Shown here: piece after piece, positions 1 to 64,000 of the stretch | How positions within the stretch are numbered: position 1 is the stretch's first letter | How the letters are laid out: each line of letters starts with the position of its first letter | Source of the DNA: an uncultured Acidobacteriota bacterium | GTDB lineage: Bacteria; Acidobacteriota; Vicinamibacteria; Marinacidobacterales; SMYC01 | Direction of reading: 5' to 3' | Assembly (NCBI GenBank): GCA_947259165.1 | Contig: CAMYKY010000003.1 | Span: 27,262 to 91,261, forward strand | DNA: 64,000 nucleotides | The notes under the pieces: model-generated | Seen by the model: the letters and a program-made list of their open reading frames with translations, nothing else | Database searches by the model: none | Told to the model about the DNA's origin: nothing | Made by a program: the position numbers and the translations under genes

Positions 1-45
1 CCTATAAGTGGGTCGTCGAGGGCCGAGGCAACCTGCGGGAATAGC

Positions 46-1362
46 TCAGACGCCCGCGGTTCGCCGCCACGGAGAACCGACAATCAGTAGAGCCCCGCCA
101 AGCACGAGCCCCACCGGAGGGATGCGAAGGCCCAGTGCGCCGTCGGCTCCGACGCCGCCCAACGCCAACAACGCAACGCCAGTACACACCCCAGCCGCGC
201 CCACGATCGCGCGCCAGGCGGGAACCGAAGCAGCCGCACCCTTTCTCGCCGTTTGTTCAAAGCGGCCGAAGATGGGGACCACCATCGCAAGACCCGTCAC
301 GTAGATCGCCATCCAAATGGGCCGGGTCGCCCACCAACTCCACGATCCGGGTCGAAGATGCAGACCGATGTCGCCCAAAAGGTGCGCCAAACCGATGACG
401 AGGATCATCACTGTGAGATGCCACAAGTAAAGCGTCATGATCGTCCCGTTGACGAGAACGGTCGCAGTCCACGGACCGAGATTCTGCATCCACGACCGCA
501 ACGGCTTCTCAAAAGCGAACACCAAGCCGCCCTGCAAAACACCGAGGGCGAACATCGCAAACGTCGGGGGTCGCGAATTGGACACCGCTTCGTCGGGAAC
601 GGTGATCATGCTGATGGGGTAGTCCGCTACCGAGACGAGAAAGACCAGCGTACCGAGCCCGCCGGCTACCCAAAGCCATGCGCGCTCGGCGCCACCGGTT
701 CTTCCCGCCCGCCACACGTAGCCGAGTTGGTGCACGCCGAGCCATATGAATGCATAGTTGAGCCAACGAAGAGCGGACAGGTCGGCACGGAAAGCGATGG
801 TATCGGTCATCAACGCACCGAACGCGAACATCCAAAACGACGCGGCACCGAACCGCCGAAACAGCCAATGCGTCGCCGGCGCGGTGATCACCACCATGAT
901 GTACACCGCGAGGAACCACGTTGGGATGAGCGCAGCCTGGGAGCCAATGCGGATCATCTCCGGGTGAACTCCGAGCTGAAGCGCAGCCACTGCGATGGCC
1001 GACCAGGTGGCCAGAAGCGGGACGAGTGGGCCGACCAACCGGCGTAGCCGCGTCCCGATCCAATCCGCATAGCCTTTACCGTCCCGGCGTGCGGCTTCCC
1101 ACGAGATACCGTTCGAATAACCGCCGACGATAAAAAAGATCGGCATGACCTGGAGCACCCAGGTCAGCCACTGCGTCCACGGCGCGAGGCTCAACATCTC
1201 GCCCAGCTGCAGCTGGCCGTCATCGGAAACGTATGCCGCCGCCACCCACCAATGGCCGAAGACAACCACGGTAATCGAAGCCGCCCGGAGGAAATCGACG
1301 TAGCGATTGCGCGTTTCCGGCGTCCGTTCGGCGAGAGACCTCGCTCGAGACCATACTGACAT
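46..1362 (-). CDS. Acyltransferase family 3 integral membrane protein
   Basis: Last 438 codons of ORF 46..1932, starting at ATG 1362 (MSVWSRARS). About 10 hydrophobic helices and acyltransferase_3-like N-terminus (VDFLRAASITVVVFGHWW, PIFFIVGGY). The upstream 190 codons overlap the + strand hydrolase gene and look like a shadow ORF. Confidence 0.75.
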   Translation of the reverse strand: MSVWSRARSLAERTPETRNRYVDFLRAASITVVVFGHWWVAAAYVSDDGQLQLGEMLSLAPWTQWLTWVLQVMPIFFIVGGYSNGISWEAARRDGKGYADWIGTRLRRLVGPLVPLLATWSAIAVAALQLGVHPEMIRIGSQAALIPTWFLAVYIMVVITAPATHWLFRRFGAASFWMFAFGALMTDTIAFRADLSALRWLNYAFIWLGVHQLGYVWRAGRTGGAERAWLWVAGGLGTLVFLVSVADYPISMITVPDEAVSNSRPPTFAMFALGVLQGGLVFAFEKPLRSWMQNLGPWTATVLVNGTIMTLYLWHLTVMILVIGLAHLLGDIGLHLRPGSWSWWATRPIWMAIYVTGLAMVVPIFGRFEQTARKGAAASVPAWRAIVGAAGVCTGVALLALGGVGADGALGLRIPPVGLVLGGALLIVGSPWRRTAGV

Positions 1363-1486
1363 TGAGCAACCGCCTTCCGCGGCCGAAACAAAGGGTTTCA
1401 ACAAGAATAGAGTACGCCCGCGCCCCACAGCAACCCTGCCAGGCCCAAATCGGATATGCTGCGTGGCGATTCGGGAGGAAAACGAC

Positions 1487-2491
1487 ATGAAGACTCCGAC
1501 CGTCGCCGCAATCATCATCCTTTGCACAACATTGGCGACCCAAGGCGCCGAGAAAGTCATCATCGACACCGATCCAGGAGTCGACGACGCCATCGCGGTG
1601 ATTTTTGCGTTCCACTCGAGCGAGCTCGAGATCCTCGGTTTCACAACGATTTTCGGAAACGTCGAGACCGAGCTGGCGACTCTCAACACCCTTCGCCTCG
1701 TCGAGATGAGCGGCAAGAACATCCCGGTCGCCGAAGGCGCCGTGAAGCCCGTGTATATGAAGAAACTTCCGCCTCCCGACTTCGTGCACGGCAAGGACGG
1801 CTTCGGCAACGTCAACCTCCCACCACCGAAAGGCGCTCCCATCGACCAGAGCGCTGCCGAGTTCATCGTCGACACGGTCAAAGCGCATCCCGGGGAAGTC
1901 ACCCTCGTTGTGCTCGGACCGATGACTAACATCGCTCTAGCACTAGCGCTCGAGCCTGACCTACCGAGCTACGTCAAAGCGGTCGTCCCCATGGGAGGTG
2001 TTCTCGAAGTGATGGGAAATGTCTCGCCGGTAGCGTCCGCGAACATCCTCGGCGATCCCCACGCGGCCGATATCGTTTTGGGAACTGACTGGAACGTGAC
2101 CCTGGTGCCCGGTGATACGACCCGCCAGGTTCGGATCACCGACGCATTCTTGGAAAGAATTCGACAGAGCGGCGGTCCCGACGGCCGCTTCCTTTACGAC
2201 ATCAGCCTCTTTTACCGCGACTATTACCGCACCGTCGGCGCGACCGACGGATTCTACGCGCACGATCCGACCGCGATGGCATTCGTCGTCGACCCCAGTC
2301 TTTTTCGAACTGAAGCAAGAGCAGTGCGCGTCGTCACCGACGGGATGGCCATCGGCGAAGTGATCGCCGCCGCCGAGCGTCACTACAGTCAACCGGGCCC
2401 CTGGTACGACCTACCCAAAGCCAACGTCACCATGGAAGTCGATGGCCAGGGAGTTCTCGATCTCCTCGAAAAGACGATCGTCTCGCGCTAG
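1487..2491 (+). CDS. Inosine-uridine preferring nucleoside hydrolase family protein, secreted
   Basis: ATG 1487 preceded by GGGAGG. Signal peptide MKTPTVAAIIILCTTLATQGA. Diagnostic N-terminal aspartate cluster IIDTDPGVDDAIA. Confidence 0.85.
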   Translation: MKTPTVAAIIILCTTLATQGAEKVIIDTDPGVDDAIAVIFAFHSSELEILGFTTIFGNVETELATLNTLRLVEMSGKNIPVAEGAVKPVYMKKLPPPDFVHGKDGFGNVNLPPPKGAPIDQSAAEFIVDTVKAHPGEVTLVVLGPMTNIALALALEPDLPSYVKAVVPMGGVLEVMGNVSPVASANILGDPHAADIVLGTDWNVTLVPGDTTRQVRITDAFLERIRQSGGPDGRFLYDISLFYRDYYRTVGATDGFYAHDPTAMAFVVDPSLFRTEARAVRVVTDGMAIGEVIAAAERHYSQPGPWYDLPKANVTMEVDGQGVLDLLEKTIVSR

Positions 2492-2565
2492 AGGTTTCGA
2501 GATCTCAGCCTACCTTCACACCGTACGCTTCGGATCGCGTAGAATTCTGCGGGGAGAATGAGGTC

Positions 2566-4176
2566 ATGAAGAACTTAGTAATAATGAAGCTACGAACTGC
2601 CGGCGGCGCGCTCGGACTTCTTGCGCTCTCCGCGTCGGCATCGGCCACACAGTCGCCGGACGCCCAACTCGAAGCGTTGAAGCGCGAAGCGGTCGCGGAA
2701 GTCGAGAGCATGCGGAAGTTCACCCAGGTCGCGGTCGACCAGATCTTCAGCTACGGCGAGCTCGGCTTTCAAGAGTTCGAGACGTCGAACTACTTGACTG
2801 GACTTCTCGCGGAGAATGGCTTCGATGTGGAAATGGGAATGGCGGGCATGCCCACCGCGTGGATGGCGCGATGGGGTTCGGGAGAGCCCGTCATCGCGTT
2901 CGGGAGCGATATCGACGGCATTCCCAAGTCGTCTCAAAAACCGGGCGTCGCCTACCACGACCCACTGATCGAGGGTGCTCCGGGGCATGGGGAAGGGCAC
3001 AACTCAGGCCAGGCGGTCAATGTCACGGCAGCCATCGTTCTGAAGAAGATCATGGAGCGGGAGGGAATTCCGGGAACACTCGTCCTCTGGCCCGGAGTTG
3101 CGGAAGAGCAACTCGGATCGAAAGCCTGGTTCGTGCGGGACGGCTACTTCAAAAATGTCGACGCATGTCTGTTTACGCACGTCAGCCGCAACTTGACGAC
3201 GAGCTGGGGCCAACGAAGCGGCAACGGTCTCGTGTCGGTCGAATACACCTTCCGCGGCGAGTCGTCCCATTCCGCGGGCGCGCCGTGGAGCGGCCGGAGC
3301 GCCCTCGACGCGGTCGAGCTCATGAACGCTGCCATGAACGCGCGCAGAGAGCACTTGCGGCTTTCGCAGCGAACCCACTACGTCATTACCAACGGTGGTG
3401 ACCAGCCGAACGTCGTGCCGTCGGTCGCATCCGTTTGGTACTACTTCAGAGAGCTCGATCAGCCCAACATCCAACGCCTATTCGAGATCGGCAATCAGTC
3501 TGCCAAGGCGGCGGCGATGATGACGGACACGGAAGTCGATTGGCGCATCCTCGGTACCGCCTACCCGGGGCACTTCAATAAAGCGATCGCGGAAGCGATG
3601 TACGAGAATATTGAAGCGGTGGGGCTTCCGGAGTGGAGCGAAGCCGATCAGACCCTGGCGAAAGCGCTTCAAAAAGAGATGGGCGTCGAGCCCAACGGGC
3701 TCGCTACGGAGTTGGATGAGCTCTCTGGGCCAGCCGAGGAGCCTCGCACTGGCGGCGGCTCGGATGATATCGGGGATATCTCCTGGACCGTGCCCACAGT
3801 AACGCTGCGGTTCCCATCGAACTTCCGGACCGGCGGGGGAGGCCATCACTGGTCGAGCGCGGTGGCCATGGCAACACCAATCGCCCACAAGGGTGCGACC
3901 GCCGGCGCCAAGGTCATGGCGATGACGGCGCTCGACTTGTACCTGAACCCCACTGTTCTCGAGCAAGCGCGGGCCTACTTCCGAGACGTCCAAACCACGG
4001 AACACGAGTACACCCCGTTCATCTCCGAAGACGACCCGCCGGCGATCCACCTCAACGAGGAGATTATGGCGAAGTATCGCGACGAGATGAAGGCGTACTA
4101 CTTCGATCCTGAAAAATACGACACGTACCTGGAACAGCTCGGCATCGACTATCCGACCGTTCGTGAAGAGAAATAA
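2566..4176 (+). CDS. M20-family amidohydrolase/peptidase (AbgB-like), secreted
   Basis: 536-aa ORF with signal peptide (LLALSASASA). M20 metal-ligand-type blocks (FGSDIDGIP, APGHGEGHNSG) and a dimerisation-domain-sized insert. Confidence 0.72.
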   Translation: MKNLVIMKLRTAGGALGLLALSASASATQSPDAQLEALKREAVAEVESMRKFTQVAVDQIFSYGELGFQEFETSNYLTGLLAENGFDVEMGMAGMPTAWMARWGSGEPVIAFGSDIDGIPKSSQKPGVAYHDPLIEGAPGHGEGHNSGQAVNVTAAIVLKKIMEREGIPGTLVLWPGVAEEQLGSKAWFVRDGYFKNVDACLFTHVSRNLTTSWGQRSGNGLVSVEYTFRGESSHSAGAPWSGRSALDAVELMNAAMNARREHLRLSQRTHYVITNGGDQPNVVPSVASVWYYFRELDQPNIQRLFEIGNQSAKAAAMMTDTEVDWRILGTAYPGHFNKAIAEAMYENIEAVGLPEWSEADQTLAKALQKEMGVEPNGLATELDELSGPAEEPRTGGGSDDIGDISWTVPTVTLRFPSNFRTGGGGHHWSSAVAMATPIAHKGATAGAKVMAMTALDLYLNPTVLEQARAYFRDVQTTEHEYTPFISEDDPPAIHLNEEIMAKYRDEMKAYYFDPEKYDTYLEQLGIDYPTVREEK

Positions 4177-4441
4177 TGGCGGGTCCTTCGGTCTGGTTGC
4201 GTAGTATCAGATGGAGGAGATTGATGATGTCAGTATCGCTTCCCAAAGCACCGACCGTGAATTGCCGGCGCTCTGCTGGAAGCAGAGCTCGAGGCAGCAG
4301 TCAGCTCGATCGGGTTCGAGGGATTCGAGATCACTTGGCGCGACGAAGTTTTCCGCGACCCACCGCAACAATCGAGTGCCGCGAGCTTCGGTACCGTCGG
4401 CATCAATTTTTGAGCGCGGAAGCCTTCATAGGTCTTCATCA

Positions 4442-5137
4442 ATGAAGACCATTGGACTCATCGGCGGCATGAGCTGGGAAAGCACCGCCCTTTACTACCG
4501 TCTCCTCAATGAAGGTATCAAAAAAAAGCTTGGCAAACTCCACTCAGCAAAAATCGCCCTGGTGAGCGTGGACTTCCAGGAAGTCGAGGTGCTGCAGCAC
4601 CGCGGGGAGTGGGAACAGGCAGGTGCGCTCCTCGCGGACGCGGCCCAGGGTGTCGAGGCTGCCGGCGCGGATTTCGTACTCATCTGCACCAACACGATGC
4701 ACAAGGTGGCGTCTCGAGTGCAAGAAGCCGTCACAATCCCCCTGCTGCACCTCGCGGACGCTACCGCGAAGCGCATCCAGTCGAACGGGTACGAAACAAT
4801 CGGCCTACTCGGCACGCGCTTCACCATGGAGGAGGATTTCTACCGAGGGCGCCTGACCAGCCAGCACGGGCTCGAGGTGATCGTGCCGGCAGCCGGCGAC
4901 CGAGAGCTCGTCCACCGGGTCATCTATGACGAGCTCTGCCAAGGAAAGACCGACGACGGCTCACGACGCGAGTACTTGAGAATCATCGAACAAATGCATG
5001 CCGAAGGAGCCCAAGGCGTTATCGAAGGTTGTACCGAAATCGGGATGCTCGTTCAGCAGGAGCACACGAGCGTGCCGCTGTTCGACACAACGACGATCCA
5101 CGTCGAGGAAGCGGTCGAGCTCGCACTCATGGACTGA
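4442..5137 (+). CDS. Aspartate/glutamate racemase family protein
   Basis: ATG 4442 (MKTIGLIGGMSWEST). Two catalytic-cysteine blocks typical of Asp racemases (LICTNTMH and IEGCTEIGML). The longer ORF from 4211 has no protein-like N-terminus. Confidence 0.8.
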   Translation: MKTIGLIGGMSWESTALYYRLLNEGIKKKLGKLHSAKIALVSVDFQEVEVLQHRGEWEQAGALLADAAQGVEAAGADFVLICTNTMHKVASRVQEAVTIPLLHLADATAKRIQSNGYETIGLLGTRFTMEEDFYRGRLTSQHGLEVIVPAAGDRELVHRVIYDELCQGKTDDGSRREYLRIIEQMHAEGAQGVIEGCTEIGMLVQQEHTSVPLFDTTTIHVEEAVELALMD

Positions 5138-5152
5138 ATCCGGAGCGGTCGC

Positions 5153-6304
5153 TCAGGCGATACGGTCGAGGGCGTCGCTCAAGTCGGTCCTGATCTCCTC
5201 GACATCTTCCAATCCGACGCTGAGCCGAATGATCGTGCGGTCACGGAGGCGGAACGGGTGCACACGGTCGGTGACCTTTTCCACCTTGATCAAACTCTGA
5301 AATCCGCCCCAGCTCAGGCCGATGGCAAACACCTGCATCGGATCGACGAACTCCGATATCTGAGCGCGGTCGAGATCCTGCTCGAGAATGAACGCGAAGA
5401 CTCCTGACGCACCGGTCATGTCCCGTCGCCAGATGTCGTGCTCTGGGTGGCTCGCCAGCGCGGGATGGATCACGGTGGCGACAGCAGGGTGGGCCTCTAG
5501 CCACGTCGCGATTTCGCGCGCGGAGCGTTGGTGCGCATCGAGACGCACTCCAAGCGTTCGCAATCCCTTGAGCGCCGAGTAGCAACTTTCGGGCGAAGCA
5601 AAATGCTCCGTCGATTCGTAGAAAGTATGGAGCTCGTCGAAGCGTTCTTCGTTGACCGTGATCACGCCGAGCAACGTGTCGGAGTGCCCCGCGATGTATT
5701 TGCTTCCAGAGTGGATCGAGACGTCGACACCATGCTCGAAGGGCTTGAAGAACAACGGCGTTGCCCACGTGTTATCGACAACCGTCACAATACTCTTGGC
5801 TCGCGCAACCTCGACGACTGCCGGAATATCTTGCAATTCGAACGTATTCGAGCCTGGGGACTCGAGATAGATGAGCTTCGTGTTCGATTTGATGAACTCC
5901 GCGACGTCGGCGCCGATGTTCGGGGGCAGGTAATCGACCTCGACTCGATACTTCCTCAGCACACGGTCACAAAAATCGCGCGTCGGGCCATACACGTTGT
6001 CGCTTACCAGGATATGGTCGTCACTCTTTGTGAACGCCATCAAAATCGTCGCGATGGCATCGAAGCCCGAGTGACAGGCGCGGCACGCGTAGCCGCCTTC
6101 GAGCTCCGCCAACGCGCGTTCGAGCTCGAGTTGCACAGGCGAGCCGAAGGTCCCGTAGAGCTTTCCGTGGTACGGTTTTTGATCCGCTTCGACGAACGCC
6201 TCGTAGCTCTGGTACAAGACCGTCGACGCTCGATGCAACGGAGGATTGATCGTTCGGAAAGGATCGAGGTGATCGAACGCGTCTTTATCCTTGCGCTCTA
6301 CCAT
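5153..6304 (-). CDS. metC: Cystathionine beta-lyase-like Cys/Met-metabolism PLP enzyme
   Basis: 383 aa. N-terminus and overall pattern of the trans-sulfuration family. PLP-lysine context HSGSKYIAGHSD. Confidence 0.72.
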   Translation of the reverse strand: MVERKDKDAFDHLDPFRTINPPLHRASTVLYQSYEAFVEADQKPYHGKLYGTFGSPVQLELERALAELEGGYACRACHSGFDAIATILMAFTKSDDHILVSDNVYGPTRDFCDRVLRKYRVEVDYLPPNIGADVAEFIKSNTKLIYLESPGSNTFELQDIPAVVEVARAKSIVTVVDNTWATPLFFKPFEHGVDVSIHSGSKYIAGHSDTLLGVITVNEERFDELHTFYESTEHFASPESCYSALKGLRTLGVRLDAHQRSAREIATWLEAHPAVATVIHPALASHPEHDIWRRDMTGASGVFAFILEQDLDRAQISEFVDPMQVFAIGLSWGGFQSLIKVEKVTDRVHPFRLRDRTIIRLSVGLEDVEEIRTDLSDALDRIA

Positions 6305-6376
6305 TCCGCTCGCCGCGGTAATCCTGCACGAAGACGAGCTCGATCTTCAAGCTGACCCGTCGTCGAGAACACCGCT

Positions 6377-6904
6377 CTAGGTGCGATAGTAGCCTTCTAT
6401 CGTCAGCTGCTTGAGTTGGGTGAAAAAGGCGTAACCCTTCGGCTCGTGAGCCCGGCTCGTGTCCGAGATTTCAGCGAGCAATTGGTGCTGCTGGTCACGA
6501 TCGAGCTCGGTGAACGTGAGGTTTTGCCGCATCGAGCGAGAGACATACTCCTCGAGCCAAGTGAGCCCTTCGTTGAAGCTGGTCTGGACAGAGGGTTCCG
6601 CTCGACACAGAGCGAAATCGATGTACTCGTGCACGGACGCATCACGAGCGCCGGGGGCCCGCGTTCGCGGGATGATGCAATCGGACAGGCTCGCCACCAG
6701 CTCCACGTCCTTGGGGTCGAGAAACCGCGGTTTCCACGACGAACCCGCTGCGACTCGAACGATGGGGTGGTGCGACAGCGCCGGGTGAAACAGCGGTAGC
6801 GCGGACGCGGCCCCAAGGAAGCGCAACGCTTCTCGGCGGCTCAAACCAGAGCCCAGTCGGTGTGTTTCGGACGGCATGTTTCGCCTCCTTGGCTGCGACG
6901 GCAC
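6377..6904 (-). CDS. Gluconate 2-dehydrogenase subunit 3 family protein (TAT-exported)
   Basis: Twin-arginine leader SRREALRFLGAASALPL. Size (175 aa) and C-terminal FFTQLKQLTIEGYY motif typical of this family. Confidence 0.62.
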   Translation of the reverse strand: MPSQPRRRNMPSETHRLGSGLSRREALRFLGAASALPLFHPALSHHPIVRVAAGSSWKPRFLDPKDVELVASLSDCIIPRTRAPGARDASVHEYIDFALCRAEPSVQTSFNEGLTWLEEYVSRSMRQNLTFTELDRDQQHQLLAEISDTSRAHEPKGYAFFTQLKQLTIEGYYRT

Positions 6905-6940
6905 CTGTTTGGAACGCGCACAGTCTAGCGCAAGTTCGCG

Positions 6941-7846
6941 CTAGGTTCGATCGCAAGCCCGATAGGCGTCGATGACAGCGCGCTCGCCCGCCTTTCCCGG
7001 CAGCGAATTACCGTGTTCCATGCCGACGATACCTCGATAGGCCTTGGCCTTCAGGTGCCGGAACACGTTGCCATAATGGATCTCGCCAGTCGTCGGTTCT
7101 TTGCGGCCGGGATTGTCGCCCACCTGGATATAGGCGATCTCATCCCATGCTTTGTCCAGGTTCGGTATCAAGTTCCCTTCCGTGATCTGCTGATGGTAGA
7201 GATCGTCGAGGATCTTGCAGGATGGACTCCCAACCGCCCGACAGATTTGAAAGGCTTGGGGAACTCCGGTCAAGAAAACGCCCGCATGGTCAGTCCAATG
7301 ATTGAGCGGCTCGAGCACCATCGTGAGCTCGGTGGGTTCGCAGACCTCACAGGCTCGTTTGAGGTTGTCGACGACGGTCGCGGTCTGGTACTCCCACGGT
7401 ACCCCGGGATCATACTGTCCGGGCACGACGGTACACCAGCGGGCGTCAACTCGTTTCGCAACGTCGACCGCCCGCTTCACGTCCGCAAGAATTCGAGCTC
7501 GCGTCTCGGGAGCATCCGCGGCGAATGAAGGGTCGCTCCAATCGGCATGCGCGACAAAAACCCCCATTCGCATGCCGAGCCGCGCGAGCTCGCGACCGAT
7601 ACGCTCTTGAGTCGCAACGTCACGCCCAGGAAGGTCGTTATCTTCCAAGGATCGAAACCCCTCATCGTGCATGAACCGAAGCTGGTCGACGAGGTCGTCG
7701 CCCGCGTGATGACGAAACATCCCGAAATGAGGCGCGTAGTCTAGGCCAAACCTCACGGGGGCCTGCGCCCAAGCCGAGACCGGTCGCGTTGATACCGCCG
7801 CTACCAAAGCGCTGAGACCCGTTCCGAGAAAAGCTCGTCGTTGCAT
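6941..7846 (-). CDS. Sugar phosphate isomerase/epimerase (xylose-isomerase-like TIM barrel), TAT-exported
   Basis: TAT leader MQRRAFLGTGLSALVAAVS. AP-endonuclease-2/hydroxypyruvate-isomerase-like TIM-barrel pattern (LEPLN, GHIQVGD-type block YIQVGDNPGRKEP). Confidence 0.7.
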   Translation of the reverse strand: MQRRAFLGTGLSALVAAVSTRPVSAWAQAPVRFGLDYAPHFGMFRHHAGDDLVDQLRFMHDEGFRSLEDNDLPGRDVATQERIGRELARLGMRMGVFVAHADWSDPSFAADAPETRARILADVKRAVDVAKRVDARWCTVVPGQYDPGVPWEYQTATVVDNLKRACEVCEPTELTMVLEPLNHWTDHAGVFLTGVPQAFQICRAVGSPSCKILDDLYHQQITEGNLIPNLDKAWDEIAYIQVGDNPGRKEPTTGEIHYGNVFRHLKAKAYRGIVGMEHGNSLPGKAGERAVIDAYRACDRT

Positions 7847-8012
7847 GGTGCATTGGTATCAACGTTGCTCGCATACGTCAACGCTGGTCCAGTCGCCACT
7901 ATTCGTGCCCGGGCACGCACGCGGACACGGGCACGACTTGCACTTCGGAGCTCTCGTCAGCAGCGTCATTATATGTATGATACATATTCCAATCACGGAT
8001 TTCGTGAACGCC

Positions 8013-8501
8013 ATGCCGCGCAAGAAGTCGTCGTCCAAACAAACACCAACTCGATACCGGGCATCCGACTACCCCACGACGCTCATCCGGGCGATCCACG
8101 CGAAAAGCTACGCGAATTTGAGCTTCTCGCTCTCGCGACACGATCTCGCGCCAGTGGATTGGCGAATCCTGTCGACGCTGCAAGAAGAGGAAGGCCACAA
8201 CATCGCCTACCTCGCAGAGCAGACGGCGACGGAACGGTCCAACTTGACCCGCGCGGTCGACAACCTCGAGGAGCGCGGCCTCGTGAGCCGACGCCGTGAG
8301 CTTCGAGACCGCCGTCATGTGCAGCTGTATCTGACCGCGGCCGGCCGGCGCAAGTTCGAGGAGGTTCTCCCCGCCGTCTTGTGGAACATCGATCGGGTGG
8401 TCTCAGGCTTTTCCGCCGACGAGGTCGAGACGCTGATGGATTTCCTCGATCGGATGAGAGATAACGTGCACCGCGGGGGAGGCGCTTCCAATGTCGCGTG
8501 A
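8013..8501 (+). CDS. MarR family transcriptional regulator
   Basis: ATG 8013. Winged-helix block WRILSTLQEEEGHNIAYLAEQTATERSNLTRAVDNLEERGLVSRRRELRDRRHVQLYLTAAG. Confidence 0.82.
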   Translation: MPRKKSSSKQTPTRYRASDYPTTLIRAIHAKSYANLSFSLSRHDLAPVDWRILSTLQEEEGHNIAYLAEQTATERSNLTRAVDNLEERGLVSRRRELRDRRHVQLYLTAAGRRKFEEVLPAVLWNIDRVVSGFSADEVETLMDFLDRMRDNVHRGGGASNVA

Positions 8502-9306
8502 GGTCGAAACGATGAGCTCGTCCGCTTGCGCCGCGCTTTGTGGCGGCGTTGTCGACTACGCCGGAGTTTTCCCGCCGGCCCAGCTTGATCTCGCCGACGC
8601 GGTCGAACGCTACGCCCGCTACCGGAGCGGAACCGATGCGTGGATGCTCAACCGTTTCATCATTTCGGCGCGGGATCTCTCGGCTTTCGAGGTCGAGGCA
8701 TCACGCCATGAGGCTGACTGGCGTTGGCCGCTCAGCGTCGTGTGCGGCCGAGCGGAGGATGCCGAGCGCGCAGGCGCATGGCGATCCGAGCTGGCCACCG
8801 TCGAAAGCCTGGAAGCCAAAGCGTCCACGCCGCTTCCTGAGCTCGATTGCGAGGTTTTTGTCGAACACCCACTTCGAGTTTCGCGCGAAGAGCTCGAGCT
8901 GCTCGGGAAACGCAACGCGATGCTGAAGATCCGACTCGGAGGCGAGTCGACGCCGACATCGTCCGCGGTGGCGCGAATTCTGTTCCTCTGTGCGGAGCTT
9001 GGCATCCCACTGAAGGCAACTGCCGGGCTCCATCAGGCGCTACGCTCGGAATCTCACGGTTTTTTGAACCTGCTTCTCGCCGCGACGCTCGCGCGACGAG
9101 GCGGCCAGCTCGACACGATCCGCGCACTTGTCGATGAGACCGACGCGACCGCCTTGGGTTTCGACGCAGATTGCGTCACCTGGCGAGGACATCGTTTCGA
9201 CGTCGACGCGATCGCGGACGCGCGACATCTCCTGCGATCCTTCGGCTCCTGTTCATTCGACGAGCCACTCGAGAGCCTCGCAGCTCTGGGGTTCCGATCG
9301 AGATGA
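8491..9306 (+). CDS. Hypothetical protein (no family recognised)
   Basis: 271-aa ORF. Start overlaps the marR 3' end by 11 nt and its stop overlaps the P450 start (ATGA at 9303-9306), so it is translationally coupled on both sides. Composition is protein-like. Confidence 0.6.
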   Translation: MSREVETMSSSACAALCGGVVDYAGVFPPAQLDLADAVERYARYRSGTDAWMLNRFIISARDLSAFEVEASRHEADWRWPLSVVCGRAEDAERAGAWRSELATVESLEAKASTPLPELDCEVFVEHPLRVSREELELLGKRNAMLKIRLGGESTPTSSAVARILFLCAELGIPLKATAGLHQALRSESHGFLNLLLAATLARRGGQLDTIRALVDETDATALGFDADCVTWRGHRFDVDAIADARHLLRSFGSCSFDEPLESLAALGFRSR

Positions 9307-10550
9307 CGCAGCCGAGCTGGAACTGGTCCGACGCGGAGCAGCGGGAGATCGCACTCGGCTTCGACCTCGAGACGTTCGACGAAGGGTTCATCGAGAATCC
9401 TTATCCAGCCTACCGTGCCATTCGGCGTCACAACCCGGTGTGCCGATTGCCGGACGGAACCTACTTCATCTCTCGCTATCGTGATCTCGTCACAATCCTT
9501 CGCGACGCCGATCGATTCATCTCCGACAAGAGAGTCGATTTCAAGAAAAAGTTCGGCGAGTCTGCGTTATTCGAGCACCACACGACGAGCGTCGTGTTCA
9601 ACGATCCACCGCTCCATACGCGAATGCGTGCTTTGATGACACCATTTTTCTCGCCTCACGCGTTGTCGACGCTGAAACCGCGGGTCGAGACCTTCGTCGA
9701 GGGTCTCCTCGATCGTCTCGAAGAGAAACGGCGTTTCGATCTCAAGCTGGACTTCGCGCAGGCGCTTCCTCTCAATCTCGTCGGCGACATGCTCGGCGTA
9801 CCGGTCGAGGAGCGGACCCCGCTTGCCGATTGGGCCGTTCTGATTCTGGGAGCGCTCGAGCCGTCGCTCACCGAAGAGGACTTCAAGAAGGGCTGCGATG
9901 CCGTCGACGAGTTCAAAGCCTATTTGCAGGCGCTCATCGAGAGTAAGCGTCTCAGCCCTGGTTCTCGGGACGACTTCGACATTCTCGGTGCGCTCGTCGA
10001 CGCCGAGACTCTCGAAGGGAAGCTTTCGGAGCTCGAGCTTCTCCACAACTGTATTTTCCTGCTCAACGCCGGGCAAGACACGACGACGAGTCTCATTGTG
10101 AACGGCGTCGAGGCACTCTTCCGTTTTCCCGAAGCTCTCGAGAAGCTACGCCGTCGCCCCGAGCTCCTCGCCACCGCGGTCGACGAAATGCTGCGACTCG
10201 AAAGCCCTCTCCAGATCGGAAACCGCAAGTGCGTCGTCGACTTCGACCTCGACGGTCACAAACTTCCCGAAGGCGCTTTTTTGCACATCGGCATCGGCTG
10301 TGCCAACCACGATGAGTCCTATTTCGACAACGCGGAATCTCTCGACATCGAGCGCTACCCGAACAAGCACCTCGCGTTCAGCAAAGGGATCCATACCTGC
10401 GCCGGGAACGCGCTCGGGCGGCTCGAGATCGAAGTCGCGATCGGCAAGCTCCTCGAGCGGTTCCCGAATCTCCACCCGACAGGCAATCTGGTTCGCGGCC
10501 CGCGGGCCCGGTTTCGCTCGGTCATGGGCTACCCGATGGCGATTGATTAA
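9303..10550 (+). CDS. Cytochrome P450
   Basis: ATG 9303. Heme-thiolate loop FSKGIHTCAGNALGRLE, I-helix LLNAGQDTTT and ExxR (EMLRLES). Confidence 0.9.
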   Translation: MTQPSWNWSDAEQREIALGFDLETFDEGFIENPYPAYRAIRRHNPVCRLPDGTYFISRYRDLVTILRDADRFISDKRVDFKKKFGESALFEHHTTSVVFNDPPLHTRMRALMTPFFSPHALSTLKPRVETFVEGLLDRLEEKRRFDLKLDFAQALPLNLVGDMLGVPVEERTPLADWAVLILGALEPSLTEEDFKKGCDAVDEFKAYLQALIESKRLSPGSRDDFDILGALVDAETLEGKLSELELLHNCIFLLNAGQDTTTSLIVNGVEALFRFPEALEKLRRRPELLATAVDEMLRLESPLQIGNRKCVVDFDLDGHKLPEGAFLHIGIGCANHDESYFDNAESLDIERYPNKHLAFSKGIHTCAGNALGRLEIEVAIGKLLERFPNLHPTGNLVRGPRARFRSVMGYPMAID

Positions 10551-10559
10551 GGAGCGGGG

Positions 10560-11870
10560 ATGACAGCGAAAATAGACCTCAACTATCAACCGGGCTTCGG
10601 CAACCACTTCGCCACCGAAGCCGAGACGGGCGCGCTCCCGAAAGGCCGCAACTCTCCACAACGAGTCGACCACGGCCTCTATGCTGAGCTTCTCAGCGGC
10701 ACGGCTTTCACCGTGCCGCGCGCGGAGAATTTGCGAACGTGGACCTACCGCATGCGCCCCTCAGCGGTGCACAAACCGTTCGCACCACTCGACAGCGATC
10801 GTTTCGCGACGGCGCCGATCGAGGGCCCCCCACCGTCTCCCAATCAGCTTCGTTGGTCTCCAATCGACGTTCCGGCCGGGTCAACGCTCGATTTCGTCGA
10901 TGGGCTGTTCACGATGTGCGGGGGCGGGGACGCGTCGGCACGCACCGGTGTTGGCATCCACCTTTATCGAGCCAACCGTTCGATGACGAGGCGCGCGTTG
11001 CTCAACGCGGACGGCGAGATGCTCATCGTGCCGCAGCAAGGCGCGCTCCGAATTCAGACAGAGCTTGGGATCCTCGATGCGAAGCCAGGCGAGATCGCTG
11101 TCGTCAATCGGGGCGTGAAGTTTCGAGTGGAGCTTGCCGACGGTCCGTCTCGAGGCTACGTTTGCGAGAACTACGGCGCGCCGCTGCGGCTTCCGAACCT
11201 CGGCCCCATCGGATCGAACGGTCTCGCGAACCCACGGGACTTCCGCTACCCGGTCGCGGCATACGAAGACCATGACGAGACCGTCGAGCTCATCGCCAAG
11301 TTCGAGGGGCATTTGTGGACAACGGAGCTCGGGCACTCGCCGTTCGACGTCGTGGGCTGGCACGGCAACTACGCGCCGTACAAATACAACTTGTACGACT
11401 TCAACGTCATCGGCTCGGTGAGCTTCGACCATCCGGACCCCTCTATCTACACCGTGCTGACGTCGCCGACCGACACACCGGGTCTCGCGAACTTGGACTT
11501 CGTGATCTTCCCGCCGCGCTGGCTCGTGGCGGACGATACGTTTCGGCCGCCCTGGTATCATCGCAACGTGATGAGCGAGTTCATGGGGCTCATCGAAGGC
11601 GTCTACGACGCGAAGCCGGAAGGATTCGTCCCCGGTGGGGCGAGCTTGCACAATTGTATGGTTGCCCACGGTCCGGACGCGCAGTCGTTCGAACGCGCGA
11701 CCGATGCGAAGCTCGAGCCACAGTATCTCGGTAACACGATGGCGTTCATGTTCGAAACCAGACTCGTCAGCCGTCCCACGACGTGGGCGCTCGAGCTTCC
11801 CGAGCTCCAGAGCAACTACTGGGAATGCTGGCAGGGCATAGAAAAGAATTTCAGGAAACCAAACGAATGA
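10560..11870 (+). CDS. hmgA: Homogentisate 1,2-dioxygenase
   Basis: Canonical N-terminus [28 protein letters not shown] and full-length (436 aa) similarity pattern to HmgA. Confidence 0.92.
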
Positions 11871-13213
11871 GTGAAACCTTGACCGATACCACACACGACG
11901 CCGCGCTCCGAAGCTGGGTCCCAAGCGCAAACGACGAGAGCACCGACTTTCCGATTCAGAACCTTCCGTTCGGGATTTTCCGACGCGCCGGCGACGAAGC
12001 CAGAGTCGGGGTTGCGATCGGCGACCAAATTCTCGACGTCGCGGCATGCCTTGTGGCCGGTCTCTTCGAAGACGCCGGCGAAGAGGCCGCGAAGCTCGCA
12101 CGTGGGTCGAGCTTGAACTCGCTCATGCATAGGGGGAGGGGCCCGGCCTCCACGCTGCGCCGCGCCGCCTCATCGCTTCTACGAGAAGGAACCGAAAACG
12201 GCACGAAAGCCGCCGCGATCGAGGCGCGCATTCTCGTCCCCATGAGCGAAGCCGTGGTCTTGCTACCCGCAAAGATCGGCGATTTCACGGACTTCTACTC
12301 GTCGATCTTCCATGCCGAGCGGGTGGGACGCATGTTCCGCCCCGACAACCCGTTGCTTCCGAACTACAAATACGTTCCGATCGCCTACCACGGCCGATCG
12401 TCGACGATCGAAGTCAGCGGCACCGACTTTCGCCGCCCGATCGGACAGCGCCGTCCTCCCAACGCACCGCCCGAGGAGCTGCCTACCTTCGAGCCGTCGC
12501 ATGCCCTCGACTACGAAGCCGAGTTCGGATTCTTCGTCGGAGCCGGCAACCGCACTGGGGAGGCCGTTCCGCTCGATCGCGCGGAGGACTACATCTTCGG
12601 GATGTGTCTGCTCAACGATTGGTCCGCGCGGGACATCCAAGCGTGGGAATATCAGCCGCTTGGCCCGTTCCTCGCCAAGAGTTTCGCATCGACGATCTCG
12701 CCGTGGGTCGTCACCATGGACGCCCTCGCACCGTTTCGGGTCGGCGCGTACCAACGCCCGGACGGAGACCCCCAGCCACTCCCGTATCTTTACTCGGAAG
12801 CGAACGAGCGCAACGGCGGTCTCGACATCACGATGGAGATCGCGATCCTCTCCGAGTCGATGCGGGAACAGGGAATGGAGCCGTACGTCTTGAGTCGAAG
12901 TCGTTTTCGTGAGTTCTACTGGAGCATCTTTCAGATGCTGACCCACCATACGAGCAACGGCTGCCGCCTCATTCCAGGCGACCTCATCGGTACCGGAACG
13001 GTTTCGAGCTCTGGAGCGGATGAGATGGGCAGCATCCTCGAAAAGACCAAACGCGGCGCCGAGCCACTGACGCTCCCGTCGGGTCAGGTCCGCAGCTTCG
13101 TTGATGATGGCGACGAAATCATTCTTCGCGGCTACTGCGAACGCGAAGGGTACCGTCGCATCGGCTTCGGCGAGTGTCGGGCGCGAGTACTTCCTGCGAG
13201 ATTTCTATCTTGA
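11867..13213 (+). CDS. fahA: Fumarylacetoacetase
   Basis: ATG 11867 overlaps the hmgA stop (ATGA). N-terminal [11 protein letters not shown] and C-terminal FAH-fold blocks ([21 protein letters not shown]). Confidence 0.9.
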
Positions 13214-14319
13214 TCGAGCCGGAACGACTCGTACGCGGCACTGTGCTCGATTTACCGACGTACAAGACAGGCGTGAGCCCACACCTTTTGAAGGCGCTCG
13301 ATTCCGGAGCCTCCGTCGCGCGACTCGGTAGCAACGAGAACCCCTACGGTGCGAGTCCTCGAGTCTACGAAGCGATTCGTTCCGTTCACGACGTCAATCA
13401 ATACCCCGACGGCGGGAACACGTCGGTTCGTGTAGCCCTCGGGGCCCACCTGGAGATCGATCCAGATCGACTGCTCGTATCGACGGGGTCGGAGAATGTT
13501 TTGAGCGACGTGTTCGTGTCCGTGCTCTCTCCAGGGGAACGTGTCGTCGCTCTCACACCGACGTTCATGCTCACCGATATCTTGACTCGATCGATCGGAG
13601 CGATCTCGATGGGTGTGAACTACGAAGACGACCTCTCGTTCTCCGCCGACGCCCTCGCGAGCGAAGCCGAGAACGGGGCGAAGATTTTGTACATCTCGAA
13701 CCCCAACAACCCGACGGGAAACGCGTTCTCCTCGGATGAGCTTCGCACCATCGTCAGCGCGACCTCGCCGGAGACGTTGGTCATCGTCGACGAGGCCTAC
13801 TACGAATACGCGGTACGCCACGAGGGTTTCGAGTCCAGTCTTCCGCTTCTTGACGCGTCGGAAAGGCCGTACATCGTACTCCGAACTTTCTCGAAAGCGT
13901 ACGGCCTCGCGGGGCTTCGCGTCGGCTACGGTATCTTCTATCACCCCGACTTGGTCCCACTCGTGCGCCGCGGGAACACGGTATTCGACGTCGGAACGGT
14001 CTCGCAGGCGGCGCTGCTCGCCGCGCTGGCCGACCAAGCGCACATGGAAAGCGTCGTCGACAAAACGCTCACCGAGAAGGAAAGAGTGCTGAAGGCTCTC
14101 GAAAAGCGAAACGTACGGGTTTTTCCGGCATACGGGAACTTCGTCTCGCTTTGGTTTCGCGAGCACAACAAAGCGATCGAGCTCGAGAACGCGCTGGCAG
14201 AGCGCAACGTCTTCGTCAAAGCACTACCTGCGAGGGCGGGTGAAGGGCTGGTTCGCGCCACCGTCGGCAAACCAGAGGATAACGATCGTTTTCTCGAAGC
14301 ACTCGCGGGCCTTGCATGA
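13210..14319 (+). CDS. Class I/II aminotransferase (histidinol-phosphate / aromatic aminotransferase-like)
   Basis: HisC-like pattern (LGSNENPYG, NPNNPTG, RTFSKAYGLAGLRVGY with PLP lysine). The start is ambiguous: TTG 13210 overlaps the fahA stop (TTGA), and GTG 13174 is the longest option. Confidence 0.8.
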   Translation: MIEPERLVRGTVLDLPTYKTGVSPHLLKALDSGASVARLGSNENPYGASPRVYEAIRSVHDVNQYPDGGNTSVRVALGAHLEIDPDRLLVSTGSENVLSDVFVSVLSPGERVVALTPTFMLTDILTRSIGAISMGVNYEDDLSFSADALASEAENGAKILYISNPNNPTGNAFSSDELRTIVSATSPETLVIVDEAYYEYAVRHEGFESSLPLLDASERPYIVLRTFSKAYGLAGLRVGYGIFYHPDLVPLVRRGNTVFDVGTVSQAALLAALADQAHMESVVDKTLTEKERVLKALEKRNVRVFPAYGNFVSLWFREHNKAIELENALAERNVFVKALPARAGEGLVRATVGKPEDNDRFLEALAGLA

Positions 14320-14331
14320 GCGAAGCGGCAA

Positions 14332-14409
14332 GTGGGAATTGATGGCGGCCTCGGGAATATCTGGCGCTTCCCGTATGTCGTCGGCGAGAGTGGCGGCGGC
14401 GTCTTCCTA
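14332..14409 (+). pseudogene. Stump of a Na+-dependent (NSS/SNF family) transporter N-terminus
   Basis: Translates to GIDGGLGNIWRFPYVVGESGGGVFL, the hallmark TM1 signature (GLGNxWRFPY...GGGAFL) of NSS transporters. Similarity stops after about 26 codons. Confidence 0.5.
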
Positions 14410-14478
14410 ACAATGTACATTCAGCTTTACGCTAGAATTCCGTTAATCAAATGCACAGTTCTCGGAGGCAATAAGGCC

Positions 14479-15681
14479 ATGACGTCAAATCAACGGACTC
14501 TTTCGACCGCCATTCTCTCGCTCGCCACTGTCTTTGTCGTGGCGGCGCTCGCTCATGCTCAGGACGAAGACCAGAAGCCGACGTTGAAGCTCGACAGAAT
14601 CGCGTCGTCGCCGGCGTTCCTAGGTCAGACTCGAGCGCCCATGGCAGAGAAATCGTCTTATTCGGTCGAAACCGTCGTTGGCGGACTCACGACACCCTGG
14701 GCCCTCGCTTTTCTGCCGGCTAGCGAGATACTCATCAACGAGTACTCTGGAAGTATGAGGATCTTGCGTGCCGACGGAACGCTTTCGGATCCTCTGAGCG
14801 GCCTGCCAGAGCTGTCCCATGAAGGGTGGGCGGGGCTGTTCGATGTAGCCCTTGATCCCGACTTTGCTCGAAATCAACTCGTGTATTTTTCGTATACGGC
14901 TCCGTCGGGCGATCCCGACTCGCCCAATATTCCTCGGGTAGCGCGTGGGCGCCTTGATCGCGAACAGCTGTGTCTAGCCGATGTCGAAGTGATAGTCGAC
15001 GGTGCAGGGTGGCAGGAGCTTCATTTTGCGCCCGACGGGAAATTGCTGGTATCGGGAACCGGTGCAGGTGAGGCGCAGGAGCTCGCCGTGACGAGCGGCA
15101 AGCTGCTTCGTATCAACAGCGACGGCTCGGTTCCCGACGACAATCCCTTCGTCGACGTTGTGGGTGTTCGTCCGGAAATCTTCAGCTACGGCCATCGTGA
15201 TATATCGGGGTTCGCCACCCATCCCGACACCGACGAAATCTGGATCACCGAACATGGCCCCCGCGGTGGTGATGAGCTGAACGTCATTCGCGCGGGCGCA
15301 AACTACGGATGGCAGGTTATATCTTACGGGACTCAGTACTCCGGAAAGCCTGTAGGGCAAGGACAAACGACGCACGGGGCCATGGAACAACCCCGCTACT
15401 TCTGGAGACCGTCGATAGCGCCTTCAGGCCTGATTTTCTACACGGGCAAGATGTTTCCGGAGTGGGAGGGCAATGTCTTCGTGACTTCACTGTCCGGACA
15501 ACACATCACTCGACTCGTCCTCGACGGCGATCGCGTCATCGCCGAGGAACGATTGCTAGTGGACCGCTCGGAGCGAATTCGCGAGCTTCGGGAAGGCGCC
15601 GACGGCGCACTCTACGCCCTGACCAACGAAGAAGGGGACGCACCGAAGGGAACCGCAGAACTACTGCGAATTTCGAAATAG
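14479..15681 (+). CDS. PQQ-dependent sugar dehydrogenase (soluble glucose/sorbosone dehydrogenase family), secreted
   Basis: ATG 14479 with signal peptide (LSLATVFVVAALAHAQ). Beta-propeller family blocks (PWALAFLP, GHRDISGFATHP, GDELNVIRAGANYGWQ). Confidence 0.8.
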   Translation: MTSNQRTLSTAILSLATVFVVAALAHAQDEDQKPTLKLDRIASSPAFLGQTRAPMAEKSSYSVETVVGGLTTPWALAFLPASEILINEYSGSMRILRADGTLSDPLSGLPELSHEGWAGLFDVALDPDFARNQLVYFSYTAPSGDPDSPNIPRVARGRLDREQLCLADVEVIVDGAGWQELHFAPDGKLLVSGTGAGEAQELAVTSGKLLRINSDGSVPDDNPFVDVVGVRPEIFSYGHRDISGFATHPDTDEIWITEHGPRGGDELNVIRAGANYGWQVISYGTQYSGKPVGQGQTTHGAMEQPRYFWRPSIAPSGLIFYTGKMFPEWEGNVFVTSLSGQHITRLVLDGDRVIAEERLLVDRSERIRELREGADGALYALTNEEGDAPKGTAELLRISK

Positions 15682-15805
15682 GCTGCCGCCATCCAACGCT
15701 CGGAGAACCGCGCAACCGCTCAGTGTCGCCGTGCGGGCCCCCATGCCAGTGCCCAAAGGGCCCTGACAGGTTTAACGACGGGTCCCGATTGGGCTAGAAT
15801 TCAGC

Positions 15806-16600
15806 ATGGGCACGAAACCGCGATCGAAAAAGAAGAAGAGCAAAGAAGCACAAGCTGCCGCACCGAATGTAGAACAAAGCGATAGCTCCACGACTGGCCA
15901 GATTCCGAGTTGGATCTTCGTGGCCTTCGCGCTGCTCGGTGTCGCCATCTTCGCGTTGGTTTTACTGGGGACGGATCCACCTCCCGAGGTCGAGTCGACC
16001 ATTCGAACGGTCAACCCCGTCGACACGTGGCAGGCCGCGCCGGTCACCTCTCTCACCTACGTTGCCGAGCGTGACTACGCGATTGGGCCAGACGACCCCG
16101 CGGTCTCTGTCGCTGTGTTCAGCGATTTCGAATGCCCGTATTGTCAGGACGCGAGCAGCGAGCTCAGGCGCCTCTACGAGCGTTACCCCGACAACGTGCA
16201 GCTCGTTTTCAGGAACTACCCACTCGACATGAGCTGCAACGAGAACATGAAACAGACAGGACATCTGTATTCGTGCAAAGCGGCCGTCATGGCACGTTGC
16301 GCGGGCGCACAGGATCATTTCTGGGAAATGCACGATGCCATTTTCGAGCTCCCCCAGCTGAACGTGAGCACGCTCGACGGGCTGCCAGAAGAGCTCGGCC
16401 TGTCCGCGGAGGCGTTCACCGCTTGCGTCGGCAACGAACAAACCATGGCGGACGTGCAAGTCGACATCGAAGAAGGCCGCACGCTGGGACTCACCGGAAC
16501 CCCCGCGGTGTTCGTGAACGGACGGAAAATGGCGTCGTTCCGTACGACAACTCTTTCCGCGATCGTCGATCACGTCCTGTTCGAAAGCGGAAGCGACTGA
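15806..16600 (+). CDS. DsbA-family thiol:disulfide oxidoreductase, membrane anchored
   Basis: Lys-rich N-terminus plus a TM helix. Thioredoxin-fold CxxC (FSDFECPYCQ). DsbA-like C-terminal block GLTGTPAVFVNG. Confidence 0.8.
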   Translation: MGTKPRSKKKKSKEAQAAAPNVEQSDSSTTGQIPSWIFVAFALLGVAIFALVLLGTDPPPEVESTIRTVNPVDTWQAAPVTSLTYVAERDYAIGPDDPAVSVAVFSDFECPYCQDASSELRRLYERYPDNVQLVFRNYPLDMSCNENMKQTGHLYSCKAAVMARCAGAQDHFWEMHDAIFELPQLNVSTLDGLPEELGLSAEAFTACVGNEQTMADVQVDIEEGRTLGLTGTPAVFVNGRKMASFRTTTLSAIVDHVLFESGSD

Positions 16601-16616
16601 GATTCACAAGCCGGTG

Positions 16617-17939
16617 CTATGCGTTACCGGCCGCGAGCTCGTGCAGACCGGCAAGGACACGGTCGACCTGCTCGAACGTGTTGTAGTACGCCGTGGATAC
16701 GCGGATGCCGTTGAAACCCGCGGGGTCCGCTGGGTAAACCGGGCCGCGCGTCCTCGGCGACACGTAGACGTCGTAGCGTTCGCGCAAATAGTCATGGATT
16801 CTCTGTCCATCCATCCCATCAATCCCGAGCGTGGTCACCGCGCACGAAAGCCGCGGGTCCGTTCCGGTATAAAGACGCACACCGGGAATCGCGACCGCTT
16901 TCTCCCGTAAGTAGCTCCCAAGGCCCCGCATGCGATGCTCGATCCGAGCCGGTCCGATCCCGTTGTGGAAATCGAGCGCATCTTCCAAGACGGCGACCTG
17001 GGGCCAGGGGCGACGACTCAAGCGGTCGTACTTCCGGGCGCCTTTGTCCAGATACCAACTCTGGGTCACGATGTTCGGCCAAATACGGTCGATCAACTCC
17101 GCGCGGACGTAGAGAATCCCGGTGCCTGCCGGCGAGCACAGCCATTTGTGACAAGACGATGCGTGGGAATCGACGCCGAGCTCGTGCAGGTCGTACACGA
17201 AATTTCCGAGGGCATGAGCGCCATCAATCAAGCACAGCAAGCCGCGGCCACGACAAAGAGCGGAAAGCTCCTTCACCGGCATGATCGTCCCCGTCACCGT
17301 CGTGCTGTGCGCGGTCGTGATGACTCGGGTTCTCGACGTGATCGCGTCCTCGAAGAGGTTCAAGATGTCCTCGGGATTGTCGGGCGGAGTCGGGATGGGG
17401 ACTTCCTTCAGGGTAACGCCGTGCCTCTCGGCTTTCAGCTTCCACGGCTGAAGGTTGCTCGAGTGCTCGTGGAATGAGTGAAGAATCTCATCTCCCTGTT
17501 TCAAATCCAGGCCGTTGATGACGGTAACGAGTCCCTCGGTCGTGTTCCGGACGAGGGCGATCTCGTCGGCGGAAGCGCCAACGAATTTGGCCGCCTTGAC
17601 ACGGATCGATTCCTGCCGTTGCTCGAACACGGAGCTATTTTCCGACGGGTTCTCCGCCATCAACCGCCAGTAGTGCATGAGCGCATCGAGTACCGGCTTG
17701 GGCGTCGACCCCAAACGTCCGGTATTCATATAGGCGAAGCCCTCCGGCATAACGAACTGCTCCCTGACTCTCGCCCAGTACCCGCCGTCGAAACGCCAGT
17801 TCTCGCTGGGCTCGCCTATCTGCTCGATCGCTTGCGCGACGGCTGCCACCGCAGATTGGGTTGCGCCGACTCCCGCGAGCGTGACTCCCAACCCGCGCAT
17901 GAATTCTCGCCGAGACGCAGGCTCGTTCGTGCCCACCAT
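16617..17939 (-). CDS. Class V aminotransferase / cysteine-desulfurase-like PLP enzyme, TAT-exported
   Basis: TAT leader SRREFMRGLGVTLAGVGA. Class V fold pattern with lysine block SSCHKWLCSPAGTGILY. Confidence 0.78.
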   Translation of the reverse strand: MVGTNEPASRREFMRGLGVTLAGVGATQSAVAAVAQAIEQIGEPSENWRFDGGYWARVREQFVMPEGFAYMNTGRLGSTPKPVLDALMHYWRLMAENPSENSSVFEQRQESIRVKAAKFVGASADEIALVRNTTEGLVTVINGLDLKQGDEILHSFHEHSSNLQPWKLKAERHGVTLKEVPIPTPPDNPEDILNLFEDAITSRTRVITTAHSTTVTGTIMPVKELSALCRGRGLLCLIDGAHALGNFVYDLHELGVDSHASSCHKWLCSPAGTGILYVRAELIDRIWPNIVTQSWYLDKGARKYDRLSRRPWPQVAVLEDALDFHNGIGPARIEHRMRGLGSYLREKAVAIPGVRLYTGTDPRLSCAVTTLGIDGMDGQRIHDYLRERYDVYVSPRTRGPVYPADPAGFNGIRVSTAYYNTFEQVDRVLAGLHELAAGNA

Positions 17940-18027
17940 GTGACACCACCTTTCCCCCGCGCTCGATTATCGCAGCTACGTTAACACGCGGTGCGGTTCG
18001 CGGGGTGTCCCCGCCAGAGCCCGTTGA

Positions 18028-18999
18028 CTACCGCGGGTCGGGAGCCAGGCAATTAGCTCGAAAAGCGCGCGCGAAGTCTCGTTTCATGCTCACCACCTCC
18101 CACGCTCGCTCGCGTGCGAGCTCGAGCAAAGGTTCATGGTGGTACTCGTACTCGCGCTCACTGTCGTCGTGATCCAGGAGCAAAACGAGGCTCATCGGAG
18201 CGCGGTCGGCGGCCTCCATAACGTAGCGGTCGCCCATGGAATTTCCAAACGCGAAAATGGGAGACCCGCCGGTTCGCTCGCGTATCCGCAGCACCTTACC
18301 CTCACGTGAGTTGTGAGGCTCCCAAAACATCGCGTCGCGTACGAAAGCACCTTCGTCGTGCTGGTACGCGACCATCGACCCAATCACGAATGGAGGCTCG
18401 ACTCCCAGGCAGGGCGCGGCAAACGCGCGGATGTACTCCTGCTGCGACTGAGACACGACATACACTCTGAAATCATGCTCCCGCAGGAGCTCCATGAGCT
18501 CCAACATCGGCGCATAGAACAGCGCCGAGTAAGCACGCTCGAGGGTCGGATGCCGTCTTTCGGAAAGGATCGAGCGAACATTGTTTCCAAATTGTGCGAG
18601 AGAATCCCCCGCCGCCGCCGCAATCACGATCTCGGAGCCGTGGCTCCGAATAGTGTCGGGGTCCTGCGTCAGAACCGCCAGATACGGCTCCTGCTCGGCG
18701 AGAGACGGATCATCGACCGCGGCGGCACGCAATTTCTCAGCCGCCACCATCACCTCGACGTATAACGGCCTCTCGACCATGAGCGTGCCGTCGAGATCGA
18801 AAACGGCGATGCGTTCGATGGGAGGTACATAGGTTTCGCGCTCGGGGTCGGTCACATCGTCGACGAACGCCAGGAGGCGTCGCTTGACCTCGCCGTCCGA
18901 CCAGGAACCAAGACTCGCAGGCTCGACGTCGGGCGTCGCGCGGCACCCGACGAGCGACGCCGCCACGAGACACCAGGCAAGTTGGCGACAGACGCTCAT
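18028..18999 (-). CDS. HAD-superfamily hydrolase lipoprotein
   Basis: ATG 18999 gives the lipobox signal MSVCRQLAWCLVAASLVGC. HAD motif I FDLDGTL and motif IV-like GNSMGD. Confidence 0.62.
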   Translation of the reverse strand: MSVCRQLAWCLVAASLVGCRATPDVEPASLGSWSDGEVKRRLLAFVDDVTDPERETYVPPIERIAVFDLDGTLMVERPLYVEVMVAAEKLRAAAVDDPSLAEQEPYLAVLTQDPDTIRSHGSEIVIAAAAGDSLAQFGNNVRSILSERRHPTLERAYSALFYAPMLELMELLREHDFRVYVVSQSQQEYIRAFAAPCLGVEPPFVIGSMVAYQHDEGAFVRDAMFWEPHNSREGKVLRIRERTGGSPIFAFGNSMGDRYVMEAADRAPMSLVLLLDHDDSEREYEYHHEPLLELARERAWEVVSMKRDFARAFRANCLAPDPR

Positions 19000-19124
19000 C
19001 GACTCGCCTATAGCGCACTCACGGATGGCGTTCAGACTTGATAGAGCTGAATGAGGTTTCCGCACGTATCATCGATGCCCGCCGCGGGCGCGCCAGCCAT
19101 AAAGATGCGCGCATAGTACCAAAA

Positions 19125-19811
19125 TCAAGAAACGACCGTGCCCTCCTGGGACCCTTGTTCACCCCGGCCGGGTCGATAAGCGCCCACGAGTCTCGCGACG
19201 AGCAAAGCCATGTAGAGATTGCCGGCAATGACCTCGAGGAACGCGAGTGAGCGAGCGTGGTCCGATACCGGCGTGATGTCGCCATAGCCTAGTGAGGTCA
19301 GCGTCACGAAACTGAAGTGGACGAGGTCGCGGAACTCCAGCGTCGCTTCCGGAAAACGCGCACCGTGCATCGAGAAAGCATCGGGCTGCAACGTCAAGAC
19401 CAGGTCAAAGCACGACGCCCACATGTAGCCCATCAAGAGGTAGACCCCCGCCGCGCCGTAGATCTTGTCGAGGGACACCTCATGTCCGCGTAGCACGTAG
19501 TCGAGCACACGTACCAGCGCATACCCGTAGAAAAGAATCGTGAACACCGCCTGCGGTATGGCGAATTGCGACCCGGAGACCACGACGTTGAGCCAACTGA
19601 GGACGAGCTGCGGCACGCCTATTGCGAGCGCCGTCATCAAGTGACGTTTCGTTTCCCGTATCGCATAGAGCGCGGTAACGACGACGGTCGCGTTGAGCAA
19701 CACCAGGAGGACCTCGGTCGAAGGTCGCCCCAGGAGGTAGGGATAGACCAACAATACGGAAATCAACGACACGAGCAGATAGGGGCAGCGTTTATCCATA
19801 GAACCTCCCAC
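19125..19811 (-). CDS. Two-pore-helix type potassium channel family protein
   Basis: Multi-TM protein with K+ selectivity filter TLTSLGYGD. The start may instead be ATG 19799 (MDKR). Confidence 0.75.
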   Translation of the reverse strand: MGGSMDKRCPYLLVSLISVLLVYPYLLGRPSTEVLLVLLNATVVVTALYAIRETKRHLMTALAIGVPQLVLSWLNVVVSGSQFAIPQAVFTILFYGYALVRVLDYVLRGHEVSLDKIYGAAGVYLLMGYMWASCFDLVLTLQPDAFSMHGARFPEATLEFRDLVHFSFVTLTSLGYGDITPVSDHARSLAFLEVIAGNLYMALLVARLVGAYRPGRGEQGSQEGTVVS

Positions 19812-19972
19812 AGTTTTCGATCCTTGGTCCGTGAGTTCCTCAATGCCCTGCTATTTCGGGATTGAATTGGACGCTCGGCGGCGGCGCTACATCATACGGG
19901 TCGTGGGACGCCGAGCGTCTCCACCGGGCTATCGCCGAGTTTGTCGAGCGACATCAACCGAGGAGCTTCACC

Positions 19973-20200
19973 TCACGCCATCTCACCGGTCGCCAACCAT
20001 CGTGCACATTCCGACCCCAACTCTTCGAGCGCGCGCTTCTCGTAGCCTAGTCGGTCCTCCTCCTGGAGCACTTCCGTCCACCGACCGTTCGTACCCTTGT
20101 TAATGAAGACCTGGGCGCCGGCGTCCCAGAATGCGCCGCCTAGCGGGACGCTTTTCGTCGCATGGGCCTTCATGTAGTCAAAGCTTAGAACGCTGGGATT
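19973..20200 (-). pseudogene. C-terminal stump of a sulfotransferase
   Basis: Open frame from the stop at 20201-20203 reads ...SFDYMKAHATKSVPLGGAFWDAGAQVFINKGTNGRWTEVLQEED. This matches the C-terminal sulfotransferase block (F-R/N-KG-x-x-G-x-W). The about 200-aa PAPS-binding N-terminal part is absent. Confidence 0.5.
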
Positions 20201-20259
20201 CTAGCAGAATCGTCGGCGCGGACCGACACTCGAGATCGGCCAACCCGAGTGCTGCCGGC

Positions 20260-22236
20260 TTACTCATTCCGATCTTTCAGGAACTGGTCGAGGAAGTCGA
20301 GCATGTCCAGCGTCATGCGCCGACGGTTCGCCTTACCGAGCACGTAGTAGTTTTCGTCCTCATAGGTTTCGTAGCGAAACGGTTTGTAGTGGTTCGCGAG
20401 CGTCTGGGCGAACAGCTCCGACTGGTCGGATCCAGGGTAGCGGCCCACCCCATGAACGAGAAAGATGGGAGTCGAGATGTCGGCGACGTAGTAGATGGAC
20501 GAGCTTCGCCGCCACGTCTCCTCGGCCTCGGCGAACGGCCCGAGCTCGTACTCCAGTTGCTTGATGTGCCGGAGCTCGTTCTCCCCATCGTAGAAATGAA
20601 CCCAATCGGCGTAACCGGATGCCGGAATCGCCGCCTGAAAAACACCCGGCGCGAACGTGGCGGCGTTCATGCTCATGATCCCACCGTAGCTCGTGCCCGT
20701 GATCCCCATCTTGCTACCGTCGATATACGGCAGCGTCTTCAGATACTCCACGCCAGCCAAGACGTCGTCGAGATCGCAGTGACCCCAGCAGCCGTTATTC
20801 CCGTCCTCGAACGCCTTGCCGTATCCGGAGCTTCCTCGAATATTCGGATGGAGCACCGCATAGCCGCGCTGCGCAAAGAACTGTGCGTCGCCGGAGCCGC
20901 CTTCACCGAACGGCTCGAACATGTCGCGGTATTGACCGGTGGGGCCACCGTGGACCCAGACAATGCCTGGGACACGGGTGCCAGGAGCGAGGTTGGGCGG
21001 GCGGTAGAGGTATGCGGAGATGGTATAGCCGTCCGAGCTTTCATAGTGGACTTTCTCGGGTACCAAGAGGCGGTCTTCGAAATTGCCCGCGGGCATCGAT
21101 TCGGTGAGTTGCGTGGGCTGCGCGTTGCCGATCGCCGAAACGACATACACGTCTGCCGGCCGCGTGAGCGTCGCCATTTTGAACACGATGCGGCCGCCAT
21201 CCGGCGACCAGGCGGGACTCGACACCCGTCCCGGCTCGGCAGAGACGACGACTCTCGGCGCACCGCCGGCCGAAGAGACGACGCGGAGATCGTAGTGCCC
21301 ATCGTGATTCTCCGTGTAGACGATAGAGCCTCCATCCGGTGACCACAGGGCTTCATGCTGATCGGCGGTAGCGGGCGCTATCCGGCGCGGCTCCCCGCCG
21401 GTCAGGGGAACACTCCAATAATTGATCCAACCGCTCCGGTGCGACGGAAACAAGACTTGCTCTCCATCCGGGGAAACCCGCGGGTAGCCGAAGCGGGTTC
21501 CAGCGCCGTAGTCGAACAAGTCGCGATCGCTCACAACCGTGCGCTCGTGGTCTCCGTTCGCATCGGTCACGATCACGTCGTGGTCCGCCCAGGCCTCGTC
21601 GAGCCGGACGTACACAACGCGACTCGCATCGGGTGTCCAGGTTGGGAAGACCTCGTAGCGTTTGTCGTCGGTGAGGCGATGCACCTCCCCCTCAGGGACC
21701 GAGACTTTCCAGATGTCGTAGTTTCCGTAGCGGTCGCCGGCAAACGCGATCCAACGCTCGTCCGCGGACCACGTCATCGAGTTGATGCGGGCGCCGAGGT
21801 TGGTGAGCCGCAGCTCGCTTCCGTCTTCGGTCGACCAGAGCCAGATCTCGGGTGAGCCGCTCTTGTTAGAGACATAGGAGATCCATCGGCCTTGCGGTGA
21901 CCAGCCCGGCATCTGCGAGGTGAGAAAGTGTCCGGCGCCCCCCAATTCGATCGGCACCCGAATGGGAAACCCTCCCTCGGGCGAAAGCGTTGCCAAGCCA
22001 CCCGCGAAGCTCGATGTAATGAGGATGCGTTTGCCGTCCGGGGACCAGGCGGGGGAGCCGCTGACTACGGAGGTAATGGAGAGGAGCTGGTCGATGGTCA
22101 GGATCCCATCGGCGTCGTTTGCGCGGCTTTCCACGGGAAAGACGCCTACCCAGGCAAGGATCAACCATAGAGTGAACGCCAACTTCGTGCTGCTCCGCGG
22201 TTCAGTTAGGCGTGGGGGATGCGTTTTCGAGCTCAT
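20260..22236 (-). CDS. S9 family serine peptidase (prolyl oligopeptidase/DPP-like) with N-terminal TolB-like beta-propeller
   Basis: 658 aa with a signal peptide. Repeated SPDG propeller motifs. Catalytic nucleophile block MGITGTSYGG and a C-terminal alpha/beta hydrolase fold. Confidence 0.88.
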   Translation of the reverse strand: MSSKTHPPRLTEPRSSTKLAFTLWLILAWVGVFPVESRANDADGILTIDQLLSITSVVSGSPAWSPDGKRILITSSFAGGLATLSPEGGFPIRVPIELGGAGHFLTSQMPGWSPQGRWISYVSNKSGSPEIWLWSTEDGSELRLTNLGARINSMTWSADERWIAFAGDRYGNYDIWKVSVPEGEVHRLTDDKRYEVFPTWTPDASRVVYVRLDEAWADHDVIVTDANGDHERTVVSDRDLFDYGAGTRFGYPRVSPDGEQVLFPSHRSGWINYWSVPLTGGEPRRIAPATADQHEALWSPDGGSIVYTENHDGHYDLRVVSSAGGAPRVVVSAEPGRVSSPAWSPDGGRIVFKMATLTRPADVYVVSAIGNAQPTQLTESMPAGNFEDRLLVPEKVHYESSDGYTISAYLYRPPNLAPGTRVPGIVWVHGGPTGQYRDMFEPFGEGGSGDAQFFAQRGYAVLHPNIRGSSGYGKAFEDGNNGCWGHCDLDDVLAGVEYLKTLPYIDGSKMGITGTSYGGIMSMNAATFAPGVFQAAIPASGYADWVHFYDGENELRHIKQLEYELGPFAEAEETWRRSSSIYYVADISTPIFLVHGVGRYPGSDQSELFAQTLANHYKPFRYETYEDENYYVLGKANRRRMTLDMLDFLDQFLKDRNE

Positions 22237-22436
22237 TGGGCAACTCCGTTGGGATCGATAGGATCCGTGGAACTAGTGCAGCATAGCAACGCGCGAAAAA
22301 TCGTGCCCAACTGACTGCATGGCCGAGCAAGGGGAGTGGGGAGAAAGAAAAGGCGCGGACGTGCCCGATGGTAGTGCGACGTCGTTAGCGGGGTTGAACG
22401 GCCTCGGCCCGCCGAGGGAAAGAAATCGACGCGCGA

Positions 22437-22467
22437 AAGAGCTCGAGACCCAAAGTCTCGAGCTCTT
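22437..22467 (-). terminator. Stem-loop downstream of the RRM gene (candidate intrinsic terminator)
   Basis: Perfect 13-bp inverted repeat AAGAGCTCGAGAC / GTCTCGAGCTCTT with a 5-nt loop, about 40 nt after the stop at 22506. The T-tract on the minus strand is only moderate. Confidence 0.5.
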
Positions 22468-22505
22468 CGCGATAAAGCGTTTCAGTCAGGCGGGTTCAGC
22501 CGGAC

Positions 22506-22796
22506 TTACCAGCGACGTCCGCCGCCGCCGCCACCACCGCCACCGCCTTCGTTCTTCGGTCGAGCTTCGTTGACGTTGAGAGTCCTTCCGCCGAGCTCGG
22601 TTCCGTTGACGCCGCGGATCGCAGCTTGAGCGGCCGAGCTGTCCGCCATCTCGACGAACGCAAACCCGCGTGGGCGGCCCGTGTCACGATCCGTGATCAC
22701 GTTAACGGTATTAACCTCGCCATAAGTCGCGAAGACGTCTCTGAGCTGCTGCTCGGTGACGTCAAAAGAGCAATTGCCTACATAAATATTTGCCAT
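22506..22796 (-). CDS. RRM-type RNA-binding protein with glycine-rich tail
   Basis: RNP-2 NIYVGNC and RNP-1 RGFAFVEM. C-terminal GGGGGGGGGGRRW. Confidence 0.9.
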   Translation of the reverse strand: MANIYVGNCSFDVTEQQLRDVFATYGEVNTVNVITDRDTGRPRGFAFVEMADSSAAQAAIRGVNGTELGGRTLNVNEARPKNEGGGGGGGGGGRRW

Positions 22797-22982
22797 GAAA
22801 CTGTTTCCTGTACGAAAGGGGCGAAGCGAGGGCTGACGGAGGTGTGGTGGCGATCACCAGCAAGAAGGATTCTGCGAAAAGCCATCGGATAGCCGACTGC
22901 GCCATAGTCATCTATTCCCACACGTTTGTCAACTCGGCACTCGCCGGCGATTCCTCTGGGCGTTTCAGCACCAGGTGCGATA

Positions 22983-23528
22983 ATGGTGAGCGATGCAACC
23001 TACATGAAGGACGGAGCGGTGCGCGGCACCTTGAAGCGGATCGCGCTGGTTTGCTTCACCGTCAGTCTTCGCCTATCTCGTTGGCAGCGCCAGCAAGAGG
23101 GGTCGACGCCCTATGATCTCGGTGGTTCTTGCCAAGGGTGCGGCACCTGCTGTGAAGCTCCGGCTATTCGTGTCGGGCGCGCCACCTGGTATCTCCCCAC
23201 ACTCAGATATCTCTTCTTACGGTGGCACGAGACCGTCAACCGGTTCCACGTTCAATCGACGAGCGCGGGTGAACGCACGTTCGTTTTCACCTGCGATCAT
23301 TTCGACTGGTCTGCCAGGCGCTGCGATAGCTACGAATCTCGGCCCGGCTTGTGTCGCGACTACCCGCGCGCCCTGATGGATCAGTCTGCTCCGATACTCT
23401 TCCCCGATTGTGGATACCGAGCGCTCTCCGTCAATCGACAAGAACTCGTTCGAATCCTAGCGACTCAGGATCTCGGGACCGAGCAGCTCGAGAAACTAAA
23501 GAAGGGACTCTACCTCGACGGCAACTAA
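22983..23528 (+). CDS. YkgJ-family cysteine-cluster (putative Fe-S/Zn) protein
   Basis: CxxCxxCC motif (CQGCGTCCE) plus a second Cys cluster (CDHFDWSARRCDSYESRPGLCRDYP). ATG 22983 was chosen. The longer TTG 22926 start would overlap the divergent promoter. Confidence 0.68.
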   Translation: MVSDATYMKDGAVRGTLKRIALVCFTVSLRLSRWQRQQEGSTPYDLGGSCQGCGTCCEAPAIRVGRATWYLPTLRYLFLRWHETVNRFHVQSTSAGERTFVFTCDHFDWSARRCDSYESRPGLCRDYPRALMDQSAPILFPDCGYRALSVNRQELVRILATQDLGTEQLEKLKKGLYLDGN

Positions 23529-23579
23529 GTGCGTCGTTGCTTAGCTCAAGCGTCTCCGAGCACCGCGATCCCAGGCCCT

Positions 23580-23608
23580 TTGCCCTCGCCGCCGGTTTCG
23601 ACTATAAT
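23580..23608 (+). promoter_or_regulatory. Sigma70-type promoter for the second RRM gene
   Basis: TTGCCC (23580-23585), a 17-nt spacer, then a perfect TATAAT (23603-23608). This would give a 5' UTR of about 70 nt before ATG 23684. Confidence 0.5.
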
Positions 23609-23683
23609 AGCGACTCCCGTATAGGGGCAAAGCCCACGCGCTCCAATGAATTTTCGTGAGCGTCCCCTCCGAAAGCAGGTTAA

Positions 23684-23920
23684 ATGAAACTCTACGTGGG
23701 TAATCTTCCTTATAACGTCTCCGAGGAATCCATCCGAAAGCTCTTTTCGCGCCATGGGCAGGTGCACGACGTCTGGATCGGCAATACGCGCGTCGGGTCC
23801 CCTCACGGCTACGGGTTCGTTCATATGCCGAACGGCTCGAACGCGGAGAAAGCCATCTCGGTTCTCGACGGTATTCAGTTCGAGGGAAGCGAGATCACCG
23901 TTCACCAAGCGAAAGACTAA
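23684..23920 (+). CDS. RRM-type RNA-binding protein (short, no Gly tail)
   Basis: RNP-2 KLYVGNLPY and RNP-1 GYGFVHM. 78 aa. Confidence 0.9.
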   Translation: MKLYVGNLPYNVSEESIRKLFSRHGQVHDVWIGNTRVGSPHGYGFVHMPNGSNAEKAISVLDGIQFEGSEITVHQAKD

Positions 23921-23935
23921 CCCCCCGCAACCACC

Positions 23936-25051
23936 ATGAGCTTGCGCGGATCCCCTCTTTTAAGGCCTGAAATGCCGATCTGGAAGGAAGCTATTGCCCC
24001 ACACCTGGAGCCGAGGCTCATGCAAAGCTCCTGGCAACTCCTCAATACACTGATTCCGTATGTCGCGCTCGTGAGCCTGATGGCATGGACCGCGCCTCGG
24101 GCCTGGTGGCTGAGTCTGCTCATCGCCGTTCCCGCCGGGGCCTTGCTGGTTCGCATCTTCGTTCTATTCCACGACTGCGCGCATGGCTCGTTTTTCCGAT
24201 CGTCCTGGGCGAACCACTTCTGGGGAGTTGTCTTGGGGCTAGCAACGTTTACTCCCTTCGGCGAGTGGCGGTATTCGCACGTGCTGCATCACGCGTCCGC
24301 GGGCGACCTGGATCGTCGTGGCACCGGCGACATTTGGACGCTTACAATTCAGGAGTATTTGGAGGCCTCGCGTTGGAAGCGCTTCTCCTATCGCCTCGCG
24401 CGCAATCCGTTCGTTTTGTTCGTCGTGGCACCGCTCGTCGTGTTCCTCGGAGAGTATCGGTTTCCTAGGAGAGGCGCGGCGAAGCGCGAACGCATGAGTG
24501 TCTATTGGACGAACGCTGCCATCATCGCGATTGTCGCCGCGGCGAGTCTCACCATCGGTTTCAAAACCTACCTGCTCGTTCAACTGCCCGTGTTAATGGT
24601 CGCAGGACTGGTGGGCGTGTGGTTGTTTTATGTACAGCATCAGTTCGAAGGGGTCTATTGGAAGAGGGGAAAGGATTGGGACTTCGAAGCGGCCGCTCTG
24701 AAAGGAAGCTCCTTCTACGATCTACCCGGACTCTTGCAATGGTTCAGCGGAAGTATCGGGTTCCACCACGTGCATCACTTGAGTCCAGCCATTCCCAATT
24801 ACAACCTCGAAAAATGCCATCGCGAGCTACCGATGTTCCAGAAGGTGAAGACTTTGACGTTGGTCTCGAGCATGAAGTCCTTGACCTTGCGCCTCTGGGA
24901 CGAGCAACGAGGAAAGCTCGTGTCGTACCGCAGACTCCGAGAGATCCGGCGAGCAAGCAGCGCCGAGAGTATCATCGCCGGGGACCTGAGTCCAAAATCC
25001 TATCAAGCCGAAACCAGGTCGAGGCCCTCCTCGTCTTCTTCGGGACAATGA
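23936..25051 (+). CDS. Membrane fatty-acid desaturase
   Basis: Three histidine boxes HDCAH, HVLHH and HHVHH, with TM segments between them. Confidence 0.88.
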   Translation: MSLRGSPLLRPEMPIWKEAIAPHLEPRLMQSSWQLLNTLIPYVALVSLMAWTAPRAWWLSLLIAVPAGALLVRIFVLFHDCAHGSFFRSSWANHFWGVVLGLATFTPFGEWRYSHVLHHASAGDLDRRGTGDIWTLTIQEYLEASRWKRFSYRLARNPFVLFVVAPLVVFLGEYRFPRRGAAKRERMSVYWTNAAIIAIVAAASLTIGFKTYLLVQLPVLMVAGLVGVWLFYVQHQFEGVYWKRGKDWDFEAAALKGSSFYDLPGLLQWFSGSIGFHHVHHLSPAIPNYNLEKCHRELPMFQKVKTLTLVSSMKSLTLRLWDEQRGKLVSYRRLREIRRASSAESIIAGDLSPKSYQAETRSRPSSSSSGQ

Positions 25052-25260
25052 ATGTAGCACACCCGCCTCGCGTCGAGACTGCAAGGAACGTCCGTTAATC
25101 ACCGCTCGTCGTGCCAATCACTTGAGGTGTCGATTCCAATCTGGGATACTTTAGCGTTGCATTAACGCTGCGCCTTCACTTCGACAGACGCCTTCAGGGG
25201 GATGCTCTTCGTCATCCATCAGCGTATGGAAAAATCGAACGATTTGCTCGGAGGAGATAA

Positions 25261-25581
25261 ATGACCCTGCGGTCCGAGTACGTCGGCTTCACCACCGACG
25301 AGACCTCCAGGATTTACACGATGCGCGTGAGGAAACCCGGAGGGATTTTGCTCGAGTTTCGAATTGCCATCGACAACCAGTCTTTTCTGTCTAAGAAGGT
25401 TCGCTATCAAGACGCCGCAGAGATTTGTTTCCTGAAGCTCGAGCGAGAGTTGAGCTTGTGTGACGAAGACTCGACACCAGCTGCTTACATGCAGATCACC
25501 GACGCCGAGCTCGACGAGTATCGCGAAGCCCACACGAAGAAAGCTCCGCCGCCGCGCCCGAGGTTTCCTGCCGATTCCTAG
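25261..25581 (+). CDS. Hypothetical protein
   Basis: 106-aa ORF with GGAGG 7 nt upstream of the ATG and balanced composition. No family recognised. Confidence 0.55.
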   Translation: MTLRSEYVGFTTDETSRIYTMRVRKPGGILLEFRIAIDNQSFLSKKVRYQDAAEICFLKLERELSLCDEDSTPAAYMQITDAELDEYREAHTKKAPPPRPRFPADS

Positions 25582-25605
25582 TTTTCTGCGAACCGGGCTC
25601 AGCAG

Positions 25606-26565
25606 CTAGCGGCCGAGAGTCGAGCCCACTGCCCTCGCGGCAACGCCGAGCGCCCCGCCTACGGCCAAAAAACCCTTGGCGAGCGCGTTGCCCGATTTCT
25701 CGTCCGCTTCCTGCAATCCACCATTCGCTTTTCCCAAAGCTCCGACAATGTCGCCACCGATGGACAAAGAGTAATGCTGAGGTCGCCACTGCCCGTTGGC
25801 GCGGGCCAACACCGGCTCGTCGCTAGAATCGAGACGCGCCACGAGGGCGAGATCGAAGTCTCTCCTGAGCTTGGACGCCAGTGGCCAATCTTCAGATGCG
25901 ATCCACTCGGCGCCGTCGGCCGGCGCATCCGCCTCGCCGAGATTGAGAAGAGGACCCGGGGACATAGCGACCATGTCGCGACAGGCGTCCACGCCGCAGC
26001 CGCGCTCGCTGCAAAGCGCCCGGCTGAGATAGGACGCGTGCTTGCCCTTCGCGATCCACACGTTGGGCCCGGCGGTCACGGCACCGATCGCCTCCGCCCG
26101 GGCGGCATTGCTCGTATCGCAAACGGTGTCTTCATGCGCAGCGGCATACCAGTACAACGCAACCCAGTCGTCCACGCTCGAGGTGAGAGACGAAGCGACC
26201 ACCAAGGCCGAGACGCGTTCGACGTCGAGCGGGTGGGGACTCAATGGACCGCAGTCCCGATCCCACAGGTGGTAGTAGCTGAGCGTCAGCGCCACGCGGT
26301 CACGGCCCATCGCCGCCGATGGCGCCACCCGGGTGTAGACGGCGCCATTGCGGGCGAAAACGCGCGGCTTGGCTGAGTCGGCGCGAAATTCCGCCGGGCG
26401 TCCGGCGCACTCGTTCGCGTCTAGCCAAAACTGAGGCCGGAAGCGCTCACCGAGCGCGCGTTCGAGTGCGTCGCTCACCCCGTCGCCGTCACGATCCGCG
26501 GCTGTCGCGAGCGGAGCATCCGCGATCCCGCCCAGAAATACTCCCAAAAGCAGAAAGGTTTTCAC
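25606..26565 (-). CDS. Secreted hypothetical protein with NPP1/Vps62-like signature
   Basis: Signal peptide and a DRDGDGVSD calcium-type motif. Blocks LSYYHLWDRDCG...HPLDVERV...VWIAKGKHASY resemble the Y-x-W-x-x-D / H-x-x-D-x-E / KGKHA-x-Y pattern of NLP/Vps62 folds. Confidence 0.5.
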   Translation of the reverse strand: MKTFLLLGVFLGGIADAPLATAADRDGDGVSDALERALGERFRPQFWLDANECAGRPAEFRADSAKPRVFARNGAVYTRVAPSAAMGRDRVALTLSYYHLWDRDCGPLSPHPLDVERVSALVVASSLTSSVDDWVALYWYAAAHEDTVCDTSNAARAEAIGAVTAGPNVWIAKGKHASYLSRALCSERGCGVDACRDMVAMSPGPLLNLGEADAPADGAEWIASEDWPLASKLRRDFDLALVARLDSSDEPVLARANGQWRPQHYSLSIGGDIVGALGKANGGLQEADEKSGNALAKGFLAVGGALGVAARAVGSTLGR

Positions 26566-26678
26566 AATTGGATGATATCAGGCGGAAGCGGCGCCGCGCG
26601 ACACGCCCAACAATATTGGGTTCGCGTCTTGAACAATCGGACAACGACCCGTATCCTCGTTACATAGGAGGAATACAC

Positions 26679-27077
26679 ATGCTCCCAGTACTAGCACTTC
26701 AAGATATGGGCGGCGGCGGCGGCGGCGGTGGTGCCGGCGGCGCGATTAGCGGATTGATCTCCTTGGGGATCATGGTGCTCATGGTGGCCAGCGCCTGGAA
26801 GATTTTCGACAAGGCGGGTGAGCCCGGGTGGGCAGCCATCATTCCGATCTACAACGCCGTCGTGCTCCTCAAGATCGTGGGGCGCCCGGTGTGGTGGTTA
26901 ATCCTAATGTTCATTCCGCTCGTTGGGATCATCATCTCGCTCCTCGTCGTAGTCGATCTCGCCAAATCCTTCGGCCAGGGGATAGGTTACGCATTAGGCC
27001 TCCTGTTTCTCCCCTTCATTTTCGGACCGATGATGGCTTTCGGTGACGCCCGTTACCAAGGACCCTCGGCCGCCTAA
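26679..27077 (+). CDS. DUF5684-like small membrane protein
   Basis: AGGAGG 8 nt upstream. Gly run, then WKIFDKAGEPGWAAIIPIYN...LKIVGRPVWW, typical of this family. Confidence 0.68.
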   Translation: MLPVLALQDMGGGGGGGGAGGAISGLISLGIMVLMVASAWKIFDKAGEPGWAAIIPIYNAVVLLKIVGRPVWWLILMFIPLVGIIISLLVVVDLAKSFGQGIGYALGLLFLPFIFGPMMAFGDARYQGPSAA

Positions 27078-27218
27078 TCCAACTCGGTTATCCACGGAAT
27101 CCGGCTAGCCGGCGCGACGCGCCGGCTAGCCTTCACCGAACGTGGGCTTCGAACCTCAAACTCCGCAAAAGATCCCTGTGTTATGCTCGGCCGGAAGCGT
27201 GCAAACAGGGAGCTCACC

Positions 27219-28493
27219 ATGTCCGTGAACACGAATCCTCGTCGCGTCGTCACCTTTCTCCTAGCCTGGGTCCTTGCGGGCGCCTGCCTCGCAGCAGAAG
27301 ACCGTGCTGTCGTCAGAGCCGAGGACGTCGGAATGTCCAACGAGCGGTTGGGCAAACTGAGCGACGCCATGGACGGCTACGTCGAAAGAGGAGACCTTGC
27401 TGGGGCAGTGGTCCTCATCGCGCGACGCGGGGAGATCGTTTTTCATCAAGCTTTCGGCGAACGCGACCGCGAGCAAGGTGATGCGATGGAGACCAGCGAC
27501 ATCTTTCGAATCGCGTCGCAGACCAAGGCACTCGTGTCGACCGCGATCCTGATTCTCGAAGAGGACGGCAAGCTGTTGATCTCGCACCCCGTGAGCCGCT
27601 ACCTCCCGTCTTTCAAACAAACCACGGTCGCCGAAGACCGCGAGGGCGGCCGCTACGATATCGTCCCGGCGAAGCGCGAAATCACGCTGCGCGACCTTCT
27701 CACCCACACTGCCGGCGTCAGCTACGGCGACGGACCCACGGCGTATCTCTGGGAACGGGCCGAGATTCAGGGTTGGTACTTCGCAAACCGTGACGAGCTG
27801 GTGCGAGCCACCATCGACCGATTGGCAGCACTTCCTTTCGACGCTCATCCTGGAGAGAAATTTATTTACGGCTATTCCACCGACATTCTGGGCGCGGTCG
27901 TCGAAGTCGCTTCTGGCAAACCTCTCGACGAGTTCCTGAGCACGCGAATCTTTGAGCCGCTCGGCATGAGAGACACTCAGTTCTATCTGCCACCCGACGA
28001 GGCGGACCGACTCGCCACCGTATACTCGGCCGCCGACAGTGGCTTGCAACGCGCTCCCGACCCGGGGCACATGGTCGGACAGGGCAACTACGTGAACGGC
28101 CCGAGAAAAAGCTTTTCGGGAGGCGCCGGTTTGACCTCGACAGCCCACGACTACTCGCGCTTTCTGCAGATGATGCTAGGGGGTGGTGAGCTCGATGGAA
28201 CGCGGATCCTGTCACGCAAAACCGTCGAGCTGATGACGACGAACCATGTCGGTGAGAAGTATCGTCCTGGTCTCGGATTCGGTCTCGGGTACCGAGTCGT
28301 CCTCGATGTCGGAGCCATGGGAGAGCACAGCTCGGTTGGAGAATTCGGCTGGGGCGGCGCCTATCACTCCACGTATTGGGTCGACCCATCGGAACAGCTC
28401 GTCGTTGTCTACATGACGCAGCTCATCCCCGCCGGAGGCCTCGACGACCAGAAGACTCTGCGCGCTCTCGTGTACTCCGCCATAATCGACTAG
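27219..28493 (+). CDS. Serine hydrolase, beta-lactamase/PBP4* (class C-like) family, secreted
   Basis: Signal peptide and SxxK nucleophile motif (ASQTK). YxN-type and C-terminal family blocks. Confidence 0.85.
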
Positions 28494-28499
28494 TGCTCC

Positions 28500-29538
28500 G
28501 TGTCGAGCTTCGCTCGTTACGCCCTTGCGTGGATCGTCTGTTCGTCCGCCTGGCCCGTGCTCGCCGCTGAAGAGGACACCGTCGATAGCACGCCAACGAC
28601 GGCCCGCGCAGCGGACGGTAGCTATATCGCGTGGCGCGAGCACATCAGCGACGACCCGAAGCGTTGGGACTTGTCGACTCTGGCGTCGGGACCGGAAGCC
28701 GCTGCGGCGGAGGACGTCGGCATAGCGGATGCCAATGGCGATGGATACCCGGACGTCGTGGTCGCGTGCGAGCTCGCGCATTTCTTCGCAGACTTCGACG
28801 GCTCCGGCCGGCCCACGGTCGTCGCCGCCAACAAGGGCGGCCAAAACCCCGCGATGGAAACGATAGAACGCGACAACATCTCATTCTACTTGCTCCCCGA
28901 CGATCCTCTCGACGGCGGCCGGTGGCGCGAGCAAGTCCTCGGCAAAGTGCGCATCCCGATCAACTCGCAACCCGTCGACCTCGACGGAGGCGGAGACCTC
29001 GACGTGGTCGGCGGCTCGCGCGGTGAGCGCCGCATCTTGTGGTTCGAGAACGAAGGAGGGTTACGTTTCGAGGAGCACGCTATCGACCTCGTGGGCGCCA
29101 CCGGTGAAGGCCGACGGCTCACCGGATTCAACATGGACTACGCCGATCTCGACGGCGATGGCGATCAAGATGTTTTTCGCGGGCGCGTACAGCCGAGGGC
29201 CGCGTGCGCAGGACGGTCCGGAAATCACCGTGAACGATCCGCTCGGCCGCATCGCTTGGTATGAGAGTCCCGGCCGAAACCTTGCTCGACACTGGACGAC
29301 GCACGACATCTCTCGCCGCAAGCGCGGGATGTACGATAAATGGATCGCGCGCGACCTCGACAGTGACGGTGACGTCGACTTCGTCGGCACGCGCGGCAAC
29401 AGCGCCCCCTATGACGGCGTTGTCTGGCTGGAGCAGATTCGTTCTGCCACTCCGGTCGCGTCGTTCGAACAGGCCCGCGTGATCGACAGCAAATCGATGC
29501 CGCTACCGGCGTCAGCACCTGGCACGGGTTTACGGTAG
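28500..29538 (+). pseudogene. Decayed paralog of the FG-GAP/VCBS repeat protein at 52627..54081
   Basis: Colinear with the 484-aa copy but split into ORFs 28500..29264 and 29023..29538 by a 1-nt insertion (GATGTTTTTCGCGGG versus GATATCTTCGCGGG). It also lacks three internal blocks of about 54, 36 and 51 codons. Confidence 0.7.
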
Positions 29539-29568
29539 GATTCTAGTGGAGGCGCCCCAGACCGCTCG

Positions 29569-29675
29569 ATGACGCTCGCCGCAGGCACGAAGCTCGGACT
29601 CTACGAGCTCCTCTTTGCCATCGGCTCGATGACTTCGTAGGAACCGAGACGGGTGCCGGGAGACAGAGCAGCCAT
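29569..29675. pseudogene. Two convergent, overlapping 5' stumps of Ser/Thr-kinase-like genes
   Basis: The + strand reads MTLAAGTKLGLYELLFAIGS(stop). The - strand, from ATG 29675, reads MAALSPGTRLGSYEVIEPMAKRSS(stop). Both match the usual kinase N-terminus L-x-x-G-T-(K/R)-L-G-x-Y-E-(V/L) just before the glycine loop, which is missing. Confidence 0.4.
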
Positions 29676-29764
29676 CGCTAATTATTTACCGTTTTGGTGT
29701 GCAATTCACGGTGTAATCGGTTGTCGTCATGAACTCCTTTGAAAACACGTTCTCGGAGAGTCGC

Positions 29765-30193
29765 TCACTCAACGGGCGAACGCCAATCTTCGATCGTCAA
29801 GCCCTCGAAGCTTTCATAGTGCCGAACGTTTGCCGTTACCAAAACCAAGGCGTTGACCCGCGCGATCGCTGCGATCTGCCCGTCCACAAATGACGGAGTC
29901 TTGCCCTCGCCAGTGAGCCGGGCTCGTTCCGACGCATGCCACGCTGCCGCAGCATCGTCGTAGCCGAGAACGGGTACGTGAGGGGCGACCACATCCTGTA
30001 GATATTTTTCCAATGCGGTGCGGCGGTGCGAAGCCGGAAGTCGATAGCAGCCGAACAAGAGCTCGTGCCACACGACGGACGCGGTGGCAACGGAACCCTC
30101 GGTTTCAATGAGCCGTTGTCGAACCCCAGGGTCGGGGTTCGCTTTTGCTGGCTCCGAGAGTACGTTTGTGTCGAGAAGGTACCCGAGGCTCAA
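29765..30193 (-). CDS. vapC: PIN-domain toxin VapC
   Basis: 142 aa. N-terminal LLDTNVLSE with the conserved acidic residues of PIN nucleases. 4-nt overlap with the upstream antitoxin. Confidence 0.88.
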   Translation of the reverse strand: MSLGYLLDTNVLSEPAKANPDPGVRQRLIETEGSVATASVVWHELLFGCYRLPASHRRTALEKYLQDVVAPHVPVLGYDDAAAAWHASERARLTGEGKTPSFVDGQIAAIARVNALVLVTANVRHYESFEGLTIEDWRSPVE

Positions 30194-30471
30194 AGCTGAA
30201 CAACCCGACCCGCCGATCGATCCCGAACGTCCTCGTAAACCGACTCGATATCCAACTCGTCGAGATCAACCGCGGTTCGAAACTCCTCGAGCGCCTGGCT
30301 CAACGGGATGGAGCTCTTCGCGTGGGTACGATACCGTTCGGTCGATATCAGCACCGCGACCGGCTCACCCCGTCTCGTCAAGGTCACCGTCAGGCCCCGC
30401 TCGGCATCGCGCACGAGTGACGGCAGGTGCTCCCGCGCGTCAGATATCGAGACCTCTTTTTCGTGCTTCAT
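30190..30471 (-). CDS. Phd/YefM-family antitoxin
   Basis: 93 aa. VSISDAREHLPSLVRDAERG..VTLTRRGEPVAVLIS is the Phd/YefM N-terminal fold. Positioned as the cognate antitoxin of vapC. Confidence 0.85.
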   Translation of the reverse strand: MKHEKEVSISDAREHLPSLVRDAERGLTVTLTRRGEPVAVLISTERYRTHAKSSIPLSQALEEFRTAVDLDELDIESVYEDVRDRSAGRVVQL

Positions 30472-30493
30472 ATGTACATTTTAAATGTACATA
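30471..30493 (-). promoter_or_regulatory. Candidate VapB-type operator
   Basis: TATGTACATTT-T-AAATGTACATA is an 11-bp perfect inverted repeat. It contains two copies of the palindrome ATGTACAT and abuts the antitoxin start codon in an AT-rich patch. Confidence 0.55.
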
Positions 30494-30746
30494 TTGCTTC
30501 CTGTCAACGGCGTGCCTGGCGAGAGCGCAGCCATCCCTAATGATCCACCGGAACCAGGGTTTCAGCTCGTCGAGCCAGTTTTGGACGAGGATCAACTGCC
30601 TGGCTTTGGTCTCCTGGTCCGCAGCATCTTCTTTGATCATTGCTGCCGTCCGGTCCCCACAGCGGCTTGGAGCCGCCGCCTCTCGAACCCTGCACGAGCC
30701 CTCCCACTTTCGCGAACGGCTCACGCACACAAAAACCCTGACACTC

Positions 30747-31475
30747 TCAGTTCACGCCGCGCCACGACAGCTTACTGCCGAACCAATACCGGAACACGAT
30801 CGCGTGCTGGGGCGCCCACCCACCATCGCGTGATTGCGTGTATTGGAACTGATAGGCGAGGCGTACCTGTTGGGCATTCGGGAGATTCCAAAGAAACCCG
30901 ATGCGGGTCCGGGTGCGAAAAAAGCCTCGAGCGTGGTCGAAGAAAAGATCCGTCTGACCCCACGGTTCGTTTTTGACGCCGTCCCCACGCAGCTCTAGGC
31001 GGGTCCGGTAGACGTTGAAGTCCGGGATCGAGTCGCCGCGGAAATGGCGTTCGTAGAACAGACCGCCCCGGAAGCGGACCTTTTTATCCGCGAAGCGGAA
31101 GAATAGCTTGCGGAGCAGAAACTGAACCCGCTCATCGATGACCACGTCTCCGAAGTCGTCTTCACGTCCGATCAAAAAGAACCGGCTGCGTAGGTTCCAG
31201 TCCTCGTTGAACAGGACGGTCGCTTCCGTCGTCACCCGCGTCATGGTGCCCGAGTTGAGCTCTTGCTCGTCGGTTCTTATCCACGGCGTGACCGTCCACC
31301 CCACCTTTTCCCAGTCTCGAATCGTATAGATGAACTCGGCCCAGAGAGCGACCTCATCCCAGAAACGTGTGTCGTCCTGAGCCTGCCCTGCGCGGGGAAT
31401 GCAAAGAGCCATCAGCAATGCGCCTACGATGATTCCACGCTTCGGTGCTACCCTGCGATCCATCAACCAATCCAC
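30747..31475 (-). CDS. DUF2490-like outer-membrane beta-barrel protein
   Basis: Signal peptide (ALLMALCIPRAGQAQ). Alternating beta-strand pattern, YRTRLELRG and a C-terminal aromatic-rich strand. Confidence 0.55.
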   Translation of the reverse strand: MDWLMDRRVAPKRGIIVGALLMALCIPRAGQAQDDTRFWDEVALWAEFIYTIRDWEKVGWTVTPWIRTDEQELNSGTMTRVTTEATVLFNEDWNLRSRFFLIGREDDFGDVVIDERVQFLLRKLFFRFADKKVRFRGGLFYERHFRGDSIPDFNVYRTRLELRGDGVKNEPWGQTDLFFDHARGFFRTRTRIGFLWNLPNAQQVRLAYQFQYTQSRDGGWAPQHAIVFRYWFGSKLSWRGVN

Positions 31476-31493
31476 TCCACAGCAACTTATACT

Positions 31494-31691
31494 TCAATCT
31501 AATAGCCAAGTTTCGGCAAGTTCTTCGCCCAAACCTTGACGACAACGACCAGCCAACCCAAGCCGACCGACCGCCCACTGGAACCCGGCGGTGATGGTCC
31601 CGACGGCCACCAGCAGTAGATAGACGTAGCCGATGACCCCCAGCCAGACGAGTCCCGTGGGTTTTTGGTCTTCTGTTCCGTCGACTTTCAT
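31494..31691 (-). CDS. Small membrane protein (hypothetical, may itself be a stump)
   Basis: 65-aa ORF with one strong TM helix (LVWLGVIGYVYLLLVAVGTITAGF), located between the DUF3604 remnant and the barrel gene. Confidence 0.35.
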   Translation of the reverse strand: MKVDGTEDQKPTGLVWLGVIGYVYLLLVAVGTITAGFQWAVGRLGLAGRCRQGLGEELAETWLLD

Positions 31692-31760
31692 CGTGGATCT
31701 CCTAGGCGGGGCCGGGGCTGTCGGACAAGGTCGAGCCTCGCACCGACAGCCCGGTGGTCC

Positions 31761-33024
31761 TTAGTTGAGCGGCGAGTACCAGATCGGCGAGGCATACGCC
31801 CGATCCTGGGTCGTCGCCGGGGATGACCTCGTAGTTGTGTCGACCAACCTTGGGCTCGGTCTTCGCATACTTACCGAAGTAGTTTTCCTCGCGTGAGGTG
31901 GCGAGCCCAGTATGTGTGTCTGTCGCTCCGCTCAGTCCGAATTGGTAAGGGTTGACGCCGACCTCCTCACCCAACTTGAGGCCGATCTTGAGAGCGGAGC
32001 GCGCGTACTCGCATTGGAGCATCCAGTCTTCTTTGGCCGCCGAGCCGGTGAGGTTCGCCACATCCCAATTCTCGTAGTCGGCGAACTCGTCTTCGGTCGA
32101 CAGCAGCGGGTGCGTTTCGCCGTCGCCTTTCATCTGCGTTACTTCGATGATGGGCTCCCAGCGTATCCGCGATTCCGCGTAGGCACGCGTGATCGGATTG
32201 CCGCGGATGTCCGTTTCCGCGAACATCGTGCCGTTGCTCACGTTGCCGTTGTGGGGGATGGCGAGAGCGTTGCCGCCCGTCTAGTCTTCGTAGGCGGCGA
32301 GGTACTTCCACAGGTCCTCGGGATCTTCGCTGTCGAACGTCGTGTAAGGAAGGACCTGGCTCGTCTTGTCGGCACCGTCTCGGAAGACGACGACTCGATG
32401 GAGGTTGTTGCCGCCGGGAAGGGAGGACCACTCGAAGCCGGTCATAGCGGAGAACCGACCCGGGTCGTCGTAGCCGTCGGCGGTCTGGAGGAACGCTTCC
32501 CAAATGCTGCGCGTCGCCTCGGGAGAGTCGAATCGAGCAGTGAGGGTCGCAGCGTCGTTCAGAATGGACCCGAAGGCCTCCTGCGCACCTTCCGGACCGG
32601 CGTTGAACTTCTCGTACAGCCAGCGTCCATACTCACTCGCGAGCAGGAGCGGATCCGCATCGCGGATCATCGGCGCAAGACCAATGTACTCGGCGTGGTC
32701 GGTGACCACGAGGAAATCGAGCGGCCGGACGAGCTGCACGCGCCGACCGGAATTCGAGACGATGGTCTCACCCCGTGCAAACCCGTACGCGTCATCCACG
32801 TCCAGCGTCGTGCCGATCAAACCCGCATCGGGTGAGTACTTCGTATGAAGATGCGTGTCGCCGAACAGAACACGGTCAGGATAGGATTTGTCAGCATAGG
32901 GAGAGTAGGGCTTCGCATCCGCGAAATCCTCGTCGGTGACGACGATCTCTGACTGTGCGAGCAGGCGCCCCGCATGGGTCGTGAAACCGAGAACTACCAA
33001 CATGGTCATGAGTGCTTTAGTCAC
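31761..33024 (-). pseudogene. DUF3604 (PHP-like metallo-phosphoesterase) gene disrupted by an in-frame TAG and an internal deletion/frameshift
   Basis: Signal peptide plus FGDTHLHT...VVTDHAEY N-terminal half (32281..33024). In-frame TAG at 32281-32283 sits directly before the conserved TGGNALAIPHNGNVSNG. The family C-terminal motif (RAYASPIWYSPLN-stop at 31761) is present only in a different frame, and about 150-200 codons are missing. Confidence 0.72.
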
Positions 33025-33060
33025 GTGTTATCCCTCCTTCTGATTAATGTTGCTCTTCTG

Positions 33061-33327
33061 TTAAGTTTCGTCACGCGATGTCCTGCCGAGACGCATCGAG
33101 AGGTAAGGCGAGGCTCCAACGAGGCGCACGCCGTCGGCGGCCATGGAGCGAAGCAACACCAGCCCCCGATCGTCCACCGTGATGACACCCTCCAACTCCA
33201 GCGTCAGCGGCGGTTGGGCGTTCCGGCAGCAAGTCTCTAGCTCGGAAACTTCCGGACCCGACAACGCTCCGGCGACCCGAAGCATCATTCCAGAGTCGAG
33301 CGGTTCCTGAACGATTCGCAACGTCAT
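33061..33327 (-). CDS. Small STAS-like (anti-sigma-antagonist fold) protein, copy 2
   Basis: 88 aa from ATG 33327 (MTLRIVQEPLDSGMMLRVAGALSGPEV...LELEGVITVDDRGLVLL). Paralog of 34756..35022. Confidence 0.62.
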   Translation of the reverse strand: MTLRIVQEPLDSGMMLRVAGALSGPEVSELETCCRNAQPPLTLELEGVITVDDRGLVLLRSMAADGVRLVGASPYLSMRLGRTSRDET

Positions 33328-33339
33328 GCAGGCGCGTCT

Positions 33340-33355
33340 TGCAGAGACTGTGCCA
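33340..33355 (-). promoter_or_regulatory. Sigma54 -24/-12 promoter (copy C)
   Basis: Minus strand TGGCACAGTCTCTGCA with GG-N10-GC spacing exact and -24 a perfect TGGCAC. The ATG at 33327 is 13 nt after the GC. Confidence 0.65.
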
Positions 33356-33407
33356 CCGCGGTCGTCGGCGTAGACACGGCCTACGCCGCGCACTCCCTGC
33401 TTCGCCA

Positions 33408-33459
33408 GCGATATGTCGCCGCGCAGCGAGACGATATTTCGCGCATGCGCGAAATATCG
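33408..33459 (-). promoter_or_regulatory. Enhancer-like site (copy C) including a perfect 28-bp palindrome
   Basis: CGATATTTCGCGCATGCGCGAAATATCG (33432-33459) is perfectly self-complementary. GCGATATGTCGCC (33408-33420) is a further half-site. The centre lies about 90 nt upstream of the -24 element. Confidence 0.5.
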
Positions 33460-33919
33460 CCGCCAGGTGGATCTCGAATGGACGTTCATTGTGGTCGCTC
33501 TTCGTCGGACTCCTGGATCTCTTCCAGAAGAATCCGAGGCGTGAAATCGTGGAGGTCCTTTGCCGAGGTGAACCGTTCTCTTTTCCCCGACTCTAAGTGC
33601 TCGATCCGCCCGCGGAAGAGCCACGATCGGTATTCGCATCGCTGCTGAGTTGAACGAGAAACGCGCGGGGCGACGGCAGCGAGGTAACCATGTGGGCATA
33701 ATCGCCGGGCGGTCGCCGCGAGTCATGAAGGAGTTGTGAGATTTAGTTGAAAGTCACCATTTCGAATGCAATCGCCAGCGACCTGGGCGACGAACGACTG
33801 AGGCGTGACGAGCGGCACGTCGACGTGCGTCCGCAGGTCTGGCAACTCTTGCGTTTTTCCCTCCGAGCGCCCGGGTCAGCTTCTGAGCTAGGTTTCGATG
33901 ATGGTTTTCCGAGTCGCTG

Positions 33920-34675
33920 TCAGCGACCTATGGGGACGGTGGAGAAAAAACCGATTTGGAGAGCGTGGTTGTACTCGATGACGCTTCCGCTGCCTTGTTG
34001 AACGAGCTGCAGGAGATAGCCGAGCTCGAGCCTGCCAGCGCGCCCCATGTTGATACCGAACGCCGCATAAGATCGATTCTGGTCGAAGAAGTTGTTTTGG
34101 ACGTTCTTCCCAAAGTTGATCATTAGCTCGTTGTAAAGCTGCGCCGAGTACCGTGTGTCCGTGCCGATAGGGATCGAAGCCTTGAGGAAATAGCGAAACC
34201 GATTCCGGTAAGTGTGGCCGTCCAAAGTGCCTTCACCGACGTCGTTCGGGACTTTGTTGCCGACAAAGCGTTGTTCGAGCCGGTAACGGTGGACGAGCCC
34301 CGTTCGCCCGAGACGTTGCCAGAGGATGAGCTGCTCCCACAGCCGGTTCTCGGGAACGTTGAATCCCGGTGCCGACCCCTCTCCCGCAGACGTATCGATG
34401 TACGCATACCCGCCCGAGAATTGAACCGTATCGTTGAGGTCGAAATTGATCCCGGGCCTCAACAGTGTTTGGCTCCGCGAGTCGCCCAATCCGTGGACGC
34501 GAAACTGCCCATCGAAGTGAACGCCCCAACCTCCGTCTCCGATCGGATGGTCGCCAAAGTACATGTACCAGCTACGGTAGTCTGTCACCGAGGTACGGCC
34601 TTCGGACTGCGCGGCGGCGACACCGTCGCCGAGGGACGTCACGGCAAAAGCGGCGACCAATAGATAGCGTAGCAT
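33920..34675 (-). CDS. DUF2490 outer-membrane beta-barrel protein
   Basis: ATG 34675 gives the signal peptide MLRYLLVAAFAVTSLGDGVAAAQ. Family-typical HRYRLEQRF, YRNRFRY and a C-terminal aromatic strand. Confidence 0.72.
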   Translation of the reverse strand: MLRYLLVAAFAVTSLGDGVAAAQSEGRTSVTDYRSWYMYFGDHPIGDGGWGVHFDGQFRVHGLGDSRSQTLLRPGINFDLNDTVQFSGGYAYIDTSAGEGSAPGFNVPENRLWEQLILWQRLGRTGLVHRYRLEQRFVGNKVPNDVGEGTLDGHTYRNRFRYFLKASIPIGTDTRYSAQLYNELMINFGKNVQNNFFDQNRSYAAFGINMGRAGRLELGYLLQLVQQGSGSVIEYNHALQIGFFSTVPIGR

Positions 34676-34755
34676 TCGGCCGCGCAGCAAACCGCACAGC
34701 CAATTTCGGTTCACGCCTCGTGGCCGCTGGACATCTGTCAATGTTCGTATTCCGT

Positions 34756-35022
34756 TCAGTGTGCGTCGCCGAATGGCCTGCCGAGACGCATAGAGAGATA
34801 GGGCGAGGTACCAACGAGCGTCGCGCCGGCGGCAGCCACCGAAAGAAGCAACACCAAGCCCGGCTCGTCGGCCGAGACGACGCCCTCGAGCTCTAGCGTC
34901 ACCGGCAGCTTGGCTTTCCGGCAGCAAGCGTCGAGCTCGGCAACTTCCGCACCCGACAGAGCTCCGGCGACCCGAAGCATCGTTCCCGGGTCGAGCGATT
35001 CCACAACGATCCTCAGCGTCAT
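34756..35022 (-). CDS. Small STAS-like protein, copy 1
   Basis: 88 aa from ATG 35022 (MTLRIVVESLDPGTMLRVAGALSGAEV...). The longer ORF start at 35040 is the TTG of the -12 element. Confidence 0.62.
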   Translation of the reverse strand: MTLRIVVESLDPGTMLRVAGALSGAEVAELDACCRKAKLPVTLELEGVVSADEPGLVLLLSVAAAGATLVGTSPYLSMRLGRPFGDAH

Positions 35023-35035
35023 GCAGCTCACGTAT

Positions 35036-35051
35036 TGCAAACAGCGATCCA
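35036..35051 (-). promoter_or_regulatory. Sigma54 -24/-12 promoter (copy A)
   Basis: Minus strand TGGATCGCTGTTTGCA with exact GG-N10-GC spacing and a perfect TTGCA. The ATG at 35022 is 14 nt after the GC. Confidence 0.62.
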
Positions 35052-35133
35052 GCGTGAAAACCGGACCGCTACACGCGTAAGTCCGTTGTTCAGGGCTTCA
35101 GCGGAGACCTTCGGAAGGCGTGCGTCGGCAGAT

Positions 35134-35191
35134 GCGGCGAAATCTCACCGGGCTCCCTTGAGATGTCGTTCTTTGCGCGACATTTCACGCG
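35134..35191 (-). promoter_or_regulatory. Enhancer-like site pair (copy A)
   Basis: Minus strand CGCGTGAAATGTCGCGC (35191-35175), N31, then GAGATTTCGCCGC (35146-35134). Positionally equivalent to copy B. Confidence 0.45.
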
Positions 35192-35214
35192 ACGGTCGTC
35201 GGGCGTCCGAGAAA

Positions 35215-35595
35215 CTAGCTCGAGCTCGTTCTTGGAACGAGAAGGTTGGCGACTTGGCGGTACGGCACCGATAGTTTCAGTCGGATGAGCTCCGAAAGTG
35301 AAACACCCTCCGCGGCAGCTTCGCGCTTCAAAGCAGCGTGAAGGCTCCTTGGCACCGCGACCGTGAGCCGGCCGGATGCCGATTTGATGTCTTGCTCGAA
35401 CCCGGACACGTCGCGTAGCCGCAGCTCTTCGTAGCGCTCCGTGAGCCAGCGATACACGTCGGAGTCGACTATTTTTTCTCGGTCCTCACGCGTTTCCCCG
35501 AGGACGCTGAGCTCGCCCTTGGGGCCGAAGAATCGCGACGAGAATGTGGTGGCATCGGTGCCGCGCTGAAGCATCTGCGACAGGAAGGACGACAT
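35215..35595 (-). CDS. HicB-like / ribbon-helix-helix antitoxin-type protein (no adjacent toxin)
   Basis: ATG 35595 with GGAGG upstream. C-terminal RHH block GRLTVAVPRSLHAALKREAAAEGVSLSELIRLKL. The longer ORF to 35898 would run antisense through hipB. Confidence 0.62.
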   Translation of the reverse strand: MSSFLSQMLQRGTDATTFSSRFFGPKGELSVLGETREDREKIVDSDVYRWLTERYEELRLRDVSGFEQDIKSASGRLTVAVPRSLHAALKREAAAEGVSLSELIRLKLSVPYRQVANLLVPRTSSS

Positions 35596-35679
35596 TTCAG
35601 GCGACAAGCCTCCACTCAGAAATGCAAGAAAAGTGGAAAAGGATTGCGATAGCTTGGCATTTAGCGGTCGATATGATAC

Positions 35680-35721
35680 GCTCTTAAGAGCATAATAAGT
35701 ATTATACGGAGCTCTTAAGAG
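35680..35721 (+). promoter_or_regulatory. Candidate HipB operators / divergent promoter region
   Basis: GCTCTTAAGAGC (35680-35691) and GCTCTTAAGAG (35711-35721) contain the same perfect palindrome CTCTTAAGAG, with centres 31 bp apart. ATAATA-AG-TATTAT lies between them. The second site ends 4 nt before the hipB ATG. Confidence 0.55.
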
Positions 35722-35725
35722 ATAC

Positions 35726-36067
35726 ATGACCGCCAAAAACACACTGACCACAGCGCCACCGTATCCGGTTGAGCAAGCGCTCGAGCGCCTTGGGGCAAAT
35801 CTACGGACTGCCAGATTGCGTCGCAACCTAACCATCCAGAGCGTCGCCGAGAAGATCGGAACGGGCCCGCGCCCAGTCTCGGATGCCGAGAAAGGCAAAC
35901 CGTCAACGAGCGCCGCGGTCTATGTCGCGCTCCTTTGGGCCTATGATCTGCTGGATCAGTTGAGCGAAGTCGCCGGACCCGAGTCCGATGAAGAAGGGAT
36001 GGCGCTGTCCCTGTTACGGGAGCGCTCCCGCGCCCGAAACAGGAGTGAGCTGGACAGTGACTTCTAG
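35726..36067 (+). CDS. hipB: XRE-family HTH antitoxin HipB
   Basis: 113 aa. HTH block LRTARLRRNLTIQSVAEKIGTGPRPVSDAEKG. Immediately upstream of, and overlapping, hipA. Confidence 0.85.
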   Translation: MTAKNTLTTAPPYPVEQALERLGANLRTARLRRNLTIQSVAEKIGTGPRPVSDAEKGKPSTSAAVYVALLWAYDLLDQLSEVAGPESDEEGMALSLLRERSRARNRSELDSDF

Positions 36068-37334
36068 AGCCAGCGCACGCGAGTGCTACGTCTACCTGAC
36101 GCTGCCGGGTGAAACCGAGTTCGTTACCGCCGGGCGATTCGTGCTCGAGTCCGGCCGTCATGGTATTCCCACAGGAAGGTTCGTTTATGGTCGCAGCTAT
36201 CTCGAACGGGAAAACGCTGTGCCGATCGACCCGCATCAGCTCAAGTTGAGCAACCGAACCTACGCGACCACCATCCTCAACGGCGTCTTCGGCGCGTTGC
36301 GCGATGCCAGTCCTGATCACTGGGGTCGGCGCGTCATCGAGAAGTACGCCGGGAAAACGCAGCTTGGCGAGATCGACTATTTGCTCGAATCACCCGACGA
36401 CCGCGCCGGCGCTCTCGGATTCGGCTTGAACCGCAATCCCCCGGCCCCGCGCCGCAAGTTCAACCGGACGATGGCTCTAGAACGGCTGCAGCAACTCGCC
36501 GACGCGATTATCGCCGACGAGGATCTACCAGCGAACTCTGATGCTCAACAGACCGAAGATCTGTTGCTCCATGGCACTTCGATGGGCGGCGCCCGCCCCA
36601 ATACCGTAATCGAAGATCATGCCGGCCTGTGGCTAGCAAAATTCAACCGGCCTGATGACAAGTGGAACCATGCACGTGTCGAGCAGGCGATGTTGGTACT
36701 TGCCCGTGAGTGCGGTCTGCAGACTTCCGAAAGTAAGGTCACGACCATCGGCGGTCGCGACGTCTTGCTCGTCAAACGCTTCGACCGCCAAAAGACGACT
36801 GAGGGTTACCGGCGGGCTCGAATGCTCAGCGCCTTGACGTTACTGCGCGCGGAAGATACTCATCGAGATCGCGATAGGTGGTCGTACGTTTCGCTCGTTG
36901 AAGAACTACGACGACTCTCGGCTCAGCCTCGTAAAGACGCGCCCGAGCTCTTCCGACGCATGTGTTTCAACGCTCTGATTTCGAACAGCGACGACCATCC
37001 GCGAAACCATGCGGCGATCGCAAAGGACGTGGAATGGAAGCTCTCGCCCGCGTACGACCTCGTACCGTCCGTGCCGGTCAGTATCGAGCGCCGCGATCTG
37101 GCTCTCACATGCGGCGACATGGGGCGCTACGCCCACGCCGATAACCTACTCTCGCAAAGCGCACGCTTTCTGCTTGAAGTCGAGGGCGCGAAACAGACCA
37201 TCGCTGCGATGGAGCAAACCATTCGAGCCAAATGGTACGACGTCGCTCGCGGGGAAGGCGTCAACGAAAAAGACTGCGAGAAGATCGCTGGCGCCTTTAA
37301 CTATCCCGGATTCCGGCTCGCAAGCACTGAATAA
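36057..37334 (+). CDS. hipA: HipA-family serine/threonine kinase toxin
   Basis: GTG 36057 (AGGAG 11 nt upstream) overlaps the hipB end. HipA N-terminal coupling domain (CYVYLTLPGE..GRFVYGRSYL), catalytic NSDDHPRNHA and SPAYDLVP. Confidence 0.88.
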   Translation: MTSRASARECYVYLTLPGETEFVTAGRFVLESGRHGIPTGRFVYGRSYLERENAVPIDPHQLKLSNRTYATTILNGVFGALRDASPDHWGRRVIEKYAGKTQLGEIDYLLESPDDRAGALGFGLNRNPPAPRRKFNRTMALERLQQLADAIIADEDLPANSDAQQTEDLLLHGTSMGGARPNTVIEDHAGLWLAKFNRPDDKWNHARVEQAMLVLARECGLQTSESKVTTIGGRDVLLVKRFDRQKTTEGYRRARMLSALTLLRAEDTHRDRDRWSYVSLVEELRRLSAQPRKDAPELFRRMCFNALISNSDDHPRNHAAIAKDVEWKLSPAYDLVPSVPVSIERRDLALTCGDMGRYAHADNLLSQSARFLLEVEGAKQTIAAMEQTIRAKWYDVARGEGVNEKDCEKIAGAFNYPGFRLASTE

Positions 37335-37336
37335 CG

Positions 37337-38539
37337 TCAGCTCTCGACCTCCATGTCGTCGCCGTCGGGGCTTCCCACGACTTCGTAGAACGCGCGGCCA
37401 TTCGGGTCTTCGACCTCCTGGAAGAACACGGTGTCGAACTGGTAGTAGGTGACGCCTTCTTCCTGCACCGTGGTCACGACGTCGGACACGCTGAGGAGCG
37501 AGTCGACCTGGGCGCCGAGCTCGGGCTCGCCGACCACGTAGCCGGTATTACCGTCTTCTTCGTACTGCACGTAGAAGTTGTAGTTGACGTAGTGGTAGGT
37601 CTCGCCATCGGCCTCGAACGAGGGCACACCCGCCGGGATCGCTTCGAGCTCTGTCTGGGGTGGCGTCGGCTCGACGCGATAGATGACACGACCGGCATCG
37701 TTGACATCCTCGGTGAAATACATCTCGTCGAACTGATAGACGACATCGTCGCCCTCTGCTTCGCGGGTGGCATCGCTCGGAACCGAGCTGACTTCGGCTC
37801 CCACCGGCGGCGTCACCACAACGTAGCCTCCGCCAGGAGCGCTCTGCCAAAACGCCCACTCGGCGTAAAAGTAGGTCGCGCCGTCCACGGTAACCGTCTC
37901 GGGGTCTTCGGGCAACGCGTCCACTCGATGACCCACCGGAGTCGAGGTCAGGATGTAGCCCTCTTCGCCATCGTAAATGACTTTCCGATACCACGGGTTC
38001 ACACGAACATACGTGACCGAGTTGTAGGTGTGGTTCGTCGACTGGCTCGCCGTCGCCGCGAACATGACCGACGATATGAAAACGAAGCTGACCCAGCGAC
38101 GCCGGTACCACATCCAGCGACGCCAGAAAACGTGGTGACGCCATGCCGCACGCCGGAAGGCGCGAGAGCGGTGGACTCGCCGAGCTCGGGCGCGGCTGCG
38201 ATGACGCGCGGAGCGGCGTGCGGCGTTTCTGGTCGCGGTGCGGCGTCCACTGGCACGTGCCGCGGAGCGGCCGGGTGGACGGCGGGCTGCCGGTGGTCGA
38301 CTCGCGGCCCGCGAAGGTGCAGGGCCACCACGCGAGGGGTTCGAGCGATTCATCGAGCCCGAGCGTGACGGGGGCCGTCGATTCACCGACGACCGGCTCC
38401 TGGCGGAGCGTCCTCCTCTGGAGCCGCCACGGCCTCTTTGGGCGTGGGCGATGGCCTGAAGCGGAGGCAAGATGGGCACGGCGATCTCGAGGGTCAGCAC
38501 CATGATCGCGACCCATCGGATTTTCTTGAGTGATTTCAT
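37337..38539 (-). CDS. Hypothetical membrane/secreted protein: Arg-rich basic region, TM helix and acidic beta-repeat domain
   Basis: 400-aa ORF 37 nt downstream of the DUF2092 gene. N-terminal signal/TM, about 130 aa of R/S/P/A low complexity, a second TM, then about four repeats of the pattern G..Y.V...P.G..V..LP......V.G..YY. Confidence 0.55.
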   Translation of the reverse strand: MKSLKKIRWVAIMVLTLEIAVPILPPLQAIAHAQRGRGGSRGGRSARSRSSVNRRPPSRSGSMNRSNPSRGGPAPSRAASRPPAARRPPGRSAARASGRRTATRNAARRSARHRSRARARRVHRSRAFRRAAWRHHVFWRRWMWYRRRWVSFVFISSVMFAATASQSTNHTYNSVTYVRVNPWYRKVIYDGEEGYILTSTPVGHRVDALPEDPETVTVDGATYFYAEWAFWQSAPGGGYVVVTPPVGAEVSSVPSDATREAEGDDVVYQFDEMYFTEDVNDAGRVIYRVEPTPPQTELEAIPAGVPSFEADGETYHYVNYNFYVQYEEDGNTGYVVGEPELGAQVDSLLSVSDVVTTVQEEGVTYYQFDTVFFQEVEDPNGRAFYEVVGSPDGDDMEVES

Positions 38540-38576
38540 CAGACGATCCTTCGCGCGAGCACGTACTCGTTGACCT

Positions 38577-39362
38577 TCATTCGTTCACCGGCACCACCTC
38601 GACGCGCTCGGCGTCCGGAGGTGGCGAGAATTGTGACAGAGCATCGTCGGGCAAGCTCGTGGTCCACTTTCGATAGCGCGCCGAGTACGACGGTGCGCCG
38701 TTCTCCTCAGTAAAGTTGATGTGGCGCCGCACCGGAAACGACTCGTCTCCCTGGCGAATCCAAACTTCCAGATCGGCACCAGGCTTGCGAAGCGCAACGT
38801 GGTCGGTCCAAAAGCCATCGACCCATGCTTCGCCGACGTATTGCACCAAGACGTCTTCACCGAGCCAAACGTCCACGGGGTCACCGACGAGCATATCGGC
38901 GAACGGCACATCCAGGTCGTACTCGTAGACCAGGCTCTCCACCGCGTCGGAGATGTTCGGCGGCAGCTCTATCTGGCCCCAAACGTTGGCGGGCTGCTTC
39001 AGCAAGCTGAACTCGCCCCGGTCGAACCACGCGGAATCCACCGTCGCGTCATCGTGGAGCGTCATCCAAAACAACCGGCCAGGTTTGTGCGCCGCCATCC
39101 GCTGGACCATGTCGAAGTGCAGCATCTGACCGGACTCCTGGACCGCCTCGTACGTGACCAGCGCCTCGAAGCCGAGCTGATCATGCGAGGAGAGAAACTC
39201 CAACATCCGCGACATCACGTCGCGCCCTTCGGGCATGGTGTCGCCATCGCCGGTCAAAGGCTCCGGACTCCAGAGCTCGACATCGTCGGGGGGAGGTGGC
39301 GCCGCCCGACAGCCGGCAAGAAACGCCAAGGCGACGACGAAAGATACGATTCGCAATGTCAT
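38577..39362 (-). CDS. DUF2092 (LolA-fold) lipoprotein
   Basis: ATG 39362 gives the lipobox signal MTLRIVSFVVALAFLAGC. The body has the DUF2092 pattern (HKPGRLFW..DSAWFDRGEFSLLKQP..VWGQIELP..DLDVPFADML). Confidence 0.62.
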   Translation of the reverse strand: MTLRIVSFVVALAFLAGCRAAPPPPDDVELWSPEPLTGDGDTMPEGRDVMSRMLEFLSSHDQLGFEALVTYEAVQESGQMLHFDMVQRMAAHKPGRLFWMTLHDDATVDSAWFDRGEFSLLKQPANVWGQIELPPNISDAVESLVYEYDLDVPFADMLVGDPVDVWLGEDVLVQYVGEAWVDGFWTDHVALRKPGADLEVWIRQGDESFPVRRHINFTEENGAPSYSARYRKWTTSLPDDALSQFSPPPDAERVEVVPVNE

Positions 39363-39375
39363 GGAGACCACGCAC

Positions 39376-39391
39376 TGCAAACAACGCTCCA
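39376..39391 (-). promoter_or_regulatory. Sigma54 -24/-12 promoter (copy B)
   Basis: Minus strand TGGAGCGTTGTTTGCA with exact GG-N10-GC spacing. The ATG at 39362 is 14 nt after the GC. Confidence 0.62.
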
Positions 39392-39463
39392 GTCGCGTTG
39401 CGCTCGTAAGCCGTGTAGTTTCAGCGTAACGACGCTATTGCTGGGGCGTCGCACACCGTCCGA

Positions 39464-39519
39464 CGCGATATCTCACCGGGTCTCATCAGGATGTCGTTCA
39501 TTGCGCGATATTTCGCGCG
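39464..39519 (-). promoter_or_regulatory. Enhancer-like site pair (copy B)
   Basis: Minus strand GCGCGAAATATCGCGC (near-palindrome, 7 of 8 pairs) within 39519-39503, N31, then GAGATATCGCG (39474-39464). The centre lies about 120 nt upstream of the -24 element. Confidence 0.45.
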
Positions 39520-39533
39520 TTCCGGCCTCGAAA

Positions 39534-40121
39534 CTACTCGACCCAGCCCAGAACGTTGCGCGCGATGGACCAGCGCGGCTCGAGAGGTCTGGTATCCTTG
39601 CCCAAGATCCAGTGATCGTAGAGCCTTTGGATCGTCCCGTTCTCTTTCTGGATCTCGATCCAGACATTCAGAAAAGCGACGGTGTTCACGTCCCCGCTCG
39701 CTACCGCGTACGCGAGCGGTGTGCGCCGGCGCACGTCCTCCGGCGCGACCACGGCGTAGTGTGGATAGAGCAGGCTCCAGGCGGAGCCGCGCTCGGCGGT
39801 GGTCACGTAGGCGTCCTCGTCGTTCGAAGCCAGACTTTGACCAAACTCCTCGATATCGCGAAGGAGTCGAAGGCGAGCGTGAGGCACGAGAGCCTGCGCT
39901 CGCGCCACCAGAAATGGATCGTCGAGGATCGCGAGCGTCAGCGACTCCATCTGACTGATTTTCTCGAGACTGACGAAGTCGTGTCGCCGATAATCGCGAA
40001 CCAGCAACGCGAGCGTCTCGACGCTCGAGGCCGACCCCGAGCTGGCCGCGGAGCTCGAGCGCGCGTCCGCCGGGCTCGCGGCACTCCACTCGATGCAGGC
40101 CGCGGTGCCCGAAGGCCAAAG
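39534..40121 (-). pseudogene. Periplasmic substrate-binding-like lipoprotein lacking its 5' end (low-confidence family call)
   Basis: Open frame from the stop at 40122 reads LWPSGTAAC (lipobox-like), a Ser/Ala linker and a 157-aa body ending YDHWILGKD..PRWSIARNVLGWVE. There is no start codon or signal-peptide n/h-region upstream. The only start in frame is TTG 40007. Confidence 0.35.
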
Positions 40122-40328
40122 TCAGGGACGGATCGCGCCTTGGTGGGTGGCGGTCGCGTCGTTGGCAACGCTCGCCATCGCCATCCCGGCCACGCTGCAA
40201 TGGGCGGGCGGCGCCGACCCGACGACGGACATGGTCGAAGTCGAAGCAGAGCCTAACGGATCCGAGTTCGTGCTCATCTTACGCATTGGTTGGTCGGGCG
40301 ACAGCGGACTTACGCCCGACGAGATTGA

Positions 40329-40571
40329 GAAGCGCGAAGACGAGCTGAGCCGGAAGAACCGTCGGCACTCTCGAAGCCGCTGCGTCCTCTCGTCGATGTC
40401 GAGCGCGAACACATCCGCCTGGTGTGCGAGCGCTGCGGCTGGCGCATCCGCGGCGATGGTGGCGCCGCACAGATACTGGGTCTGAACCCGAGCACGTTGC
40501 GCTCGCGGATGAAAAAACTCGGCATCGTGCACCCGAAGACAACGTTTGGAGAGGCGTCCATCGCTTCTTAG
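40329..40571 (+). pseudogene. C-terminal stump (Fis-type HTH) of a sigma54-dependent enhancer-binding protein
   Basis: Frame open from 40329 without a start codon. It reads ...PLVDVEREHIRLVCERCGWRIRGDGGAAQILGLNPSTLRSRMKKLGI, the typical EBP DNA-binding tail. No AAA+ domain lies upstream. The preceding 39994-40330 reads like an anti-sigma-factor fragment in another frame. Confidence 0.6.
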
Positions 40572-40753
40572 TCGCGATGTACAAGTGCTAACTCACGCCC
40601 GTGCTGAGGCCTTCTCCGCTCGTCCCGTTCCTCGCCGCGCTGAGCGCGAGCACCGTCGCCATCGCCGACGAATGGAGGACTGGCCGGCCGCGAAGGACCT
40701 GTTCATCCCTGAAGACGAGGTGCCTGACAGCATGAAGCGGCGCATGAAAAAAA

Positions 40754-41587
40754 ATGAAGCACAAAACTGACGTCTTCGCGGTACGCATTTCGCTCGTCGC
40801 GGTCGCGTTAGCGGTCGCGGCGAGCGCTCTCTCTCAAACCATCTGGCGCGACGTCGACCACGAGCCCTTGCCCTTCGGGAATGATCGCGAGCTGATGGAG
40901 TTCATGCGGACCGCCGAGGTCGTCGCCGAACGCGTCATCGGCATCGGGATCAACCGCTCTGTCAAAGTCACGCTAGAACAGGACGGAGTCCGCTCACACG
41001 CGATCTTTCGCGAAGTCGACGTTCGCAGGGACGTAGCCAGCATCAAGGGCGAGAGTTATCAGTTGTTCGCCGACAGCTATCTGTTCGAGTGCGCGGCTTA
41101 CGAGCTCGCGGCGATGCTCGAGTTCGACCGTGTACCTCCGGTGGTGCTGCGCACCATCGGGAATCGTCGCGGAAGCCTCCAGATCTGGGTCGAGGACACC
41201 CTCGATGAAGAAAGCGACACGTTCCAGCCACCACGGAACCTCGAGTGGGTCACCCAGATTTGGGACATGAGATTTTTCGACAATCTTCTCTACAACATCG
41301 ACAGGAACGCCGGAAACAAGCTCGTCACCTCGGACTACCGGCTGTGGCTCATCGACCACACACGTGCGTTTCAATTCAGATTCGAGCTTCTCGACGACAG
41401 GATGGTCCGAGTCCCCCGTGAAAGCTGGGAGCGGCTCTTGGTCCTCACCAATGAAGTCTTGAGCAGCGCGCTTGCAGACTATCTGACCCCCATCGAGATC
41501 GGCGGCATCCTCAAACGACGCGAAATCATCGTGACGCACATCGAGGCCCTCATCGCCGAGCGCGGTGAAGATGGAGTGTTCTACTGA
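40754..41587 (+). CDS. Secreted protein with PI3/PI4-kinase-like catalytic motifs
   Basis: Signal peptide (SLVAVALAVAASALSQ). Blocks ECAAYELAAMLEFDRVPP, GSLQIWVED, NLLYNIDRNAGNKLV and LWLIDHTRAF resemble the catalytic (DRxxxN) and activation (IDH..F) loops of PI3/4-kinase and HipA-like folds. Confidence 0.5.
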   Translation: MKHKTDVFAVRISLVAVALAVAASALSQTIWRDVDHEPLPFGNDRELMEFMRTAEVVAERVIGIGINRSVKVTLEQDGVRSHAIFREVDVRRDVASIKGESYQLFADSYLFECAAYELAAMLEFDRVPPVVLRTIGNRRGSLQIWVEDTLDEESDTFQPPRNLEWVTQIWDMRFFDNLLYNIDRNAGNKLVTSDYRLWLIDHTRAFQFRFELLDDRMVRVPRESWERLLVLTNEVLSSALADYLTPIEIGGILKRREIIVTHIEALIAERGEDGVFY

Positions 41588-41862
41588 AACGACGTATGTC
41601 AAAATTCACAGTTCATCGTGATCAACCTCCCGCCGGATGTTGCGGGAACCGGGCTCATTCGTACGAACCGAGACGATCTCCAACGTTGACACTCATTTAG
41701 CGAAATGTAGCGGTTTGGACGACCGGCATGCAACCGCTCAGCGCCCATGTCAGCCCGCAGGCAGAAAAGCAAGATCGAAAGATTTATAAGCATATGCTAC
41801 ATAACGAGTTAGAACGTCGGCGGATTTGACTTTAGGTTTTAATTACACCTAAAATACACCTC

Positions 41863-43164
41863 ATGAACCTATATATTCACGAAGGCTACAGCGAAGAACA
41901 CCGTCGCGGGCTCGAGCTCGGCGAGGAGATCGCGACCCTTTCGGCGCAGCTCCAGGTGGCTACTTATCGGCTGTTGGTGATGCTGCGGGAGTTCGACGAC
42001 CTCGGGGGTTGGGCGTTGCCCGGGCTCAAGTCGTGCGCGCATTGGCTCTCGTGGCGCACCGGTCTCGACGCGGGCGCGGCGCGCGAAAAGCTCCGGGTCG
42101 CTCACGCGCTCGCGAAGCTGCCGCTCATCAGCGAGTCGATGAGCCAAGGGGACATCTCGTACTCGAAAGTTCGGGCGGTTACGCGGGTGGCGACCCCGGA
42201 GAATGAACAAGACCTTCTCCAGATCGCGCTCGGAGGAACGGCGGGACAAGTCGAGCGCATCGTGCGTGCGTGGCGCAAGATCGATCTCGAGACCGAAAAA
42301 GAGCTTGCGAACGAGCAGCAGGCCCGCGCCGAGGTCTCGACGTTCGAGGACGAGGACGGGATGCTCATCGTTCGAGCCAAGTTGCCGCCGGACATCGGCG
42401 CGGTGTTTCTCAAAGCCCTCGAGGCGGCGTCGGACGTCGTCTATCGCAAAGACACGGAGCGCCCGCTCGGGCATCGCCGAGCGGAAGCGCTGAAGCTCAT
42501 CTCCGAGGCGGCGCTGACGAGCGAGCTCGACGCCGGTAGTAGCGCCGACCGGTATCAGGTGGTCGTCCACGTGGATGAGCCGGTGCTCGAAGCTCCGGAG
42601 CAGGCAGGGCAATCCGCGCTCGAAGGGGGTATTGGCGTTTCCGCGGAAACGTCTCGGCGGATCGCGTGCGACGCCTCTATCGTCGAGATGAAACACGATG
42701 ACAGCGGCAATGTGCTCGACGTCGGGCGAAAAACGCGGAAGATCACACCGTCGATCCGCCGTGCGCTCGATGCACGGGACCCGACGTGCGTGTGGCCGGG
42801 GTGTCACTGCAAGTATGTTCAGGCCCATCACATCAAGTTTTGGGCGGAGGGAGGCGGAACGAACCTCGATAACCTCTGTAACCTGTGTCATTACCATCAT
42901 CACCTGGTTCATGACGGCGGCTATCGCGTCGATATGCTCGCTGACGGCGAGTTTCGCTTTACCCATCCCCGGGGGTGGGTCATCCCAGCGGTGCCGACTC
43001 CGGTGAGACCACCCGATACATTGCTCGCCGACATCGAGGTTGCCGAGAACGCGGGCAACGCCGGCTGGGGCGGCGAGCGGATCGACATGACCTATTTCGT
43101 GGAGACCACATGGCGCCCGAAAAGCGCCTACGAATCGAGCGAGTCGGCTTCTCGCGATCCCTGA
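41863..43164 (+). CDS. DUF222 + HNH endonuclease protein (REP13E12-like selfish-gene family)
   Basis: N-terminal DUF222 pattern (AQLQVATYRLLVMLREFDDLGGW..GLKSCAHWLSWRTG). C-terminal HNH (CVWPGCHCKYVQAHHIKFWAEGGGTNLDNLCNLCHYHHHLVH). Preceded by an AT-rich, SD-less upstream region. Confidence 0.88.
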   Translation: MNLYIHEGYSEEHRRGLELGEEIATLSAQLQVATYRLLVMLREFDDLGGWALPGLKSCAHWLSWRTGLDAGAAREKLRVAHALAKLPLISESMSQGDISYSKVRAVTRVATPENEQDLLQIALGGTAGQVERIVRAWRKIDLETEKELANEQQARAEVSTFEDEDGMLIVRAKLPPDIGAVFLKALEAASDVVYRKDTERPLGHRRAEALKLISEAALTSELDAGSSADRYQVVVHVDEPVLEAPEQAGQSALEGGIGVSAETSRRIACDASIVEMKHDDSGNVLDVGRKTRKITPSIRRALDARDPTCVWPGCHCKYVQAHHIKFWAEGGGTNLDNLCNLCHYHHHLVHDGGYRVDMLADGEFRFTHPRGWVIPAVPTPVRPPDTLLADIEVAENAGNAGWGGERIDMTYFVETTWRPKSAYESSESASRDP

Positions 43165-43215
43165 TGTTGATATTGCCGCCGTGGGCCCGATCAACGGTTG
43201 GCTCGTCGGGTACGC
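43141..43215 (+). repeat. Left copy of an imperfect direct repeat (partner at 54330..54416)
   Basis: GAGTCGGCTTCTCGCGATCCCTGAT matches its partner at 22 of 25 positions. ATTGCCGCCGTGG matches at 13 of 13, followed by about 30 nt of weaker similarity. It covers the HNH stop codon. Confidence 0.45.
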
Positions 43216-43265
43216 TCAGCGAAACGGGAACACCGTGACTCCAAAGCAACGAGCCCACGCCACGG

Positions 43266-44672
43266 TCATTGTTTCTCGGGCGTCGGTATCGGCGAGGGCT
43301 CTTGCTCGTCCCGGTGAGCGAGGCCGTATTTCTGCATGCGGTAGATGAGTGTGTTGCGGGTGATGTGAAGAAATCTTGCCGCGCGGGTCTGATTCCCGTC
43401 GTTCCTGCGGAGCGCTTCCCGGATCAGATACTCTTCGACCCGGTCGAGCGCGATACCTTCCACGGGTAGATTCAACACGAAATCGTCGATGTCCGACGAC
43501 TGTTTGGTGAGAAACGCCGGCAAGTCGTCGAGCGTCACCACCCGGCCAGCGGTCAACGCGGTCAGCCGCTCCATGAGATTTTCGAGCTCGCGGATGTTCC
43601 CGGGCCAGGGGTAGGCGTCGAAGACCTTCAAGACTTGTCGGTCCAGCCTCAGTGTCTTGCCGAATCGCTCGCCGTATTTTCCGAGGAACTGGTTCGCGAG
43701 CAAAGGAATGTCTTCGCGTCGTTCTCGTAACGGCGGGAGCGTAATCGGAATGACGCTGAGACGATAGTAGAGGTCTTCGCGGAATTGGTCTTGTCGGATT
43801 AACTTCTCGAGCTCGCGGTGCGTCGCGGCGATGATGCGGACGTCGACCTTGATCGGGTGCGCCGCCCCTACCTTGTCGATCTCTTTTTCCTGAAGGAGGC
43901 GCAGCAACTTGACTTGGATCGAAGGCTCGAGATCGCCGATCTCATCGAGAAAGACCGTCCCGCCCTTGGCTACCTCGATCTTCCCTTTGCGATCGGACGT
44001 GGCACCGGTAAACGCACCGCGGGTATGACCAAACAGCTCCGACTCCAGAAGGCTTCCGGGGATGGCGGCGCAGTTGACCACCACGAGGGGTTGGTTTTTC
44101 CTCGGGCTGTTGTAGTGGATTGCTTTAGCGAGGAGCTCCTTCCCGGTTCCACTTTCACCCAAGATCAGAACCGTCGAGTCGAATTTCGCCGCCTGCGCGG
44201 CGGTGGCAAACACTTTCTGGATCGCGCTCGAGGCGCCGCTCATGTTCTCGAAGTGAAGACGCTCCGTGACTGCTTGTTTCAGTTGGCGGTTCTCGTGTCG
44301 TAGCTTGCGGAGCTCTAGAGCGCGGTCGACGACGAGTTTGAGCTCGGCGCGATTGACGGGCTTTTGTAGATAGTCGAAGGCGCCCTCGCGCATCGCCTCG
44401 ACCGCATTGTCGACGTCGGCGTGGGCGGTGGCGATGATGACAGGAACGTCGGAATCAATCGCGAGCACGCGGGTCAAAAGCTCGAGGCCGCTGAGCTCGG
44501 CCATGCGCATGTCGCTGATGACGAGCTCGAATGGATTCTCGGTAAACGCATCGAGCGCCGCCTTCGGGTCGCCACACGACGTCGTCTCGAACCCCGCTTC
44601 TTGAAGCGTGTATTCGACGATGCGCCGGAAGCTAGCGTCATCGTCGACGATGAGGATTCTTTCAGCCGTCAT
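43266..44672 (-). CDS. NtrC-family sigma54-dependent response regulator
   Basis: ATG 44672 (MTAERILIVDDD). REC domain, AAA+ with Walker A GESGTGKE and the sigma54-contact GAFTGA, and a C-terminal Fis HTH. The start overlaps the kinase stop (ATGA). Confidence 0.92.
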   Translation of the reverse strand: MTAERILIVDDDASFRRIVEYTLQEAGFETTSCGDPKAALDAFTENPFELVISDMRMAELSGLELLTRVLAIDSDVPVIIATAHADVDNAVEAMREGAFDYLQKPVNRAELKLVVDRALELRKLRHENRQLKQAVTERLHFENMSGASSAIQKVFATAAQAAKFDSTVLILGESGTGKELLAKAIHYNSPRKNQPLVVVNCAAIPGSLLESELFGHTRGAFTGATSDRKGKIEVAKGGTVFLDEIGDLEPSIQVKLLRLLQEKEIDKVGAAHPIKVDVRIIAATHRELEKLIRQDQFREDLYYRLSVIPITLPPLRERREDIPLLANQFLGKYGERFGKTLRLDRQVLKVFDAYPWPGNIRELENLMERLTALTAGRVVTLDDLPAFLTKQSSDIDDFVLNLPVEGIALDRVEEYLIREALRRNDGNQTRAARFLHITRNTLIYRMQKYGLAHRDEQEPSPIPTPEKQ

Positions 44673-45871
44673 GGTGTGGCGCCATCTCCGTTCGGCCCGT
44701 TCGGTAAAGCGATGACGAAGCAAGCGCCGTCCGAGCGCGAGGACTCCGCGAGGTGGATTTGCCCGCCTTGCGCTTCGATCAGCTTGCGTGCGATAGCGAG
44801 ACCGAGTCCGGTGCCGCGTGGTTTGGTCGTGAAGAACGGCTCGAACAGTCGAGCGCGAGCGTCCGAGGGGACGCCGGGCCCATCGTCCTCCACGAGGATT
44901 CGAAGCTGGTCTGTCGCCTCCTCGAGCCGAATCGTGATCGTGCCTCCCGACGGCATGGCCTGAATGCCGTTGAGGACGACGTTGAGCAGCGCTTGCTGCA
45001 CCTGGGACGCATCGACTCGGATGTCCGGTAGTGTCGACGCGCTCTCGGTCACAATGGATACCGAGTGGCGGGACGCTTCTTGGGAGCAAAGTGTTTTCAG
45101 CGAAGCTGCGACGTCGCGAAGGTCGCTCGGCTCGCGTACCGGCTTGGGGGTGCGCGCGAACTGAAGGAACTCGTTCACGATGTGCTCGAGCTGGTTCAGC
45201 TCTTTGTGAACAATCTCCGCGAACTCTTGTTTGTCGTTTCCTGGAGACGATTCCGCGAACAATATCTCGAGCGACGCTTTGATGGACGCGAGCGGGTTTT
45301 TGATCTCGTGCGCGAGCCCGGCAGAGAGCTCGCCGAGTGCTTTGAGCCGATCCGCTCGCCGCAGTTGTTCGAAGCTCTCTTGAAGCTGCGTGTACGCTTC
45401 GGCGAGCTCGCGCGCGGTGCGCTCCTGGTGCTCGCGAGAGCGCCGCTCGGATTCGGCCAACAGCCCCACCACGACAGCGACCACCTGGAACATGACGAGC
45501 TCCGCGTATTGAGCCTGCATGTACTCGTCGTGGACGCCCAGCATCTCGCCCCAATCCAAGACGATGTGAGGCAGATAGCTGGCCGCCGAAAGAATCGAGG
45601 TCGCGAGCGCTCCCCGGAGGCCGAACCAGTGCGCCGCAGCGAAGATCGGCAGGTAGTAGAGACGCTGGTAGACGTTGTGGAGCCCGATCGCTTCCACCGA
45701 GGTGAGATGATGGGCTAGGGCGGTGGCCGCGACGGCTCCCCCGATAAACACCAGCCTCCACAGCGTTGCGCCCGACGAGGGCCCGACGACGCCTGGGGTT
45801 CGAGCGTCCATTGTTTTCGTCATCCCGTCCACGGTCGTCCTCTCGAGCTCGACTTGCAAGGTGTGCGCCAT
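44669..45871 (-). CDS. Sensor histidine kinase with polytopic membrane N-terminal domain
   Basis: H-box LSAGLAHEIKNPL and N/G boxes (NVVLNGIQAM, DDGPGV, GTGLGLAI). The N-terminal approx. 120 aa are hydrophobic and His-containing, with no large periplasmic loop. Confidence 0.88.
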   Translation of the reverse strand: MAHTLQVELERTTVDGMTKTMDARTPGVVGPSSGATLWRLVFIGGAVAATALAHHLTSVEAIGLHNVYQRLYYLPIFAAAHWFGLRGALATSILSAASYLPHIVLDWGEMLGVHDEYMQAQYAELVMFQVVAVVVGLLAESERRSREHQERTARELAEAYTQLQESFEQLRRADRLKALGELSAGLAHEIKNPLASIKASLEILFAESSPGNDKQEFAEIVHKELNQLEHIVNEFLQFARTPKPVREPSDLRDVAASLKTLCSQEASRHSVSIVTESASTLPDIRVDASQVQQALLNVVLNGIQAMPSGGTITIRLEEATDQLRILVEDDGPGVPSDARARLFEPFFTTKPRGTGLGLAIARKLIEAQGGQIHLAESSRSDGACFVIALPNGPNGDGATP

Positions 45872-45929
45872 GGCGGCAACGCAGCGTTCGCAAACACTTG
45901 CGATCTAAGCCTCGCGCATCGCTGCTGCA

Positions 45930-45960
45930 TTTGCAACAAGCAATGATGGTTTTGCAACAA
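45930..45960 (+). promoter_or_regulatory. Candidate enhancer sites upstream of the cus promoter
   Basis: Direct repeat TTTGCAACAA at 45930-45939 and 45951-45960 (21-bp phasing), about 75-105 nt upstream of the -24 element. A further inverted repeat TCGCAA-N4-TTGCGA lies at 45888-45903. Confidence 0.4.
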
Positions 45961-46034
45961 ATCGACGGTGTGGATTTACTCGTAAATCGAGCGCAAGCCC
46001 TTCTAAACAAGTTACTTGGGCGGATACGGCGCCT

Positions 46035-46050
46035 TGGCTCGAATCTTGCC
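46035..46050 (+). promoter_or_regulatory. Sigma54 -24/-12 promoter in front of cusC
   Basis: TGGCTCGAATCTTGCC with exact GG-N10-GC spacing, 16 nt before ATG 46066 and divergent from the sigma54 two-component operon. Confidence 0.58.
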
Positions 46051-46065
46051 AATAGAGACTACAGT

Positions 46066-47400
46066 ATGTGCTGGCAGAGAATTGGCCTGTGGTCGATTGG
46101 GTTGTGCATGATTGCGTCGCTGGGTGCCGCTCACGCCGACTCACGGCAGGATGAGGTCGACAACGAAATCGCGACTCCGGAGTTCTACGCTCCCGAGGAC
46201 ACGCTTCGGGCCTATGTGAGCGAGGCGCTCGACAAGAATCCGGCCATCCAGGAAACGTTGGGCCGATATCGAGCTTCGCTCGAAAGGGTCGACCAGGTCG
46301 ACACGCTGCCCGATCCGGTATTCACCTTCGTGCAAGCAATCCGAAGCGTCGAGACGCGAGTCGGCCCACAGATCAACACGTTCTCCTTCTCCCAGAGATT
46401 CCCGTGGTTCGGCAACCTGGACCTCAAGGGGCAGGTCGTGATGCAGGAAGCGCTCGCGGAGCATCAAATGTATCGGGCGCGTCAACAGGATGTCATCGCG
46501 CGCACCAAGCGCGCGTACTACGAGCTTGCCTACATCGATGCCGCCATCGGGATCACGCGTGAAGAGCAATCGCTGCTCGAGCACTACGAGGCGCTGGCCC
46601 AGACCCGGTACGCGACCGGCCAGGGACTCCAGCAGTCCGTGATCAAACTGCAGGCCGAGATCACACGGGTCGTGAATCGACTCGAGATTCTCGGGCAGCA
46701 ACGCCACTCAGTCGAGGCGAGGTTGAACACGTTGGTGGACCACGCTCCCGAGCGCCCCATCCCGGCAATCGCACAGCCGAGGCTCCCCGACGTCGAGATC
46801 GATCTCGAAGAGCTCTACGCGTTGGGCCTCGACAACCGGCACGAGCTCAAAGCCACCGAAGAGCGCATGCGTAAGAGCGAGAAAGCGATCGAGCTTGCCG
46901 AGCGGGATGGCTGGCCCGACTTTTTCGTTGGCGTGGGTTATATCAACGTCGGCGATCGATCGGATGCGGCGGGAATCGCCATGCCGCCGCCCGACAACGG
47001 TAGAAACGCACTGAGTTTCTCCGCCGGCATCACCCTGCCGATCTATCGGGACAAGTACGATGCCGCCACGCGTGAGGCGAGTGAGACGCTCGTTGCCGAG
47101 CGCAGCAACTACGCCAACATCCAGAATGAGATGGAGTTCTCGATCCGTGATGAGGCGGTACGCTTCGAGACACTCCGCGAGCAGATTCGCCTGTTCGAAC
47201 AGGCATTGATCCCGCAATCCGAGGAAGCGCTTCGCTCCACCGAATCGGCCTACGAGACGGGACAGTTGGGTGTGTTGGACCTTCTCGATAGCGAGCGCAT
47301 GCTCTTGGGCGTGCGACTAGTGAACGCGCGCTATTACACGGACGTGTTGGTGGCGCTCGCGAATCTCGAACGGGCTGTTGGAACGAGATTTCCTAGATGA
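46066..47400 (+). CDS. cusC: Outer-membrane efflux protein (TolC/CusC family)
   Basis: ATG 46066 gives the signal peptide MCWQRIGLWSIGLCMIASLGAAHA. Two OEP repeats. First gene of the RND operon. Confidence 0.78.
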   Translation: MCWQRIGLWSIGLCMIASLGAAHADSRQDEVDNEIATPEFYAPEDTLRAYVSEALDKNPAIQETLGRYRASLERVDQVDTLPDPVFTFVQAIRSVETRVGPQINTFSFSQRFPWFGNLDLKGQVVMQEALAEHQMYRARQQDVIARTKRAYYELAYIDAAIGITREEQSLLEHYEALAQTRYATGQGLQQSVIKLQAEITRVVNRLEILGQQRHSVEARLNTLVDHAPERPIPAIAQPRLPDVEIDLEELYALGLDNRHELKATEERMRKSEKAIELAERDGWPDFFVGVGYINVGDRSDAAGIAMPPPDNGRNALSFSAGITLPIYRDKYDAATREASETLVAERSNYANIQNEMEFSIRDEAVRFETLREQIRLFEQALIPQSEEALRSTESAYETGQLGVLDLLDSERMLLGVRLVNARYYTDVLVALANLERAVGTRFPR

Positions 47401-47410
47401 AGGAACCGTC

Positions 47411-48910
47411 ATGAAGAAGACAGTCGTCACCGGTCTCATCACGTTCGTTCTCGGGATGGGTCTCGCCGCGATGGTGTTGACGAACCCGTTCCGCTGGGAG
47501 TGGATGCACCTGTTTGGTCACGCGGTGATGGATCCGGTCGATGCCGGGACCGGCCAGCTGTGGACGTGCGGCATGCACCCACAAGTGCTGCAGGACGGGC
47601 CAGGAACGTGCCCCATCTGCGGGATGGATCTCGTACCCGTCCCAGGGACCGAGTCGGCCGCGGCCGACCTTCCCGGCTCGCCGCCTGACGGTGAGCGCAA
47701 GGTCAAGTATTGGCAGGCTCCGATGGACCCGACCTACATCCGAGACGAACCCGGAAAATCGCCCATGGGCATGGATCTCGTCCCGGTCTACGAAGACGAA
47801 GACGAAGATTTCGGGCCGGGGGTGATACGTATCGATCCGGTTTTCGTACAGAACATCGGCGTTCAATCCGAGCTCGTCCAACGGACCGACATCCCGTTCA
47901 CCATCCGAACCGTGGGCACGACGGCCTACGACGACAATCAGATTGCCTGGGTCAATACGAAATACGAGGGCTGGATCGAGAACGTCTACGTGAACTACGT
48001 GGGCGAGCCCGTGGAAGAAGGGCAGAAGCTCTTCGAGATCTATAGCCCGCAGCTCGTCACCACTCAGAAGGAATACCTCCAGGCACTGGACTATGCGGAA
48101 AAGATGGAGAGCTCCGACTATCCCGAGATCGAAAGGCGCGCCAAGTCTCTGCTCGCGTCGAGCCGGGAACGGCTATCGTATTGGGATGTTTCCGAAGAAC
48201 AGATACGAGCGCTCGAAACCACGCGCGAGCTGCGCCGAACCCTCGCGGTGGTGGCGCCCGTGGGCGGCGTCGTCGTCGAGAAGATGGATCACGCGCTCGA
48301 CGGCATGTTCGTCAAAGCGGGGATGAATCTCTACAAGATCGTGGACCTTTCTTCGATTTTCTTGGAGGCGACCGTCTACGAGCACCAAGTGCCGTGGCTT
48401 CGTGTCGGTACGCGCGCTCGCATCGATCTTCCCTACGCGCCGGGAAGGACGTTGACCGGGCGCATTCGCTATCTCTATCCGTTTTTCGACGAGAAGACCC
48501 GAACGATGAAAGTCTCGATCGAGCTTCCAAACCCCGGCGGACGGTTGCGCGCGGACATGTACGCCAACGTAACGTTCGACGTGCCTGCCGCCAAAGACGT
48601 GCTCACCGCGCCCGAAGAAGCGGTCATCCATAGCGGCGCCCGCGACGTCATCGTGCTCGATCGCGGCAACGGAACCTTCGAAGCGAGAGACGTGACGCTC
48701 GGGGTCAACGGCAGCGGGTTGTGGGAAGTGAAACAGGGCCTGGAAGACGGAGACCGCGTCGTCGTCTCGGCGCAATTCCTCATCGATTCGGAGAGCACGC
48801 TCAAGGAAGCGATCCGGAAACTAGTTGCGCGCGAAAGCGAAGCCGACGCCCCGGAAGCGGACGATGTCTCCGAGGAAGCACCCATGGAAATGCCGGGCCA
48901 CATCCACTAG
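47411..48910 (+). CDS. cusB: RND periplasmic adaptor (CusB-like) with N-terminal heavy-metal-binding domains
   Basis: ATG 47411. WTCGMHPQVLQDGPGTCPICGMDLVP metal-binding motif plus a second degenerate copy. HlyD/MFP beta-barrel and lipoyl-like blocks. Confidence 0.85.
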   Translation: MKKTVVTGLITFVLGMGLAAMVLTNPFRWEWMHLFGHAVMDPVDAGTGQLWTCGMHPQVLQDGPGTCPICGMDLVPVPGTESAAADLPGSPPDGERKVKYWQAPMDPTYIRDEPGKSPMGMDLVPVYEDEDEDFGPGVIRIDPVFVQNIGVQSELVQRTDIPFTIRTVGTTAYDDNQIAWVNTKYEGWIENVYVNYVGEPVEEGQKLFEIYSPQLVTTQKEYLQALDYAEKMESSDYPEIERRAKSLLASSRERLSYWDVSEEQIRALETTRELRRTLAVVAPVGGVVVEKMDHALDGMFVKAGMNLYKIVDLSSIFLEATVYEHQVPWLRVGTRARIDLPYAPGRTLTGRIRYLYPFFDEKTRTMKVSIELPNPGGRLRADMYANVTFDVPAAKDVLTAPEEAVIHSGARDVIVLDRGNGTFEARDVTLGVNGSGLWEVKQGLEDGDRVVVSAQFLIDSESTLKEAIRKLVARESEADAPEADDVSEEAPMEMPGHIH

Positions 48911-48932
48911 CGCTTCGGGCGCCGGACCTAAC

Positions 48933-51900
48933 ATGCTAGAAAAGATCATCGACTGGTCGATCGAGAACAAGTTTTTGGTCGTCCTTGCAACGATCTTGAT
49001 CGCCTTCTGGGGCTATTACTCGCTCCGAACCACGCCCCTAGACGCCATCCCCGACCTCTCGGACGTTCAAGTCATCATCTTCACCGAGTTCCCGGGACAA
49101 GCCCCACAAGTCGTCGAGGACCAGATCACCTACCCGATCACGACCCAGATGCTCGCCGTCCCCTTCGCCAAGGTCGTTCGCGGCTACTCGTTCTTCGGGT
49201 TCTCGTTCGTGTACGTCATCTTCGAAGACGGGACCGATATGTATTGGGCCCGAAGTCGCGTGCTCGAGTACATGAACTACGTGGGTGGCCGCCTCCCCGA
49301 AGGGGTCACGCCGACGCTCGGCCCGGATGCTACCGGTGTCGGCTGGGCGTACATGTACGCGCTCAAATCCAAGGAGCGTAGCCTCGGAGATTTGCGGAGC
49401 ATTCAGGATTGGTTCCTCAAGTACGAGCTGACTTCGGTTCCAGGTGTCTCAGAAGTCGCCGGCGTCGGCGGCTTCGTCAAGCAATACCAGATCACGGTGG
49501 ACCCGGTGAAGCTGCGGGCCTACGACATCCCCATCGGGAAGATCCGCGCCGCGGTCAAGAGGAGCAATAACGAGGTCGGTGGGCGTGTGCTCGAGATGGC
49601 GGAGACGGAGTTCATGATCCGCGGCGAAGGCTACATTCAGGACATCGACGACCTGAAGAAGGTCGCCCTCGGTGTCGACGCCAGCGGAACTCCGATCCTG
49701 CTCCGGGACGTGGGCACGGTGCAGCGAGGACCCGACATCCGGCGCGGCATCGCCGAGCTCAACGGCGAAGGGGAAGTCGTGGGCGGGGTGGTGGTGGTTC
49801 GTTACGGCGCGAACGCCTACGAAGTCATTCAACGCGTCAAGGCGAAACTGGAGGAGTTGAAACAAGGACTTCCCGACGACGTCGAGATCGTGCCGGTCTA
49901 CGATCGCACCGCGTTGATCGAGCGCTCGATTGCCACTCTGCAGGAGAAGCTCATTGAAGAGAGCGCCATCGTCGCGATCGTTTGTATCCTTTTCCTCCTT
50001 CACATTCGCTCCGCACTCGTCGTCATCCTGACGCTTCCACTCGCGATCCTGATCGCTTTCATCATCATGGGCCAGCAGGGACTGAACTCGAACATCATGT
50101 CGCTGGGCGGCATCGCCATCGCCATCGGCGCGATGGTCGACGCCGCGATCGTGATGGTGGAGAACGCTCACAAACACTTGGAGCGCGATGCGGGGAAGAA
50201 GGAGCACTGGGCGATCATTGCGGATGCCGCGAAAGAAGTCGGCCCGACGTTGTTCTATGCCCTCTTGGTCATCACCGTGTCCTTCGCGCCCGTGTTCACA
50301 CTCGAAGCGCAAGAAGGACGGCTGTTCAAGCCACTCGCGTTCACCAAAACCTACGCGATGGCGGCATCGTCGCTGCTCGCCATCACCATCGTCCCGGTCC
50401 TCATGGGGTATTGGGTTCGCGGCAAGATCCGTCCGGAGGAAAAAAACCCGATCAGCCGCATGCTCACGTTCGTGTACGACCCGGTGTTGCACCTGATCTT
50501 GCGCTTCCGATGGCCCGTGTTGGTCGTGGCGTTGCTGATCCTCATCGCCACCATCATCCCCTTGGGTCAGCTTGGTTCCGAGTTCATGCCGCCGCTGTGG
50601 GAAGGCGACCTGCTCTACATGCCGACGACGCTTCCCGGAATCTCCTCCACGAAAGCTCGTGAGCTCTTGCAGCAGACCGACAAGATCCTCCGTGAGTTCC
50701 CCGAGGTCCATCACGTGTTCGGCAAGATTGGGCGTGCCGACACCGCGACCGACCCGGCCCCGCTGTCGATGATCGAGACCACGATTATGCTCAAGCCCGA
50801 ATCGGAGTGGCGGCCAGGAATGACCCACGAGAAGCTGACCGCGGAGATGAACCAGGCGATTCAAATCCCCGGCGTCACCAACGCGTGGACGATGCCGATC
50901 AAGACCCGGATCGACATGCTGTCCACCGGCATCAAAACCCCGGTCGGCATCAAAGTGTCGGGGCCCGACCTCAACGTGCTTCAAGACATCGGCCAGGAGA
51001 TCGAAGCCGTCATTGGTCGCGTCTCTGGAACGCTATCGGTCTATTCCGAGCGCGTCATGGGTGGCAATTACCTGATCTTCTCGGTCGATCGGGACGCGAT
51101 CGCAAGGTACGGCCTCACCGTCGGGGACGTTCAAGACGTGATCCAATCGGCCATCGGCGGCATGAACATCACCACCACGGTGGAAGGTCTCGAACGCTAC
51201 CCGGTGAACCTTCGCTACAGCCGCGAGCTCCGCGACAATCTCCCATCGTTGCGCGAGATTCTCGTGCCCACCCCGATGGGCCAACACATTCCGTTGGGCA
51301 TGCTCGCTGACATCCGCATCGAGAAGGGACCGCCCGCGATCAAGACCGAGAACTCTCGGCCGAACGCGTGGGTCTACGTCGACATCACCGGCGTCGACGT
51401 CGGCACGTACGTGGCGCAAGCCCAGCAGGCCGTCGCGGACAACGTCGAGCTGCCGGCCGGCTACAACATCGCCTGGAGCGGCCAATACGAGTACATGCAG
51501 CGTGCCGAAGAGCGTCTCCGGATCGTGGTGCCGATGACGCTCGTGATCATTCTCATCATCATCTTCCTCAACACGAAATCGGTGTTCGAAACGCTCGTCG
51601 TCATGCTCGCAGTGCCTTTCTCTCTCGTGGGCGCCTTCTGGCTTCTTTGGTGGCTCGACTACAACTTGAGCATTGCCGTGTGGGTCGGCATCATCGCCCT
51701 CGCCGGGGTCAGCGCCGAGACCGGCGTCGTCATGCTGCTGTATTTGGACGGGACCTACAAAAACGCGGTTCGAGCGGGACGCATGCGCCACCGACGCGAT
51801 CTCGTCGAGGCCGTCTACCAGGGCGCCGTCACGAGAGTACGACCGAAGCTGATGACCGCCGTCACCACGACCGCCGGGCTCCTGCCGATCATGTGGAGCC

Positions 51901-52046
51901 AAGGCACCGGGGCGGACGTCATGAAACGGATCGCGACGCCCATGGTGGGCGGTATGGTGAGCTCGGTCGCCGTCGTGCTGCTCGTGTATCCCGCGATCTA
52001 CTACATCTGGAAAGGGTGGCACCTGAGCGCTGAGTCCCCGGAGTGA
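48933..52046 (+). CDS. cusA: Heavy-metal efflux RND pump, CusA/SilA type
   Basis: ATG 48933 (MLEKIIDWSIENKF). 12-TM RND architecture. TM4 signature SLGGIAIAIGAMVDAAIVMVENAHKHL matches the Cu/Ag (HME4) rather than the Czc type. Confidence 0.93.
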   Translation: MLEKIIDWSIENKFLVVLATILIAFWGYYSLRTTPLDAIPDLSDVQVIIFTEFPGQAPQVVEDQITYPITTQMLAVPFAKVVRGYSFFGFSFVYVIFEDGTDMYWARSRVLEYMNYVGGRLPEGVTPTLGPDATGVGWAYMYALKSKERSLGDLRSIQDWFLKYELTSVPGVSEVAGVGGFVKQYQITVDPVKLRAYDIPIGKIRAAVKRSNNEVGGRVLEMAETEFMIRGEGYIQDIDDLKKVALGVDASGTPILLRDVGTVQRGPDIRRGIAELNGEGEVVGGVVVVRYGANAYEVIQRVKAKLEELKQGLPDDVEIVPVYDRTALIERSIATLQEKLIEESAIVAIVCILFLLHIRSALVVILTLPLAILIAFIIMGQQGLNSNIMSLGGIAIAIGAMVDAAIVMVENAHKHLERDAGKKEHWAIIADAAKEVGPTLFYALLVITVSFAPVFTLEAQEGRLFKPLAFTKTYAMAASSLLAITIVPVLMGYWVRGKIRPEEKNPISRMLTFVYDPVLHLILRFRWPVLVVALLILIATIIPLGQLGSEFMPPLWEGDLLYMPTTLPGISSTKARELLQQTDKILREFPEVHHVFGKIGRADTATDPAPLSMIETTIMLKPESEWRPGMTHEKLTAEMNQAIQIPGVTNAWTMPIKTRIDMLSTGIKTPVGIKVSGPDLNVLQDIGQEIEAVIGRVSGTLSVYSERVMGGNYLIFSVDRDAIARYGLTVGDVQDVIQSAIGGMNITTTVEGLERYPVNLRYSRELRDNLPSLREILVPTPMGQHIPLGMLADIRIEKGPPAIKTENSRPNAWVYVDITGVDVGTYVAQAQQAVADNVELPAGYNIAWSGQYEYMQRAEERLRIVVPMTLVIILIIIFLNTKSVFETLVVMLAVPFSLVGAFWLLWWLDYNLSIAVWVGIIALAGVSAETGVVMLLYLDGTYKNAVRAGRMRHRRDLVEAVYQGAVTRVRPKLMTAVTTTAGLLPIMWSQGTGADVMKRIATPMVGGMVSSVAVVLLVYPAIYYIWKGWHLSAESPE

Positions 52047-52103
52047 GTCGGGTTCCGTCTATAATACGCACGCGGAGGTTTTGGCATGAGAAGGAGGTGC
52101 GAC

Positions 52104-52601
52104 ATGACCCACTTCGTCGCCCGATTGGCCGTGCCGGCCGTCATCTTGTTGATCGTCGCGATGGTGCCCGCCTGCAACACCGCGCCCGAAGAGTGTGAAG
52201 TGTGCCACCGGCCGATGCACGCGGAGACGTACTACGAGGTCCACCTCGAAAACGGAGACACGCGAGCGCTCTGTTGCCCGCGTTGCGGTCTGCGCTTTCA
52301 GCAAGAGCGCGAGGACGTCGCTTACGCGGAAGTGGCCGACTATGCGACGAAGCAGGTCTTCAACACGGCCGACGCCTACTTCGTCGAGGACAGTGAGGTC
52401 CACGCTTGCGCCCACTCACGTGTCCAAGAGGATCGGTCCGGTACGCAATATCAAGTCGCCTGGGACCGCTGCCTTCCCAGCTTGGTCGCGTTCGACTCGC
52501 GTGATACCGCCGAAGATTTTCGGAAAACGCGCGGCGGCGTGATCAAGACCTACGACGAGCTCGTTGCCGAGCTTGCGCTCGCACCCAAACCGATCCGATA
52601 G
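52104..52601 (+). CDS. NosL-like metal-binding lipoprotein
   Basis: Lipobox (LIVAMVPAC). CEVCHRPM...LCCPRCG cysteine pairs. NosL-like core (VADYATKQVFNTADAYFVED...PSLVAFDSRDTAEDFRKTRGGVIKTYDEL). AGGAGG upstream. Confidence 0.55.
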   Translation: MTHFVARLAVPAVILLIVAMVPACNTAPEECEVCHRPMHAETYYEVHLENGDTRALCCPRCGLRFQQEREDVAYAEVADYATKQVFNTADAYFVEDSEVHACAHSRVQEDRSGTQYQVAWDRCLPSLVAFDSRDTAEDFRKTRGGVIKTYDELVAELALAPKPIR

Positions 52602-52626
52602 TCTCGGGCGCGTATAGACTCTTTCG

Positions 52627-54081
52627 ATGTCTAGAGTCGCTCGCTACACGATTGCAGTGTTGCTTTGCGGATCCGCCGGAGTCGTCCTCGCGGCTGAGTC
52701 CGCGGACGACACCGTCGACAACACGCTGACCAACGCCCGTGCCGCGGACGGGAGCTACATCGCGTGGCGCGAGCACATCATCGACGACCCCGAGCTGAGC
52801 GGTGTCGAGCTCTCGGGAAGCGACGGCCTGGCGATGGCCGACCTCGACGGCGACGGCTTCGAAGATATCGTGTCGGTGCACGAATCCGACACCGTCTACG
52901 ACGGCAAACCGGTTGGCCACGTACGTATCGCGTGGGGAAGCGACGATCCCGATCGTTGGGAGCTGTCGACGCTGGCCTCGGGGCCCGAAGCCGCTGCTGC
53001 TGAAGACGTTGCCATCGCGGACGCGAACGGCGACGGCCGTCCCGACGTGGTGGTCGCGTGTGAGCTCGCACACCTGATCTATTTTCAGAACCCAGGACGG
53101 AGGCCCCGCACGACGGAATGGCCGCGCGTCATCCCCCCGATCGCCGATGAGCGCGGCTCTTACATCCGCGTTTTCTTCGGAGACTTCGACGGCTCCGGTC
53201 GGCCCGCGGTCGTCGCCGCCAACAAAGGCGATCAGAACCCCGCGATGGAAACGGCGGACCGGGACAGCATCTCGATCTACTTACTCCCCGACGACCCGCT
53301 AGACGGCGGCCGATGGCGCGAGCAAGTCCTGGGCAAAGTGCGCATCCCCATCAACTCGCAACCCGTCGATCTCGATGGAGACGGCGACCTCGACGTGGTC
53401 GGCGGCGCACGCGGCGAGCGCCGGATCCTGTGGTTCGAGAATAGGGGAGAGTTGCGTTTCGAGGAGCACCGGATCGATCTCGTCGGCACTACCGGCGAAG
53501 GCCGCCGACTCGACGGGTTCAACATGGACTATGCGGATCTCGACGGAGACGGCCGACTCGACATCGTTTCGAACGAAACGCCCGGCTACTTGGTGTGGCT
53601 GCGACAACCGGAGTCATTCGACGCACCGTGGCACTACATCGAGATCGGCTCGATGGTGCCCGACTCTCTCGTAAGTGTGCGCCTGTCGGATATCGACGGC
53701 GATGGCGATCAAGATATCTTCGCGGGCGCGTACAGCCGAGGACCACGCGCGGAAGACGGACCCGACGTCACCGTGAACGATCCGCTTGGCCGTATCGCTT
53801 GGTATGAGAATCCGGGACGCGATCGTGCTCGCCACTGGACCACGCACGACATCTCCCGCCGCAAGCGCGGGATGTACGACAAATGGATCGCGCGCGATCT
53901 TGACGACGACGGTGACGTCGACTTCGTCGGTACTCGCGGCAACAGCGCCCCTTATGACGGCGTGATCTGGCTGGAACAGATTCGCTCCATGACTCCGGTC
54001 GCCTCTTTCGAGTCGGCACGAGCCGTTGACAGCCAATCGATGCCGCTGCCGGCGTCAGCACCTGGCGCCGGTTCACGGTAG
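52627..54081 (+). CDS. FG-GAP/VCBS repeat (integrin-alpha-like beta-propeller) protein, secreted
   Basis: 484 aa with a signal peptide. Repeated Ca-binding D-x-D-G-D-G-x-x-D motifs (DLDGDGFEDIV, DANGDGRPDVV, DLDGDGDLDVV, DLDGDGRLDIV, DIDGDGDQDIF, DLDDDGDVDFV). Confidence 0.8.
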   Translation: MSRVARYTIAVLLCGSAGVVLAAESADDTVDNTLTNARAADGSYIAWREHIIDDPELSGVELSGSDGLAMADLDGDGFEDIVSVHESDTVYDGKPVGHVRIAWGSDDPDRWELSTLASGPEAAAAEDVAIADANGDGRPDVVVACELAHLIYFQNPGRRPRTTEWPRVIPPIADERGSYIRVFFGDFDGSGRPAVVAANKGDQNPAMETADRDSISIYLLPDDPLDGGRWREQVLGKVRIPINSQPVDLDGDGDLDVVGGARGERRILWFENRGELRFEEHRIDLVGTTGEGRRLDGFNMDYADLDGDGRLDIVSNETPGYLVWLRQPESFDAPWHYIEIGSMVPDSLVSVRLSDIDGDGDQDIFAGAYSRGPRAEDGPDVTVNDPLGRIAWYENPGRDRARHWTTHDISRRKRGMYDKWIARDLDDDGDVDFVGTRGNSAPYDGVIWLEQIRSMTPVASFESARAVDSQSMPLPASAPGAGSR

Positions 54082-54329
54082 CAGCTCGGAATTGTTGACA
54101 AATCGGCGGTTTTTGCGTCTCATGGAAGGAGCCCCTTTCATAAGCTTTCTGTGGGCCAAATGGTCGAAATCAACCACGGCGACCGCTCGATGCGGGTCAA
54201 GGCGGAGCTGCACTAGTACCGGAGCCTCTCCAGGATGTTGGCGCCTGCGTTCGGAAACGGCAGTCGCTGTGGAAGGCGCTCGTGCTACTCACGCATGACG
54301 GTCACGGAGGCGACGGTGCTCGACTGATC

Positions 54330-54416
54330 GAGCCGGCTTCGCCCGATCCCTGATCGCTAGCATTGCTGCTAAGATTGCCGCCGTGGTTTCGGACGAACGG
54401 CCGGCTAGTCGCGTTG
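54330..54416 (+). repeat. Right copy of the imperfect direct repeat (partner at 43141..43215)
   Basis: GAGCCGGCTTCGCCCGATCCCTGAT, then a 19-nt insert containing a degenerate extra ATTGCTGCT, then ATTGCCGCCGTGG and a weaker tail. It overlaps the putative GTG start of the Lon-N gene. Confidence 0.45.
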
Positions 54417-55078
54417 CGACCTTTCTTCTGTTCTTGCTCCTATTCGCGCCTATCGCCTCGCGCGCCCAGGACACGCTCCCCGACACGATCCCGCTGTTCC
54501 CGCTTCAAGACGTCATGCTGTTTCCCGGCGTTCCCAGACCGCTCCACATTTTCGAGCCGCGATATCGGGAGATGCTGCTCTATGCGCTCGCGGGCGACCG
54601 CGTCATCGGGATGGTCATGCTCGAGCCCGGGCACGAACGCGAGTACTACGGGGAGCCGCCAATCTACGAGGTCGGTTGTGCCGGCGTGATTGTGAACGTC
54701 GAAGAGCTTCCGGATGGTCGCTACAACGTCGTGTTACAAGGGCTGACGAAATTTCGCGTCAAGAGCGAAGACAAGAGCTACGCCTATCGGATCGCCGAGG
54801 TGGAAGCGATCTCGGAAACGCTAACCGACGAACAGCAAGGCAAGCTACGCGTGCTTCGACCACGACTGTTGGAGCTACTCTCCACGGTCACACCGGATGG
54901 ACAGGAACCAACACCGGACGAGATCCCCGACGACGAGGTGGTCAACGGGCTCGCGCAATACCTTCCGATGGAGCCGCGCGAACGCTTGGACCTGCTGGAG
55001 CTCAGCTCTCCGCTCGAGCGTGCCGAGGCGCTGATCAACTTGCTCGAGCGCCAAGGGTCCGTCGGAAACGCTGTTTGA
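54383..55078 (+). CDS. LON substrate-binding (Lon N-terminal) domain protein
   Basis: IPLFPLQDVMLFPGVPRPLHIFEPRYREML is the canonical Lon-N start. The start codon is uncertain. GTG 54383 would add a hydrophobic, signal-like extension. Confidence 0.78.
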   Translation: MVSDERPASRVATFLLFLLLFAPIASRAQDTLPDTIPLFPLQDVMLFPGVPRPLHIFEPRYREMLLYALAGDRVIGMVMLEPGHEREYYGEPPIYEVGCAGVIVNVEELPDGRYNVVLQGLTKFRVKSEDKSYAYRIAEVEAISETLTDEQQGKLRVLRPRLLELLSTVTPDGQEPTPDEIPDDEVVNGLAQYLPMEPRERLDLLELSSPLERAEALINLLERQGSVGNAV

Positions 55079-55131
55079 CTCCGAGACCGAACGAGACGCA
55101 TCATGTGCCGCAAGAACGGGAGGGGCCACTA

Positions 55132-55709
55132 ATGGAAATCAATCGACGAGCTTTCATTGCGAGCCTCGGCGGAACCGGCGCCGTCGCGCTCATGTCGCCG
55201 GACGAGAAAGCTGATGCGCTCGAGCACTACATGGAGGCCCGGCTGGTGGAATCCGGGGTCGTCGAGGGACTCCTGAGCGAAACGCAGGACCGGCCCATCC
55301 CTACCGTCGCCGACCTCGCCGCCCGCAACGCCGATCTAACTCGAGACTACCGCAACGGCGTCGGCGCGCTCTTCGTGAATCGGAACGACGGCGATCGCAA
55401 AGTCGACGGCAAGCTGCGCAAGCTCCAGACGATGCCGGACCAACCGACCCTTCTCGACTTTTTCAGATACCGCTTTTCGTGGACCAACCACTGCCTGCAG
55501 AGCGCGACCCGTGCGCTAAAGACCGGCATGCCTGAAGAAATCGTCCTGGCATCGCTGCTGCGCGACGACCTACCGCCAAGGTGTCGATCGAGCCGTTCCT
55601 CGATATCGTGGGACGTCACTTCAAACAGCCCAAGGAAGGGCTCGGGTGGGACAACAGCTCCTCGGCGCACATGTGGCGCACGATGGTCAATCCTGACCGT
55701 CGGTTGTAG
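55132..55709 (+). pseudogene. TAT-signal HD-domain-like protein, disrupted
   Basis: MEINRRAFIASLGGTGAVALM, then HCLQSATRALKTGMPEEIVLASLL, where LLHD(I/L)G is expected. The frame then turns into R/S-rich nonsense. A protein-like continuation (KVSIEPFLDIVGRHFKQPKEGLGWDN...) exists in the +1 frame, ending at TAG 55707-55709. Confidence 0.4.
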
Positions 55710-55741
55710 GCGCGCTCGCTCCGCCGTGTGCAAAGGGTTCT

Positions 55742-57244
55742 ATGACGATCGATCGTGACGCCCACCTGCGCATCGCCATGCCCTTCGACGCGCAGTGTTT
55801 CAACGAAGCTTGGAAATATTTCACCGGCCACGGCGGCTACTACGTCGCTAACAATATTTATAGCCGGCTAGTCGTCCTCGATGTTTTCGATACTGGCGAC
55901 ATCCACCCGGACTTGGCCGAACGGTGGGAGATTCTCGACGGGGGCCAACGGTATCGCTTTCACTTGAATCCCGCGGCCACGTGGCACGACGGCGTGCCGG
56001 TCACTGCTCACGACGTGGCCTACACGTACCGGGAAGTCATCGAGCACGGTTATCAAGCCATCGCTTTCCTCCGGGAGCTCGAGGACGTGCGCGCGCTCGA
56101 CGATCACACGGTCGAATGCGTGCTCGACGGGCCCAATGCCGCGTTTCTCGCTCAGCTCGGCTCGTTCGTGTTGACCCACATCGTGCCAAAACATCTCTAC
56201 GAAGGTACGGACTGGAGTACGAATCCTCACAACTGGAACCCTGTCGGCAGCGGCCCCTTCAAGTTTGGTGAGCACATCAAAGGCGAGCGGATCGAGCTCG
56301 TTGCCAACGAGAACTACTGGCGGGAAGGCCCCTACATCGACCGACTGACGTATCACGTCATTCCCGACAAGGCCGAAGCCCATGCCGCGCTTTTTCGCGG
56401 CGACATCCATCACGCCAAACACGATGTGACCGCTTCGGAGATAGAAGCATGGCAGGGACGGGAGGGCGTCGCTCTACGCGTCGACGCCGGCCATTCGATG
56501 GGAGTGCTCGCGTTCAACTGGCGTCAAGAGAGGTTTCAGGACCGGCGCGTGCGCGAAGCCCTCGCGCGGGTCATCGATCGTCGTGAGGTTCGAGACGCTC
56601 TCTATCACGGCCTCGAGACACCGAGGGCGTACTACCTGGATCATGTCGATTGGGCGTACAACCCCGAAGCGCTCGCTCCCGAGATGGATCGCGACGCTGC
56701 GGGGCGCTTGCTCGATGAAGCGGGCTTCGCGCGAGACGGAGATGGGATCCGCATGCGGCTTCGCTTGGCCACGCGTCAGCTCTATCCCCACTACGGGATC
56801 GCAGGCCGAGTCTTCGCAAAGCAATTCGCTGAGGTCGGCATCGAGCTGAGTGTCGAAGACCTCGACCCGCTCGGATGGCAACGGCAAGTCGCCGAGTCGC
56901 ACGATTTCGACCTTGCCATCGATGCTGGTGACATCGGTCCCGACCCCCATCAGCTCGCGAGCACGACCGCGTCCGACGGGGCACGCAACATCATGGGCTA
57001 CTCCAACCCCGTCGTCGACGAGTGCTTCCGCCTAGGCCGCTCCGTCATCGACCGAGCCGAGCGAGGACCCCACTACAAAAAACTCCAAGCCGAGCTCGCC
57101 AACGACATCGCCCGCATTCCGTTTCTCCGCTACGGCGAGTACCTGCCGTACCGCACCGAGTTCGAAGGCTTCTCGTGGAGCGACGGAGTTCGCGGGACCA
57201 TCCCCGTCTGGTCGATGGGAAAAGTCCGCAAGGCTTCGCATTAG
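55742..57244 (+). CDS. ABC transporter substrate-binding protein, family 5 (peptide/nickel type), no signal peptide
   Basis: 500 aa with the SBP_bac_5 pattern (LAERWEILDGGQRYRFHLNPAATWHDGVPVTAHDV). It starts directly at the mature domain, so it may be 5'-truncated. Confidence 0.75.
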   Translation: MTIDRDAHLRIAMPFDAQCFNEAWKYFTGHGGYYVANNIYSRLVVLDVFDTGDIHPDLAERWEILDGGQRYRFHLNPAATWHDGVPVTAHDVAYTYREVIEHGYQAIAFLRELEDVRALDDHTVECVLDGPNAAFLAQLGSFVLTHIVPKHLYEGTDWSTNPHNWNPVGSGPFKFGEHIKGERIELVANENYWREGPYIDRLTYHVIPDKAEAHAALFRGDIHHAKHDVTASEIEAWQGREGVALRVDAGHSMGVLAFNWRQERFQDRRVREALARVIDRREVRDALYHGLETPRAYYLDHVDWAYNPEALAPEMDRDAAGRLLDEAGFARDGDGIRMRLRLATRQLYPHYGIAGRVFAKQFAEVGIELSVEDLDPLGWQRQVAESHDFDLAIDAGDIGPDPHQLASTTASDGARNIMGYSNPVVDECFRLGRSVIDRAERGPHYKKLQAELANDIARIPFLRYGEYLPYRTEFEGFSWSDGVRGTIPVWSMGKVRKASH

Positions 57245-57311
57245 CGGCTCGCGCCTATAGAATTCGACCTGCTAGCGCCGGCGTGCGCATTCCGAGGAAG
57301 GACACTCTGGC

Positions 57312-58445
57312 ATGAAGAGTTGGTCTGTGCTCGCAATACTCGCAGTCATTACGGCATTTGGAGGTGCGGGGCTCGAAGCTCATCCGGGGCACCGCGGCCA
57401 CTCCCGAGGCTACTCAAAGACCGGCGTACTCGCCCCGCTGAGTACTGCGCAAGCTGCTCACGGCGACGAGGTCAGCGGCCGAGGCGCGATGCAGTTTCGC
57501 GTGCTCTATACGAGCGAGCGGCTTCCCGCGAAAGCGCGTGAGGTATTGGTCAACGCGCACGGCGGCTTCGCCGTGGACAGGCGTCCAGGACACGGTGAAG
57601 TCTACTTCGCCCTTCCGGGAGCGGGACTGATCCGCATCAGCTCAGACCTGCAATCGATCGAGCTCCTCGACACGAATCCAGGAATGCGCGACGAGAACAT
57701 GCACAACACCACCCTTTGGGAAGCTGCCGACGGTACGCCCTACCTGAGCTTGCCCGCCAACGATGCCGGCCGCATCTACACGACGACGCTCGCGGGTGAG
57801 CTGGTTGCGACACTCGATGCGCCGAGGGGCGCCATCGATTTGGGGCATCCGAGCGTGAACGACTACTTCCGCGGCGGCGGTAACTTTACCCCGACCGATG
57901 TCGACCAACTCGAAGGCTTGCTCTATGTGACAACGGGTTACTCGGACCTGGATTGGGTTCTCTCCGCGCGTGTTCGCGGTTCGACACGTGTGGAGATCGC
58001 CTGGAACGACCTCGCTTTCGGCGGTCGCGGCACCGAGCCGGGTCAGTTCGGCACCGGCCACGGCGTCACCGTCGTCGACGGCCCGAACGTGCGGATCGAT
58101 ATCTCCGACCGCCCGAATGCCGAGATCGATCGTTTTGCGGCGGACGGCCGCTACATGTCGACGGTGACTCTGCCGGCAGGGTCGTTCCCATGCGACATCG
58201 ATCACCTGGATGGCTACTCGGTGATCGGCGCGCTGTACGGACCCGATCACGACAAGGGCGCTCCGGTCTACGTGCTCGAAGGCAACCACGTCATCTCCGA
58301 GATTTGGCCTCAAGAGGAGCTCGGCCTGGAGAACTTCCAGCACATCCACAACGCGGTGTTTCACCGGGTCGACGGTCGCTTCTACATCATCGTCCAAGCG
58401 TGGAACCCTGGCGACTTCGCGGTCCTGGAGCAGGTGACGGATTAG
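57312..58445 (+). CDS. Secreted hypothetical protein (beta-propeller-like)
   Basis: Signal peptide (LAILAVITAFGGAGLEA). 377 aa, beta-rich. No confident family. Confidence 0.5.
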   Translation: MKSWSVLAILAVITAFGGAGLEAHPGHRGHSRGYSKTGVLAPLSTAQAAHGDEVSGRGAMQFRVLYTSERLPAKAREVLVNAHGGFAVDRRPGHGEVYFALPGAGLIRISSDLQSIELLDTNPGMRDENMHNTTLWEAADGTPYLSLPANDAGRIYTTTLAGELVATLDAPRGAIDLGHPSVNDYFRGGGNFTPTDVDQLEGLLYVTTGYSDLDWVLSARVRGSTRVEIAWNDLAFGGRGTEPGQFGTGHGVTVVDGPNVRIDISDRPNAEIDRFAADGRYMSTVTLPAGSFPCDIDHLDGYSVIGALYGPDHDKGAPVYVLEGNHVISEIWPQEELGLENFQHIHNAVFHRVDGRFYIIVQAWNPGDFAVLEQVTD

Positions 58446-58740
58446 TCGGTACTACTTCCTGCGCGAGCTCGGATTCGACATTAAGGATGACGTTGAGCTC
58501 GGTCGGAGCCGTGCCGTCCAGGCGCACCATGAGAAAACGCTCGCCATCGGGAGAGACGTCATAGCTCGGATGTCCCGTGGTGTCGGCCTGATAGGGTCCG
58601 TCGAAGACGAGCTCTGGTTTTCCGAAGCGGGAGCCTGCGGTCCCATCGACGGCTACCGACATCAGCGCTGTAGATTGCCGATAGAACAGTTCCTCTTCGT
58701 AGGGCCGAGACGCACTCCGGCAGCGAGCGACATCACCAAT
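58387..58740 (-). pseudogene. C-terminal stump of a TolB/PD40 beta-propeller (kinase-associated type)
   Basis: Frame opens right after the DUF1501 stop. It reads ...EELFYRQSTALMSVAVDG..FGKPELVFDGPY..YDVSPDGERFLMV...LNVILNVESELAQEVVPTN, which is the last PD40 blade plus the usual NW-x-x-EL tail. There is no upstream body. Confidence 0.55.
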
Positions 58741-59277
58741 CTACGTCAGAATCTCATTCACGACGTGGGCGGGCTCCACCCCGGTTAGCTTCGCATCCAA
58801 GCCTTGGAGGTTGTAGGTGAAGCGTTCGTGATCGATGCCGAACAGGTGCAGCAGCGTGGCTTGGAAGTCTCGGATGTGGACCGGGTCTTTAATAATGTTG
58901 TAGGAGAACTCGTCGGTCTCTCCATGGACGAGGCCACCCTTGACGCCGCCGCCGGCCATCCACAGGCTGTAGCAGCGCGGGTGGTGGTCACGGCCGTAGT
59001 CGGTCGGGGTGAGCTTTCCTTGGGAGTAGATCGTCCGGCCGAACTCGCCGCCCCAAATGACGAGGGTGTCTTCGAAAAGGCCCCGGTCTGTGAGATCCTG
59101 GATGAGGGCCCAGGCGGCGCGGTCGACGGACGCTGCTTGCGCGGGAAGCACTTCGGGCGCCCACTGGTGGACGTCCCAGCCGCGGTGGTAAATCTGGACG
59201 TCTTTGTTGTACCAGTCTTCATCGCAGCCGGCTTTACTTCCTGTTCGTTCAACCCACTGATATACAGGCCGTTCCAC
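58741..59277 (-). pseudogene. DUF1501 (sulfatase-fold) protein, 3' half only
   Basis: Contains the family C-terminal blocks ([64 protein letters not shown]). The about 270-aa N-terminal half, including the TAT signal, is absent. Only 220 nt remain before the next gene. Confidence 0.68.
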
Positions 59278-59496
59278 CCTGTGTCAATATTTCGGCGGGG
59301 AAACGGTGGCAAACGCACCGCGGTTGTAGGCCAGCGTGTTAAAGTTTGTTGCGTCTTCATGCCCGAGCGAAGGATCGTTTTGTTCCTGGAAGTGCGGTGA
59401 CGCGAAGATCGTAGCCAGGTGAAAATCTTCGAAGAGCACAGGTCGCGGCGGCAGGACAACCCGCGGCGCTGACCGCGCGAATGAAAACGCCCCTCT

Positions 59497-61404
59497 ATGA
59501 CGCTTCTTGCCTTCAACGATCTGTCTTTCGAGATCGGCGATCTGCCGATACTCCGTCGCGCGGAGCTAGCGCTCGACGTTGGCGAGCGTATCGCGCTCAT
59601 CGGCCGCAACGGCGCAGGCAAAACGACGCTGCTTCGGCTTCTCGCATCGGAGCTGAAACCCGACTCCGGAGACATCCGCCACAAGCGGGGATTGCGGGTG
59701 AGTCGCCTCGACCAGACGCTGCCTGAAGCGCTCGAGGTGACCGTCTCGGACTACGTTGCCGAGGGTCTCGCGCAGGTCCAATCCTTCGTCGATCAGTACC
59801 AGGAACACGCCGCGACCGCGACCGACGATGCCTCGATGAAAGTGCTGGAGCAGCTCCACCACCGCATCGACGTCGAAGATGGATGGGACCTGCCACAACG
59901 GGTCGACACGCTGCTTGCGGAAATGGGTCTTCCCGCTGAACGACGCATGCGCGAGCTCTCAGGAGGTTGGCGCCGCCGGGCCGCGCTCGCGCGCGCGCTC
60001 GTCTCACGCCCAGAGCTTTTGATGCTCGATGAGCCAACGAACCATCTCGACGTCTCTACGATCGAATGGATGGAAGAGCGTCTTCGCGGCTTCACCGGAG
60101 CACTGTTGTTCGTCACGCACGACCGCGCGTTTCTAGAGCGGTTGGCTACGCGTATCGTCGAGCTGGACCGGGCCGTGCTCACGAGCTGGCCTGGCGACTA
60201 CGGAAACTTTCTGAGGCGGAAGGAAGAGGCGCTCGCGGTAGAGGCGCGCGCCAACGCCCAGTTCGACAAACGGCTGGAAGAGGAAGAGACATGGATCCGA
60301 CAAGGCATCAAGGCGCGCCGGACCCGAAACGAGGGGCGGGTGCGTGCGCTCGAAGCGATGCGCGAAGCCTACGCCGCCCGCGTCGGTCCTCAGGGCAAAG
60401 CCCGCGTCACCATCGAACGGGCGGAATCCTCGGGCCGTCGCGTCATCGAGCTCAAAGGCGTCGGTCACGGTTTTGGTCCCGACTCGAAGCCCGACGCTGA
60501 GAACGAGTCACTGTTCGAAGACGTTTCCATCATGATCCTGCGCGGCGACCGCCTAGGTCTCGTTGGCAACAACGGCGTGGGCAAGACAACGATGTTGCGG
60601 ATCTTGCTCGGTGAGCTCGAACCGCGCACCGGAACGGTGAAGCGCGGTGTGAACCTCGAGGTCGCGTATTTCGATCAGCTACGTCGCGATTTCGATCCAA
60701 CGAAGAGCGTCGCCGACGTCGTCGCCGACGGCAGAGAGTTCGTCACCATCGACGGGAAGGACCGTCACATCATCGGCTATCTCAAGGGGTTTCTCTTCAG
60801 CCCCGAGCGAGCCGTCACCAAGCTCGCGGCGCTGTCGGGCGGCGAGCGCAACCGAGTCATTCTCGCGCGTCTTTTCGCCAAGCCCTCGAACCTCCTCGTT
60901 CTCGATGAGCCTACCAACGACCTCGACCTCGAGACGCTCGAGGTTCTCGAGGAACAGCTCATCGATTACACCGGCACGTTAATCGTCGTGAGTCATGACC
61001 GCGCGTTTCTCGACAACGTCGTCACCAGCACGTTGGTCTTCGAAGAGGGAGGCAAGGTCGAGCGATACGTCGGCGGTTACACCGATTGGCTGCGCCAGGG
61101 GAAGAAGCTAGCCATGAAGGAAGGCGCCCTTCGCACACGCGCCTCTCGAACATCGCCCAAAGCAGCGGAAAAGCCACGGGCCACCAAGAAGAAGCGAAGC
61201 TACAAGCAACAACTCGAGCTCGACGCACTCCCGGCACGCATCAAACAGCTCGAAGAAAAGATCGCGAAGCTCGAAGCCCGAGCCGCGGCGCCGGATTTCT
61301 ATGCCCAGCCCTTCGACCGAGTCGAGCCCGTCCTGAACGAGATCGCTGCGACCAAGCAGTCACTCGAGAAAACGATGGAGCGATGGCTCGAGCTCGAAGG
61401 GTAG
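59497..61404 (+). CDS. uup: ABC-F family ATPase (Uup-like)
   Basis: Two ABC cassettes (GRNGAGKTTLL, GNNGVGKTTML; LSGGWRRR, LSGGERNR) and a C-terminal Lys-rich coiled coil typical of Uup. Confidence 0.9.
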   Translation: MTLLAFNDLSFEIGDLPILRRAELALDVGERIALIGRNGAGKTTLLRLLASELKPDSGDIRHKRGLRVSRLDQTLPEALEVTVSDYVAEGLAQVQSFVDQYQEHAATATDDASMKVLEQLHHRIDVEDGWDLPQRVDTLLAEMGLPAERRMRELSGGWRRRAALARALVSRPELLMLDEPTNHLDVSTIEWMEERLRGFTGALLFVTHDRAFLERLATRIVELDRAVLTSWPGDYGNFLRRKEEALAVEARANAQFDKRLEEEETWIRQGIKARRTRNEGRVRALEAMREAYAARVGPQGKARVTIERAESSGRRVIELKGVGHGFGPDSKPDAENESLFEDVSIMILRGDRLGLVGNNGVGKTTMLRILLGELEPRTGTVKRGVNLEVAYFDQLRRDFDPTKSVADVVADGREFVTIDGKDRHIIGYLKGFLFSPERAVTKLAALSGGERNRVILARLFAKPSNLLVLDEPTNDLDLETLEVLEEQLIDYTGTLIVVSHDRAFLDNVVTSTLVFEEGGKVERYVGGYTDWLRQGKKLAMKEGALRTRASRTSPKAAEKPRATKKKRSYKQQLELDALPARIKQLEEKIAKLEARAAAPDFYAQPFDRVEPVLNEIAATKQSLEKTMERWLELEG

Positions 61405-61736
61405 CTCTTCCTGAATTCGCTCGAGGCGAGCTCGGGCACCTGGAGCACCCCGTCGCGCCTCTACACAATCATTGGGATTGGAGGCTACCTCGAGCGCGCT
61501 CTCGCGCGACATTAACGTCGCTAGTGTCAACGTGACCACACTGCCGTCCCAGGCCAAGTAGTCAATCCGTCTCGAAAGGAGGCGAGCCGCGCCAAAAACG
61601 ACGTCGAGCGATCGTTCCGTCGGGTGGAGCGGCGACGAGAAGCGTTTCGATGAAGCGCGCATAGTTGAACAATTGTGCGACTTTTTCCACCGACGCATCA
61701 AGGACGAACTTCGACAGCCAGAGCTATACTCTGCGT

Positions 61737-62351
61737 GTGAGCTTTGCGAAACGGCTCGTCGTCGCGACGAGTGATCAGGATTGGACGCCAGACCCGGCAA
61801 CGAATACCGAACGCAGACCCCTCGATGAGCTCACGTGGCTCGTGCGTCTTGCTCCGGAAGGGGAATTCTCGTTGGACGATTCCGGCGGCGACGAATGCTT
61901 CGTTCTCGACGGTAGCCTCTCGCTCCAGGGTGACGAGTTCGAAACCGGAACCTACCTTCGCTTCCCGCTGGAGATCGCCGGTCCGCTTCGCAGCGAGAAC
62001 GGATGCACTTTCTTTCTCAAGCGTCAGCCGTTCGCGCCGGGCGATCTCGAACGCGTCGTAAAACGCACTCGCCAGGCACGCTGGTTCCCCGGACAGGGCC
62101 GCCTCGAGGTCATGCCGCTTCACGAGCATGAAGGCCGAAGCACAGCGCTGGTGAAGTGGCCGGCTGGAGAAACATTCGTCCCGCACCAGCACTGGGGCGG
62201 TGAGGAGATCCTGGTGCTATCGGGGACATTCATGGACGAACACGGTAGCTACCCCACAGGCTGTTGGGTGAGGAGCCCGCACCTGAGCAAGCACCATCCC
62301 TTCGTCGAAGAAGAGACGACCATACTCGTCAAAGTCGGCCACCTCGCGTAA
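61737..62351 (+). CDS. ChrR-like cupin domain protein
   Basis: C-terminal cupin PHQHWGGEEILVLSGTFMDEHGSYPTGCWVRSPHLSKHHP. GTG 61737 was chosen. The ORF is open from TTG 61665. Confidence 0.62.
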   Translation: MSFAKRLVVATSDQDWTPDPATNTERRPLDELTWLVRLAPEGEFSLDDSGGDECFVLDGSLSLQGDEFETGTYLRFPLEIAGPLRSENGCTFFLKRQPFAPGDLERVVKRTRQARWFPGQGRLEVMPLHEHEGRSTALVKWPAGETFVPHQHWGGEEILVLSGTFMDEHGSYPTGCWVRSPHLSKHHPFVEEETTILVKVGHLA

Positions 62352-62362
62352 GCACTGTGGCC

Positions 62363-62840
62363 TCAGCGCCGACCGAGCGCGTTGTTGATGGCCGCCTCCG
62401 CGAGGGGCGCCATCACTCGGTAGCCAGCTTCGTTGGGGTGGACACCATCGCTCGAGAGCTCCGACGGAAGAGCTTGTCGTTCATCTGCCATCGCAGTGTG
62501 GTAGTCCAGAAACACGGCGTCATTGCGCGACGCATAGTCCTTCATCCACGCGTTGAGTGCGACGACGTCCTGCCGAAAGCGCACCAGCATCTGCGGGGTC
62601 GTCTGCCCGCTGATCCCTCGTCCGACGTAGGGCTTGCCAGGAAACTCGTCGGGACTGGGCGGAGCAAGTCGCGCGTTATCGCCGCGATAGCGTTCTAGAG
62701 ATGCCCAATCATTCCGCAACCGATCGTCTCGTTTCTCCTGTTGAGCACGTTGCTTCTCAGAGGGCTGACCGGTGACGGGCGAAAAGGATGGAAATGAACG
62801 CTACGCCCGCCGCGCAAAGGACCTTAGTGCGATAGGCCAT
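62363..62840 (-). pseudogene. SGNH/GDSL hydrolase with frameshift and internal deletions
   Basis: ATG 62840 gives a signal-like MAYRTKVLCAAGVAFISILF, then a frameshift. The main frame has NDWASLERY, GRGISGQTT and DGVHPNEAGY. It lacks the GDS(I/L) nucleophile block and the GxND block (DVVAL joined directly to LNAWMKDYA). Confidence 0.58.
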
Positions 62841-62848
62841 CGTTTTGC

Positions 62849-63445
62849 TCACTGTTCTCCCGGCTCGACGTCGCTCGCCACGACGACGAGCGATTCCGGA
62901 TCCACCCACTTTTGATCGGCGGCCTCGTTCGAATCAACCGGGACCACCAGAGCCTCCACCATCGCACAAAGCGCATCCGTGCAGGCCTGCCCGTCGATTT
63001 GCACTGACGAAGGCAGCGTCGCTTGATCGATCCGTGCGGCGAAGTAGCTGCGGCCCTCGAAACCCCACGTGTACCATCGAATGTCTGGCGTCGACAGATC
63101 CACCGGTGGGCTTTGTCGCCAATCCCCCTGGATCGTGAGCCCTTCGAGCGGCGTGATCACTGTCGGCAGCTCGGTCTCGGGACGAGCTTTGCCGCTTTTA
63201 TCACGAGCCCGGATCACGTTGTCCATGGAGTATGTGTGCCAGCCAGGCTCGTGCACGACTTCGACCACGAGCCAGTCGCCCTCGACGCGCGCCCGGTAGG
63301 TAACGGCCTGCATGTCGTCGAGCCAAACTCGGACTCCGGAGTCGTCCTGCCGGCCTGGCGTCGCCGAAGACGACCCGCCTAACAAGCCCAGAAGCGAAAC
63401 CGCGAAACCGATCCCGGCCACCCATAAGGTTTTCTGCTCCATCAT
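62849..63445 (-). CDS. DsbD N-terminal-domain-like (ScsB/DsbD-alpha type) periplasmic protein
   Basis: Signal peptide. HEPGWHTY and DGQACTDALC motifs typical of the DsbD alpha domain. Confidence 0.58.
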   Translation of the reverse strand: MMEQKTLWVAGIGFAVSLLGLLGGSSSATPGRQDDSGVRVWLDDMQAVTYRARVEGDWLVVEVVHEPGWHTYSMDNVIRARDKSGKARPETELPTVITPLEGLTIQGDWRQSPPVDLSTPDIRWYTWGFEGRSYFAARIDQATLPSSVQIDGQACTDALCAMVEALVVPVDSNEAADQKWVDPESLVVVASDVEPGEQ

Positions 63446-63996
63446 CCAATCTTGCTCCGAAGTGACTTTCGAAAATGCTGACGTTGGGTGTTCAGTGGGG
63501 TATCGATGCGCTCCCCGTTGCGAATAACCCCGAGTGTGACGGAATCGCCGGCACGAACGCGCAGTTGAATATAGAGAGCGCAGCTCGTAGCAAGCGGGTC
63601 GGTCTCAACGCCGTCCACCGAGACCACGATGTCTCCCTCCTCGAGGGTGTGGGTGTCGAGAACTTGAGCCCAGCTCCTGACCTTGGTCACTTCGCAAGCG
63701 AAGCCTTGCGTCTCCAGGCCGAGCGCCGATTTGCGCTCTGCCGTTAGCGGCTCGGACTCGAAGTAGGTGACCGGGTCGATCGACCAGCGACGATGCTTCA
63801 GGTCGTGCTCCCACCATAGACGAGGCAGCTCTATCTCGAGCTCGCCACGGACTGGCAGAGCCGACGGGCTGATCCTACGATCGACCGCTAGCGAAAGCTC
63901 GCCCGCGGAGCGGTCGAGCTGATCGTAGACATGCAGAAAATCACCAAACGTCAAAACGGAGACGCCCTCGAGCTGGGTAATCGTATCGCCGGCCAA
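63442..63996 (-). CDS. PDZ-domain protein (5' end beyond the window)
   Basis: The frame is open to the window edge. PDZ-like segments (GDTITQLEGVSV, EEGDIVVSVDGVETD). 4-nt overlap with the downstream DsbD-N-like gene. Confidence 0.55.
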   Translation of the reverse strand: MAGDTITQLEGVSVLTFGDFLHVYDQLDRSAGELSLAVDRRISPSALPVRGELEIELPRLWWEHDLKHRRWSIDPVTYFESEPLTAERKSALGLETQGFACEVTKVRSWAQVLDTHTLEEGDIVVSVDGVETDPLATSCALYIQLRVRAGDSVTLGVIRNGERIDTPLNTQRQHFRKSLRSKIG

Positions 63997-64000
63997 CAGG

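Follow-up and report, generated by a model that had tools for sequence, protein, structure and literature searches.

Four genes in the window (the whole 64,000-nt stretch of an uncultured Acidobacteriota contig that was analysed) possessed TGGxxC-N5-YTGC motifs 13, 14, 14 and 16 nt 5' of the ATGs at 33327(-), 35022(-), 39362(-) and 46066(+), respectively. With moderate confidence, we interpret these motifs as genuine enhancer-dependent sigma-54 promoters that would be joined, with hardly a gap, to the start codon of each operon's leading gene. Promoters of the sigma-54 class stay off unless their activator is at work, and leaderless mRNAs skip the normal route of ribosome binding. A motif scan of the window recovered all four elements where the original prediction had placed them, each matching 9-10 of the 11 positions of the sigma-54 consensus TGGYAY-N5-TTGCW, with exactly 10 bases from GG to GC:

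33340..33355, minus strand: -24/-12 element TGGCACagtctCTGCA (TGGCAC-agtct-CTGC), the C of GC 13 nt from ATG 33327; element and spacing the same in locus L003
35036..35051, minus strand: -24/-12 element TGGATCgctgtTTGCA (TGGATC-gctgt-TTGC), 14 nt to ATG 35022
39376..39391, minus strand: -24/-12 element TGGAGCgttgtTTGCA (TGGAGC-gttgt-TTGC), 14 nt to ATG 39362; the same in the L006 orthologue
46035..46050, plus strand: -24/-12 element TGGCTCgaatcTTGCC (TGGCTC-gaatc-TTGC), 16 nt to ATG 46066

Leaders of 3, 4, 4 and 6 nt had been claimed for these genes by taking the base after TTGC as -10; under the usual convention, with the C of GC at -12, they become 2, 3, 3 and 5 nt, and under either numbering the predicted +1 leaves no space for a Shine-Dalgarno (SD) sequence before the ATG. 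The canonical +1 thus leaves leaders of 2-5 nt, not 0. Because the base at that position is often a pyrimidine at these promoters, the true transcription start is uncertain. That the four were all the sigma-54 promoters in the window could not be established, as 13 sites in the scan scored 9/11 or better with both GG and GC retained. Among the others, both without comparative support, were TGGTAT-caacg-TTGCT at 7854-7869(+), 5' of the MarR domain of ORF 7845-8501 and beside a divergent gene ending at 7846, and TGGCGC-acacc-TTGCA at 45870-45855(-), which overlaps the long-ORF start of a histidine kinase.

Three of the four elements precede genes whose products begin with MTLRI, and the genes of these operons were as follows:

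32281..33024, minus strand: downstream gene, N-terminal part of DUF3604, with a GTG start and AAGGAGG 8 nt upstream
33061..33327, minus strand: 88-aa STAS-fold protein MTLRIVQEPL..., encoded by the promoter-proximal gene, whose database copy (P0001) is over-long by 54 aa
34756..35022, minus strand: second 88-aa STAS-fold paralogue MTLRIVVESL..., with a DUF2490 gene (33920-34690) next
37337..38539, minus strand: DUF6515 gene, located downstream and preceded by an SD of its own (AAGGA, 7 nt before ATG 38539)
38577..39362, minus strand: DUF2092 lipoprotein MTLRIVSFVVALAFLAGC..., whose first 5-6 codons are part of a copied cassette

The STAS-like protein gave a weak STAS_2 Pfam match, and its AlphaFold2 (AF2) model (pLDDT 87) found its best structural matches in SpoIIAA, RsbV and MlaB (Foldseek probability 1.0), with which it shares the predicted single-domain STAS fold. 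Unlike these proteins it is shorter (88 aa), carries an invariant MTLRI N-terminus and a GASPYL motif, and is encoded with no partner kinase or ABC transporter nearby; its gene also differs from theirs in always being the first after a sigma-54 promoter, often beside a GAF-type activator (EBP) gene. All 18 of 18 STAS-like homologues start with MTLRI. The model puts strand 1 at residues 4-10, in agreement with the proposal that MTLRIV forms beta-strand 1, and the lipobox and the CusC signal peptide likewise need the ATGs in question, so that the claim that these ATGs are genuine held up well. On this strong indirect support, the ATGs at 33327, 35022, 39362 and 46066 are judged to be the real starts.

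The original prediction further held that the first codons are conserved together with the promoter, and saw leaderless sigma-54 transcription as a possible explanation. In the STAS family, however, variation in the MTLRI codons is confined to synonymous positions, so that conservation acts on the peptide, not on the DNA, and overlap with the promoter does not account for it. In the DUF2092 lipoprotein, the shared codons derive from a regulatory cassette that was copied: the STAS and DUF2092 loci resemble each other from the enhancer as far as about +16 but not beyond, and approximately 190 bp of regulatory DNA, together with the ATG and five codons, has been grafted onto an unrelated lipoprotein gene.

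The fourth element belongs to a divergent regulator-efflux arrangement:

43266..44672, minus strand: REC-AAA+(GAFTGA)-HTH_8 sigma-54 activator, NtrC-type EBP, adjoining cusC
44669..45823, minus strand: partner histidine kinase, AtoS/ZraS-like, beside the REC-AAA+-HTH EBP gene
46066..47400, plus strand: TolC/CusC-type outer-membrane factor with signal peptide MCWQRIGLWSIGLCMIASLGAAHA, followed by cusB (47411-48910, SD AAGGA) and cusA (48933-52046)

The adjoining activator is likely the regulator of the cusC promoter. Its scores fell below every NCBIfam equivalog cut-off (ZraR, 398 bits vs 760; AtoC, 502 vs 714), which places it, as judged by these profiles, in the NtrC family rather than as ZraR or AtoC proper. 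In having a two-component NtrC-type regulator divergent from a metal-efflux or metal-stress operon, the locus is similar to zraSR-zraP. Comparison with L012, a relative of the cusC locus, suggests that the kinase probably starts at ATG 45823 rather than 45871.

Repeated putative activator sites were found approximately 70-140 bp upstream of the promoter motifs in the window:

33405..33461, minus strand: putative enhancer (UAS), a 32-bp palindrome GGCGATATTTCGCGCATGCGCGAAATATCGTC plus a third site GACATATCGC
35134..35191, minus strand: putative enhancer CGCGTGAAATGTCGCGCAAAGAACGACATCTC ... GGTGAGATTTCGCCGC, 5' of the second STAS-fold paralogue
39461..39519, minus strand: putative enhancer of the same type, CGCGCGAAATATCGCGCAATGAACGACATCC ... 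GGTGAGATATCGCGTCG, 5' of the DUF2092 lipoprotein gene
45928..45963, plus strand: putative cusC enhancer, two TTTGCAACAA repeats (CATTTGCAACAAGCAATGATGGTTTTGCAACAAATC), conserved in L012

Matches to GAnATnTCGY clustered solely at the three MTLRI upstream regions. A further ATATCG-type match, at 54748, was treated as chance, because it falls within coding sequence and has no promoter. No EBP gene for the MTLRI enhancers was present in the window; in the related loci L002 and L011, a GAF-AAA+-HTH EBP gene divergently adjoins the STAS gene.

We evaluated whether motif and spacing persist in relatives. Across 13 STAS/DUF2092 loci from metagenome relatives, TGG-N8-YT(G/C)C was kept 13-15 nt from the ATG, including at STAS-like homologues of 35-38% protein identity (L002, L008-L011), while the spacer and the stretch between -12 and ATG varied; the exceptions at -12 were L002 and L011, which carry TTCC, not TTGC. 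Since the gap from -12 to ATG is 13, 14 or 15 nt among loci, with indels that are not multiples of three, it is non-coding. The closest cusC relative, L012 (78% identity), had the element TGGCGTggatcTTGCC, the identical 16 nt to its ATG and the same enhancer repeats. In L013 (70% identity) the -24/-12 blocks were kept 23 nt from the ATG, so the tight spacing is not universal. Thus both comparisons, STAS/DUF2092 and cusC (L012/L013), show conserved -24 and -12 blocks against a drifting spacer and drifting flanks. In L001, TGGCTC-N5-TTGC also stood 16 nt ahead of the ATG of a pstS-like gene, and ATATCG-type sites were present upstream. The metagenome contig scan for relatives yielded only three loci; contig scans of GTDB representative genomes, from which this lineage is absent, found no relatives with either the DUF2092 protein or the STAS alignment, and plasmids searched by tblastn with the STAS protein had no match either. 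Taken together, conserved blocks, a variable spacer, upstream repeats and adjoining EBP genes support the view that the motifs behave like real sigma-54 promoters.

SD sequences named for other genes in the window were all confirmed, at 1487 (GGAGG), 25261 (GGAGGAG), 26679 (AGGAGG), 36057 (AGGAG) and 52104 (AAGGAGG). The description of an otherwise SD-using genome proved too strong, as an SD core of at least 4 nt preceded only about half of the approximately 60 window genes. None of the 14 sigma-54-proximal starts had such a core in its possible leader, and all 14 were ATG, which discriminates weakly as ATG dominates the genome anyway. Downstream cistrons of the same operons have SD sequences (AAGGAGG or AAGGA), as do orthologues of the DUF2092 gene that lack the motif, in SD-like form (ggaaagga in L007, aggaaaaagga in L015); the cusC relative L014 has a GGAG SD. 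On the geometry, leaderless or near-leaderless sigma-54 transcripts would be the best reading, because the motif spacing is conserved, the starts appear real, and motif-less orthologues and downstream genes have SD sequences. At least one ordinary sigma-70-type leaderless layout also occurs in the window, at 41863 (TTGACT-N18-TAAAAT-N7-ATG). Predicted accessibility of the 5' AUG was no better than that of internal ATG controls (unpaired probability 0.43 vs 0.52), and leaderless translation in E. coli is reportedly lowered by just a few additional 5' bases (Krishnan et al. 2010, cited in PMC3616915). Rfam and tRNA scans of the window gave no match.

Like canonical sigma-54 promoters (glnAp2, nifH, pspA, zraP), the window elements have GG/GC blocks with 10 bases between them, a TTGCW -12 element, repeated putative activator sites at approximately 70-140 bp and adjoining AAA+ EBP genes. 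To our knowledge, promoters of that type have 5' UTRs tens of nucleotides long, with an SD; unlike them, the window elements have the -12 element 13-16 nt from the AUG. A literature search found no paper describing sigma-54-dependent leaderless mRNAs. Sigma-70-type leaderless genes, in Deinococcus-Thermus and Actinobacteria, have the -10 box directly before the ORF (PMC12340547). The genes described here resemble those in that the last promoter element abuts the start codon, no SD is present, the start is AUG and the ORFs are prone to mis-extension by gene callers, and differ in their sigma-54 class, by which initiation, instead of being constitutive, would strictly require an activator and ATP.

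From the DNA sequence we infer that transcription depends on sigma-54 in vivo, where +1 lies and that translation is leaderless. In the mechanism that we propose, an EBP bound approximately 70-140 bp upstream would activate sigma-54 RNA polymerase on the -24/-12 element, through one of two putative enhancer types: an ATATCG core for the MTLRI genes, and the TTTGCAACAA repeat for cusC, probably via the adjoining NtrC-type regulator. Transcription would start approximately 12 nt (+/-2) past the GC, so that 0-5 nt would separate it from the AUG. Lacking an SD, the first cistron would then have to be read from an AUG at or close to the 5' end, and downstream cistrons from their own SD sequences. 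Promoter, AUG and first codons would form one portable unit, the unit that was copied onto the unrelated lipoprotein gene.

The sigma-54 promoters could instead be real with the translated mRNA being longer, owing to another upstream promoter or an earlier start, or being read by ordinary 30S initiation without an SD, in which case the proximity of promoter and ATG would be incidental or expression-limiting. The organism can evidently initiate without a recognisable SD, given that about half of the window genes lack one, and both the 2-5 nt left by the canonical +1 and the unremarkable accessibility of the AUG fit this account. However, it leaves unexplained why members of four gene families, in lineages far apart, keep a 13-16 nt spacing while the bases in between change, why orthologues without the motif gain an SD, and why the copied cassette includes the ATG. 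A sigma-70 promoter scan of 32900-39700 also returned a single site, on the wrong strand, and none upstream on the relevant strand. We therefore regard a longer or conventionally read mRNA as unlikely, though a serious contender.

Much less probable is that the TGG-N8-YTGC matches are not promoters at all, and arise by chance or mark, in a recurring regulatory cassette, where a different DNA-binding protein binds. The loose motif is indeed frequent in the window (27 copies vs 12.2 in shuffles, most inside genes), L002 and L011 deviate at -12, and no RpoN-box signature of rpoN was seen in a six-frame translation of the window. Yet the conservation pattern is exactly that expected of -24/-12 elements, EBP genes adjoin in three independent contexts, and repeated sites lie at enhancer distance. 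The positional arrangement is also very improbable by chance: TGG-N8-YTGC followed after 13-16 nt by an ATG that starts an ORF of 85 aa or more was observed four times vs a mean of 0.055 and a maximum of 1 in 200 dinucleotide shuffles, where the three MTLRIV sites are paralogous copies and the four represent approximately two independent events within the window. Least credible is a misassignment of the starts, with ordinary leaders before the TTG of TTGCA (39380 or 35040, with GGAG upstream), a long ORF that extends to 33726, or a Met farther downstream. TTG 39380 and TTG 35040 are in frame with GGAG or GGAT 6 nt upstream, and the gene caller did over-extend P0001 by 54 aa (to 142 aa) and P0004 likewise upstream. 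We ruled out the TTG with GGAG as its SD, as the TTG/CTG falls out of frame at the 13- or 15-nt spacing (33327, L003, L008-L010) and the 33327 locus carries CTG where others have TTG. Upstream extensions are not conserved, whereas ATG-MTLRI is common to all homologues, and downstream Met starts would remove strand 1 or the signal peptide.

A more far-reaching version of the fused-promoter reading is that this lineage routinely joins sigma-54 promoters to the AUG, that enhancer, -24/-12 element, AUG and MTLRI codons constitute a mobile expression cassette graftable onto unrelated genes, and that MTLRI is selected for initiation or early elongation on leaderless messages, or for shared N-terminal recognition, rather than for fold; we consider this doubtful. 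The regulon itself appears new; among its members are, in the window, the STAS-like protein, DUF2092/DUF6515, DUF2490 and DUF3604, and, in relatives, pstSCAB, sulfatases and a phosphate porin. The copied cassette suggests that regulons expand when a promoter and its start codon are moved as one piece. If promoters and start codons are fused as we propose, the first gene of each operon would depend only on enhancer activation and recognition of a 5' AUG, with no space for control through a 5' UTR. A simple sequence rule, a -12 GC located 13-16 nt before an ATG, would then mark such genes and help to correct start calls such as those of P0001 and P0004.

Four sigma-54-type motifs were present just 5' of ATGs in the window, as the original prediction had stated. 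Three belonged to minus-strand genes whose products begin MTLRI or MTLRIV and one to the plus-strand cusC gene:

33355-33340, minus strand: TGGCAC-agtct-CTGC, 13 nt from ATG 33327
35051-35036, minus strand: TGGATC-gctgt-TTGC, 14 nt from ATG 35022
39391-39376, minus strand: TGGAGC-gttgt-TTGC, 14 nt from ATG 39362
46035-46050, plus strand: TGGCTC-gaatc-TTGC, 16 nt from ATG 46066

The genes behind and beside these motifs were:

33061-33327 and 34756-35022, minus strand: STAS-like paralogues, 88 aa each, with a weak STAS_2 match
38577-39362, minus strand: DUF2092 lipoprotein (MTLRIVSFVVALAFLAGC), followed by a DUF6515 gene
46066-47400, plus strand: TolC/CusC-type outer-membrane factor (cusC)
44669-45823, divergent from cusC: histidine kinase
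43266-44672, divergent from cusC: REC-AAA+(GAFTGA)-HTH_8 activator

In usual numbering, with the C of the GC at -12, the predicted +1 fell 2, 3, 3 and 5 nt 5' of the respective ATGs; the near-leaderless spacing first proposed therefore stood, though its numbering had made each leader 1 nt longer. A motif followed by 13-16 nt and the ATG of an ORF no shorter than 85 aa occurred four times, against a mean of 0.055 and a maximum of 1 in 200 shuffles preserving dinucleotides. Since the MTLRIV sites form a set of three paralogous copies, this amounts to about two independent events in the window. That these were all of its sigma-54 promoters was not borne out, as further sigma-54-like matches were found, for example at 7854-7869(+) and 45870-45855(-). 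The former (TGGTAT-caacg-TTGCT) is flanked on one side by a xylose-isomerase-like gene (6941-7846, -) and on the other by a MarR domain that starts about 95 codons into ORF 7845-8501; it had no start codon close by and no recognisable enhancer. The latter (TGGCGC-acacc-TTGCA) matches 10 of 11 consensus positions and overlaps ATG 45871 of the long histidine kinase ORF; the kinase orthologue in L012, a metagenome locus, begins at the equivalent of ATG 45823 (MTK...) and does not have the motif, which may be a chance match or else an autoregulatory promoter specific to the lineage, giving a leader of about 20 nt. The loose motif TGG-N8-YTGC, mostly intragenic, occurred 27 times on both strands compared to 12.2 +/- 3.5 in dinucleotide shuffles, an excess that could reflect codon bias or intragenic sigma-54 sites.

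Relatives were found in metagenome assemblies only, two scans of GTDB representative genomes yielding none. CusC matches that carried source names pointed to Acidobacteriota/Vicinamibacteria, a weak taxonomic hint. Across 13 STAS-like or DUF2092 loci, both motif blocks (TGG and YT(G/C)C) and a motif-ATG gap of 13-15 nt were conserved, whereas drift was seen in the 5-nt spacer and in the sequence leading to the ATG; this conservation extended to homologues of only 35-38% protein identity (L002, L008-L011). Repeated ATATCG-core sites (e.g., CGCGAAATATCGCG and GAGATTTCGCC) were situated 50-140 bp 5' of the motif at all MTLRI promoters, and within the window clustered solely upstream of MTLRI genes. 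When all retrieved DNA was scanned, a pstS-like lipoprotein gene in L001 also had ATATCG-type sites, upstream of TGGCTC-gacct-TTGC placed 16 nt from its ATG. The putative cusC enhancer comprised two TTTGCAACAA repeats, distinct from the MTLRI type; both these repeats and the 16-nt gap were kept in L012 (cusC, 78% identity), and in L013 (70% identity) the motif was kept with a gap of 23 nt. A GAF-AAA+-HTH activator gene adjoined the STAS gene divergently in L002 and L011, where the -12 element reads TTCC, not TTGC. The sole enhancer-binding protein signature in the window was that of the activator at 43266-44672, an NtrC-family protein scoring under every equivalog cut-off; neither rpoN nor an activator for the MTLRI enhancers was found there. 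Comparison with relatives strengthens the observation, and the four motifs are very likely sigma-54 promoters.

The ATGs also appeared genuine. MTLRI opened 18 of 18 STAS-like proteins, and codons 2-5 changed only synonymously (ACG/ACA/ACC, TTG/CTG, CGA/CGC/AGG/AGA, ATC/ATT), which argues that they are translated and selected as peptide. Identity over the rest of the protein drops to 35%. Of the 15 invariant columns in an alignment of 16 sequences, these first residues account for five, which is unusual for an N-terminus. An AlphaFold model using 16 homologues (pLDDT 87) placed strand 1 at residues 4-10, with SpoIIAA, RsbV and MlaB as top structural matches. The gap before the ATG measures 13, 14 or 15 nt, lengths that cannot all keep one reading frame, so this stretch is non-coding, which excludes the TTG of TTGCA as a start (in frame at 39380 and 35040 behind GGAG/GGAT). 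Gene callers had extended two database copies upstream (P0001 to 142 aa, 33061-33489(-), against about 88 aa for the family; and P0004), but the extensions were not conserved, and calling a STAS-like ORF across its own promoter is a systematic annotation error for such starts. No alternative start is compatible with the lipobox or with the signal peptide of CusC, and all four start codons are very likely assigned correctly. MTLR by itself does not mark the cassette, since a small 106-aa ORF at 25261-25581(+) that is unrelated to the STAS family also opens with MTLRS..., downstream of a strong GGAGGAG site.

The regulatory region of the DUF2092 gene, both in the window and in L006, aligned with those of the STAS genes from the enhancer to about +16 and then diverged, a pattern indicating that a single unit of some 190 bp plus the ATG and five codons had been copied. 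Such joint copying would be expected were there no separate ribosome-binding site. DUF2092 orthologues that lack the motif serve as natural controls and carried Shine-Dalgarno (SD)-like leaders (L007, ggaaaggacactggATG; L015, aggaaaaaggatgtagcgATG), and the cusC relative in L014 read gtggagtggttttGTG. Downstream cistrons of the sigma-54 operons had strong SD sites (AAGGAGG before 33024; AAGGA before 38539 and before 47411). The description of the genome as otherwise SD-using proved too uniform, with an SD core in about half of the roughly 60 window genes. No sigma-70-like promoter was found upstream on the relevant strand, nor any Rfam element, and predicted accessibility of the AUG was no better than that of internal ATG controls. 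The canonical +1 was often a pyrimidine and, in the window clade, C precedes the A of the ATG; transcription might thus start on that A, which would need 13-16 nt between GC and +1. On balance, we lean towards leaderless or near-leaderless transcripts as the predicted main expressed form. No account of leaderless mRNAs dependent on sigma-54 came up in a full-text literature search, the two subjects being treated apart in the transcription start site literature examined. In Deinococcus-Thermus, RpoD -10 boxes immediately preceding ORFs offer the closest parallel (PMC12340547). An ordinary leaderless candidate, the second kind in the window, precedes the DUF222-family gene (41863-43164, +), where TTGACT-N18-TAAAAT-N7-ATG (41800-41865) in a textbook sigma-70 layout would put +1 on the A of the ATG.

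A HipA-like kinase gene (36057-37334, +) adjoins a HicB/RHH-domain gene (35215-35898, -), a toxin-antitoxin-like pair flanked by two of the sigma-54 operons. DUF3604 is split over two ORFs at 31702-33024(-): of the 591 positions in the profile, 32281-33024 covers 3-208 and 31702-32241 covers 224-355. The split points to a frameshift, pseudogene or assembly error, and the C-terminal third seems to be absent. Two small divergent genes (22506-22796, -; 23684-23920, +) encode proteins whose N-termini (MANIYVGN... and MKLYVGNLPYN...) resemble those of RRM-type RNA-binding proteins. Downstream of cusC are genes for a CusB-like protein carrying a heavy-metal-binding domain and for a CusA-like RND pump. 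Relatives have sulfatases and, in L008, a phosphate porin (Porin_O_P) encoded behind the STAS gene, and the pstS-like gene of L001 (4590-4730, +) is followed by ABC permease and ATPase domain genes (pstCAB-like). Based on these associations, the MTLRI regulon may be phosphate- or phosphoester-related.

Follow-up and report, generated by a model that had tools for sequence, protein, structure and literature searches.

A layout shared by three upstream regions

In the window, i.e., the complete 64-kb stretch of DNA analysed here, three minus-strand segments in front of different operons resemble each other, raising the question whether they are copies of one regulatory element or alike for another reason. 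Each segment combines palindromic sites of the GCGAAATATCGC type with GG and GC doublets in the GG-N10-GC arrangement of a -24/-12 element and, 12–13 nt further on, the gene start ATGAC.TTG.G.ATCGT. All elements described in the initial annotation were recovered at their minus-strand places, including a perfect 28-bp palindrome in copy C (33432-33459). Chance can be excluded as the source of this layout, since ATGACNNTGNGNATCGT occurs three times against 0.09 expected, site pairs 15–50 bp apart are present at these three loci only, the cassette promoters make up three of the eight TGG-N9-TGCA matches in the window, and a repeat search recovered both the site block of copies A and B (55 nt, 80%) and a triple 21-nt start block. 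None of 100 Markov-simulated windows contained such paired sites.

The resemblance is less extensive than first described. Copies A and B had been thought alignable over nearly their whole 180 nt, but the alignment is confined to the site block and the promoter/start block, while the spacer of about 70 nt is 41% identical and overall identity amounts to 56%. Likewise, the A orthologue L001 does not have the TCGAG(C)TAGTTTC considered to be shared at the upstream stop codons but reads CTCGAGCTAAAAACTCG; the contig of the B orthologue L029 begins only 18 nt ahead of the first site.

Counting the window and its metagenomic relatives, the same architecture is found in 19 copies (18 tabulated plus that of L030, which precedes a STAS-like gene related to gene A at the profile level). 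The module is kept at orthologous loci, with A in L001 and L003, C in L002 and B in L029. When 11 copies are aligned, no variation is seen in TGG, TGCA, CATGAC, TG and the site cores. Spacer identity between divergent types is 32–49% (about 40%), while sites, TGG/TTGCA core and ATG are kept. Judged by this alignment, the copy set is a phylogenetic footprint. Many of the related contigs are short metagenome assemblies, L001 looks mosaic, and the copies are phylogenetically non-independent so that the p-values given below are generous. We consider it likely that all three represent a single cis-regulatory cassette specific to the lineage, comprising a sigma-54 promoter, phased putative bEBP sites and a near-leaderless start, fused to an unrelated gene in copy B and serving a phosphate/envelope regulon.

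Upstream sites and the candidate activator

The site block of copy A (35137..35188, minus strand; conserved in L001, L003, and L009) consists of three 12-bp dyads about 20 bp apart, GTGAAATGTCGC (35177-35188), the weak ACGACATCTCAA (35158-35169) and GTGAGATTTCGC (35137-35148), all on the minus strand. Three strong dyads, GCGATATTTCGC, GCGAAATATCGT, and GCGACATATCGC (33449-33460, 33431-33442, and 33408-33419, respectively), form the block of copy C (33408..33460, minus strand; conserved in L002), the first two together constituting the 28-bp palindrome mentioned above. In copy B (39465..39516, minus strand; conserved in L029), two dyads, GCGAAATATCGC (39505-39516) and GTGAGATATCGC (39465-39476), are 40 bp apart from centre to centre. 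The resulting 12-bp consensus is G(C/T)GAnATnTCG(C/T), present two to three times per cassette at intervals of about 20 bp, with the outer two sites separated by 40–42 bp. Site centres lie 47–144 bp from the GG doublet, in line with the two or more dyads about 70–150 bp upstream that characterize bEBP upstream activator sequences. The proximal centre is 47–102 bp from GG, falling into the distance classes 47, 59, 67, 80, 91, and 102. For a face-of-helix relation, R is 0.87 at an 11-bp period, a value equalled by 1.45% of random distance sets, and these steps of about 11 bp thus lend modest support to helical phasing. Most likely, the dyads would bind dimers of a putative bEBP.

No cognate bEBP gene adjoins any of the cassette copies. 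In the window, a histidine kinase and bEBP pair (43266-45871, minus strand) might bind the GCGAAATATCGC sites, the three operons then being its local regulon. It includes the only bEBP of the 64-kb window, which is encoded some 4 kb upstream of copy B in the same orientation and has receiver, AAA+ (GAFTGA) and HTH_8 domains, and the finding that most sigma-54 operons in other bacteria adjoin their bEBP gene (PMC7438776) favours this pair as activator. However, upstream of the sigma-54 promoter of this pair (45855-45870) there are two direct repeats of TTGTTGCAAA instead of a GCGAAATATCGC site. The pair is located divergently beside a cusCBA-like metal efflux operon, as is usual for ZraR/CusR-type regulators, and the stretches analysed around cassettes of relatives, 13 kb in L005 and 20.7 kb in L012, yielded no bEBP call. 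Control by the neighbouring pair is accordingly regarded as improbable.

A probable promoter core next to the start codon

On the minus strand, the -24/-12 elements are TGGATCGCTGTTTGCA in copy A (35036..35051; ATG at 35022, 13 nt past TGCA), TGGAGCGTTGTTTGCA in copy B (39376..39391; ATG at 39362, 13 nt past TGCA) and TGGCACAGTCTCTGCA in copy C (33340..33355; ATG at 33327, 12 nt past TGCA). GG and GC are exactly 10 nt apart in all 19 copies. The core CTGG-N8-TTGCA matches the extended consensus TGGCAC-N5-TTGCW, with TGGCAC present in copy C, L002, L012-12110 and L030, and TGGATCG, TGGAACG, TGGAGCG or TGGCTCG in the other copies. The -12 box is TTGCA in most cases, CTGCA in C, L002 and L030, and TCGCA once. 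As expected for a sigma-54 promoter, the core (TGG and TGCA) is invariant while the flanks vary. With 19 copies conserving the architecture, the proposal of a sigma-54 -24/-12 promoter with remote dyad activator sites holds as the best reading, and transcription from the cassette would depend on sigma-54 and a bEBP. The genome appears to use this sigma factor, as the window encodes a response-regulator bEBP with intact GAFTGA and bears a fourth canonical sigma-54 promoter, TGGCGCACACCTTGCA; rpoN was not among the window ORFs scanned.

A different function of the conserved string TGG...TTGCA...CATGAC was considered, namely that transcription begins farther upstream and the string belongs to the leader of the RNA, as a riboswitch, attenuator or translational operator, or is the site of another factor. 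The -12 sequence TTGCA(A/G)T could indeed pair with codons 2–4, (A/G)TTGCG, and two copies, in which short ORFs are followed by Shine-Dalgarno-led genes, resemble leader peptides. Against this, Rfam gave no match in the window, the RNAalifold consensus reaches -2.39 kcal/mol, and neither its 16 pairs nor the dyad sites show compensatory changes. Moreover, it is precisely GG and (T)GCA that do not vary, at GG-N10-GC spacing, in contrast to the bases between them. A leader RNA or a site of another factor is therefore very unlikely.

The most unusual feature of the cassette, absent from the initial annotation, is the short distance to an ATG that lacks a Shine-Dalgarno motif. In all copies the ATG is found 12–15 nt past TGCA, the chance of which is about 0.045 per promoter. 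All cassette starts are ATG, and a Shine-Dalgarno-like 4-mer precedes 1 of 18 of them versus 30 of 59 other genes (p = 6e-4), which is the combination of AUG start and missing Shine-Dalgarno motif typical of leaderless mRNA. From this distance and the near absence of Shine-Dalgarno motifs, we infer a leaderless or near-leaderless mRNA with a predicted transcription start about 2–5 nt ahead of the ATG, i.e., transcription probably starts almost on the start codon. By textbook numbering, with GC at -13/-12, the ATG begins at +3 to +6, not at +1, so that strictly leaderless translation would be an extrapolation. Moreover, the main gene does not always begin at the promoter-adjacent ATG, since in L012-5383 and L005-9143 this ATG opens an ORF of only 16 and 10 codons, respectively, after which a Shine-Dalgarno-led gene follows. 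A literature search gave no article on sigma-54 promoters as a leaderless class.

Genes of the three operons and origin of copy B

Operon A starts with a STAS-like gene (34756..35022, minus strand) that lacks a Shine-Dalgarno motif and encodes 88 aa beginning with MTLRIV, followed by a gene for a DUF2490 outer-membrane barrel (33920..34747, exact start uncertain, minus strand; PF10677, E 8e-44). Its paralogue in operon C (33061..33327, minus strand; 88 aa) shows 80% DNA identity over 263 nt. There, the cargo is a DUF3604 pseudogene (31510..33024, minus strand) which carries an in-frame TAG (32281-32283) and has lost about 210 internal aa with a change of frame near 31820, and past this remnant a DUF2490-like barrel gene (30747..31475, minus strand) that, with 21.7 bits versus a cut-off of 29.8, stays below the Pfam threshold. 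Operon B encodes a DUF2092 (LolA-like) lipoprotein (38577..39362, minus strand) and, second, a DUF6515 protein (37337..38539, minus strand) having its own Shine-Dalgarno motif, AAGGA. A domain search thus agreed with the cargo as first annotated, returning DUF2490, DUF3604, DUF2092, DUF6515 and a weak STAS_2. The two small window proteins score 17.8 and 16.6 bits against the STAS_2 cut-off of 29.2, and a more distant family member, P0265, carries a recorded PF13466 match. The assignment to the STAS fold is corroborated by an AF2 model (pLDDT 79.6) for which Foldseek returned 6m36, 1th8, 7ch7 and 4hyl at TM 0.62–0.74 (E 4e-4), including RsbV, SpoIIAA and MlaB. A gene for a partner kinase, an anti-sigma factor or an ABC ATPase was not found near the STAS-like genes in the operons.

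The six shared codons had been regarded, together with enhancer and promoter, as one portable unit. This applies to copy B, where the complete piece has moved onto the lipoprotein gene, but not to A and C. MTLRIV is invariant in all 10 close members of the STAS-like family, with synonymous codon changes, and common among the best 70 of 1060 profile matches. By this comparison, MTLRIV/MTLRIT is the N-terminal strand conserved throughout a family of small STAS-fold proteins and not specific to the module. The STAS-like genes A and C are paralogues whose promoters belong to separate, diverged types. Natively, the cassette would head such small STAS-fold genes (N-terminus MTLRI(V/T)), followed by variable secreted or envelope cargo.

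In copy B, the six codons for MTLRIV are fused to the signal peptide and lipobox of the DUF2092 lipoprotein itself. Only the closest DUF2092 orthologues start in this way, with MTLRIV or MSLRIV (window, L029) or MTLRIGQKPFEHQ (L009), while orthologues at 66–70% identity possess their own Shine-Dalgarno motif and no cassette. The DUF2092-DUF6515 pair is kept in L009, L010, and L012. The cassette spacer of L009 shares 87% identity with the L001 spacer, of the A type, and 43% with that of window B. Copy B arose by in-frame fusion of the cassette and the first STAS-like codons to the DUF2092 signal peptide, and among relatives, capture or replacement of this kind has occurred at least two times.

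Gene content in related contigs

In relatives, the same architecture stands before non-homologous genes, namely pstS (L005, L012), DUF3604 and DUF4136 genes that each follow a short ORF, and a gene for a 272-aa secreted protein starting with MTTRIL. This diversity also bears on the possibility that a STAS-like gene underwent recent segmental duplication together with the DNA in front of it, in which case the similarity of the three segments would be a mere residue and the motifs functionless. The paralogy of A and C agrees with such a duplication, and the abundance of pseudogenes and toxin-antitoxin pairs in the region suggests a rearranging island. Nevertheless, a duplication residue seems highly improbable, as the architecture precedes the unrelated pstS, DUF3604 and DUF4136 genes, spacer identity has fallen close to the random level in contrast to the invariant sites and -24/-12 core, and the site distances stay in helical phase. 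Even less credible is a small MITE-like mobile repeat inserting before genes, for although there are three palindrome-bearing copies within 6 kb and different genes behind the cassette in different relatives, a repeat search found no terminal inverted repeats around any copy, the diverged types are stably orthologous across samples (A-L001/L003, C-L002, B-L029) and a search of 185,579 species genomes with the strict two-site pattern yielded none that was genuine.

The gene content instead points to a function of the regulatory cassette beyond the three envelope operons to which its regulon had been confined. The envelope cargo of these three stands, but the regulon is wider, extending to pstSCAB in relatives. 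The respective pstS, pstC, pstA, and pstB genes pass the NCBIfam equivalog cut-offs and are under the same control element in L005 and L012, whereas this was not seen in the window itself. Instead of a Pho box at sigma-70 promoters, both contigs show remote palindromes and the -24/-12 element. No Pho-type sensor was found linked to the cassette. As the cassette drives pstSCAB, DUF3604 and DUF4136 in related contigs, it probably governs a lineage-specific phosphate-scavenging and envelope regulon that would depend on sigma-54 and a bEBP, not on PhoB and sigma-70. Phosphate would then be the signal, a link resting on the related contigs. More speculatively, and with considerable doubt on our side, this uncultured sediment lineage might control pstSCAB uptake together with the uncharacterised DUF3604, DUF2490, DUF2092, DUF6515, and DUF4136 envelope proteins via a dedicated sigma-54/bEBP circuit with a leaderless promoter class, in which transcripts would begin at the AUG or a few nucleotides from it, recruiting genes by repeatedly transplanting or converting the cassette and first codons between them. 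If so, high-affinity phosphate uptake would be run without PhoB and sigma-70, and leaderless promoters would include a sigma-54 class.

Comparison with known systems

NtrC-type sigma-54 promoters, such as E. coli glnAp2, have a GG-N10-GC core and tandem dyad sites about 70–150 bp upstream on one helical face. The cassette shares with them the core, at least two upstream dyads and a dispersed nutrient-type regulon rather than a single activator-adjacent operon, but differs in its site, GCGAAATATCGC, in its targets (pstSCAB, DUF families, STAS-like genes) and in an ATG placed 12–15 nt past the -12 element without Shine-Dalgarno motif. The PhoB regulon resembles the regulon in relatives in comprising pstSCAB and secreted or envelope proteins, among them predicted phosphoesterases (Metallophos). 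The Pho box, however, consists of a direct repeat that overlaps the -35 region in sigma-70 promoters, in contrast to the remote palindromes and -24/-12 promoter of the cassette.

In Myxococcota, PexR/sigma-54 control of ahpC and katB has been recognised by comparative genomics from three activator sites and a sigma-54 promoter kept across the lineage (PMC12754779), a conservation of upstream sites and promoter similar to that of the cassette. There, the bEBP gene flanks the target, and it is a sigma-A-dependent transcript that is discussed as leaderless (PMC12754779), whereas with the cassette no adjoining bEBP was found and the sigma-54 promoter itself abuts the ATG. A passage of that article citing Beck and Moll (2018) sets the limit for leaderless mRNA at 5 nt or fewer (PMC12754779). 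In Deinococcus-Thermus and Actinobacteria, a promoter element adjoining the ORF gives leaderless mRNA (PMC12340547); the cassette likewise shows a fixed short distance between element and ATG and no Shine-Dalgarno motif, but its element is a sigma-54 -12 box and not a sigma-70 -10 box (PMC12340547). Finally, the window STAS-like proteins resemble SpoIIAA, RsbV and MlaB in predicted fold and size but, unlike these, score below the Pfam STAS_2 threshold, and each of them heads a secreted-protein operon.

Conserved, predicted sigma-54 cassette in the window and in related metagenomic DNA

Judged from its sequence and conservation, the cassette, consisting of dyad sites, a sigma-54 -24/-12 element (GG-N10-GC) and the adjoining ATG, is a real, conserved element with predicted sigma-54 promoter and enhancer function belonging to a lineage-specific regulon. 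All elements described in the initial annotation are present in the three minus-strand segments, copies A and C heading STAS-like genes A (34756-35022, minus strand) and C (33061-33327, minus strand), both with a weak Pfam match to STAS_2, and copy B heading a lipoprotein gene of Pfam family DUF2092 (38577-39362, minus strand). For the start motif ATGACNNTGNGNATCGT, exactly three occurrences were counted in the window versus 0.09 expected, three of the eight matches to TGG-N9-TGCA correspond to copies A, B and C, and sites resembling GCGCGAAATATCGCGC cluster at the same loci in a window scan. Likewise, pairs of the looser 10-mer GAnATnTC(G/A)(C/T) at a distance of 15-50 bp are found in the window only at loci A, B and C, and in none of 100 Markov-simulated windows. 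From an independent repeat search of the window, a 263-nt repeat (80%) spanning both STAS-like genes, a 55-nt repeat (80%) corresponding to the site blocks of copies A and B, a 21-nt start block in triplicate and a perfect 28-bp palindrome at 33432-33459 were obtained. The proposed alignment of copies A and B over nearly 180 nt was overstated, as only the site block and the promoter/start block align, with 41% identity in the spacer and 56% overall. Moreover, the motif TCGAG(C)TAGTTTC, shared by A and B at the stop codons of their upstream genes, is absent from the A orthologue in metagenomic locus L001 and, hence, was rejected as a duplication boundary; in this comparison, the contig of L029 begins just before the first site.

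Related DNA was retrieved from metagenomes, with many contigs being short assemblies, resulting in loci of A type (L001 and L003) and C type (L002), loci with more distant STAS-like genes (L005, L006, L007 and L008), DUF2092 orthologues (L009 and L029), large contigs of a relative (L012 and L013) and a STAS-like gene that is a profile-level relative only (L030). Including the window, 19 cassette copies are known in total, which are mutually dependent, so that statistics on them are only indicative. In an 11-sequence alignment, TGG, TGCA, CATGAC, TG and the site cores are invariant, and the spacer between proximal site and promoter is 32-49% identical between divergent types. Scanning all fetched loci also revealed non-STAS genes headed by the identical architecture. 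The cassette precedes pstS in both L005 and L012 as well as two short ORFs, one of 16 codons (L012 5411-5461) with a Shine-Dalgarno-led DUF3604 gene behind it and one of 10 codons (L005 9171-9203) with a Shine-Dalgarno-led DUF4136 gene behind it. As TGGCACGCCGTTCGCA (L012 12110-12160), it directly precedes a secreted 272-aa protein without Pfam family, and in L007 it heads a second STAS paralogue. In the first 700 nt of L001, positions 97-150 form another activator-site block, which runs straight into a gene fragment of the L003-type lipoprotein hydrolase and then an RHH gene, and the A-type cassette of this locus precedes a C-type STAS gene and DUF3604. This apparent mosaic reflects either recombination between cassettes or an assembly chimera.

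The sites are 12-bp palindromes of the form G(C/T)GAnATnTCG(C/T). Three site positions are about 20 bp apart, the outer two being separated by 40-42 bp; in most copies, the middle site is degenerate, strong versions being present in the C type and in L005-pstS. The distance from the centre of the proximal site to GG falls into six classes (47, 59, 67, 80, 91 and 102 bp) with steps of about 11 bp and a mean resultant of 0.87 at an 11-bp period, while 1.45% of random six-distance sets phase equally well at periods of 10-11.5 bp. Placement on one face of the helix is expected of NifA/NtrC-type activators contacting the promoter by DNA looping, and the distance steps match such behavior of a putative looping activator. 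Within the spacer, a semi-conserved AAAC...CTTA block located about 40-50 bp before TGG might be the site of a bending protein.

An RNA leader element as explanation of the conserved block is unsupported, with no Rfam match at gathering threshold and an RNAalifold energy of -2.39 kcal/mol without compensatory pairs. Both the conserved footprint and the unrelated target genes contradict neutral duplication as the origin of the copies. The idea of a mobile repeat is contradicted by three findings: the cassette types are stably orthologous, no copy is flanked by terminal inverted repeats, and genuine copies are lacking from 185,579 species genomes. In the latter, the strict two-site DNA pattern gave 15 matches, about the chance estimate, which were rejected as cassettes, most lying in coding sequence and none having a plausibly placed downstream -24/-12 element; many represent one conserved motif reading like a chemoreceptor signalling domain.

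Predicted leaderless starts

In all 19 copies, the ATG follows 12-15 nt after the A of TGCA, the most frequent offset being 13 and the others 12 (six copies) and 15 (L005-pstS and L030); the chance of an ATG in this four-position window is about 0.045 per promoter. With GC at -13/-12, the ATG is located at about +3 to +6, i.e., the predicted transcription start lies 2-5 nt upstream of the ATG. As worded in a part of PMC12754779 citing Beck and Moll (2018), leaderless usually means 5 nt or fewer. All ORFs adjoining the cassette start with ATG, and an SD-like 4-mer within 20 nt was found at one of 18 module starts versus 30 of 59 other genes on the same contigs (Fisher p = 6e-4). Internal operon genes have clear Shine-Dalgarno motifs, such as AGGAGGG before DUF3604 and AAGGA before DUF6515. 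In L012 pstS, the promoter-adjacent ATG opens a complete lipoprotein signal peptide in frame. From this pattern, we infer that cassette ATGs would be translated in a leaderless or near-leaderless manner. The 16- and 10-codon ORFs also begin at the promoter-adjacent ATG and may be leaderless upstream ORFs or relics. An SD-less AUG abutting the -12 element would link leaderless translation to transcription that is enhancer-dependent and tightly switched off or on. In the literature, neither a paper on leaderless sigma-54 promoters nor a description of a -12 element abutting an SD-less AUG across a regulon was found.

MTLRIV and capture of the cassette by DUF2092 genes

The AlphaFold model of the 88-aa STAS-like protein (pLDDT 79.6) matches RsbV, SpoIIAA, MlaB and other STAS proteins with TM values of 0.62-0.74. 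All 10 close relatives obtained by word-indexed search start with MTLRIV, codons 2-6 varying synonymously (ACG/ACA/ACC, TTG/CTG, CGA/AGG/AGA/CGC, ATC/ATA and GTT/GTA/GTC), so that the peptide is translated and under protein-level selection. A profile search against 1.84 billion cluster representatives gave 1060 relatives at E <= 1e-3 and 81 at E <= 1e-10, mostly of 80-110 aa and many starting with MTLRIT, MTLRIV or MxLRI. Considering this synonymous variation and the family-wide starts, MTLRIV is the first beta-strand, conserved throughout a protein family, rather than a property of the DNA module. Consequently, from the proposal of a portable unit including the first six codons, the capture of the cassette by DUF2092 genes stands, while the codons themselves represent the N-terminus of the STAS-like family. 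A distant STAS-like homologue in locus L004 (41% identity) is not preceded by a cassette, which is therefore not universal in the wider family. Among GTDB species genomes, peptide patterns did not reveal relatives of the STAS-like protein.

Among 120 DUF2092 homologues, STAS-like N-termini are restricted to the closest ones (window, L029 and L009). In the window and L029, MTLRIV or MSLRIV is followed by the lipoprotein signal peptide, and the L009 protein starts with MTLRIGQKPFEHQ, corresponding to 13 STAS-like codons. The DUF2092 orthologues in L010 and L011 (66-70% identity) have their own Shine-Dalgarno motif and lack the cassette; in L010, a putative tRNA gene (9860-9935) is located immediately upstream of the DUF2092 gene. 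In L012, the DUF2092-DUF6515 pair forms part of the DUF3604 operon, with a cassette located upstream. The spacer of the L009 cassette shares 87% identity with the A-type cassette in L001 versus only 43% with copy B, and the site-to-promoter distance is 92 bp versus 80 bp in copy B, so that the cassette has been acquired by the DUF2092 gene at least twice or been replaced by gene conversion. Copy B clearly exemplifies how a regulon can grow in nature, a promoter together with N-terminal codons having been captured in frame; the foreign STAS-like codons are now part of a lipoprotein signal peptide, and capture or replacement occurred more than once. The start MTTRIL of the 272-aa protein in L012 is similar to MTLRIV and may reflect another capture of 5' codons.

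Gene content around the cassettes

In the window, further minus-strand Pfam matches are DUF2490 (33920-34747), DUF3604 (32281-33024 plus 31702-32241), a sub-threshold DUF2490 (30747-31475) and DUF6515 (37337-38539). The DUF3604 gene behind copy C (31510-33024, minus strand) is a pseudogene, interrupted by an in-frame TAG at 32281-32283 (Lys247 in the L012 orthologue) and lacking about 210 aa through an internal deletion with frame change; its final 19 codons persist in a different frame at 31764-31820. Upstream of copy C, a small ORF (33484-33760, minus strand; FLVQLS...GRIEHLESGKRERF...) conserved in L002 (771-1020) is broken across two reading frames. The stop codon of a further ORF of about 157 aa (39534-40007, minus strand) abuts copy B; it has no Pfam match, resembles by eye the C-terminal region of a periplasmic binding protein and is, therefore, probably a gene remnant. 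Three modules of toxin-antitoxin type are interleaved with the cassettes (29765-30471, minus; 35215-35640, minus; 35726-37334, plus), comprising PIN with Phd/YefM, an RHH/HicB-like protein and an HTH protein with HipA. Together with the pseudogenes and a DUF222 gene at 41863-43164, this looks like a rearranging island. Elsewhere, a tyrosine/homogentisate catabolism cluster (9171-14319, plus strand) encodes a P450, homogentisate 1,2-dioxygenase, fumarylacetoacetase and an aminotransferase, the dioxygenase having relatives at 80-85% and a mixture of acidobacterial and proteobacterial ones at 64-68% identity.

Candidate activator and regulon

One bacterial enhancer-binding protein (bEBP) is encoded in the window, having receiver, AAA+ with GAFTGA and HTH_8 domains and adjoining a histidine kinase. 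This NtrC-type operon (43266-46000, minus strand) and a cusCBA-like RND efflux operon (45766-52046, plus strand), whose membrane-fusion protein bears heavy-metal-binding domains, are divergently oriented. The NtrC-type operon has its own canonical sigma-54 promoter, TGGCGCACACCTTGCA (45855-45870, minus strand), with a 31-nt leader. Upstream of the latter, the GCGAAATATCGC dyad is absent, and two TTGTTGCAAA direct repeats (45930-45939 and 45951-45960) are found instead. As, in addition, no bEBP was called in the stretches covered around the L005 and L012 cassettes, the activator is probably encoded elsewhere, as for global regulators.

PstS, PstC, PstA and PstB of L012 as well as PstS of L005 score above the NCBIfam equivalog cut-offs. 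Near these pst genes, the same cassette type is associated with DUF3604, an OprB-like porin, rotamase, DUF2092, DUF6515, DUF4136 and a Metallophos phosphoesterase, and DUF2490 adjoins pstS. The cargo of the STAS-like genes varies (DUF2490, DUF3604, an LCAT/PGAP1-like lipoprotein hydrolase, a membrane protein and secreted proteins), with the secreted proteins of L006 and L030 resembling one another. The simplest reading, to which we assign slightly less than an even chance, is a regulon for phosphate scavenging and the envelope. It would be a plausible sigma-54-dependent replacement of the Pho regulon and would provide a first functional handle on five DUF families. Literature searches found no paper in which pst is controlled by sigma-54 or in which a function is described for DUF3604, DUF2490, DUF2092, DUF4136 or DUF6515, and a PDB sequence search with DUF3604 gave no result. 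Sigma-54 promoters with remote activator sites are textbook knowledge; going by sequence comparison, the cassette is notable for the SD-less ATG adjoining the predicted promoter, its link to pstSCAB and the repeated in-frame capture by a lipoprotein gene.
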